This document shows positions 1 through 21,714 of a DNA stretch of 21,714 bases, one piece after another. The position numbers and the translations under genes are program-made. Within the stretch, counting starts at the first letter, position 1. Each line of letters opens with the position of its first letter. Below the pieces are notes generated by a model. The model saw only the letters and a program-made list of their open reading frames with translations, was not told where the DNA came from and did no database searches. This stretch comes from an uncultured archaeon. GTDB lineage: Archaea > Asgardarchaeota > Jordiarchaeia > Jordiarchaeales > Jordiarchaeaceae. The stretch is taken from contig CAZECW010000029.1 of the NCBI GenBank assembly GCA_964510585.1, positions 1 through 21,714 on the forward strand. Reading direction: 5' to 3'.

Positions 1-903
1 CATTTGGGTTAACTTGTGGAGTCTATCCCACCCTACCTTCTTACAGTATTCCGCGTGGTTTTCAACTCCATAAACCCACTCGTCCGCCCATTTAAGGAAG
101 TCTTCATGGCTCTTACTCCAGAAGTCTCTCGCCCAGTGCATATGCATTGGAAGATCATAGATGTAATAATAGTACGAAACGGCGGGATGAGCATGGTAGG
201 GTACCTCGCATACAGCATCCACACAGTAAAAAGGAACCATAGTAGCGTTAGGAAGCCTCCTTATTTCTTCGGTGGAAACAATCTCTTCTACCACCGCTAT
301 TACGCGTTTCGAGGCTCTTGCAAGGTCACCCACAGTACAGGTAGGACTAATTCCAAAGAACTGAACATTTCCCTTCCTATCAGCTCTCTGTGCAGAAATT
401 ATTCCCACATCGGGGTTAATCGCGGGAATCATGGCGTAGGGTTCACCAGTCTCCTCGTCAGTGAATAGTTTGATTTTGTTGTTCGCTTTTAATAAATCAG
501 AGCCGAGAATGGATTTTGTCAACATGTGGGAGACACCCATACCTCCAGCCATAAATCTCAAAGCCATAGAGTAATGTGTGTACTCCTCAATTTCGATGGG
601 ATTTGGAACCCCATTCTCAAAAGCCCTCCGCGCAACATATGCGGGGCCCATAATTCCCTCACCCACATATGAGAACACTAGCTTTTTCACACAGCCCAAA
701 CCCACTAGGCACTCCGCCATAGCTATAACATTAGCTGCTATTGTTAAGTTTCTTTTCTTCTGCCTCCCGATTTCTACCAGTGCAGCAACGGAATCAATGT
801 ACCCCTGACCATGTAAACCTATCACATCCCCGTCCTTAACAAATTTACTTATTGCCTCCTTCAATGGTAACCTCTTATCTTCAGCATATCTATCATTATC
901 CAA
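1..903 (-). CDS. Family I CoA-transferase subunit A (glutaconate CoA-transferase GctA-like), 3'-truncated by the window edge
   Basis: Translated manually; absent from the ORF track because there is no stop codon in the window. TTG at 903 lies 8 nt after a GGAGGTG RBS and the frame is open to position 1: MDNDRYAEDKRLPLKEAISKFVKDGDVIGLHG...KKLVFSYVG...EIEEYTHYSMALRFMAGGMG...IPAINPDVGIISAQRADRKGNVQ...VVEEIV...DAVCEVPYHAHP. The EExTHxxMAxRFxAG, PDVxIxxAQRADxxGN and VEEIV motifs are typical of Gct/Pca-type alpha subunits. Confidence 0.88.
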   Translation of the reverse strand, partial: MDNDRYAEDKRLPLKEAISKFVKDGDVIGLHGQGYIDSVAALVEIGRQKKRNLTIAANVIAMAECLVGLGCVKKLVFSYVGEGIMGPAYVARRAFENGVPNPIEIEEYTHYSMALRFMAGGMGVSHMLTKSILGSDLLKANNKIKLFTDEETGEPYAMIPAINPDVGIISAQRADRKGNVQFFGISPTCTVGDLARASKRVIAVVEEIVSTEEIRRLPNATMVPFYCVDAVCEVPYHAHPAVSYYYYIYDLPMHMHWARDFWSKSHEDFLKWADEWVYGVENHAEYCKKVGWDRLHKLTQM

Positions 904-935
904 AAACCCAACACCTCCAATTATTAAATGATTGC

Positions 936-950
936 TATTTATACCTTTTT
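936..950 (-). promoter_or_regulatory. Putative BRE/TATA promoter of the CoA-transferase gene
   Basis: The minus strand reads AAAAAGGTATAAATA, about 33 nt upstream of the TTG start, leaving room for a short leader that carries the RBS. Confidence 0.5.
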
Positions 951-1337
951 AATTGTTAATAAGCCTTTTGGAATAAAAAAGGAAGAGGCTTTCAAGGAAA
1001 TCCCTAAGGCAACACCTTTTTTTTTGGGTCAACCGGCTTGGTTCTTGTCTCCACCCCTTTTCCTGGCGCGCCTTTTTTGCCAAGACATAACTTCAATAAC
1101 TGCCTACTATCAGTGAATTATTTGCCTTATAAGAACAGCAAAAAATTGTGGTGATTGAAGTCTTTCAAGACCTTTTTGCAGTTTTTGTCTGGTTGGTGTT
1201 TCTGGCTTTCAAAAGTTACCACAAGATTTATAGTGTATTTAAAATATTTTTCAGTTTGGTTGTTGACTAAAAACGGGTGTTTAGTTTCTTATGTAGCCTT
1301 ATTAATTCCTTTTTAGGCCGAGTTTGGGGTGATAAAA

Positions 1338-2972
1338 ATGACAAAGATTGAAACCTTTAAAAAGGGAGAGTCCGAGTATGTGGAGAGAGCAGAAAAGTTC
1401 ACCACACTATCAGATATTGAGGTTAAACCGTTCTATACGCCTGACGATATTCAGATAAATTATCACAAGGATTTGGGGCTTCCAGGAGAGTTTCCCTTTG
1501 TGCGTGGAGTATACCACACAATGTATAGGGGACGCCTTTGGACTATGCGCATGTTCTCTGGCTACGGCACAGCCTTTGACACCAATAAAAGATTCAAATA
1601 CCTTCTGGAACATGGGGAAACAGGCCTGAGTGTGGCATTTGATTTTCCCACCCTTTATGGATACGACTCGGATCATCCCCTCGCCCACGGCGAGGTTGGA
1701 AAGTGTGGAGTCGCCATATCCTCCCTGGCAGACATGGAGGTACTTTTTGACGGAATCCCGCTCAACAAGGTTACCACCTCAATGACTATTAATGGCCCCG
1801 CAGCAATTATCTGGGCCTTCTACATCGCAGCGGCTGAGAATCAGGGTGCCCAAAGAAAAGAATTGGGTGGAACCATTCAAAACGACATACTGAAGGAATA
1901 CATTGCCCAGAACTCATACATTTTTCCGCCGGAGCCCTCAATGAGATTGATTCTAGACACTTTTGAGTTTGGAACAGAGGAGTTGCCCCGCTGGAACACC
2001 ATTAGTATAAGCGGCTACCACATAAGGGAGGCGGGAGCCACCGCAGTACAAGAACTTGCCTTTACCTTGGCAGATGGACTCACCTACGTGGACGCCGCCC
2101 TAGAAAGGGGAATGAATATAGATGCCTTTGCCCCCAGATTGTCCTTCTTCTTTAACGCTCACAACTACTTCTTTGAAGAAATAGCAAAGTATCGGGCGGC
2201 CAGGAGGATTTGGGCCAAAGAAATGAAGAATAGGGGCGCAACGAATCCCCGCTCCATGATGCTGCGCTTCCACACACAAACAGCAGGTGTTTCCCTAACC
2301 GCCCAGCAACCACTAAATAATGTGGTTAGAGTGGCCATCCAGGCCCTGGCCGCGGTTTTGGGAGGCACACAATCATTACACACTAACTCCTACGATGAGG
2401 CTTATGCCCTTCCAACAGAGGAAGCAGTAAAGTTGGCTTTAAGAACTCAACAGATAATAGCCTACGAAACTGGTGTCACCGACTCCATCGATCCCTTGGG
2501 GGGCTCCTACTATGTGGAGTGGTTGACGAACAAGATGGAGGAGGAAACCTACAAGTACTTTGACATAATTGAAAAGAAGGGTGGAGTAATAGAATGCATA
2601 AAGAAAGGTTTCTTCCAAAACGAAATAGCTAAAGCCTCCTACAAGTACCAGAAAGAAGTAGAACAGGGTAAGCGAAAAATTGTGGGAGTAAACTGCTACC
2701 GGACAGACGAGGACGAGGAGGTCTGCATTCCCGTGTTGGTAGTTGACCCTGAAGTTGAACGAGTGCAATGTGAGAGGCTCAAAAAACTTAGGGAAACCAG
2801 AAACAATGACAAAGTAAGAGACGCTTTAAAGGAGCTTGAAAAACAGGCCAGAACCGAAAACAACCTAATGCCCTATCTCCTAAAATGTGCCCATGCCTAC
2901 GCCACCCTAGGAGAAATAAGAGAAACCCTCGTCAGCGTATTCGGCGAATACCAACCCAAAGACTGGTTCTGA
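1338..2972 (+). CDS. Adenosylcobalamin-dependent acyl-CoA mutase large (substrate-binding) subunit, methylmalonyl-CoA mutase family, with isobutyryl-CoA-mutase-type specificity residues
   Basis: Motifs [16 protein letters not shown](F)[55 protein letters not shown] and [11 protein letters not shown]. There is no C-terminal DxHxxG B12-binding domain, so this is a split enzyme. ATG 1338 follows a GGGGTGA RBS; the ORF track starts at GTG 1329. Confidence 0.95.
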
Positions 2973-3036
2973 ACCCAGAAAAGTAAAACACATCGTACCA
3001 CTGGAAATCTAAAGCTTTGTCTTATTCTTTCCTTTT

Positions 3037-3591
3037 TTATAGACCTAAACTATTTGAGATTTTCTGGAGAGCCTCTAGACTTATTCTGAAGAATTCTGGG
3101 ATGGGCACTCCGATTTCTTCGCAAACCCTAATCCTGTCCCGGCCTGTGGCTGCGGCAAATGTTTTGTCTTTAAACTTCTTTTTGAGTGTTTCCACCCTGA
3201 CCTGTTCCAACTTCTTATTGGGCATTACCAGAGCAGCAGCTATAACCAAACCTGAAACGGCGTCCGAACAAATAAGCCCCTTCTCCAGCCTGGTCTGAGG
3301 TTGAACATGGGTGTACTCATAGTTGTGAGCCTTAACCGCATTAATAACTTCGGGGGGAACCAGACCCTGAAGGTACTCCACAGTTTTAGTGGCATGTACT
3401 TCTGGGGAATTCAGGGTTTCTTGATAATCTAAATCATGTATTAAGCCCACTATTCCCCAGAGTTCTTCGTCTTCCCCTAAGTGTTTGGCCAGGTTCCGCA
3501 TTATAGCCTCCACAGCCAGAACATGCTTCACCAATTTATCATCCTTAAGATGCTCGTTCACCATTTTCAAAGCTTCGTCCCGAGTTAACAT
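3037..3591 (-). CDS. HD/HDIG-domain metal-dependent phosphohydrolase
   Basis: 184 aa with HVLAVEAIM, GLIHDLDY (HD motif), HATKT, AVKAHN and CSDAVSGL, the typical single-domain HDIG pattern. Confidence 0.88.
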   Translation of the reverse strand: MLTRDEALKMVNEHLKDDKLVKHVLAVEAIMRNLAKHLGEDEELWGIVGLIHDLDYQETLNSPEVHATKTVEYLQGLVPPEVINAVKAHNYEYTHVQPQTRLEKGLICSDAVSGLVIAAALVMPNKKLEQVRVETLKKKFKDKTFAAATGRDRIRVCEEIGVPIPEFFRISLEALQKISNSLGL

Positions 3592-3612
3592 AAACTAGTT
3601 AAAATAGCCAAA

Positions 3613-3628
3613 TTATATTAAATTTTAC
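3613..3628 (-). promoter_or_regulatory. TATA/BRE of a probably leaderless HD-hydrolase transcript
   Basis: The minus strand reads GTAAAATTTAATATAA, ending 21 nt before the ATG at 3591. No RBS lies in between. Confidence 0.5.
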
Positions 3629-3720
3629 CCTCATACGGACACAAAAACAGGCAAAATTGATTTAAAAAAGAAACAATTATGTTATCCTTTCTCTTTTCTG
3701 CTGCTGTTTACCTGTTTCTT

Positions 3721-4266
3721 CTATTTTTTGTGTTGCTCTCTGTCTGCAAGGGTAAACCCAATCTCTAAGGCTCGAGTGTTTATGTTGGGATGTTTTACTG
3801 TTTCCCTCACGGCTTTAAGTATGGTTTCTTTCTTGATTATTCCTGTTATTGCCACCAAGAAGCCTAGTAATATCATGTTGGAGTAGAGGTTGCTTCCTAG
3901 CTCTTTTTCTGCCAGCTCTGAGGCTGGCACCGGGTAAATTTTCACGTCTTCAAATGGCCAACTCCTCACCAAAGTAGAATCTACTATTACTATTTTGTTC
4001 TTCTTTATTGCGCCTCCCTGCTTGTCTACTGCTTCTTGAGAGGTGAAAACGTATATATCGGCATCTATAGCTCCTGGATAATCAATTTCTTCATCAGATA
4101 TTACTACTTCGGTCCAAAGATCTCCGCCCCTCACTTTTGCCCCGTAGGACGTAACTTGCGTTGCAATTTCTCCCTCATATATGGTGGCTGCCCTAGCCAA
4201 TAGTTCTCCCATAGTTATGACTCCTTGACCTCCGGAGCCAACGATGCGAATTTCAGTTCTCACCAT
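3721..4266 (-). CDS. korC: 2-oxoacid:ferredoxin oxidoreductase gamma subunit
   Basis: IRIVGSGGQGVIT, SYGAKVRGG, VVISDEEIDYP, NMILLGFL and NTRALEIGF motifs. The start overlaps the beta-subunit 3' end. Confidence 0.93.
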   Translation of the reverse strand: MVRTEIRIVGSGGQGVITMGELLARAATIYEGEIATQVTSYGAKVRGGDLWTEVVISDEEIDYPGAIDADIYVFTSQEAVDKQGGAIKKNKIVIVDSTLVRSWPFEDVKIYPVPASELAEKELGSNLYSNMILLGFLVAITGIIKKETILKAVRETVKHPNINTRALEIGFTLADREQHKK

Positions 4267-5086
4267 TTTCTGTCCACCTTATTTTAGTATATTGTTCCGA
4301 TAATTCGGGAGCGGTCTTCTCAACAAACTCACCCACCACTATTTTTTGGCTAAGCTCCTCTGCTGAGAGCCTTTTAGCCTCTTCTTTGCCCACCATGATT
4401 CCTTGAAGCCATTTTACCAAGTCAACTGGGTGCCTTACTTTAATGAGGGGGCCGTAACGTACGGGGCACGGTGAAAGCACTTCAATGAATGAGAATCCCT
4501 TCCTCTGAAGAGCCTTCTTAATGGATCTGATGAGTTGTCTCACATGCAGAGTTGACCATCTTGCCACATACGTTCCACCCGCCGCCTCCACGAGTTTACA
4601 CAAATCAAAGGGGTTTTCTAGGTTGCCATAAGGCGTGGTATCAGTTCTCAAACCATGGGGAGTTGTTGGAGCCACCTGTGCCCCTGTCATTCCATAAATA
4701 AAGTTGTTTACACAGATAACTGAGAGTCCAATGTTCCTTCGGGCTCCATGAATGAGGTGATTGCCCCCAATGGCTGACAGGTCTCCGTCCCCCGAGATAA
4801 CAACCACGTTCAGTTCGGGGTTTGCCAGTTTTAAACCAGTGGCAAAAGCTATGGGCCGTCCATGCGTCGTGTGAAGCACATCCGTGTTAAATAGGGGACT
4901 GGGTATCCAACCCGCACAGCCTATCCCGGAAACGAAGGCCACTTTTGTGAAGTCGAGGCCCAACTCGTCTATTGCTCTAAGAATACACTGGGCAATGACT
5001 CCGTCACCACAGCCTGGGCAATGGGGGAGAGGTAGTGTTTCTGGCCTAATGTACTTCATTAATGGATGCACGGATTTTCCACTCAT
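4253..5086 (-). CDS. korB: 2-oxoacid:ferredoxin oxidoreductase beta (TPP-binding) subunit
   Basis: CPGCG, SGIGC, HTTHGRPIAFATG, GDGD...NN TPP motif, YGMTGAQVAPTT and EVLSPCP. ATGA overlap with the alpha stop, preceded by an AGGAGG RBS. Confidence 0.94.
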   Translation of the reverse strand: MSGKSVHPLMKYIRPETLPLPHCPGCGDGVIAQCILRAIDELGLDFTKVAFVSGIGCAGWIPSPLFNTDVLHTTHGRPIAFATGLKLANPELNVVVISGDGDLSAIGGNHLIHGARRNIGLSVICVNNFIYGMTGAQVAPTTPHGLRTDTTPYGNLENPFDLCKLVEAAGGTYVARWSTLHVRQLIRSIKKALQRKGFSFIEVLSPCPVRYGPLIKVRHPVDLVKWLQGIMVGKEEAKRLSAEELSQKIVVGEFVEKTAPELSEQYTKIRWTENGEN

Positions 5087-6246
5087 GAGGACGCCTCCTT
5101 TCTTATGGTTTCCAAAACATATTTGGGGTTATGTATGGCTCCCAGAATCTGGGGAGGCAGAAACCCAACCTCTGCCACTCCACAGGCTGCACTTCTCACA
5201 TAATCCAGAATTTGCCCCATATTATTCTCCAAAACTATGATTTTATCCACCTGCTCCGCTATTTTCGCAATTTCCCGCCGAGCAAAAGGCCAAATGGTAA
5301 CAAGTCTAACACATCCCACCCTAATCCCCTCCATTCTTGCTTTTTTCAACGCCCATAGTGTGGATCTAAAGGGGCTACCGTATGTCACCAAGACAATTTT
5401 GGCATCATCAACTTGAATCTTTTGCAATCTTACAATTTCATTCCGGTGTTTCTCAAACTTTCCATAAATTCTCTTAATCAAATGGTCCAAGTCCTTTGGG
5501 TCACTGACTTTCCGGTATCCCAACTCATCGTGACAAGAGCCGGTAACATGAACCCGGAATCCAGATCCAAACGCAGGCATGGGAGCCACATCCTCACTTA
5601 GGAAAAAAGAGATTTCACCCTTTAAAGCGGGCTTTTTTCTATTTATTATTGGGATGTCCCAACTTGGCCTAATGACAACGCTCTCCCTCATGAAACTAAC
5701 ATAGGCATCAGTCAAAAGGATTACTGGGGTTCTTAAAGCCTCAGATAAATTAAACGCCTCCACGGTAAAATCAAACATGTCTTGGGGTGAGGATGGTGCA
5801 AGAACCAATATGGGATACTCTCCATGGGCACCATGCCTAGATTGCATCACATCCCCCTGCAAGGGCACCCCCACCTGTCCAACGCCGGGTCCTCCTCGCT
5901 GAACATCCACTATCACACAGGGGGTTTCGGTCTGAACAGCGTAGCCTATTCCCTCCTGCATTAGGCTGAAGCCGGGGCCGCTGGTCGCCGTCATAGATTT
6001 TAGACCCGCCCAAGAGGCTCCTATGATTGATGATATTGATGCTATCTCGTCCTCCATCTGTATGCTGATTCCCCCCACTTTGGGCATCTTTAAAGCCATA
6101 ACCTGACCTATCTCTCTTGCGGGAGTAATGGGATAAAATGCGAAGAACCTGCAGCCCGCAGCTAATGCTCCCTCTGCACAAGCCACATTTCCTTCCAAGA
6201 AATCTACACGTTTACCTAATTCACTGGACAGAAATATTCCTCCCAA
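5083..6246 (-). CDS. korA: 2-oxoacid:ferredoxin oxidoreductase alpha subunit
   Basis: GNVACAEGA, YPITP, QMEDEIAS, TATSGPGFSLMQE, DVQRGGP and ENNMGQI motifs. The start is uncertain: TTG 6246, or CTG 6231 downstream of a GGAGGA RBS. Confidence 0.94.
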   Translation of the reverse strand: MGGIFLSSELGKRVDFLEGNVACAEGALAAGCRFFAFYPITPAREIGQVMALKMPKVGGISIQMEDEIASISSIIGASWAGLKSMTATSGPGFSLMQEGIGYAVQTETPCVIVDVQRGGPGVGQVGVPLQGDVMQSRHGAHGEYPILVLAPSSPQDMFDFTVEAFNLSEALRTPVILLTDAYVSFMRESVVIRPSWDIPIINRKKPALKGEISFFLSEDVAPMPAFGSGFRVHVTGSCHDELGYRKVSDPKDLDHLIKRIYGKFEKHRNEIVRLQKIQVDDAKIVLVTYGSPFRSTLWALKKARMEGIRVGCVRLVTIWPFARREIAKIAEQVDKIIVLENNMGQILDYVRSAACGVAEVGFLPPQILGAIHNPKYVLETIRKEASS

Positions 6247-6463
6247 AATGTTGGATGTATTCTACCTGATTCTGTATGGTTTCTTTAACTTTTAAAGTTG
6301 TGACACCAAACTATTCCAGTTAACACAGACAATATCAGGGGATGGTGGGAAGGCGTATTTTATAAATCAGTCCCTTTTTTTAGTTGCTGGAACCCTTTTT
6401 GGCAATAATATTAAAATATTTCTTGTCCCTATCGGTTACCATACTTTTAATGGAGATGGGTGC

Positions 6464-6676
6464 TTGCAAAAGGCGAATATAATTGTTGACCCCTCAAAAT
6501 GTCGAATGTGCTTGCAGTGCCAGATTTTCTGCTCCCTCCTGCACGAGGGAGAGGCGAACCCCTCAAAGGCTAACCTAAAAATCGAGAAAGGCGCTATTAC
6601 TTTCCTTGAGACCTGCAGGGAAAACTGCAGTTTCTGTGCTGACTACTGTGCCTACCAAGCATTAAAACCCAAGTAA
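6464..6676 (+). CDS. Short 4Fe-4S dicluster ferredoxin associated with the AOR
   Basis: CRMCLQCQIFC and CRENCSFCADYC give 8 Cys. TTG start after GGAGATG; ends 23 nt before the AOR gene. Confidence 0.88.
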   Translation: MQKANIIVDPSKCRMCLQCQIFCSLLHEGEANPSKANLKIEKGAITFLETCRENCSFCADYCAYQALKPK

Positions 6677-6699
6677 TAATTTTTGGAGTCTGAAGAATA

Positions 6700-8598
6700 A
6701 TGGAGTATTATGGTTATGCGGGTGCGGTTCTAGACTTGAACCTAACCACCGGAGAAAAGGAAGTTATCCCCCTAGAGGCCGATTGGATTAACGACTATAT
6801 TGGAGGAGCGGGTTTAAGCTTTAAACTTTTCAGCCAGTACCAAAAACCCAAGGTGGACCCCCTATCTGAGGATAACGTTATTGTTCTTGGTGTGGGCCCA
6901 ATAGTGGGCACCGGGGCACCTTTAGGTTCCAAGGTTTTTGCAGTGACAAAATTTGCAATACCTGCTTCTGAGGATGGGAAACACTACGTAACCACCGCTA
7001 TTGGGGGCTTCAAAAGGTTCGGACTCATGATGAAGAGGGCGGGATTCGACCACCTCATCATTAGAGGTAAATCCCAAAAACCAGTTTATCTCCACATTAA
7101 AGATGAGGAAATAGAAGTCAAGGACGCCTCCCCCCTTAAAAGCTGCGATACCTATCAAACCACCGAAAAACTCCTCTCCCTATACCCCAGCTCGGGTGTG
7201 ATTGCTAATGGTCCTGCTGGCGAAAATCTGGTTAGACTCTCACTGACCATAGTTGATGGTTTGGGAACCTTGGGTCGAGGAGGCTTAGGTGCGGTTCTGG
7301 GTTCCAAAAACATTAAAGCAATTGTCGCTCAGGGCACTGGGGGAATAAAGGTAGCCCGGCAGAAGGAGCTATTCAAAAAGGCCAAGGAAATAGTAAGCCT
7401 CATAAAATCCCAGGACATTTTCAAAACCGCTCAAGATATGGGAGCCCACGTCTTCTGGGAGATGATTTACCTCAAGAACATGTCCTCTGGAATTTGGACT
7501 AAGGATAAGTTCAACGAACTCTACGGGATGGTTCCATTCACAAAATCCAGACTGATTTCCGAGGCCTGTGTATCCTGTCCCATAGGCTGCAAGACTCAAC
7601 ACCGAGTCTATGAAGGCCCATTGACCGGCACCGAAGTGAAGACCACCCACTTCATAAACACTGCTAATCTGGGCCAAAAACTGGAATTGGAGGATTACCG
7701 TGAAGCCCTCAAGCTGGTTGACGCATGTAACAGAGCAGGCGTGTGCTTGTACACCTTCTCAGAAATGGCGGACTACATATCTCGGCTTCTCAAAGAGGGC
7801 AAAATAACCAACGAAGACCTTTTCGGCTTCACTCTTGAAAGAAACTCGGATAGCTATTTAGAATTCCTAGAAAAAATAAAAAATAGGGAAGGCATCGGAG
7901 CTATAGCCGCCGACGGTTGGTTTGCTCTCTCCCAACATCTAGAGTACGACGCTCTCATCCACTATAAGCATAGTCGAGGAATAGTTAAGGGAACCGACTG
8001 CATATTTGACGCCCGATTCAATAGGTTGGACTCCTCCATGGTTTCCCAAGTGGTGAATCCCAAGGGAGGTTTCCAAGCTTGGGGCAACTTCGGCGGCAGA
8101 CTAACCACCCAGGACGTTCCAGAATTATACAACACACCCGAAAAAGAAAATCTAGGAAGATTGACTGCCCAATCAGAGGATTGCATGATGGTTCTAAACT
8201 CCATAGGTGCCTGCTACGTGATTGTTAACACCCTCTCAATGTTTGGATACCCCATACTCAAAACACTCGCAGAGGTATATGGTTATATAACAGGAATAGA
8301 CGTTGAGCCTAGGGAATTAAAATTGAAGGGTGAACGTTGCTTCAACCTCTACAAAATGTTGAATGTGCGGGAGGGCTTCAACAGAAGCGATGACCGCTTT
8401 CCCAAGGTGTGGCTCGAACCCAAAGAAACACCCGAAAGAACCCTAACCCTCAAAACCCTCTACGCTAAGAAAGATGTAGACGAGCAAATGCTGGAACAAA
8501 TACTCGACGAGTATTACCGTGAGAGGGGCTGGGATCTAAAGAAGGGGATCCCCACCCCCGAAAAGTTAACTTCCCTGAAACTAGATTACCTAAAATAA
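6700..8598 (+). CDS. aor: Tungsten/molybdopterin aldehyde:ferredoxin oxidoreductase (AOR) family protein with an atypical active site
   Basis: YIGGAGL, MKRAGFDHLIIRGKSQKPVYL, GPAGEN, GRGGLGAVLGSKNIKAI, CVSCPIGC (C290/C293/C297) plus the fourth FeS Cys in NSIGAC (C505), ERxFN and DEYYRERGWD..GIPT. Confidence 0.93.
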   Translation: MEYYGYAGAVLDLNLTTGEKEVIPLEADWINDYIGGAGLSFKLFSQYQKPKVDPLSEDNVIVLGVGPIVGTGAPLGSKVFAVTKFAIPASEDGKHYVTTAIGGFKRFGLMMKRAGFDHLIIRGKSQKPVYLHIKDEEIEVKDASPLKSCDTYQTTEKLLSLYPSSGVIANGPAGENLVRLSLTIVDGLGTLGRGGLGAVLGSKNIKAIVAQGTGGIKVARQKELFKKAKEIVSLIKSQDIFKTAQDMGAHVFWEMIYLKNMSSGIWTKDKFNELYGMVPFTKSRLISEACVSCPIGCKTQHRVYEGPLTGTEVKTTHFINTANLGQKLELEDYREALKLVDACNRAGVCLYTFSEMADYISRLLKEGKITNEDLFGFTLERNSDSYLEFLEKIKNREGIGAIAADGWFALSQHLEYDALIHYKHSRGIVKGTDCIFDARFNRLDSSMVSQVVNPKGGFQAWGNFGGRLTTQDVPELYNTPEKENLGRLTAQSEDCMMVLNSIGACYVIVNTLSMFGYPILKTLAEVYGYITGIDVEPRELKLKGERCFNLYKMLNVREGFNRSDDRFPKVWLEPKETPERTLTLKTLYAKKDVDEQMLEQILDEYYRERGWDLKKGIPTPEKLTSLKLDYLK

Positions 8599-8688
8599 AA
8601 TTAGGCGATGAGAAGAAAAATTTGAGGTAAAATTGAATTTATCAAGGCAAAGTTCTCATTAACTAATCTTTTGTTGAAATTTGGGCGT

Positions 8689-10155
8689 CTACTCTTCTTC
8701 CTCTTCTATACCGCAGATTCTCTTAGCGTCTCGGACCCTTGATTGTAAGGGTTCTCCCTTAGAGGCATAGTACATGGTTATTTTACAAGCCTGCCCGGAA
8801 CCACCGCCATGTGCTGCTGAGTGGCAGAGGGCTCCAGCACCATAGGTTAGATTTTCTATTAGTCTCACAATTCTTGCCCTGTGTTCTGCTGGGGTTTCAT
8901 TCGCTCCCGCGTAAAATCTTGCGAGGTAGTGGGCTATTTCTGGATTTTTGAATTCTTTTTCGCTTGGTAGGGTTGCTATGATTCCTCCAGTGATGTCTTC
9001 TGCGAGCCTTATAATTTCATATACTGCTTTTGAAGCCACGTACTTGGTATTGTTTGCAAGGATTATGTCCGGTATCATTCCTGCTCCCTCGTAGTAGGTT
9101 GCTTTAACACATGATGCTATAGCGCAAGAATACATTGTTTCATTATAACTTATCATGTCGGTTATTTTTTCTCTAACGTGGGAAACGTTTGCTGTGCCGT
9201 TTAATTCTGCGTAGGCTTGAACCGCCCCTATGAGTACGTCTGTCCAGCCGGTTTTGCAGCCGCCTGTTGTTGGCCTGTGACACGCACCCAGAAGGTTCAC
9301 AAGCATTCCTGTAAATTCCACCTCACCACACATAAACACTCTTTCCCAGGGAACAAAAACGTCATCAAATATCACAACTGTTTCGTGGAAACCATATTTT
9401 GGATTGCCAATGTCCCATTCTGAGTCTTCCCTTCTGCGGTCGTCCTGAGAATAGCGGGCAGATATATTTTTTATTCCCTTTGCGTTGCCCGGAACCGCAC
9501 AGCAAACAGCATAGTCCTCTGATCCAGGGTAATGGGTAGTGGAGGGTGCTACAAACTTTTCATGGGAGCACACGGATCCTGTCTGACAGAGTTTTGCGCC
9601 CCGCAGAACTATGCCGTCTTTGTCCTTTTCCACAACCCTTAGGTACATATCAGGGTCGCCCTGTTCATGGGCTTTAAGTAAACGGTCGCCCTTAGGATCA
9701 GTCATTGCTGGACAGCCGATCAAATCGTTTTTCTGGAAGTACTTTATGTATTCCACTGCGTTTTTATAGTAGTGGGTTCCTTTGGCCTCATCAATCTTTT
9801 TGGTTGTCGCAAGCAGAGCGGGAAAGGCGTTGTGGACGCAGCGGAAGGAACACATTCCAATTCTACGGTTAGCATATCTTGTTATGTCCACCTTTCTTAT
9901 GAGATCCTCCACGGTTTGGGCAACGTGAGTCCAGCGGCTGATGGTTTCTCCTGTAAAGTGGGATTTGGTGAGGAGAAAATTCTTTAGTTTTTCCTCATGT
10001 TGCATATCGTAGGTTTTGGCAATAGCGTTAATCATGGGTTTAACTTTGGGATGGTTGACAACGGATTTGCCAGAAATTTTGCCACCATCAATGTACAATT
10101 CAAAATTCATATCAATCATATCTTGGATATACTCCTCACCAGTCTTCAAATACAA
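8689..10155 (-). CDS. 4-hydroxybutyryl-CoA dehydratase / 4-hydroxyphenylacetate 3-hydroxylase family FAD/[4Fe-4S] protein (AbfD-like)
   Basis: AMTDPKGDR, GIVLRGAK, FDDVFVPWERVF and EDITGG motifs, with the AbfD-type FeS ligands CxxxC (C102/C106), H293 and C300. TTG start after a GAAGGTGA RBS. Confidence 0.9.
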   Translation of the reverse strand: MYLKTGEEYIQDMIDMNFELYIDGGKISGKSVVNHPKVKPMINAIAKTYDMQHEEKLKNFLLTKSHFTGETISRWTHVAQTVEDLIRKVDITRYANRRIGMCSFRCVHNAFPALLATTKKIDEAKGTHYYKNAVEYIKYFQKNDLIGCPAMTDPKGDRLLKAHEQGDPDMYLRVVEKDKDGIVLRGAKLCQTGSVCSHEKFVAPSTTHYPGSEDYAVCCAVPGNAKGIKNISARYSQDDRRREDSEWDIGNPKYGFHETVVIFDDVFVPWERVFMCGEVEFTGMLVNLLGACHRPTTGGCKTGWTDVLIGAVQAYAELNGTANVSHVREKITDMISYNETMYSCAIASCVKATYYEGAGMIPDIILANNTKYVASKAVYEIIRLAEDITGGIIATLPSEKEFKNPEIAHYLARFYAGANETPAEHRARIVRLIENLTYGAGALCHSAAHGGGSGQACKITMYYASKGEPLQSRVRDAKRICGIEEEEE

Positions 10156-10255
10156 TTCTACTTCACCTTCTTACTTTCACAATTTCGTTTTCCAAACCAA
10201 AATGAAGACATTAATACACTAGAAAAGTAGCCTTTTTAATATTTTTCGACAAACC

Positions 10256-10275
10256 AAATCGTAAAAACACGATTT
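10256..10275. promoter_or_regulatory. Perfect 7-6-7 palindrome AAATCGT-N6-ACGATTT, candidate operator
   Basis: Read directly from the sequence, in the intergenic region between the divergent AbfD-like and PaaK-like genes. Confidence 0.4.
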
Positions 10276-10528
10276 TATCACCTTCTAAGCACAAAAATTT
10301 CCCCTATCACCATTCAAATGCCTTGAATATTTCCCCCGCTTGTGTTTTAAGGTTTTCCAAAATATGAGTGGAAGGGAGTACCCCTCTCTAAGGAAAACGA
10401 TAAATAATAAGCCAGAAAACTTGGTAAATATTAAAAACTAGTTCTACGCATAATAAGTCTTAATTGAACGTTTTAAAATTAATAAATTTGGTTATCTGTA
10501 AAAAATGTAATTTTTGGAGGGAAACTTT

Positions 10529-11947
10529 TTGTCTGAGTTAATGGAAGAGATTAAGGCCCTAGTCGCGGGACACATTAAGGGCTCCCCACACCTAAGCGGA
10601 GCCAAGTACTATAATGAACCAGTTGAAAGAATGCCACGGCCAAAAATAGAAGAGCTGCAGTGGAAATTGTTAAAACTCCAAATAAAAAGAGCCTATGAGC
10701 TCACTCCATTCTATCACAAAAGGCTCAAGGAAGTGGGAATCAAGCCTGAAGACATTAAAACCCTAAAAGACTTCCAAAAAATTCCGCCTGTGCTAAAAGA
10801 CGACATTCGAGAGCAAATGAAGAAAACCGGCGACCCCTTCGGAGGATGCCTAGCGGTGCCCTTTCTACCATCCAAAATACTCAATGTATATTCCTCCACG
10901 GGAACCACCGGACTGAGAACATTCAACGTTCACACAGATTGGGACAGAAATTGGTGCCTGGAGGAAATCTGCAGATTAGGAGTCATGGAGATGCACGACG
11001 CGCCGCCCGGATCTGTTTTCATAGACTTCGGTTTCCACTGGCATGGAGGAATCACTGGGGTTGAGCTGGGAGTCTCAAGATTGGGGTTAATTGTGGCGCC
11101 TATGGAGGCTTTGGGACCTGGATTCGAACTAGAAAGATGTTTACAGGCACTTCAATTTCTGAAACCCATAAGTATCCATTGGCCACTGGTAACTTTGTGG
11201 ATTTTTGGAGACTGGCTACAATCAATAAATAAGGATCCCAAAGAAGCCATGAAGCATGTAAAACTACTATCTACCTCAGGTGACGTTTTGACCACCGCAG
11301 CCGCAGAATTTGTTAAGGAATACTGGGGTTTTGAACGCGTACATTCCGGTTTTCAGATGGCTGACACCTGGATAACTGGGTGCAATTGTTCTGAGCAACC
11401 CCCAAACATCACTCACATCTGTGACGACTTCCACTATGTGGAAGCTGTGGATCCTGAAACCGGTGAGCAGGTAGCACCGGGCGAGCGGGGTATACTGGTA
11501 ATCACTCCACTGGTTATGGAGGCCATTCCGCATCTGAGGTGGAATAATGAAGACTACGTTTCGCTGATTCAGGATGAGTGTGAATGTGGTCGCACCCACA
11601 CCCGTCTACACTGGTACGGGAGGGAGGCTTTTGCTGTAGATGTTAGGGGTAGGAAGGTGTTTCCCAGCGAAGTTGAAACAGAGCTATTCGAGTACCCAGA
11701 AATAGGAGTTAACGCCATCGCCTCGCAATTCGTTAAAACCGCTGAAGGCTCCCAGGACAAGTTGATTATAAGAGTGACCTATTTCCCAGATAAGACAAAA
11801 GATCCTCAGAAGTTGAAGGAAAGTGCCGAGAAAAAAATAAAACAAAAACTGGGACTTGACGTAGAAATCGAATTTATGAGTCAAGATGAAATGAAAGCCG
11901 CCCTAACAGCACCACACAAGACATCTAGGCTAATAAAACGGTATTAA
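10529..11947 (+). CDS. Phenylacetate-CoA ligase / coenzyme F390 synthetase (PaaK-like) adenylate-forming enzyme
   Basis: PFYHKRLKEVGI.PEDIKTL.D..KIP...KDD, P-loop SSTGTTG, HYVEAVDPETGEQV.PGE.G.LVIT, CECGRTH.RL and KVFPSEVE. TTG 10529 lies 7 nt after GGAGGG; the ORF track starts at 10514. Confidence 0.88.
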   Translation: MSELMEEIKALVAGHIKGSPHLSGAKYYNEPVERMPRPKIEELQWKLLKLQIKRAYELTPFYHKRLKEVGIKPEDIKTLKDFQKIPPVLKDDIREQMKKTGDPFGGCLAVPFLPSKILNVYSSTGTTGLRTFNVHTDWDRNWCLEEICRLGVMEMHDAPPGSVFIDFGFHWHGGITGVELGVSRLGLIVAPMEALGPGFELERCLQALQFLKPISIHWPLVTLWIFGDWLQSINKDPKEAMKHVKLLSTSGDVLTTAAAEFVKEYWGFERVHSGFQMADTWITGCNCSEQPPNITHICDDFHYVEAVDPETGEQVAPGERGILVITPLVMEAIPHLRWNNEDYVSLIQDECECGRTHTRLHWYGREAFAVDVRGRKVFPSEVETELFEYPEIGVNAIASQFVKTAEGSQDKLIIRVTYFPDKTKDPQKLKESAEKKIKQKLGLDVEIEFMSQDEMKAALTAPHKTSRLIKRY

Positions 11948-12169
11948 ACATCAATCCATCCCACATTTTTTTATTTCTTCCAATCACAATTAATAATTAT
12001 TTAATATTTTATTACTCACCAGTAGTTTATCAAAAAAGTAAATTCAAGTAATGTTTGGATTAAAAGACGCAGACCTTTTTCTAAATTTATTAGTATGGAT
12101 TTTGTAGCTCTTTAATTGATGTGATGGTTTAAAGTGCAATCATAAAGGATTTGTTTGGAGGTGTGTTTG

Positions 12170-13726
12170 TTGGAGAAGTATCCTTGGTGGACTGAGTATC
12201 AGAAAAAATTGGCTGATGAGGTTGAAGCTTTTGCCCTTCAGATTGCTCCCAGAGCTCTGGAGCTGGTCTGGAAGAGAGAACATCCTGCAGATTTAGTTAA
12301 AATGGTTGGAGAAAGGGGATGGTTTGGAGTACTAGTACCTGAAGAGTACGGAGGAATGGGAAAAAACGGTGGAGTGACTTCCAGTGCGATCATAACTGAG
12401 GGATTAACCAGCGTAGGGATGCTGGGAGGACTGTTTTTCTCCACCCAGTTTGGAGGTGTAAAACAGCTATCAACGTTTGGTACGCCTGAGCAGAAGGAGC
12501 GCTGGCTGACTAGGGTGGCTCGAGGCGAAGTGATAGGCGCGTTAGGACTCACAGAACCCTTTGTGGGGAGCGACGCTGCAGGGATCAAAACCACCGCGGT
12601 TAAGGATGGGGACGAATGGGTGATTAATGGCAAAAAGAGATTTATAACAAATACTGGGGTTGCAAACCTATACTTTGTTTATGCAAGAACTAGCAACGAT
12701 CCGAAAGATATTCAGGGCAGGAGGCATCTAACTGCCTTTGTTGTGGAACGGGGAACCCCAGGGTTTAGTGTGGAGAGAATAAATGAATTGGCGGTGTTTG
12801 ACGCTGTGCGTAACGGTACCCTTAACTTTAACAATGTGCGCGTTCCTGAAGAAAACATAGTTGGAGGAGTGGGTGGCGGTTGGAATGTTATGACTTCTGG
12901 TCTCAATTTTGAGAGGCTAATGATTGCAGTTTGTATGGTTTCCGCGATGAGGGAAGCTCTTAGGAACGCTTTATATTTCACTGAGAGGAGGGTGCAGTTC
13001 GGTCAGAGAACAATTGATTTTGAGAGTAACCAGTATAAAATTGCGGACATGATTATGAGGCTCAAATCCACAAGACTACTTTGCTATTATACTGCATACC
13101 AGGAGGACTTGGGTAACAACCCCATAATAGAGGCAAACGCAGCCAAAATTATGGCTACAGAATTGGCGAGAGAGTCTGCAATAGACGCTCTACAGGTCTG
13201 CGGGGGCGACAGCTTCACCAAATACTATACAGTGGAGCAACTGTTGAGAGATACCAAAATAAATGAGGTGGGGGGTGGCACCAACGAGGTTCTGAGGCGT
13301 CTCATAGTCTACATATATCGGAGACTATTCTCAGCTGAGATACCACAGCCTAGAAGACGCATACACAAAGAGCTGAGAATTCCTATTCCCTATTTTGAGT
13401 CTCCTGGTAGAAAAGCCCCCACAAGTCAAGCCACCACTCCTGAAGCTATGGAGAAATTGGTTCTTGAGGCTTTGAGTGAGGACTACTTTGTAAATCCTGG
13501 GCTTCACATGAAGCGTGAAGAACTAATGGACGATACCGGTTTGAGCGAGGAGCAGTTAGACGAAACCCTTCTCTCCTTGGAAGAGAAAGGGCTGGTTGAT
13601 CTTTGGCGTGATAGGCACGGAGTCATCAGGTTGGCTAAGGCCACCTACGAGGGGCTTAACAAGGCAAAACCCTTAGATTTCTACCGCTGGTATCCTCCAT
13701 GGAGCAGAGAAGAAGAGAGATTCTAA
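12170..13726 (+). CDS. Acyl-CoA dehydrogenase (IVD/LCAD-type catalytic Glu) with a C-terminal winged-helix-like extension
   Basis: VPEEYGG, ALGLTEPFVGSDAAGIKT, WVINGKKRFITN, F.NVRVPEENIVG, R.QFGQ..I..FE..QYKIADM, QVCGG and GGGTNEV, followed by about 130 extra residues. TTG 12170 follows a GGAGGTG RBS; the ORF track starts at 12155. Confidence 0.93.
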   Translation: MEKYPWWTEYQKKLADEVEAFALQIAPRALELVWKREHPADLVKMVGERGWFGVLVPEEYGGMGKNGGVTSSAIITEGLTSVGMLGGLFFSTQFGGVKQLSTFGTPEQKERWLTRVARGEVIGALGLTEPFVGSDAAGIKTTAVKDGDEWVINGKKRFITNTGVANLYFVYARTSNDPKDIQGRRHLTAFVVERGTPGFSVERINELAVFDAVRNGTLNFNNVRVPEENIVGGVGGGWNVMTSGLNFERLMIAVCMVSAMREALRNALYFTERRVQFGQRTIDFESNQYKIADMIMRLKSTRLLCYYTAYQEDLGNNPIIEANAAKIMATELARESAIDALQVCGGDSFTKYYTVEQLLRDTKINEVGGGTNEVLRRLIVYIYRRLFSAEIPQPRRRIHKELRIPIPYFESPGRKAPTSQATTPEAMEKLVLEALSEDYFVNPGLHMKREELMDDTGLSEEQLDETLLSLEEKGLVDLWRDRHGVIRLAKATYEGLNKAKPLDFYRWYPPWSREEERF

Positions 13727-13931
13727 ACCTCAACCCTCCTTTTTCCCCTATTTACAACTTTTTAATCATTCAATATTCCGCGGATTAAGGTAAAAACTTC
13801 CATTTAAATATGAAACCTCTAATTAATCTTAACGAAGAAAACAAGTGGGATTCAGCATCTAAGAAGATTTGGGGAAAACAATGAAAAATGGGGCCTAAAC
13901 CAGGTGGAAAAATATTCCTTTTATCGTGTAG

Positions 13932-14849
13932 TTAATAGTGCGGGGGCTCAGGATGGATCTTTTCAATGTAGCTTGTTTCAAAGACTTCCTTTTCGCCTAA
14001 TATCTTTTTTATGTAACCTAACTTTTTGAGAATTGGTACAAAGGCTAGAGTTGATGTAATGTATTGGGGGGAGAGTGCGGCGCAGTATTTCGGTGAGATG
14101 GTGTAGGTTGCTTTTACAAATTCAGGGTTTAATCCTTTTATTTCCTTGGAAACCAGTTTCGCTGCCTTGCCCGGATTCTCCCTGATGAGTGTACATGCCT
14201 TCTTGTGCATCTTTAAAAATTCCAGAATCACATGGGTTGTTTCCTTCAACTCTTCTCTTATCACTATGCCGTAGCTGGGGTTATTGGGCCAGAGCTTATT
14301 TGGAGGTATTACCAAGTGCACGTCAATTTGCCGGGAGGCGGCAACAATGAGGGATGGGGTTCCAACTGCGGCATCTATTTCCCCATTTTCCAGAGCTTCA
14401 GGAAGAAATTCTGCCCACTCATAATTTCTCACCGTTACGCCTTTCACGCCCTGTTCCTCAAGCAGGTTACGGATAATTACATCGTGTATTGAGCCTTGGG
14501 AAGGTGTTCCTATTTTCTTCCCAGAGAACTGCTCAAGAACCTTTTTCACATCCCCCAGTTCTTCCAGTGTTTTGTAGTGCTTAGGGGCTAACATAATGGT
14601 GCCTTCAACATGTCCTCCCCCCACACATATAATGGGATTACCCTTGTCTATAGCTATCATTGCTGGAGGAAGGCCAATGTAGCCTATGTCTATTTTATGC
14701 TCACTAAAAGCTTTGGTCATTGCGGGTCCGGTGGGATAGAGCTCCCAGTCAACCTTAAGCCCCGAACTTTTCTCCAACCATCCTCCACTTTTCAGAATGT
14801 AAGAGGTGTGGTACAGTGTTGGCAGGTATCCTACTCTGAGATCGCTCAA
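13932..14849 (-). CDS. SsuA/NrtA/THI5(NMT1)-like periplasmic-binding-fold protein lacking a signal peptide
   Basis: LRVGYLPT, GLKVDWELYPTGPAMTKAF...IDIGYIGLPPA, GKKIGTPSQGSIHDV and L..GEIDAAV. The TTG start overlaps the upstream TGA (TTGA). There is no hydrophobic N-terminus. Confidence 0.82.
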   Translation of the reverse strand: MSDLRVGYLPTLYHTSYILKSGGWLEKSSGLKVDWELYPTGPAMTKAFSEHKIDIGYIGLPPAMIAIDKGNPIICVGGGHVEGTIMLAPKHYKTLEELGDVKKVLEQFSGKKIGTPSQGSIHDVIIRNLLEEQGVKGVTVRNYEWAEFLPEALENGEIDAAVGTPSLIVAASRQIDVHLVIPPNKLWPNNPSYGIVIREELKETTHVILEFLKMHKKACTLIRENPGKAAKLVSKEIKGLNPEFVKATYTISPKYCAALSPQYITSTLAFVPILKKLGYIKKILGEKEVFETSYIEKIHPEPPHY

Positions 14850-15121
14850 CTACCGAAGCCCCCTGCTACTGGAAGGAACATTACAATAGTGTCTCCATCA
14901 TTTATTTTGGTTTCCGGGTTACCCGCTTCTTTTCCATTTATTAAGAACCTTACATACTTCCTTATTGTTCCCTTCTCGTCTAAAACAGCTTCTCTAAATT
15001 TCTCTCCATATTTCTGGCATAGATGCTGCGTGAGAAGGGCGATGTTCTCCTTCCTCTCTGTTTCTATCACCGCTTCGCCCACTATTTCCCGGAGCATGGT
15101 TAGAAATTTTACTTTTATCAT
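14846..15121 (-). CDS. MoaD/ThiS/SAMP1-like ubiquitin-fold protein, C-terminus ...PVAGG-FGS
   Basis: IKVKFLTMLREIVG, YVRFLING, KINDGDTIVMFLPVAGG: a canonical beta-grasp sulfur-carrier pattern with three residues after the diglycine. Confidence 0.9.
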   Translation of the reverse strand: MIKVKFLTMLREIVGEAVIETERKENIALLTQHLCQKYGEKFREAVLDEKGTIRKYVRFLINGKEAGNPETKINDGDTIVMFLPVAGGFGS

Positions 15122-15265
15122 CTATACTTCCCCAGTGTGTTTCTCAGGTTGTCTTAGATTTTCATTCTTTTCCAGGATGACAAAAATGATTTAGGTGACG
15201 TAAACTTATTGGGCTCCTCTAGATTTATAAATTTTCGTTCCCTTCCCTTTATTGTGGGAATTTAA

Positions 15266-15691
15266 TTGGATGAACTATTCACTTATCCTGAAAAAATTTA
15301 TGGAATATTTGTCGCAGTCCCGAGGAGGCCCAGATTTCCGCAAGTAAAGTACCTTTTTGTTTTCACAAACCACAGAATAATATTATTCCGGGGACTCGAA
15401 ATACTAAAAAACCCACCACCAGAAATCAACCCCCATTCCCGATACATCGACTGGAAACACGTGAGTAAAGTGGTGGAAAACATTAAGGGAAGTTACCAAA
15501 TCCCCCTATACGAGATTAAGGAGATAACAGTTAACACCTACTGGCGAAGAATAACCATTTACGGCTACCTTATGATAATAGAAACCTATGAGGGAAAAAA
15601 GCACAAATGGAACCTACGCTTCGAATACCTTGAAGCAATGAAAAACCTCGCCAAGGAACTGGGCATCCCCCTAAACATTATACGAAAATAA
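15266..15691 (+). CDS. Hypothetical protein, possible PH-like (bPH/GRAM) fold
   Basis: 141-aa ORF with LFVFTNHRIILF, IPLYEIKEITV, LMIIETYEG and a C-terminal amphipathic helix. TTTATAAA lies about 35 nt upstream. Confidence 0.7.
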   Translation: MDELFTYPEKIYGIFVAVPRRPRFPQVKYLFVFTNHRIILFRGLEILKNPPPEINPHSRYIDWKHVSKVVENIKGSYQIPLYEIKEITVNTYWRRITIYGYLMIIETYEGKKHKWNLRFEYLEAMKNLAKELGIPLNIIRK

Positions 15692-15813
15692 AAAACAACC
15701 TTTCACCTAAAGCAAAATAGTAAAACAAGCTGAACTATATATCTGTGCCACACCTCTGTAATACACCATTTTATGAATTTAACCATCCTTAATTTCAAAG
15801 GTGAAAATCAAAA

Positions 15814-16140
15814 ATGGAACTTTTAGATAAGATATTAGTGCCAAACTGGACCACCAAAAACATGCTGGAGAGAAAAGTAATACAAAAGGCGGCTCAAGAA
15901 ATCAACGCAAACATAAAGAATATCGAAAAAGGCCCGGATTTCGCAACATTTAATCTTAGCACAAGTAAAACAGTTATGTTCCTCGGCGCTGACTACATTG
16001 TTAAACTAAAAGACTCCAAAAAGGGAGTTGTAGTGGAGCTCCAAGGAGAGCCCAAAATCGACCTAGAAGACCCTAAACGGCTAACAGAAACAGGATACAA
16101 ACTTTTAGAAAAAATCCAGAAACTATGCACACAAAAATAA
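15814..16140 (+). CDS. Hypothetical protein (108 aa)
   Basis: ATG with a GGTGA RBS 9 nt upstream. Helix-strands-helix pattern; I do not recognise a family. Confidence 0.65.
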   Translation: MELLDKILVPNWTTKNMLERKVIQKAAQEINANIKNIEKGPDFATFNLSTSKTVMFLGADYIVKLKDSKKGVVVELQGEPKIDLEDPKRLTETGYKLLEKIQKLCTQK

Positions 16141-16338
16141 AAAACTGCAGATTCAATCCTTCCAATTTGGAGAAAAACTAAAATTTCAATAGTACAACAT
16201 GTGTTTCTAAACTCTCAGCACCTTCAAACCTAGTTGATTTCCATTCCAGAACTGATATAAACTGAGGGAAACCCTATTTCCTCGGAAAAGTGAAAAACCA
16301 AAAATTGTAATTTATCACACATTCTGCACTCGTTTTAT

Positions 16339-16450
16339 TTTTTCCAGTTTTTGCGGAATCTGTAAGTCGATGCCATGAATCCAAGCCTTCGCCGAACAAC
16401 TTTGGGATCTCATGGATCCCCGCATGGGGAATTTGCAGAAAATGGAAAAA
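16339..16450. repeat. Nested imperfect inverted repeats (candidate structured RNA or small mobile element)
   Basis: TTTTTCCAGTTTTTGCGGA (16339-16357) pairs with TTTGCAGAAAATGGAAAAA (16432-16450). Inside, GATGCCATGAATCC pairs with GGATCTCATGGATC, and TCCCC-GCAT-GGGGA forms an alternative hairpin. Confidence 0.45.
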
Positions 16451-16494
16451 GGAAAAATAGCAAAAAATTCACTAATGGTGCGGAATTTTGGGTT

Positions 16495-17172
16495 TTAGAA
16501 GAGCACTACTATTCGGCCTTTGCAACTGGGATTGGCGAAATCGTCTATGAAGTAGTCGCAACCTCCTTTTAGTTTCTGTCCAATATCAGAACTCATAATT
16601 CGCCCTAAAGCACAGATCTGTCTGCCGTCCATTTTCTTGATTTTTTCTGAAATAAACGCTTCGCAGCAATCTCTAAAAGGGCAATCATCAACAACGTAAT
16701 TAACAGTGCTATCATCCTCTAACTTGTAACTAACTTTGGTGGGCATCAGTCCAAAAAACACCAGTTTATCAACTGATTTCTTCCAGGCTTCTTTAAGGTT
16801 AGTGGCTTCCCCAGTCTTCCCTGATTCCAAATTTTTCGCCACTTCTGTTGTTGAAATCCTCTGCGAACTCCCTGTGGCGCCTTGGAGCATTGATTCCGTC
16901 CTTCCCATACTGTATATGAGGGCATTGTAGATGTGAGGGTACCTGTTAAGGTTTTTTTGCAAATATTCCTTTACCTGTGTCCAATCCCATTCTTGGGCGT
17001 CTTCAACCGGCGATTCTCCGCATTTCTTTGCTGCAAAAAGTATAGTGTTTTTTTTAGCTAAACGTCCATATGCCGGTCCGTATACCTTCTCTTGATTTTG
17101 TAGTATTGCGATGCAGACATCTATAAGTGCATTGGCGTTGACTTGGTCATATTGTGTTTGTATCTTTTCCAA
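16495..17172 (-). CDS. Hypothetical protein with a C-terminal V4R/MetOD1-like Cys-rich domain
   Basis: Helical N-terminus, then YVVDDCPFRDCC...ICALG...GCDY...SCKGRI, a CPF/C/C pattern typical of V4R-like ligand-binding domains. TTG 17172 follows GAGGTG; the ORF track starts at GTG 17181. Confidence 0.7.
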   Translation of the reverse strand: MEKIQTQYDQVNANALIDVCIAILQNQEKVYGPAYGRLAKKNTILFAAKKCGESPVEDAQEWDWTQVKEYLQKNLNRYPHIYNALIYSMGRTESMLQGATGSSQRISTTEVAKNLESGKTGEATNLKEAWKKSVDKLVFFGLMPTKVSYKLEDDSTVNYVVDDCPFRDCCEAFISEKIKKMDGRQICALGRIMSSDIGQKLKGGCDYFIDDFANPSCKGRIVVLF

Positions 17173-17602
17173 TATTTCCACCTCAATTTGAAAAATTTTT
17201 GCTAATGGTATGTTATAATTACGATTTGCTCAAAATAAATCTTTTCAACTTCATCTTTAACGTCGAGATTTGGTAAAAACTTTTTATTTTCCCTATCTTT
17301 CTTGCGAAAATTATAAGAGAAGACCAAAAATTTTGCATTTATCTAAAAGTTTAATAAAGAGAAATAGTAACTATTTACTCAAGTGAGGCTTCGCGATTAG
17401 AACCAACAATATACCCTGTTTATGGATATGCGGTAAAAAGATGCGGTTCCACAGATCAAAGTGAAAATGTTTTCCCTACAATGGGAATTTGCCAAATTCT
17501 GGCATTCATCGCGTCCTTGCGTTCCTTCAAAAATTGATTTATAGAAGTGTTAGGGATGAACTAAATTGGAATTGTATGAATTGACGGGAAAGCGGTTAGA
17601 GT

Positions 17603-18169
17603 ATGGCTGCTCTGACACACCTAGAACCTAGCCCACACGTATGCCTTGGCGGTGACAATTATGTTCCCCCTTTAAAAATTCACTTATGTCCCCCCTACTC
17701 AAAATACGATTTTTATTATAGTTTCAGTGACGGTTTAGATTTATGGCTAAAATCCGCCAGAATAAAGTGCAATGGTGATAATCATAAATTTTTGCTCTAC
17801 CCAGAGGACTTTACAGAGGGAAGAATGGTGGCAGTAATATGGAACTACCTACCTGAAGAGGGATACATTCGGGCAACCATAAATGTCAGAGACGGGCTAC
17901 TCCTACATCAGCAGAGCCATAACAGTCCGAAAGGGCTGGGAACCGTAGCCTTATTGATATGCACTGAGGACACGATACTTGAAGGCCGCCAATATCAGAG
18001 CTTCTCTTGCTCCCAAAAGAAGTCTCCAAAAATAGAAAAGTTCACTATTGCCTTTGGCTATGATGGATTTCCAGACTTGGAACCCATCAGGCTAAAATCA
18101 TTACCCCACCTAGAATATACACACAGAAAGGAACCTAATAGAAAAAGAGTAAAAATTGGGCAATTCTAG
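17603..18169 (+). CDS. Hypothetical protein (188 aa, beta-rich)
   Basis: A long ORF with no competing ORF of 60 aa or more on the opposite strand in the track. Its stop overlaps the convergent gene's stop (CTAG). The start is uncertain. Confidence 0.6.
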   Translation: MAALTHLEPSPHVCLGGDNYVPPLKIHLCPPYSKYDFYYSFSDGLDLWLKSARIKCNGDNHKFLLYPEDFTEGRMVAVIWNYLPEEGYIRATINVRDGLLLHQQSHNSPKGLGTVALLICTEDTILEGRQYQSFSCSQKKSPKIEKFTIAFGYDGFPDLEPIRLKSLPHLEYTHRKEPNRKRVKIGQF

Positions 18170-19245
18170 GTATACTTCTTGGCTAGATCTTTCAAAATTG
18201 CTTCTGCTTCCTGCATTATGCTATCAATGACTTCCTTGCATGTCATAAGTTTGTGTATTCTGAGAGAAACTTGACCCGCCCATATGGCTCCATCCTCAAT
18301 GTTTCCCTCAGGTCCCTTCGCCCTATATGTGCCCTCAGATTCAAAAGCCCAAACATCCTGCATGGTAATCTCTTCATTCTTCAACATCTGAGTCAGCTCA
18401 TACAATCTCAGAGAATATCTGTTCTTCAAGTGTCGTAATGGACCGTAAACGCCCTGAGTAACTATGGTTGTAGCCTCTTTGGGATACTTATTTGAAGAGT
18501 CTATTATGGCCTGTTTGACCTTATCGTTAAACTCACACTCCTTAGTCACAATGAATCTTGTGCCCATATAGATTCCCTGGGCCCCAAATGCTAACATGGC
18601 TACAAGACCCTTTCCGTCGCATACTCCACCTCCACCCACAACTGGTACTTTTACTTGTTGTACGACTTCAGGTACCACTACAAATGTGTGGTATGGCTCG
18701 TAGGCCACATGTCCTCCAGCCTCGTAGCCGGTTACTATGAGCCCATCTACCCCTGATTTTTCCGCCTTCTTAGCGTGATATACGCTAGGTACTGTTTGGA
18801 ACCTGAGCATTCCTGCTTCCTGTATTTTTTTAAGGTGTGGCTGCGTAGGGTCCCCCGCAGAGCAGAGAACCATTTTGAGCTTTTTCTGAAGGTTGGGATC
18901 TTTTTCACGTTCCTCAATTAGGGCGTCTAGCAGCATTGGTACGTCGGGCTGTTCGGGGGCTACTCGGAAGTTTACCCCAAAGCTGCCTTTGGCCTTTCTG
19001 CCCACTTCTCTCACGGCGCCCATCATTCTGTTTTTAACATCGTTGAAGGCTTTAATTCTAGTTTCCTCATCTGCTATTATCGCTAGAATACCGTATTCTG
19101 GTGCTGGGGCAGGATGGCTCACCATTCCAAATCCTCCAGCCGTGGCCACCGCTGCCGCAAGTTCCTTAGTGTCAAATGGTCCCATTGCAGCTTGTATGAT
19201 TGGGTACTCAATTTCCAACATGTCACAAATTTTTGTTCTAATCAT
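18166..19245 (-). CDS. Nitronate monooxygenase / FabK-type enoyl-thioester reductase family FMN protein
   Basis: KICDMLEIEYPIIQAAM, LAAAVATAGGFG, SFGVN, AKKAEKSGVDGLIVTGYEAGGH, PVVGGGGVCDGKG, GAQGIYMGTRFI and WAGQ. Confidence 0.92.
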   Translation of the reverse strand: MIRTKICDMLEIEYPIIQAAMGPFDTKELAAAVATAGGFGMVSHPAPAPEYGILAIIADEETRIKAFNDVKNRMMGAVREVGRKAKGSFGVNFRVAPEQPDVPMLLDALIEEREKDPNLQKKLKMVLCSAGDPTQPHLKKIQEAGMLRFQTVPSVYHAKKAEKSGVDGLIVTGYEAGGHVAYEPYHTFVVVPEVVQQVKVPVVGGGGVCDGKGLVAMLAFGAQGIYMGTRFIVTKECEFNDKVKQAIIDSSNKYPKEATTIVTQGVYGPLRHLKNRYSLRLYELTQMLKNEEITMQDVWAFESEGTYRAKGPEGNIEDGAIWAGQVSLRIHKLMTCKEVIDSIMQEAEAILKDLAKKYT

Positions 19246-19300
19246 ATTAAAACCCCTTTTGAAAACTCAGAAGTGTGATGTCCAAATTTTTCCAACATAT

Positions 19301-19310
19301 ATTAAGTTTT
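19301..19310 (-). promoter_or_regulatory. BRE-TATA-like element AAAACTTAAT for the FabK/NMO-like gene
   Basis: The identical 10-mer occurs in sense orientation upstream of both divergent genes (here and at 19678-19687). Confidence 0.45.
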
Positions 19311-19432
19311 GTTTTAACAAATTTAATTAATTTATTAAATTTTGCGCCAAACCTATTGGGCAAGGATGGGTAAAAACACCTTTTACATCATTTTTTAGGA
19401 CTTATTGGCTTTTACTTTTTAGTGTCTTTTAG

Positions 19433-19580
19433 TAGACCTTAGGCGTAATTGGTACTTCCGGAATTTTTTCCGTTTTCATTCGTCTTTTATCACGTTTTTG
19501 CATTTTTCGGTAGGGTTTCTGAAAGATTTTAAACTTTTTCGCACCATTTCTGAATGAAAAATAATTACACCTAAGGTCTA
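19433..19580. mobile_element. MITE-like element: 148 bp bounded by 18-bp inverted repeats (17/18 identical)
   Basis: Left TAGACCTTAGGCGTAATT (19433-19450); right AATTACACCTAAGGTCTA (19563-19580). The outer TA may be a target-site duplication. The interior is non-coding and T-rich. Confidence 0.5.
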
Positions 19581-19677
19581 GTAAGTTTCTGGTTTGAAGG
19601 AGAAAAGTGGTCTTATTTTGGTTTCATCGTTTGTATGGTGCATCGAAAACACTAAGGTGCCATAGTTTATTGTCGCA

Positions 19678-19687
19678 AAAACTTAAT
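19678..19687 (+). promoter_or_regulatory. BRE-TATA-like element AAAACTTAAT for mtrH
   Basis: Lies 43 nt upstream of ATG 19731, with a GGTGGTGG RBS in between. Confidence 0.45.
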
Positions 19688-19730
19688 TAGTTAGAGAACT
19701 CAATCTATTCTGAGTCTAGGTGGTGGTAGA

Positions 19731-20651
19731 ATGCTTATCTTTGAACGTGAACAGAAGATTTTTACAATAGGGAATGTTAAAATTGGTGGCCAGCCTGGAG
19801 AGCTGCCCACAGTTTTGGTGGGTTCAATATTCTACGATAGGCACAAGATAGTCAGCGACCCAATCAATGGAGTTTTTGACAAAAGTAAGGCGGAGGAGCT
19901 AATAAAAAGGCAGGAAGAAATGTCTGATAAAACCGGGAATCCCCACATGGTTGACATAGTAGCCTCAAGCCAAACTGCAATTGTGAAATACATAGAATTC
20001 GTTGCAGGAATCACAGACGCCCCCTTTTTCATTGACAGCACAGCCACCGACGTAAAAATTTCGGGACTAAAATACTCTGCTGAGACGGGACTACTAGACA
20101 GAGCAGTCTACAATTCTATAACATTCCATGTCTCCGACCAAGAGATAATGGATCTCAAAAACATTGGTGTAAAATCTGCGGTTCTACTCGGCTACAATCC
20201 CCGAAACGTGAAGCCCCAAGGCCGAGTTGAACTCTTAAAAGGAGACCAGAACACAAAGGGCTTAATAAAATACGCTGAGGAAGCGGGGATCCAAAACATG
20301 CTGGTTGATACGGCTGTTCTAGATGTTCCCAGTATTGGCATGGCAGCAGAGGCTGTTAAACTAGTGAAGCAGGAATTCGGATTACCATGTGGTGGAGGAC
20401 CCTTAAACGCAGTTCTCGAATGGAAGAGAGTAACCGAACTTGGGGAGAACGCCAAAAAAGTGTGCGCCGCAACTGCAGTAACAGCCATGATACACGCCGG
20501 AGCAAACTGGGTACTATACGGACCAATATACAATTCGGATGTAGTTTTCCCAGCGGTAGCAATGGTTGATTCCACTATAGCCTACACGAAATCTAGGATG
20601 CGCCAAATAACTATACAAACCAAGAATCACCCGCTCTATAAAATATTCTAA
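19731..20651 (+). CDS. mtrH: Stand-alone tetrahydromethanopterin S-methyltransferase subunit H (MtrH/MtgA-like corrinoid:pterin methyltransferase)
   Basis: FEREQKIFTIGNVKIGGQPGELPTVLVGSIFY, TGNPHMVDI, PFFIDST, YNSI, LVDTAVLDVPSIG, GLPCGGG..N, GANWVLYGPI and AVAMVDS. Confidence 0.93.
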   Translation: MLIFEREQKIFTIGNVKIGGQPGELPTVLVGSIFYDRHKIVSDPINGVFDKSKAEELIKRQEEMSDKTGNPHMVDIVASSQTAIVKYIEFVAGITDAPFFIDSTATDVKISGLKYSAETGLLDRAVYNSITFHVSDQEIMDLKNIGVKSAVLLGYNPRNVKPQGRVELLKGDQNTKGLIKYAEEAGIQNMLVDTAVLDVPSIGMAAEAVKLVKQEFGLPCGGGPLNAVLEWKRVTELGENAKKVCAATAVTAMIHAGANWVLYGPIYNSDVVFPAVAMVDSTIAYTKSRMRQITIQTKNHPLYKIF

Positions 20652-20652
20652 T

Positions 20653-20700
20653 TACCCTTTTTGGGTATCCTAATTCGGACTTTTTAGTTTTCATACTTTA
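20653..20700 (+). terminator. Possible terminator between the convergent mtrH and SDR genes
   Basis: TACCC-TTTTT-GGGTA hairpin immediately after the mtrH stop, followed by T-rich tracts. Confidence 0.35.
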
Positions 20701-20724
20701 GTCTTACTTGATGGCGCGTAATCT

Positions 20725-21615
20725 CTAGATTTCCATCATTTTATATACTGGTATGCTACCAACATTTGTCAGGCTGAGTCCTCCGTCCACGATGATTACT
20801 TGACCCGTTATATAGCTTGCCTCTGGCGAAGCCAGGAATGCTGCGACCGCTGCGATGTCTTCTGGTTTACCAAGCCTTTTAGCAGGTATGTCCTTGTAGA
20901 GTTCCGGGGCAACTGTATCTATCATTTGTATCATTGGCGTGTATATCAATCCAGGCGCTATGGCGTTCACAGTAATTCCTTTATGCGCCACCTCTAATGC
21001 CAACGATTTTGTGAAACCCACTATTGCGGCTTTCGCTGCACTATAACTTGTCACTAGTGCGTCCCCCGTGATTCCCGATACTGAGGAAACATTAATAATT
21101 CTCCCACCTTCCTTCATATTCTTGAGGACAGCCTTTGAGAATAAGAATGTGCCCTCAACGTGTACTTGAAACATGGTGCGCCACTTTTCCAATGTTATGT
21201 CTGAAATTTTACCTAGATCAAATATTCCAGCATCATTAACTAGGATATCAACACTTCCAAGATTCTTTATGGTTTCCTCAATTGCTTTATCTACTTGATT
21301 CTCGTCTCTCACATCACATTGAAGCGCTATAGCCTTACCCCCAAGGTCGTTAATTTCTTTTACCACATTCTTGGCATGTCCAATGTTTACGTCAACTATA
21401 GAAACTTTGGCTCCTTCCAATGCAAAGCGGTGAGCAATACCACGACCAATACCCGAAGCACCACCAGTAATAAGCGCAACCTTACCCAATAATCGTCCCT
21501 TAACACCCATAACCTCCAAAGACTCAGCTGTTTCCTTAACGGTAACCCCACCAACTATTACTTTTTTAATCATATCCCTAAGTGATTCCGTACCTTCCTG
21601 TTTCTCTACACTCAT
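20725..21615 (-). CDS. Short-chain dehydrogenase/reductase (FabG-like, probably NAD-preferring) with a ~40-aa N-terminal extension
   Basis: TGGASGIG, acidic IVDVN, DILVNDAG, NVSS, YSAAK, VNAIAPG and YITGQVIIVDGG. ATG 21615 follows GGAGGG. Confidence 0.93.
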   Translation of the reverse strand: MSVEKQEGTESLRDMIKKVIVGGVTVKETAESLEVMGVKGRLLGKVALITGGASGIGRGIAHRFALEGAKVSIVDVNIGHAKNVVKEINDLGGKAIALQCDVRDENQVDKAIEETIKNLGSVDILVNDAGIFDLGKISDITLEKWRTMFQVHVEGTFLFSKAVLKNMKEGGRIINVSSVSGITGDALVTSYSAAKAAIVGFTKSLALEVAHKGITVNAIAPGLIYTPMIQMIDTVAPELYKDIPAKRLGKPEDIAAVAAFLASPEASYITGQVIIVDGGLSLTNVGSIPVYKMMEI

Positions 21616-21714
21616 TTAAATCCCTCCAAAGAGCTAGGTATAAATAATTAATTTTTAATAAATTAATATGCTAACAAAATTTTTTCAACTATTATATAAG
21701 ATTTATGTCTAGAG

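Follow-up and report, generated by a model that had tools for sequence, protein, structure and literature searches.

A putative two-subunit oxidoreductase of the AOR/WOR family with a remodeled active site and a shortened ferredoxin-type partner in an uncultured Jordiarchaeales archaeon

In the genome of an uncultured Jordiarchaeales archaeon we found a gene for an AOR/WOR family protein, here called AORx, that is probably part of a functional two-subunit oxidoreductase with a ferredoxin-type partner and, as far as the sequence can tell, is probably neither a canonical aldehyde oxidizer nor a member of the BamB/YdhV clades. The explanation that we favor, with moderate confidence, is that AORx and a mini-ferredoxin encoded just upstream would form a cytoplasmic W- or Mo-bis-pyranopterin oxidoreductase of an uncharacterized AOR/WOR clade that is unlikely to carry out canonical aldehyde oxidation. 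The window, which is the whole stretch of DNA that was analyzed, is 21,714 nucleotides long and contains the following features relevant to this analysis:

6700..8598, forward strand: AORx, a WorL-type large subunit of the AOR/WOR family, 632 aa (Pfam, PDB matches, AlphaFold2, Foldseek)
6464..6676, forward strand: mini-ferredoxin, a shortened WorS-like partner of 70 aa with a TTG start (open reading frame with 8 Cys)
6247..6463, no strand: divergent, AT-rich intergenic region of 217 bp between OFOR alpha (reverse) and the mini-ferredoxin/AORx pair (forward)
3721..6246, reverse strand: 2-oxoacid:ferredoxin oxidoreductase (OFOR) genes, divergent from the mini-ferredoxin/AORx pair
5083-6246, reverse strand: OFOR alpha (Pfam POR_N/PFOR_II)
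4253-5086, reverse strand: OFOR beta (Pfam TPP_enzyme_C)
3721-4266, reverse strand: OFOR gamma (Pfam POR)

AORx has the fold and cluster ligands of the AOR/WOR family

An earlier note, made from the letters of this DNA, had assigned the gene at 6700-8598 to the AOR family, and matches to Pfam AFOR_N (3e-53) and AFOR_C (1e-49), both above the cut-offs, confirmed this. HMMER matches to PDB sequences ranged from 1e-55 to 1e-33. The AlphaFold2 model of AORx had a pLDDT of 95.8, and Foldseek comparison of this model with every solved AOR/WOR structure gave TM scores of 0.79-0.85 with the three-domain AOR fold present. The best NCBIfam match was the YdhV equivalog model, which at 196 bits is far under its cut-off of 868, and the GAPOR_Arch model, for which the cut-off is 1300, reached 21 bits.

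The iron-sulfur cysteines are intact, as the same note had read them: the CVSC at 290 places three at C290, C293, and C297, and NSIGAC at 500-505 supplies C505. In the alignment to Pyrococcus furiosus AOR (PfAOR, PDB 1aor) these correspond to C288, C291, C295, and C494. The GRGG..GSKN.KA motif is complete as well, with GRGGLGAV beginning at 192. Both features are shared with the AORs sensu stricto (P. furiosus 1aor, C. autoethanogenum 9g7j, and the bifurcating WOR 9mqx), which have the same three-domain fold (TM 0.84-0.85) and are the best sequence matches of AORx (about 1e-53, 26-28% identity). Compared with them, AORx has an insertion of 5-6 residues (ASEDGKHY) in the loop ahead of the Asn93-equivalent region; clade-specific insertions occur at about 257-268, 508-511, and 580-588. 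AORs sensu stricto also lack a partner or have a WorS with four clusters, whereas the partner of AORx is a 70 aa, two-cluster protein.

A mini-ferredoxin gene precedes AORx

The open reading frame of this partner ends 23 nt upstream of the AORx start codon and is a newly recognized gene that had previously gone unnoticed. Its eight Cys lie in the motifs CxxCxxCxxxC (13-23) and Cx3CxxCxxxC (51-62), so that the protein can hold at most two [4Fe-4S] clusters. The Pfam matches are weak and under the cut-offs (Fer4_6, 1.4e-4; Fer4_10, 5e-3). The protein is 94-96% identical across orthologous loci, and relatives of 77-80% identity occur in other metagenomes. Paralogs stand directly upstream of AOR paralogs on four contigs of the same genome (C24, C212, C76, and C181), with E values of 7e-9, 5e-7, 2e-6, and 0.011, the last for a partial match of 34 residues. 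A mini-ferredoxin also lies ahead of an AOR-like gene in 11 of 13 other Asgard loci.

This arrangement resembles that of the class II WORs (WorL + WorS; PfWOR5/ASOR and CbGOR; PMC13328260), in which a large subunit likewise stands beside a small Cys-rich ferredoxin-type subunit and which are presumably ferredoxin-linked. WorS of the class II enzymes is defined by four [4Fe-4S] clusters (PMC13328260), and WorS proteins beside metagenomic relatives contain 16-17 Cys over a length of about 165-195 aa, as against 8 Cys in the 70 aa of the mini-ferredoxin. The AORx/mini-ferredoxin pair is a truncated variant of a class II WOR, with a small subunit that falls short of the four clusters of the class definition.

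The second-shell residues for aldehyde oxidation are replaced in AORx

Second-shell residues associated with aldehyde oxidation are, in PfAOR numbering, Thr243, Glu313, Tyr427, and His448 (PMC13328260, PMC12096430). HMMER alignment of AORx to 1aor showed that PfAOR T243/E311/Y312/E313/Y427/H448/Y452 correspond to A249/H317/F318/I319/F436/Q459/F464, a replacement of seven out of seven. Further equivalences are C447 to F458, K450 to W461, D338 to N344, D343 to C349, D489 to N500, and R76 to K78. The PfAOR Arg182 column holds Gly189 in AORx, and R193 corresponds to PfAOR Arg186; the query clade has no basic residue in the Arg182-equivalent loop and Trp in place of K450, which counts against the explanation that we favor, although both columns are variable family-wide. 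The motifs from which the earlier note had argued are found in the translated open reading frame: HFIN (317-320) and NRAGVC (344-349) at the positions that it gave, NSIGAC at 500-505, GSK at 76-78, and KGGFQ at 455-459 instead of 456-460. That note had also held the equivalents of E313 and H448 to be lost, as the alignment now shows with I319 and Q459 in their places, and AORx not to be a standard aldehyde oxidase, which agrees with the replacement of all second-shell acid/base residues named in PMC12096430 and PMC13328260.

The remodeled site is common to orthologs of 76-93% identity and the gene is under purifying selection, and the remodeling is therefore neither chance nor an alignment artefact. 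We surveyed the family with 179 representatives at no more than 55% identity, aligned with L-INS-i because a fast MAFFT alignment put the EYET and GGCH columns wrongly. None of T243, E313, Y427, and H448 is kept in 71 of these representatives and all four are kept in 13. Thus, remodeled sites are common among the relatives of AORx.

It is possible, but in our judgment unlikely, that AORx is still an aldehyde/carboxylate oxidoreductase that uses a non-canonical set of residues (His317, His250, and Gln459) on aldehydes released by the divergently encoded OFOR or on semialdehydes of the acyl-CoA pathways encoded nearby. Aldehydes are oxidized in vitro by every characterized AOR/WOR clade outside BamB/YdhV, with the exception of WOR4 (PMC12096430). 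The AORs sensu stricto are the best matches of AORx in structure as well as in sequence, and the AORx gene adjoins the OFOR operon. The OFORs of Thermococcales are regarded as one origin of aldehydes in these organisms. Against this reading, neither the core residues (T243, E313, Y427, and H448) nor those of the relay (Y312, Y452, and E311) are kept, and most of their substitutes are apolar; linkage to OFOR is lost beyond the 93% orthologs; and the genome already contains six AOR paralogs with the canonical EYET motif. The case of P. furiosus WOR4, for which no aldehyde oxidation was found, also argues against it, as a review links this loss to a second-shell substitution, a single Tyr-to-Trp change at one such position (PMC12096430). 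Most second-shell residues are retained in WOR4, in which a change of Cys to Gly produces a [3Fe-4S] cluster. Unlike WOR4, AORx keeps all four cluster cysteines; among its relatives P0005 alone has the change C290G.

The pterin motifs of AORx are conserved and the gene is under purifying selection

Changes at Asp positions had been taken in the earlier note as lost pterin contacts. This was not borne out, for Asn and Lys predominate in these columns family-wide: among the 179 representatives, Asn outnumbers Asp by 117 to 39 in the D338 column and by 62 to 37 in the D489 column, and Lys outnumbers Arg by 95 to 71 in the R76 column. AORx thus has the usual residue of the family at all three positions, which is no sign of pterin loss. 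Both pseudo-symmetric pterin motifs of AORx read N-x-x-G-x-C (344-349 and 500-505), and CN..G.D is found in the solved AORs 9mqx and 9g7j and in three of the six canonical paralogs of the genome (C215, C99, and C114). In an alignment of 14 sequences of the clade, down to 41% identity, K78, G192/G195/G197/A198/G201/K203/K206/A207, N344, G347, G456-G457, and C505 are invariant and G503 is nearly so. AORx carries the expected residue at every column that is nearly invariant family-wide in a 138-sequence alignment. The genome also encodes MoaA, MoaC, MoaE, two MoeA, and a WtpA-like binding protein. These observations suggest that AORx is probably pterin-containing.

The dN/dS of AORx is 0.085-0.10 over its full length and that of the mini-ferredoxin is 0.09-0.11. 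Purifying selection acts on both genes (dN/dS about 0.1), and the constraint on AORx is no weaker than that on the neighboring OFOR subunits (0.05-0.15). Derived residues common to the query clade and a sister clade of 41-43% identity include W253, W266, Y275, Y386, W407, R487, T489, K552, and Y588. That so many conserved residues are specific to the clade indicates a constrained, distinct type of active enzyme and not decay.

These results bear on the proposal that AORx is an inert paralog, either pterin-free with an Fe-S cluster only or cofactor-bound without turnover, which is kept for electron transfer or as a scaffold. The complete loss of the polar second-shell residues resembles inactivation, and Tyr-to-Phe and Glu-to-Ile changes would also be expected of a dead but folded protein. 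The active site varies within the closest clade (H/I at 317, F/L/S at 318, and C/G at 349), which, together with the loss of the cluster ligand C290 in P0005, would fit relaxed constraint on catalysis. In addition, two genomes of the same genus, including a closed one, lack the mini-ferredoxin/AORx module, which is thus dispensable. We nevertheless consider an inert protein improbable given a dN/dS of about 0.09, the retention down to 41% identity of pterin- and Mg-associated residues (GRGG..GSKN.KA, N344/G347, and G503/C505), the upkeep of a dedicated partner gene for a cluster-carrying protein, and the clade-specific residues that suggest a new constrained site. The cofactor-less form raised in the earlier note is a less likely option, with the motifs kept, a 2x[4Fe-4S] partner, and pterin genes present.

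His317 occupies the column of the YdhV metal ligand

BamB and YdhV are the only clades described without the aldehyde second-shell residues (PMC12096430, PMC13328260), and the pocket of BamB is apolar with few proton donors. The earlier note had offered BamB as a precedent by way of C349. This did not hold, as the closest relatives, P0003-5, have Gly at residue 349 and P0011 has Asp. In a multiple alignment with YdhV and the Cys-type clades, the metal-ligating Cys336 of E. coli YdhV, a ligand that BamB, according to a review, has as Cys322, aligned with His317 and not with C349. A pairwise HMMER alignment put BamB Cys322 near K314 beside gaps, ambiguous by about 3 residues, and we preferred the multiple alignment. 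His predominates at this column in a well-supported clade of 35 representatives around AORx. Because the column holds Glu311 in AOR and a metal-ligating Cys in YdhV (and, per the review, in BamB), His317 is the best candidate for a catalytic or metal-proximal residue of AORx, a role predicted from the alignment.

AORx differs from BamB and YdhV in the absence of their defining Cys ligand and in its separate position in the tree. We consider it very improbable that AORx, like BamB, serves as a class II aryl-CoA reductase subunit with Cys-ligated tungsten. In favor of this reading, AORx shares with BamB the lack of an aldehyde second shell, its pocket should likewise be apolar, its neighbors include acyl-CoA enzymes and a PaaK-like CoA ligase, and one 42% sister-clade gene stands behind OYE and two HGD-D genes. 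Against it, AORx has no Cys between C297 and C343, C349 is not conserved, the sequence score is 6e-40 vs 1e-55 for AORs with a structure score that is also lower, the Cys-type clades are placed elsewhere in the tree, and a Pfam scan of the 19 open reading frames of at least 80 aa in the window found no BamC-I-type genes. Bam or Ydh accessory genes were likewise absent beside AORx. A likeness between the BamB proton-relay helix (E251/H255/E257/H260) and D246/H250/E254 of AORx was a guess that we dropped, as HMMER left this helix unaligned. In a language-model feature search the clusters nearest to AORx were those of YdhV, which we note as a lead only.

Proposed electron path and substrate class

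For the two-subunit oxidoreductase that we favor, family architecture suggests that an external carrier, probably ferredoxin, would exchange electrons with the two [4Fe-4S] clusters of the 70 aa partner. From there, electrons would move to the [4Fe-4S] cluster of AORx (C290/C293/C297/C505) and on to the metal-pterin center. With A, H, F, I, F, Q, and F in place of the acid/base and proton-relay set, the pocket is predicted to be largely apolar. A different, hydrophobic substrate is the probable target of the enzyme, by way of second-shell electron or proton transfer.

We also put forward, as a quite doubtful extension, that AORx and its relatives could be a third catalytic type, with neither the Glu/His/Tyr/Thr shell nor the Cys ligand. 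Here, the pocket would be apolar, and the conserved His317 at the ligand column would coordinate W or Mo or be the only proton donor. Coupled to a minimal two-cluster ferredoxin subunit, such an enzyme might reduce a hydrophobic substrate at low potential and with water excluded; an acyl- or aryl-CoA from the surrounding fermentative pathways is one possibility.

The physiological role has been defined for 5 of 92 AOR/WOR clades (PMC13328260, PMC12096430). Taken alone, AORx is one further uncharacterized clade within a known family. Together with the survey, in which 71 of 179 representatives have none of the four core residues, it suggests that much of the family has yet to be studied. Asgard archaea are rich in such proteins, with up to ten paralogs per genome, which probably do chemistry other than aldehyde oxidation and are often paired with a minimal two-cluster partner outside the current class definitions. 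Asgard metabolic reconstructions routinely label every such gene "aldehyde:ferredoxin oxidoreductase". The mini-ferredoxin/AORx pair is a compact and well-folded system in which to look for a new tungsten or molybdenum reaction.

Gene neighborhood and distribution

The intergenic region at 6247..6463 contains TATA-like stretches on direct reading, tttataaatc near 6350 and aatattaaaatat near 6408, and is presumed to hold a pair of divergent promoters. A Pfam scan showed that the other neighbors in the window include an AbfD-like protein, the PaaK-like CoA ligase, an ACAD, and others. Synteny with the OFOR and acyl-CoA genes was seen in the 93% orthologs only and was absent around more distant homologs. 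When all window proteins were compared by tblastn with 13 Asgard loci that carry homologs of 35-38% identity, no shared neighbors were found save an SDR in two loci, and the AOR paralogs of the same genome had no consistent common neighbors. A functional link of AORx to the OFOR and acyl-CoA genes is thus unsupported beyond close kin, and the context gives no substrate.

The clade of AORx and the non-canonical radiation around it are uncharacterized, with cofactor binding predicted from motifs. The supplements of PMC13328260, in which we sought a WOR clade number, contained neither Asgard entries nor the relevant accession. A metagenome scan with AORx as the single query gave no match, and a scan of the genome collection returned the 93% orthologs only. 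When an alignment was used to scan the metagenomes, 80 loci were recovered, one of which (L049, 42%) falls in the sister clade. The relatives P0003-P0007 are 61-81% identical to AORx.

Family and fold of AORx

AORx, the AOR/WOR-family protein of the window, is preceded by a small cysteine-rich gene, here called the mini-ferredoxin:

6464-6676, forward strand: mini-ferredoxin, a 70-aa ORF with a TTG start that ends 23 nt upstream of the AORx start codon
6700-8598, forward strand: AORx, one open frame of 632 aa with the Pfam domains AFOR_N and AFOR_C

We give about an even chance to the reading that the two proteins are the subunits of a functional W/Mo-pterin oxidoreductase belonging to an uncharacterised clade. 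In this reading the pocket would be apolar, and His317 occupies the metal-ligand column. The host is a Candidatus Jordarchaeia/Freyarchaeota (Asgard) MAG. AORx matched AFOR_N at 3e-53 and AFOR_C at 1e-49, and fell far below the cut-offs of the NCBIfam YdhV equivalog (196 bits, cut-off 868) and the archaeal GAPOR model (21 bits, cut-off 1300). The solved structures nearest in sequence are AORs sensu stricto (9mqx, 3.5e-55; 9g7j, 1.9e-53; 1aor, 2e-52), followed by FOR, Aromatoleum AOR, BamB, WOR83 and WOR5; the BamB match (5.9e-40) covers only the N-terminal two thirds. An AlphaFold2 model built with 138 homologs (pLDDT 95.8, pTM 0.95) gave TM scores of 0.79-0.85 against every solved family member, without any outlier.

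The second shell of the active site

Residue equivalences were taken from a residue-by-residue HMMER alignment of AORx to P. furiosus AOR (PfAOR, 1aor). The motif positions reported in the earlier note were borne out, save that KGGFQ lies at 455-459 and not 456-460. The [4Fe-4S] cysteines C288/C291/C295/C494 correspond to C290/C293/C297/C505, and the catalytic residues E313 and H448 are replaced by I319 and Q459. Aldehyde-oxidising members have a second shell of Thr243, Glu313, Tyr427 and His448 with the relay residues Tyr312, Tyr452 and Glu311 (PMC12096430, PMC13328260). AORx has A249, I319, F436 and Q459 in the former and F318, F464 and H317 in the latter. Polarity is removed throughout the site by three Tyr to Phe changes, Glu to Ile and Thr to Ala. 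All seven named residues are thus replaced, a more thorough remodelling than the earlier note described, which supports its view that AORx is not a standard aldehyde oxidase and makes a non-canonical aldehyde oxidoreductase unlikely.

We built an L-INS-i alignment of 179 representatives (at most 55% identity) of the nearest ~270 family members. In this sample, which is biased towards AORx, 71 representatives lack the four core residues altogether, and 13 have the complete set. BamB and YdhV are the only clades that the literature marks as having no such second shell, and most of the 92 WOR clades recognised are hypothetical (PMC12096430, PMC13328260). In related Asgard genomes, a study of Freyarchaeia recorded eight copies of AOR and noted that "unclassified" AORs were highly expressed (PMC11291895). 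EYET is present in six of the ten AFOR_N paralogs of the host genome (C215, C99, C114, C87, C181, C76, C24, C33, C212 and C29, loci L001-L010) and absent in C24, C33, C212 and AORx itself.

Pterin motifs and signs of function

The changes reported in the cofactor region (D338 to N344, D343 to C349, D489 to N500 and R76 to K78) were confirmed. Among the 179 representatives, the D338 column has Asn in 117 and Asp in 39, D489 has Asn in 62 and Asp in 37, and R76 has Lys in 95 and Arg in 71; Cys occupies D343 in 39, often across whole clades. CN..G.D is also read in the solved AORs 9mqx and 9g7j and in three of six canonical own-genome paralogs (C215, C99, C114), and the Arg182 and Lys450 columns are likewise variable. 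Substitutions of this kind are ordinary and provide no argument for pterin loss. Every position nearly invariant across the family is kept by AORx, and its clade, down to 41% identity, shows little or no variation at K78, the whole G192-A207 motif, N344, G347, G456-G457, G503 and C505. Both pseudo-symmetric pterin motifs of AORx read N-x-x-G-x-C (NRAGVC, 344-349, DNA 7729-7746; NSIGAC, 500-505, DNA 8197-8214).

We compared several genes of this genome with those of two congeners:

dN/dS against two congeners
AORx: 0.085-0.10
Mini-ferredoxin: 0.09-0.11
OFOR subunits: 0.05-0.15
Mutase, AbfD-like, ligase, ACAD: 0.01-0.03

The AORx clade and a sister clade at 41-43% identity have in common many conserved derived residues absent from canonical AORs, among them W253, W266, Y275, Y386, W407, R487, T489, K552 and Y588. 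The host genome (3.78 Mb, 96% complete) encodes MoaA, MoaC, MoaE, two MoeA and a WtpA-like binding protein. Together these observations agree better with a functional metallo-pterin enzyme than with one in decay. An inert or cofactor-less paralog would agree with the variation of residues 317, 318 and 349 in the closest clade and with its member P0005, in which cluster ligand C290 is Gly, as described for the [3Fe-4S] of WOR4, and His317 is Ile. It would also agree with the absence of AORx, the mini-ferredoxin and an AbfD-like ortholog (best match 46%) from two genomes assigned to the same genus (G038 and G028), one of them closed, which confines the whole island to a subgroup of that genus. 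Set against the dN/dS, the shared derived residues, the cofactor genes and the retained motifs, we consider this explanation improbable. Another homolog, P0007, looks like a chimera: after an initial stretch of ~200 residues similar to the N-domain of a canonical AOR, it is nearly identical to P0006.

His317 at the metal-ligand column

The earlier note raised C349 as a possible BamB-type cysteine. Within the family, BamB Cys322 and YdhV Cys336 are the only residues through which the protein itself coordinates the metal (PMC12096430). We aligned E. coli K-12 YdhV with AORx, canonical paralogs and clades with an "S-C" motif; YdhV Cys336 and the cysteines of those clades share a column with His317, the equivalent of PfAOR Glu311. 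The closest relatives (P0003-5) have Gly in place of C349, P0011 has Asp there, and AORx has no Cys between C297 and C343. BamB and YdhV thus have a Cys where AORx has His317, so AORx lacks their defining feature; C349 finds no support in this role, and a BamB-type reductase is very unlikely. His317 is kept in four of five members of the AORx clade, and His predominates at this column in the surrounding clade (14 of 35 representatives, clade support 1.0).

The mini-ferredoxin partner

The two-subunit reading draws on the mini-ferredoxin, which the earlier note had overlooked, whose eight cysteines are arranged as CxxCxxCxxxC and Cx3CxxCxxxC and whose Fer4-family matches are weak. It is 94-96% identical in orthologous loci, and its relatives in other metagenomes (77-80% identity) match the divergence of AORx relatives. 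Paralogs lie directly upstream of four more own-genome AOR paralogs (C24, C212, C76 and C181, the last a partial match of 34 residues, E 0.011), so that five in all are preceded by a ~70-aa 8-Cys ORF; in 11 of 13 loci from other Asgard genomes the AOR-like gene likewise has an equivalent 8-Cys ORF in front of it. Many canonical metagenomic relatives adjoin WorS instead (~170 aa, 16-17 Cys), the four-cluster small subunit that defines Class II WORs (PMC13328260). The mini-ferredoxin and AORx are thus predicted to be a Class II-like WOR pair, whose small subunit, unlike WorS, is truncated and would have two clusters.

In an 893-aa ORF (L065:9317-11995), a canonical (LEYET) AOR-family body apparently follows a Cys-rich, ferredoxin-like N-terminus (CQICQNFC...); it would be a natural fusion of small and large subunits.

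Gene context and substrate leads

The pair is divergent from a 2-oxoacid:ferredoxin oxidoreductase (OFOR) operon and convergent with an AbfD-like dehydratase:

3721-6246, reverse strand: OFOR operon with alpha, beta and gamma genes and no delta (ferredoxin-type) gene

The mini-ferredoxin is the sole small 2x[4Fe-4S] gene near OFOR and is co-oriented with AORx; judged by its paralogs, it is assigned to the AOR-family genes and not to OFOR. Nearby are genes for a PaaK-like ligase, an ACAD, an isobutyryl/methylmalonyl-CoA mutase and a CoA-transferase. Gene order is conserved only in the 93% orthologs, and among the loci compared no neighbours are common to AORx and its more distant homologs or own-genome paralogs.

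The one sister-clade locus available (L049:4779-11947, RCNG010000269.1; 42% identity), on a high-GC bacterial contig, has an operon-like row of an OYE-type flavoenzyme, two HGD-D-type subunits, a metallo-beta-lactamase-fold protein and the AOR-like gene. Downstream of it are genes for a multihaem cytochrome c and an ADP-forming acyl-CoA synthetase; the stretch scanned showed no gene for an HGD activator. Both this locus and the window are CoA-ester and radical-dehydratase neighbourhoods, which offers CoA-thioester chemistry as a lead for AORx, although two isolated cases fall short of evidence.

A single in-frame TAA was seen in several AOR-family or AbfD-like matches from related Asgard genomes (G028:C413, G028:C27, G004:C3 and G038:C1:3299151-3300599); pseudogenes, sequencing errors and recoding are all possible explanations.

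Follow-up and report, generated by a model that had tools for sequence, protein, structure and literature searches.

Acyl-CoA dehydrogenases (ACADs) are among the best-studied flavoenzymes, and the classic trigger enzyme is likewise a flavoenzyme, PutA, a proline dehydrogenase with an N-terminal ribbon-helix-helix domain and demonstrated operator binding. ACADs of the isovaleryl-CoA dehydrogenase (IVD) and LCAD type (PDB 1ivh and 4kto) have a three-domain fold with the catalytic Glu on helix G, in a GLxxER motif, and a Gly at the site of the MCAD-type Glu. Other ACADs carry an additional C-terminal part. In VLCAD and ACAD9, this is a helical, membrane-binding extension of ~180 residues that alters the assembly or location of the ACAD core, and the C-terminal domain of VLCAD serves in membrane targeting (PMC9237092). 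The "divergent" ACADs AidB, ACDH-11, and Bd2924, which show no measurable dehydrogenase activity and have their Glu at the MCAD-type position, possess a fourth domain that is short and all-helical (PMC6851490), and the same paper describes AidB as an ACAD homologue that binds DNA. Winged helices are found in MarR-type regulators such as PcaV (4fht) and ST1710 (3gfi), and the same fold serves as a protein-protein interface in the winged helix of CdvB/ESCRT-III (2xvc), the C-terminal WHDs of ScpA and Scc1, and the wHTH of BamF. A full-text literature search found no paper describing a fusion or module that joins an ACAD to a winged helix, and the winged-helix tail reported here looks like a previously undescribed ACAD accessory part.

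The window, by which we mean the whole stretch of 21,714 nucleotides that was analysed, contains an ACAD gene, P0001, whose features are collected in Table 1. Its start agrees with the family consensus MExFPWW in the homologue alignment, and because homologues begin in this way and the Shine-Dalgarno-like motif sits directly ahead of this codon, an upstream TTG at 12155 is the less likely start. GGAGG or GAGGTG motifs similarly precede the starts of several other tailed paralogs whose upstream sequences were compared. Pfam families PF02771, PF02770, and PF00441 match P0001 in that order (E 2e-23, 3e-22, and 1e-38; 83.1 bits where the cut-off is 22.9, 79.1 where it is 33.3, and 133.1 where it is 22.4), which places the protein in the ACAD superfamily, and the solved structures closest to its core are 5lnx and 5ol2 (Bcd). 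An earlier, sequence-only reading had put the end of the core near 13300, had seen a Pro/Arg-rich linker behind it, and had assigned the catalytic Glu to the IVD/LCAD position. All three points held: the core ends at GGGTNEVLRRLI (residues 368 to 379, 13271 to 13306), the linker spans residues 387 to 410, and the comparison with 5lnx is reciprocal, with Gly opposite E248 and YEGT opposite G370. The arrangement of E248 and G370 recurs in 8 of 8 tailed paralogs, and E248 is common to all tailed and split-form ACADs. The ACAD motifs TEPxxGSD, RxxFG, and GG (helix I-J region) are present in P0001, and their roles in cofactor and substrate binding are presumably those assigned in MCAD; T128, E129, P130, G133, D135, Q276, F277, G345, and G346 are invariant across 40 homologues, and R274 is nearly so. 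The gene product is read as an ACAD of the working type, whose active-site Glu sits on helix G as it does in isovaleryl-CoA dehydrogenase.

Table 1. Features of the tailed ACAD gene, in positions of the window
Feature	Position	Strand	Remarks
Shine-Dalgarno-like GGAGGTG	12157-12163	+	6 nt ahead of the TTG start at 12170
P0001, gene for a 518-residue ACAD with winged-helix tail	12170-13726	+	Open frame; stop codon 13724-13726
ACAD catalytic core, residues 8-379	12191-13306	+	N-terminal helical, middle beta, and C-terminal helical domains (Pfam)
E248, catalytic base at IVD/LCAD position, helix G (GLNFERL)	12911-12913	+	Invariant in 40 homologues; aligned opposite Gly of MCAD-type 5lnx
R273-R274-V275, helix G/H loop, predicted winged-helix contact	12986-12994	+	Lowest-error contacts with tail 442-448, 479, 488
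D347, clade-specific, on predicted interface	13208-13210	+	Asp throughout the fused and split forms, against Y/F/R/I where the tail is lacking
G370, at site of MCAD-type catalytic Glu (YEGT to GGGT)	13277-13279	+	Alignment to 5lnx and homologues
Conserved basic linker, residues 387-410, consensus ELKMPRRRIHxxLGVPxP	13328-13399	+	Beta-hairpin (395-398, 405-408) in both models
Variable low-confidence spacer, residues 411-423	13400-13438	+	Mainly gaps in homologues; pLDDT ~55
Winged-helix domain, residues 424-492: H1, S1, H2, H3, S2, wing, S3	13439-13645	+	AlphaFold2 pLDDT ~90-97; 87-97 over residues 424-500
VNPGL loop, V441-L445, between H1 and S1, centre of predicted docking surface	13490-13504	+	Invariant in 40/40 sequences
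H3, would-be recognition helix, residues 460-472, EEQLDETLLSLEE	13547-13585	+	Conserved acidic; outside predicted cis interface
Wing, residues 476-491; conserved basic R480, K/R482, K/R483, K490; Y/W479 and L488 core-facing	13595-13642	+	
C-terminal helix pair and aromatic end, residues 493-518, consensus TYEGLxKAxPLEYYxWFPxWxxKExIF	13646-13723	+	pLDDT 82-95; absent from cis interface list

P0001 shares the fold and the active-site arrangement of IVD/LCAD-type enzymes but falls below every NCBIfam equivalog cut-off (the best is AcrC, with 255 bits against 640), and its 135-residue tail is missing from all solved ACADs. The tail also differs from the C-terminal parts of the ACADs described above. 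The helical extension of VLCAD and ACAD9 is unrelated to it in sequence, and the alignments of these enzymes cover core residues 45 to 379 only. Like AidB, ACDH-11, and Bd2924, P0001 joins an ACAD scaffold to an extra C-terminal domain, but it combines an intact IVD-type site with a winged helix. The AidB/IVD model PRK11561 scores 18.7 bits on P0001 against a cut-off of 545, and the AidB model aligns to core residues 117 to 376 only (E 4e-4); the tail shows no homology to AidB domain IV.

In a confident AlphaFold2 model (full length pLDDT 89.6 and pTM 0.85; tail alone pLDDT 84), the last 135 residues begin with a basic linker folded as a beta-hairpin, continue as a winged helix, and end in an aromatic C-terminal segment. 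The elements of the winged helix are H1 (424 to 441), S1 (447 to 448), H2 (449 to 456), H3 (460 to 472), S2 (476 to 480), and S3 (486 to 491). In the homologue alignment, P405 of the linker is invariant and P394, R396, H399, and L402 are nearly so; at the C-terminal end, G495, L496, and P509 are invariant and Y493, Y505, W507, W511, and F518 nearly invariant. The sequence-only reading had proposed a winged helix here and had suggested an AlphaFold and Foldseek comparison, which bore the proposal out in one half: AlphaFold2 models the topology, but Foldseek by itself matched the tail to nothing in the PDB at E 1e-3 or better. The fold assignment for this reason rests on an exhaustive VIA-align structure search, which gave a top Z of 11.3 to 2obp (81 residues, 24% identity) and 36 chains at Z of at least 8. 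The winged helices of MarR, Rio2, ScpA, and Hel308 scored 8 to 9.6, with MarR proteins at ~9 and ScpA/Scc1 at 8.0 to 8.6. Together with the modelled topology, these scores confirm the fold. The assignment to a family is less specific. All wHTH families of Pfam stayed below cut-off (HTH_Crp_2 with 18 to 19 bits against 27, TrmB with 12.8 against 25.6), NCBIfam gave sub-threshold wHTH matches to the tail and nothing above cut-off, and an Atlas feature search with the tail returned generic small winged-helix clusters and nothing more specific. The best match in a profile search of PDB sequences was 2xvc, with an E value of 0.0055. The tail belongs to no Pfam family and is present in no solved structure. 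The protein-binding winged helices resemble it weakly and in a generic way and have unrelated partners, and we claim no homology. With PcaV, ST1710, and 2obp, it shares the winged-helix topology; it differs from MarR-type regulators in lacking their typical dimerisation helices, in scoring below the Pfam cut-offs, and in having an acidic H3 where theirs is basic or polar.

Most of the best structural neighbours of the tail are DNA-binding proteins, with MarR-type regulators among the top matches, and the sequence-only reading had drawn from the fold a trigger enzyme like PutA. In such an explanation, DNA would be bound by the winged helix, with the basic wing perhaps as the main contact; acyl-CoA binding or the FAD redox state would alter this binding, and the enzyme would thereby regulate its own gene or neighbouring genes, like PutA and AidB. 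The wing is indeed basic, with a net charge of +2 to +5 in 40/40 family members; weak sub-threshold matches to HTH_Crp_2, TrmB, TFE, and Rrf2 exist, some database entries bear the names ArsR or PadR, and AidB is an earlier case of an ACAD homologue that binds DNA (PMC6851490). However, H3 is acidic in every member: its net charge is -1 to -6 in 40/40 sequences (mean -3.4), D or E occupies positions 460, 461, and 464 in 82 to 88% of them, E471 is invariant, and there is no conserved basic residue. The winged-helix domain as a whole is net negative (family mean -4.5, and -9 in P0001), unlike the real wHTH regulators of the same genome, whose TrmB, MarR, and HTH_5/ArsR domains have mean net charges of +2.9 to +3.7. 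The tail shows neither the basic or polar recognition helix nor the non-negative domain charge of a DNA-binding wHTH. Genome-wide searches with the TrmB, MarR, and HTH_5 profiles (PF01978, PF01047, and PF01022) matched 0 of 8 tails, and an ordinary MarR/ArsR-type regulator stands beside another ACAD of the same genome (C91).

A weak 9-nt inverted repeat at 12107 to 12137, upstream of P0001, speaks for a trigger enzyme. The intergenic stretches 10156 to 10528 and 11948 to 12169 hold only weak AT-rich inverted repeats and no operator candidate. The eight paralogs have nearly identical H3 helices, yet no k-mer of 8 to 10 nt occurs upstream of them above random genomic expectation, in a weak test confined to exact words. 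P0001 resembles PutA in concept only, as a flavoenzyme with a domain of DNA-binding fold; here the domain sits at the C-terminus, has an acidic character, and would dock on the enzyme according to the prediction. The strongest conservation lies on that predicted enzyme-facing surface, not on H3. With these observations, and with a tail bound to one clade as described below, DNA binding by a trigger enzyme is not supported and appears unlikely. The sequence-only reading had itself noted the acidic recognition helix, which proves to be kept family-wide, and its caveat that such a helix points to a protein-interaction role gains support.

A survey of the distribution of the fusion, as the sequence-only reading had recommended, found the tail restricted to a single ACAD clade. 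When 1.84 billion representatives were searched with an HMM, it occurred only at ACAD C-termini, which argues against a trigger enzyme. Apparent standalone copies among the representatives, P0122 and similar short matches, are fragments at contig edges, each with a reading frame that stays open up to base 1 and encodes the end of an ACAD; other matches of odd length are ACAD fragments, and the marginal ones (TIR, GntR, DUF4476, and PolB) are unrelated proteins. The tail is found in Asgard archaea, Bathyarchaeia, ANME-1, Desulfobacterales, Dehalococcoidia, and Syntrophorhabdaceae, and across homologues from Archaea and Bacteria its mean column identity is 54%, against 59% for the core. Among the eight tailed paralogs of the source genome, which make up half of its 16 ACADs, the other 8 being tail-less, the values are 51% and 55%, an equal rate of divergence. 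The clade is present in 48 of 201 sampled Asgard genomes, with 4 to 10 copies per genome within the source genus. Trees built from the core only unite the tailed ACADs as a single clade with a support of 0.89, and tailed plus split-form ACADs with a support of 0.999. Three distant homologues show no conserved gene neighbourhood, a further point against local gene control, and no ETF is adjacent to them.

Certain Asgard archaea would have this partnership in the form of two genes. At 9 of 9 loci examined, a standalone homologue of the winged helix lies directly upstream of an ACAD on the same strand, 1 to 12 nt before the ACAD gene or overlapping it; at one such locus (L038), the small gene runs from 3001 to 3276 and the ACAD gene from 3289 to 4524. 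These winged-helix proteins are 90 to 96 residues long, unannotated, and 37 to 42% identical to the P0001 tail (E down to 1.6e-12). Their ACADs form the sister clade of the fused ones; the six that were aligned all have GLNxER and end in ...LPR, which aligns with the beginning of the PRRRIH hairpin in fused forms. With fused and adjacent-gene forms occurring within one ACAD clade, the pair has the Rosetta-stone pattern of an obligate enzyme and accessory. The small gene is the first of a beta-oxidation-like operon, a position also typical for autoregulators, and this arrangement speaks for the trigger enzyme. A tblastn search of the source genome, the assembly of which is 96% complete, found no standalone winged-helix gene, and two genomes of the source genus carry one. 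If the module is a docked subunit, some 60 unannotated Asgard "hypothetical proteins" of 90 to 96 residues gain a probable role as ACAD partners.

Prediction of a complex between core residues 1 to 380 and the tail gave an ipSAE of 0.62 (runs 0.67, 0.61, and 0.62) against 0.00 for the best control; the input was our own alignments, and a pass is made easier by the origin of both chains from a single polypeptide. For comparison, 58 of 80 solved complexes and 2 of 110 mismatched pairs attain such a mark. Contact agreement between the runs was at least 89%, and partner pLDDT was at least 82. Because the tail is absent from every solved structure, the result is not the recall of a known complex. 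The predicted interface involves the most conserved residues of the tail, namely, the hairpin (399 to 410), the VNPGL segment (441 to 448), Y479, and L488. The VNPGL loop touches core residues 270 to 275 with an expected error of ~2 Å, and the hairpin contacts core residues 26 to 35 and 352. Fused and split forms have R or K at position 273, where tail-less ACADs have Q, E, L, or M, whereas R274 is conserved across every ACAD aligned. W34, R265, Y269, and F352 are conserved in fused forms only, and W34 and F352 are predicted to lie against the hairpin, itself a feature of fused forms only. This comparison covers 7 fused, 6 split, and 8 tail-less proteins, and shared ancestry could partly account for the pattern.

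Our preferred reading, to which we give a probability of about 0.6, is that the tail of 135 residues serves one ACAD clade as a dedicated accessory module that docks on the enzyme, and not as a transcription-factor domain. We read the tail as a part of the enzyme, and not as a DNA switch, because it is acidic, is predicted to fold back on the enzyme, and is encoded elsewhere as a separate small gene. In the proposed arrangement, the hairpin would run along core helix A, while the VNPGL loop and the wing base would rest on the loop between helices G and H (R273 to V275) and near D347. In the complex model, this site adjoins R274 to G278 and G345 to G346, which we take to be the loops that bind FAD in trans in MCAD structures; R274 presumably corresponds to the Arg through which MCAD binds FAD in the partner subunit. 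From this predicted position, next to segments that hold the FAD of the partner in ACAD dimers, the module is read as a built-in subunit that would buttress the flavin-binding, inter-subunit face. We infer that docking takes place in the cell and that its effect may be stabilisation of FAD or of the oligomer, or reception of a partner. The same location would suit a nucleotide lid: the RRR linker and the basic wing would reach either the phosphate groups of FAD in the partner subunit or acyl-CoA at its 3'-phospho-ADP, and cofactor or substrate would be bound more tightly. In favour of a lid, basic residues are conserved at 395 to 397, 480, 482 to 483, and 490, but the split form lacks the RRR hairpin, and we regard a lid as very unlikely. 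Reading the tail as a docked subunit corrects the database names of ArsR or PadR regulator and points to a structural feature beside the presumed inter-subunit flavin site.

The predicted cis interface accounts neither for the conserved acidic H3 nor for the tip of the basic wing nor for the invariant aromatic residues at the C-terminus, and part of the function of the module is therefore still missing. In the docked module, the acidic helix and wing tip would stay exposed and may act as a docking surface. It is possible, and we propose it tentatively, that the winged helix is an ACAD subunit of a new kind, on whose exposed, conserved helix, wing, and aromatic C-terminus an electron-transfer partner docks (ETF or another acceptor), which would make the clade a distinct, adaptor-bearing ACAD system. 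If true, the adaptor would wire acyl-CoA oxidation or enoyl-CoA reduction to redox chains in strict anaerobes, among them Asgard archaea whose genomes hold as many as 10 paralogues. As an explanation of the tail in its own right, a redox-partner adaptor, with the docked winged helix presenting H3 and the wing to EtfAB or another acceptor and so wiring many paralogues to one partner, is rather unlikely. The near identity of H3 across the 8 paralogues is what one common partner would lead us to expect, and the genome has 16 ACADs and one EtfAB pair, at 20502 to 21994 of contig C150, which adjoins a tail-less MCAD-type ACAD. The family is confined to anaerobes, in which the disposal of ACAD electrons is a hard step. 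Against an adaptor, no conserved partner gene lies beside the tailed ACADs, and its basis is leftover conservation without a positive signal. For the fold in such a role, BamF is reported to use its wHTH motif for protein contacts within an electron-bifurcating complex (bioRxiv 10.64898/2026.04.10.717634). Recruitment of a redox partner by the exposed surface, should it prove true, would be relevant to the way in which Asgard archaea and syntrophic bacteria manage the energetically difficult acyl-CoA/enoyl-CoA couple.

In this Asgard-archaeal window, the ORF at 12170-13726 (+) encodes P0001, a 518-amino-acid acyl-CoA dehydrogenase (ACAD). TTG at 12170 is preferred as its start codon because a GGAGGTG motif precedes it by 6 nt and homologues open with MExFPWW. 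The database proteins nearest to P0001 carry the name Candidatus Freyarchaeota (one, P0002, is 96% identical over the tail, the last 135 residues), and a same-genus genome has a protein named Candidatus Freyarchaeum deiterrae. Residues 8 to 379 contain the three Pfam ACAD domains. P0001 scored below every NCBIfam equivalog cut-off, and its substrate was therefore left without assignment. The sequence-only reading had placed the catalytic base correctly: E248 (12911-12913), within GLNFERL, is invariant in the homologue alignment, G370 occupies the position of the MCAD-type glutamate (YEGT), and PDB 5lnx aligned to P0001 has the reciprocal pattern at both catalytic-Glu positions.

The AlphaFold2 models, built from a 40-sequence alignment, reached a pLDDT of 89.6 and a pTM of 0.85 for the full length and a pLDDT of 84 for the tail alone. 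An exhaustive structural search assigned residues 422 to 504 to the winged-helix fold, with 2obp as the top match (Z 11.3) and MarR proteins next (Z about 9); the protein-binding winged helices of ScpA, Scc1, and Rio2 were also among the matches. Foldseek alone found no match to the tail at E 1e-3 or better, and sequence matches to wHTH families were all under their cut-offs. The winged-helix C-terminal domain proposed earlier nevertheless stands, because the confident model and the structural search both place the tail in that fold.

The functional interpretation held up only in part, and the proposed DNA-binding trigger enzyme, comparable in concept to PutA, is not supported. PutA itself has an N-terminal ribbon-helix-helix. 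The anatomy of a winged helix is present, but an acidic would-be recognition helix (H3), a negatively charged domain, and the lack of a shared upstream word speak against a DNA-binding switch. Asp or Glu is conserved at positions 460, 461, 464, and 471 of H3, no basic residue of H3 is conserved in the family alignment, and each of the 40 members has a net charge between -1 and -6 in this helix. The mean charge of the winged-helix domain is -4.5 across the family and -5.1 for the eight ACAD tails of this genome (-9 for the copy in the window), against +2.9 to +3.7 for an internal control, the genuine TrmB, MarR, and HTH_5 domains that this genome encodes (negative in 3 of 32, minimum -3). Genome-wide TrmB, MarR, and HTH_5 searches matched none of the eight tails. 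H3 is nearly identical across the eight tailed paralogs, and their upstream regions share no word above random expectation. The two intergenic regions that had been named as candidate targets, 10156-10528 and 11948-12169, contain only weak AT-rich inverted repeats, and gene neighborhoods are not conserved among distant homologues. Nucleic acid could still be bound through the wing, since this is conserved as basic (+2 to +5). On balance we consider the trigger enzyme improbable. Canonical regulators do stand beside ACAD genes in this genome, as an ordinary MarR/ArsR-type wHTH gene (contig C91, 2427-2546) stands a short way upstream of the gene for a tail-less ACAD (3582-4832).

With the tail alone as query, 154 proteins were retrieved, nearly all of 506 to 538 amino acids and with ACAD domains, from Freyarchaeota/Jordarchaeia, Lokiarchaeia, Bathyarchaeia, ANME-1, Desulfobacterales, Dehalococcoidia, and Syntrophorhabdaceae. 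Conservation of the tail equals that of the core, and Y439, VNPGL (441-445), L467, L470, E471, L488, A491, G495, L496, and P509 are invariant. In an HMM search of 1.84 billion representatives, it was present only at ACAD C termini; short matches were rejected as contig-edge fragments and marginal ones as unrelated proteins. It occurs in 48 of 201 sampled Asgard genomes (28 of 86 high-quality ones) and in all five other sampled genomes of the genus, with 4 to 10 matches per genome. The window's genome has 16 ACADs, eight tailed and eight tail-less, and the tailed ones form one clade in core-only trees. One of the eight tailed paralogs (contig C38, about 8520-10173; fetched locus L025, 711-2361) is frameshifted, with the N-terminal third in frame +3 (L025 711-1256, ending ...RATRVRGVYN*) and the remainder, including the tail, in frame +1 (L025 1168-2361); this copy is a pseudogene unless the assembly is in error here. 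A tail-less homologue (contig C202, 25232-26386) lacks both known catalytic glutamates, having LDRTRL on helix G and NAQGT at the MCAD site. Contig C150 carries a classical Bcd-Etf-like cluster (18679-21994).

A survey of the Asgard phylum also yielded short reading frames whose match to the profile is confined to its winged-helix portion. The six standalone proteins fetched are about 90 to 105 amino acids long, all carry the signature LLAKEFEYTQGLH...SLExQGLVNLY...KIKLAKITWRGLNE, and are 37 to 42% identical to the tail of P0001 (E down to 1.6e-12). In each case the gene lies immediately upstream of a co-oriented gene for a 410- to 449-amino-acid ACAD, with either an overlap or a gap of a few nucleotides between them. 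Three more distant loci from Thor-, Hod-, and Lokiarchaeia (L038 to L040), a conserved operon that continues with enoyl-CoA hydratase and SCP2 genes, have the same arrangement (9/9 in total). The six partner ACADs, when aligned, carry GLNIERL, have tailed paralogs as their closest matches in the window's genome, and end in ...LPR, which the alignment places opposite P394-R395, at the start of the fused hairpin. Fused and split ACADs form one group (support 0.999), with the split clade sister to the fused. The standalone family has 62 members, so far from Asgard archaea only, which match no Pfam domain and are labeled "hypothetical protein." Fusion or adjacency within one enzyme clade is a classical signature of two parts that physically work together. 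At L039, ORF calling gives the ACAD as two pieces (157 and 197 amino acids), and the gene may be broken.

Complex prediction of the core (1-380) against the tail, each with an alignment built for this analysis, gave an ipSAE of 0.62 (runs 0.67, 0.61, and 0.62; best control, 0.00), a score that 58 of 80 solved complexes attained, as did 2 of 110 mismatched pairs. The two chains are halves of one polypeptide, however, which favors a positive result. Contacts agreed between runs by at least 89%, and partner pLDDT was at least 82. No solved structure contains this tail, so the prediction does not simply reproduce a known complex. It gives an interface of two patches: in one, the linker hairpin (399-410) rests on helix A (26-35) and residue 352; in the other, the invariant VNPGL loop (441-448), Y479, and L488 rest on the helix G/H loop (270-275, 280). 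Conservation of the core at these positions agrees with the model. Fused and split forms share conserved R273 and D347, where the tail-less ACADs have Q/E/L/M and Y/F/R/I, respectively; W34, R265, Y269, and F352 are conserved in fused forms only, and of these, W34 and F352 are paired in the contact list with the hairpin, a feature exclusive to fused forms. R274-G278 and G345-G346 presumably correspond to the loops that bind the partner subunit's FAD in MCAD structures.

The reading with the best support makes the tail an accessory module dedicated to this clade of ACADs and docked on the catalytic core, and we give roughly 60% to its working in a protein-protein mode rather than as a DNA-binding regulator. 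It would sit beside the presumed inter-subunit flavin site, where, in the favored view, it would clamp the flavin and dimer face. H3 lies outside the predicted interface, and the acidic H3, the basic wing tip, and the aromatic C terminus, all conserved, are not accounted for by contacts in cis. These elements might be where ETF or another partner docks, which we regard as unlikely; that they touch nucleotide phosphates is a good deal less probable still.

Other ACADs with additional domains include AidB, ACDH-11, and Bd2924, which have a short helical fourth domain and the MCAD-position Glu and lack measurable dehydrogenase activity (PMC6851490), and VLCAD and ACAD9, which have a helical membrane-binding domain (PMC9237092). 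None of these, nor PutA, has the winged-helix module of P0001. A full-text literature search found no paper on an ACAD-winged-helix fusion, and to that extent an ACAD clade with a probable winged-helix accessory domain or subunit is previously undescribed.

Positions 1 to 11947 of the window are rich in genes of CoA and 2-oxoacid metabolism. The ORFs at 15266-15691 (+), 16495-17181 (-), and 17603-18169 (+), of 141, 228, and 188 amino acids, had no Pfam match. An NMO homologue also lies upstream of a split winged-helix-ACAD pair in a same-genus genome (L032, 2642-3631).

Features of the P0001 tail, the window, contig C150 of the same genome (G000), and three Asgard operons (L038 to L040)
Feature	Location	Strand	Remarks
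Linker beta-hairpin	aa 395-398, 405-408		AlphaFold2
Spacer, hairpin to winged helix			AlphaFold2; low confidence
Winged helix	H1 424-441, S1 447-448, H2 449-456, H3 460-472, S2 476-480, S3 486-491		AlphaFold2
C-terminal end of tail			AlphaFold2; two short helices, then aromatic end
CoA transferase	1-903	-	
Methylmalonyl-CoA mutase large subunit	1329-2972		
HD-domain protein	3037-3591	-	
2-Oxoacid:ferredoxin oxidoreductase gamma, beta, alpha subunits	3721-6246	-	
Aldehyde:ferredoxin oxidoreductase	6700-8598		
HpaB/4-hydroxybutyryl-CoA-dehydratase-family protein	8689-10155	-	
PaaK-like adenylate-forming ligase	10514-11947		directly upstream of ACAD
NMO-family flavoprotein	18166-19245	-	adjoins MtrH homologue
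MtrH-family methyltransferase homologue	19731-20651	+	PF02007, E 3e-96; host a non-methanogen
SDR	20725-21615	-	adjoins MtrH homologue
Tail-less MCAD-type ACAD	G000:C150:18679-19836	+	beside EtfAB
EtfAB pair, sole in genome	G000:C150:20502-21994	-	adjoins, and divergent from, tail-less MCAD-type ACAD
Operon L038	3001-6276		standalone winged helix (90-96 aa), ACAD, enoyl-CoA hydratase, SCP2, AMP-binding (acyl-CoA) ligase
Operon L039 (Hodarchaeales)	3001-6273		standalone winged helix (90-96 aa), ACAD, enoyl-CoA hydratase, SCP2, AMP-binding (acyl-CoA) ligase
Operon L040	1781-5071		standalone winged helix (90-96 aa), ACAD, enoyl-CoA hydratase, SCP2

Follow-up and report, generated by a model that had tools for sequence, protein, structure and literature searches.

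A sulfur carrier of the ubiquitin-like type and its cytoplasmic binding-protein-fold partner as a candidate system for the sulfur-adding step of coenzyme M synthesis

Two overlapping genes in a contig of an uncultured archaeon of the Jordiarchaeales (GenBank assembly GCA_964510585.1, contig CAZECW010000029.1; the entire analyzed stretch of 21,714 nucleotides is referred to below as the window) encode a ubiquitin-like protein (Ubl) and a cytoplasmic protein (SBPL) with the fold of SsuA, TauA, and THI5. In genomes where the known enzyme is missing, the pair is a strong candidate for the step that completes coenzyme M synthesis by adding sulfur. Specifically, we see about an even chance that Ubl and SBPL form a thiocarboxylate-dependent thiolation system for sulfoacetaldehyde, an alternative to the last step of the pathway as carried out by the coenzyme M synthase known so far, MMP16/ComF (methanogenesis marker 16, which combines a COG1900 domain with a ferredoxin domain; PMC12068725).

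Both open reading frames lie on the minus strand, at the positions given in an initial annotation of this DNA that was made from the sequence alone and described a MoaD-like gene overlapping the SBPL gene by TTGA; coordinates and sequence agree with that description. The Ubl gene (14846-15121, minus strand, 91 amino acids) encodes a MoaD/SAMP1-type sulfur carrier precursor, and the SBPL gene (13932-14849, minus strand) a protein of 305 amino acids. The two genes have 4 nucleotides in common (14846-14849), TTGA on the coding strand, which comprise the Ubl stop codon and the TTG start codon of SBPL. With this start, SBPL opens with MSDLRVGYLPT, and only with this start is its first β-strand retained. 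The identical 4-nucleotide overlap is present at loci L019, L020, and L023, and the arrangement suggests that translation of the two genes is coupled. A small conserved neighbor gene is located at 15266-15691; a Pfam search with this gene produced no match, and the Atlas leads, which are bPH/GRAM-like, are weak.

Ubl, one of three moaD_arch paralogs in its genome, passes the cut-off of the NCBIfam model TIGR01687 (moaD_arch; 63.6 bits, cut-off 49.5) and matches Pfam ThiS (4.5e-10; 40.4 bits, cut-off 22.5). Its C-terminus reads PVAGG-FGS, where Gly87-Gly88 (codons at 14858-14863, minus strand) is the presumed activation site, judging from its invariance and from the complex model described below, and Phe-Gly-Ser (14849-14857, minus strand) is a cap. 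In the alignment of 16 SBPL-linked Ubls, A86-G87-G88 is invariant, and residues after the Gly-Gly are found only in Jordarchaeia (FGS in the window, SNG in close relatives); every other linked Ubl, outside Jordarchaeia, has a free Gly-Gly end. Cleavage of the cap would have to precede adenylation of Ubl, a putative maturation step with parallels in the precursors of QbsE and CysO, which have an extension past the Gly-Gly and need a JAMM protease. The window genome contains four Prok-JAB (JAMM) homologs, one of which, on contig C157, is separated from an E1 gene by about 2 kb, and four ThiF-family E1 genes over the cut-off; the E1 linked to SBPL at locus L074 is matched best by a gene on contig C149 (49% identity). 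In the tree of the linked Ubls, those of Jord/Freyarchaeia are weakly grouped with those of Methanobacteriaceae (92/67), and the linked Ubls do not form a single well-supported clade; given the poor resolution of the backbone, we claim neither a single origin nor joint transfer.

SBPL matches the Pfam families NMT1_2 (3.9e-17) and NMT1 (NMT1/THI5; 42.8 bits). The best Foldseek matches of its AlphaFold2 model (pLDDT 95) are SsuA, TauA, and Thi5 (TM-scores 0.76-0.82, 15-21% identity), with E-values of 1e-18 and TM-scores of 0.78-0.82 to SsuA and TauA, which identifies the type II binding-protein fold; a comparison of the SBPL sequence with solved structures yielded four matches only, all to distant transporter proteins, the best of them SsuA/TauA sulfonate-binding proteins. 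The first strand of the model spans residues 3-8, which leaves no space for a leader peptide, and the highest 19-residue Kyte-Doolittle mean, 1.28, argues against a membrane helix. The start point is the same in 22 aligned members of a tight, signal-less clade to which SBPL belongs and whose representatives are found in Asgard archaea, several methanogen and ANME lineages, Bathyarchaeia, and Thermodesulfobacteriota. Tat or lipobox leaders are found in a sister clade at a greater distance (about 35-40% identity), one member of which is encoded beside a permease; the features that would count against the reading in the initial annotation are seen only in these relatives. Longer relatives (390-403 amino acids) were considered as possible Ubl-SBPL fusions and rejected as such, the extensions being Tat/lipobox leaders and low-complexity linkers, without a ThiS domain. 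Among public sequencing runs, the holders on the DNA side are hot-spring metagenomes; no RNA holders are listed.

The inter-lobe cleft of SBPL is lined with conserved motifs. Invariant or nearly so in the 22 homologs are Y13, H14, C75, G78-G79-H80, E82, GSIHD, GTP, NPSYG, H215, SPKYC, H299, H304, and Y305, whereas no lysine is found among these columns. H14, C75, H122, and C256 are specific to the clade and absent from the secreted sister proteins. The His-containing motifs that the initial annotation had read from the single sequence are real and, like the lack of a leader, extend to the clade.

Ubl and SBPL are paired more often than chance would explain. In 25 of 81 loci, a Ubl of the MoaD family is encoded within 250 nucleotides of an SBPL homolog, and these 25 belong to Jord/Freyarchaeia, Hermod/Promethearchaeota, and Methanobacteriaceae; the pair of a Ubl and a signal-less binding protein proposed for the window thus recurs in three lineages, although not all lineages with SBPL have an adjacent Ubl. 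The Methanobacteriaceae pair lies convergent with genuine hdrA-hdrB-hdrC genes and a MoeB/ThiF gene. The survey of archaeal Ubl neighborhoods by Makarova and Koonin, 2010 (PMC2948915) does not mention this pairing. The predicted Ubl-SBPL complex scored 0.85, a mark that 58 of 80 solved complexes and 2 of 110 mismatched pairs attained, compared to 0.23 for the best of three controls; the counts are a calibration that is only rough here, where our own alignments were used. The runs agreed in at least 96% of the contacts, with partner pLDDT of at least 90. In the model, Ubl residues 82-88 contact SBPL residues 9-12, 116, 120, 122, 163-164, and 166-167, that is, the Ubl tail lies in the SBPL cleft, a point that the initial annotation had proposed to check. 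The model supports binding of the two proteins, and together with the leaderless clade and the recurrence of the pair, it favors the proposed combination of a signal-less binding-protein fold with a Ubl over an ABC transporter.

The association of SBPL that is repeated from phylum to phylum is with sulfopyruvate decarboxylase (ComDE), which points to a place of SBPL in the coenzyme M pathway. The SBPL gene follows comDE in five distant lineages, with cysteate synthase upstream in four. The order cysteate synthase, fused ComDE, SBPL, all on one strand, was observed in Hecatella, Bathyarchaeia, Hydrothermarchaeales, and Methanomassiliicoccales (cysteate synthase by TIGR03844, 537 bits, over the cut-off); in Methanomassiliicoccales, the 3' part of the SBPL gene is overlapped by that of a MoeB/ThiF E1. 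In the Asgard genome G027, ComDE and SBPL are encoded in one operon, with the Ubl gene convergent. Thermodesulfobacteriota with ComD and SBPL carry clusters of comA, comB-like, comD, and comE, and no MMP16 over the cut-off. In Methanosarcina acetivorans, the order is cs-comDE-MMP16, so that MMP16/ComF occupies the place of SBPL (PMC12068725).

The distribution of SBPL across genomes follows that of ComD. Among 201 Asgard genomes, ComD over the cut-off is present in 31 of the 38 SBPL holders compared to 22 of the 163 non-holders; some of the seven holders without ComD over the cut-off are incomplete genomes. Among 201 genomes of Thermodesulfobacteriota, all six genomes with ComD hold SBPL, and ComD is found in 0 of 191 genomes without SBPL. 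Because related genomes are not independent, the odds of co-occurrence are overstated by such counts. The 53 ComD-positive Asgard genomes include 20 with SBPL only, 14 with MMP16 only, 11 with both, and eight with neither. In the 20 genomes with SBPL only, the last step of the pathway would otherwise be without an assignment; conversely, the presence of both proteins in 11 Asgard genomes and in the Methanomassiliicoccales genome implies that SBPL is not a simple replacement of MMP16. The window genome encodes ComD and ComE over the cut-offs along with ComA and ComB-like homologs, whereas a search of this genome for MCR alpha found none and the best match to the MMP16 model TIGR03287 was at 150.6 bits, under the cut-off of 363.95. 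MoaE, MoaA, and MoaC are encoded elsewhere in the same genome, in addition to the two further MoaD paralogs, and the idea of SBPL as a replacement for MoaE was rejected on this ground. Coenzyme M synthesis or use has been predicted from genomes of Freyarchaeia and Jordarchaeia (PMC11291895, PMC9723677).

The mechanism that we infer, from substrate and product to the individual chemical steps and the source of two electrons, would begin with removal of the FGS cap from Ubl by a JAMM protease. A MoeB/ThiF-type E1 encoded in the genome would then adenylate Gly88, followed by formation of the thiocarboxylate, and Ubl would dock on the C-lobe of SBPL, with its tail threaded into the inter-lobe cleft. 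Sulfoacetaldehyde made by ComDE would be held in the cleft with its sulfonate at the helix N-termini of GSIHD and GTP, while activation of its carbonyl would fall to the His and Cys residues specific to the clade, or to a metal bound by them. The thiocarboxylate sulfur would attack C1, Ubl would depart as the carboxylate, and the thio-intermediate would be reduced to the thiol. Against this scheme, the conversion of the aldehyde to the thiol takes two electrons, whereas SBPL has no ferredoxin or flavin domain, and no reductase consistently adjoins it.

In a comparison with MMP16/ComF, any likeness would be confined to function: both proteins share the place after cs-comDE, a correlation across genomes with sulfoacetaldehyde synthesis, and the proposed reaction, from the aldehyde of sulfoacetaldehyde to a thiol. 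The folds are unrelated (SBPL does not match TIGR03287), SBPL lacks an Fe-S domain and occurs in many genomes without MMP16, and its proposed sulfur source is a protein thiocarboxylate, in contrast to the sulfide or persulfide handled by the COG1900 domain. With MoaD-MoaE, ThiS-ThiG, CysO-CysM, and QbsE, the Ubl-SBPL pair has in common a β-grasp carrier with a Gly-Gly that an E1 activates in the known systems and would activate in Ubl once the cap is removed, and the modeled position of the Ubl tail in the SBPL cleft resembles the entry of the carrier tail into the active site of the partner enzyme in the known systems. It would differ from these in the partner, a protein of the periplasmic-binding-protein type II fold, and in the proposed acceptor, a sulfonated aldehyde; we know of no described sulfur-carrier system with a partner of this fold. 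The literature outside subscription journals yielded neither a sulfur carrier or thiocarboxylate tied to coenzyme M nor any coenzyme M synthase beyond MMP16.

The type II fold bears on the role of SBPL in two ways. It is the fold of sulfonate binders, and the cleft of SsuA and TauA binds sulfonates, which we count in favor of the coenzyme M assignment. Alternatively, SBPL could be cytoplasmic but without catalytic activity and bind a sulfonate or oxyanion of the pathway (coenzyme M, sulfoacetaldehyde, or sulfite), acting as a carrier, buffer, or sensor, with the binding of Ubl serving regulation or conjugation. SBPL has the fold of binding proteins, and the members of its nearest sister clade are real transporter binding proteins; both routes to sulfoacetaldehyde begin from sulfite, which is toxic; gene order and co-occurrence fit any pathway role, be it that of an enzyme or of a binding or carrier protein; and some genomes hold SBPL alongside MMP16. 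Nevertheless, we regard such a binder as rather unlikely, given the enzyme-like invariance of the cleft with its clade-specific H14, C75, H122, and C256, the dedicated sulfur carrier with an overlapping E1 gene in one lineage, the reactive Ubl tail that goes into the cleft in the complex model, and the 20 ComD-positive Asgard genomes that have SBPL without MMP16. SBPL further differs from SsuA and TauA (15-20% identity) in lacking a leader and a permease or ATPase partner, and transporter proteins lack its invariant cleft His and Cys residues.

The MoaD family membership of Ubl and the AOR gene in the window bring up a role in Mo/W cofactor synthesis, with Ubl as the small subunit of molybdopterin synthase and SBPL as a tungstate or molybdate binder or a pterin-handling partner for AOR. 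SBPL is also convergent with moaA at 17 Methanoperedens loci, 8-13 of which carry a 68-amino-acid ThiS-like gene. The MoaA context is, however, limited to this one genus, and the OFOR/AOR neighborhood is common to close relatives only; profile searches with SBPL produced no match to the ModA, TupA, or WtpA families; SBPL has a patchy distribution, with 38 holders among 201 Asgard genomes, that follows ComD; and the genome has the separate set of Moa genes described above. We consider this role improbable, and the example given in the initial annotation, that the pair might supply thiamine or pterin to the neighboring OFOR and AOR, is not sustained. Equally doubtful is a cytoplasmic metal-handling function tied to heavy-metal efflux, which would accommodate the many invariant His and Cys residues, the GH-EG motif shared with PDB 3un6 (by its title solved with zinc), and the context of four bacterial loci, where SBPL directly follows genes for rubrerythrin, a CGGC-domain protein, and an HMA-bearing P-type ATPase (near SBPL, a P-type ATPase gene also occurs at two loci from Asgard archaea and one from Methanobacteriaceae). 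It would leave unexplained the gene order with ComDE, the joint occurrence with ComD, the Ubl/E1 linkage, and the predicted complex, and a bound metal is equally compatible with SBPL being a metalloenzyme.

THI5/NMT1, the HMP-P synthase, is a precedent for a binding-protein fold turned into a cytoplasmic, His-dependent enzyme, and the similarity of SBPL to it (the NMT1/THI5 match and the Thi5 structures in the Foldseek list, TM-score about 0.77) might suggest a THI5-like HMP-P synthase or another thiamine enzyme served by Ubl as its ThiS, which is very hard to reconcile with the low identity to Thi5 (14-21%), a different motif set, the lack of an invariant lysine in the clade, where Thi5 requires a PLP-binding active-site lysine, and the absence of a recurring thiamine gene beside SBPL in the 81 loci. 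That SBPL is an ordinary binding protein of an ABC importer with partners elsewhere in the genome, as NCBI and JGI annotations name its homologs and as fold and nearest families would agree, is similarly far-fetched: besides having no leader, lipobox, or membrane helix, with a first strand from residue 3, SBPL scores under the cut-off of SsuA_fam (TIGR01728; 116.5 bits, cut-off 163.5), no permease or ABC ATPase is encoded in the window (the initial annotation had seen none adjacent), and an ABC-ATPase-like ORF within 6 kb was found in only 2 of the 81 loci, both ORFs of about 595 amino acids.

Returning to the coenzyme M assignment, the last step is the least settled part of this pathway: MMP16 mutants still grow at high sulfide, from which the existence of backup routes has been inferred (PMC12068725). 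Many ComDE-positive genomes without MMP16 would have this gap closed by a second, unrelated system encoded at the same position of the cluster, and SBPL-Ubl would be a directly testable candidate, given the existing auxotrophic MMP16 deletion mutant of M. acetivorans. With somewhat less confidence than an even bet, we suggest that an MMP16-independent route to coenzyme M, via a binding-protein-fold enzyme and a Ubl thiocarboxylate, operates in Asgard archaea, Bathyarchaeia, and sulfate-reducing Thermodesulfobacteriota, all lacking MCR. If so, sulfur-carrier-protein systems would gain a new partner fold, and the predicted making or use of coenzyme M by some Asgard archaea without methanogenesis would receive concrete support. 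Since sulfate reducers, too, have these genes next to comA, comB-like, comD, and comE, the question arises of what the thiol is used for there; if the suggested route operates, coenzyme M, or a close thiol-sulfonate, would be a far more widespread cofactor than is now thought.

The gene pair comprises a minus-strand gene (14846-15121) for a 91-residue ubiquitin-like protein, Ubl, with the C-terminus PVAGG-FGS, and a gene on the same strand (13932-14849; TTG start) for a 305-residue protein of the substrate-binding-protein fold, SBPL, with the N-terminus MSDLRVGYLPT; the two overlap by four bases, TTGA. Ubl belongs to the archaeal MoaD family (TIGR01687, 63.6 bits vs the curated cut-off of 49.5) and also passes the Pfam ThiS cut-off; SBPL matches Pfam NMT1_2 and NMT1, its SsuA family match (116.5 bits) lying under the cut-off of 163.5. 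The window additionally encodes a methylmalonyl-CoA-mutase-type protein, a three-subunit 2-oxoacid:ferredoxin oxidoreductase, AOR, a 4-hydroxybutyryl-CoA dehydratase-like protein, an adenylate-forming enzyme, an acyl-CoA dehydrogenase, an NMO-family protein, an SDR and MtrH, the last encoded 5 kb from the pair. Judged by the closest relatives, the source is an Asgard archaeon of Jordarchaeia/Freyarchaeia type; public DNA holders are hot-spring metagenomes. Two plus-strand ORFs without a Pfam match, of 141 aa (15266-15691) and 108 aa (15814-16140), adjoin the pair at all Jord- and Freyarchaeia loci examined; the former, at times on the opposite side of the pair, produced only weak bPH/GRAM-like leads (Atlas). 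The acyl-CoA dehydrogenase (12155-13726, plus strand) has a ~130-residue C-terminal extension; it adjoins the pair in the same 522-523 aa form in locus L023 and occurs as fragments in L019.

The AlphaFold2 model of SBPL (alignment of 22 homologues; mean pLDDT 95) places strand 1 at residues 3-8, and its top structural matches are SsuA, TauA and Thi5 (TM 0.76-0.82, identity 15-21%). Hydropathy reveals no membrane helix in SBPL, and there is no permease or ABC ATPase among the genes of the window, which bears out the initial annotation's contention that the pair is not an ABC transporter; SBPL is a cytoplasmic protein with the look of an enzyme. Its homologues group closely into one clade: Asgard and methanogen sequences are over 50% identical, and every member is ~300-320 residues long and begins with the same strand. 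Invariant or nearly so in this clade are Y13-H14, C75, G78-G79-H80, E82, the GSIHD, GTP and NPSYG motifs, H215, SPKYC, H299, H304 and Y305. A sister clade at ~30-40% identity carries Tat or lipobox leaders, one member lying beside a permease; it retains H80 and E82, substitutes H14, H122, T164, S192 and Y193, and in most, not all, of its proteins also C75 and C256, which makes these residues the likeliest to underlie a function peculiar to the cytoplasmic clade. One Tat-signal relative from the secreted clade (L116:103-2058) is encoded directly 3' of a RACo-type reductive activator of corrinoid proteins, and this clade may serve corrinoid methyltransferase metabolism.

A pattern scan with one genome per species identified 472 SBPL relatives, the best 80 of which come from Jord- and Freyarchaeia, Hermod- and Promethearchaeota, Methanobacteriaceae, Methanoperedens and ANME-2, Methanocellaceae, Methanomassiliicoccales, Bathyarchaeia, Hydrothermarchaeales, Hecatella and Thermodesulfobacteriota. 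The pairing of a Ubl with a signal-less binding protein, posited initially from the window, recurs: in 25 of 81 loci, the SBPL homologue has a MoaD-family Ubl no more than 250 nt away, which is upstream and on the same strand in Jord- and Freyarchaeia and Methanobacteriaceae, and downstream and convergent in the other Asgard lineages. Among the linked Ubls, residues following the GG (FGS or SNG) are limited to Jordarchaeia copies. The window's own genome encodes four homologues of MoeB/ThiF-type activators (E1) and four of JAMM proteases, one of the latter ~2 kb from an E1.

Insertion of the Ubl tail into the binding-protein cleft, initially put forward as a check, is what the predicted complex depicts. 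With Ubl cut at Gly88 and our own alignments of both proteins, the model scored 0.85 (the best of three controls, 0.23); 58 of 80 solved complexes attain that mark, as do 2 of 110 mismatched pairs, counts that are approximate here because our own alignments were used. Three runs agreed in at least 96% of contacts, with pLDDT of at least 90 for the partner, and in the model, Ubl residues 82-88 contact SBPL residues 9-12, 116, 120, 122, 163-164 and 166-167, which belong to the loop following strand 1 and to the cleft-lining GSIHD and GTP motifs. We know of no solved complex of this fold with a beta-grasp protein, so that a pass from the predictor's memory seems unlikely; the model supports binding of Ubl to SBPL.

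Clustering and annotation of the common neighbours of the 81 loci identified sulfopyruvate decarboxylase (ComDE), which makes sulfoacetaldehyde, as the SBPL neighbour that recurs across phyla. The same-strand order cysteate synthase, fused ComDE and, directly after them, SBPL is found in Hecatella, Bathyarchaeia, Hydrothermarchaeales and Methanomassiliicoccales; the synthase scores 537 bits with TIGR03844, above the cut-off, and in Methanomassiliicoccales the SBPL gene shares its end with an overlapping MoeB/ThiF E1 gene. In Methanosarcina acetivorans, the genes for cysteate synthase, ComDE and MMP16, the known coenzyme M synthase, are consecutive (PMC12068725), so that SBPL takes the place of this last enzyme. 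A complete Asgard genome from another family has ComDE and SBPL next to each other, with a convergent Ubl right behind, and in Methanobacteriaceae, genuine hdrA, hdrB and hdrC genes and a MoeB/ThiF gene run convergently to the pair. In the loci of four ComD-positive bacterial genomes, comA (above the TIGR03849 cut-off in the one tested), comB-like, comD, comE and a radical SAM gene stand in a row. The radical SAM gene (~305-321 aa; L111:10200-11117, L112:6013-6978, L113:528-1478, L114:4103-5011) is directly 3' of comE in 3 of these 4 Thermodesulfobacteriota loci, shows only weak MoaA and W-maturase similarity, has a homologue at 33% identity in the window's own genome (contig C94:3181-4095), and could represent an additional step of the same pathway.

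Of 201 evenly sampled Asgard genomes, 38, from four families, encode SBPL, and ComD is above the curated cut-off in 31 of these vs 22 of the 163 SBPL-negative genomes. MMP16 was counted in 44 genomes (42 above the cut-off, mostly from one family, and two copies truncated at contig ends), so that this "methanogenesis marker" is not methanogen-specific. The 53 ComD-positive genomes divide into 20 with SBPL only, 14 with MMP16 only, 11 with both and 8 with neither. A like sample of 201 Thermodesulfobacteriota, spread evenly and including two of our own seeds, has 10 genomes with SBPL and 6 with ComD, every one of the six an SBPL holder; ComD is above the cut-off in none of the 191 SBPL-negative genomes, and MMP16 in none of the five ComD-positive ones tested. 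Because related genomes are non-independent, we treat these counts as a several-lineage pattern, not a probability. The window's own genome (96% complete) encodes ComD and ComE above cut-offs, ComA and ComB-like homologues, and several HdrA and HdrB homologues, with no MMP16 above the cut-off and no MCR alpha. Directly 3' of its comE lies a 424-aa threonine-synthase-family gene (L104:263-1537, contig C152) weakly similar to cysteate synthase (66.8 bits; cut-off 324.9); in a same-genus genome, MMP16 occupies about this position.

The sulfonate-binder fold, the reduced-sulfur carrier with its E1, the position after the enzymes of sulfoacetaldehyde formation and the presence in genomes without the known last enzyme all point towards coenzyme M. 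Quite probably the pair has some role in the sulfoacetaldehyde/coenzyme M pathway. The most economical explanation, to which we give an even chance, is that it thiolates sulfoacetaldehyde to coenzyme M, the Ubl thiocarboxylate donating the sulfur, as would be expected by analogy with other thiocarboxylate donors. Gene order would fit equally well if SBPL bound sulfite or a sulfonate of the pathway without catalysing a reaction, a reading that accounts more poorly for the clade-specific His and Cys residues, the E1 and the carrier. A part in making the molybdenum or tungsten cofactor is suggested by the MoaD family name, the AOR in the window and a convergent moaA in one genus; the standard pathway is encoded elsewhere in the same genome, and SBPL follows ComD, not cofactor genes. 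In that genus, Methanoperedens, a 68-aa ThiS-like gene (end VVTGG) lies upstream of moaA, both convergent with the SBPL homologue (loci L029, L032, L037, L041, L048, L050, L055, L059, L068, L086, L097); a Ubl gene of a different subfamily is thus within ~1 kb of SBPL here also. Metal handling is suggested by four bacterial loci (L025, L026, L028, L073), where genes for rubrerythrin, a CGGC-domain protein and an HMA-bearing P-type ATPase directly precede the SBPL homologue on one strand, and by a GH-EG motif that a zinc-bound structure also has, but SBPL may equally be a metalloenzyme, and this neighbourhood hints that it needs a metal. A P-type ATPase is near SBPL in two Asgard loci as well (L106:5551-8166; L087). 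The THI5 and ABC-importer readings failed on their defining features.

Genome-based predictions include coenzyme M synthesis in Freyarchaeia and MCR-less, coenzyme M-dependent methyl transfer in Jordarchaeia (PMC11291895, PMC9723677). Neither the Ubl-SBPL pair nor a thiocarboxylate route to coenzyme M was found in the searchable literature. Sulfur-carrier systems are of a known kind; what is new is the fold of the partner and the substrate proposed for the pair.
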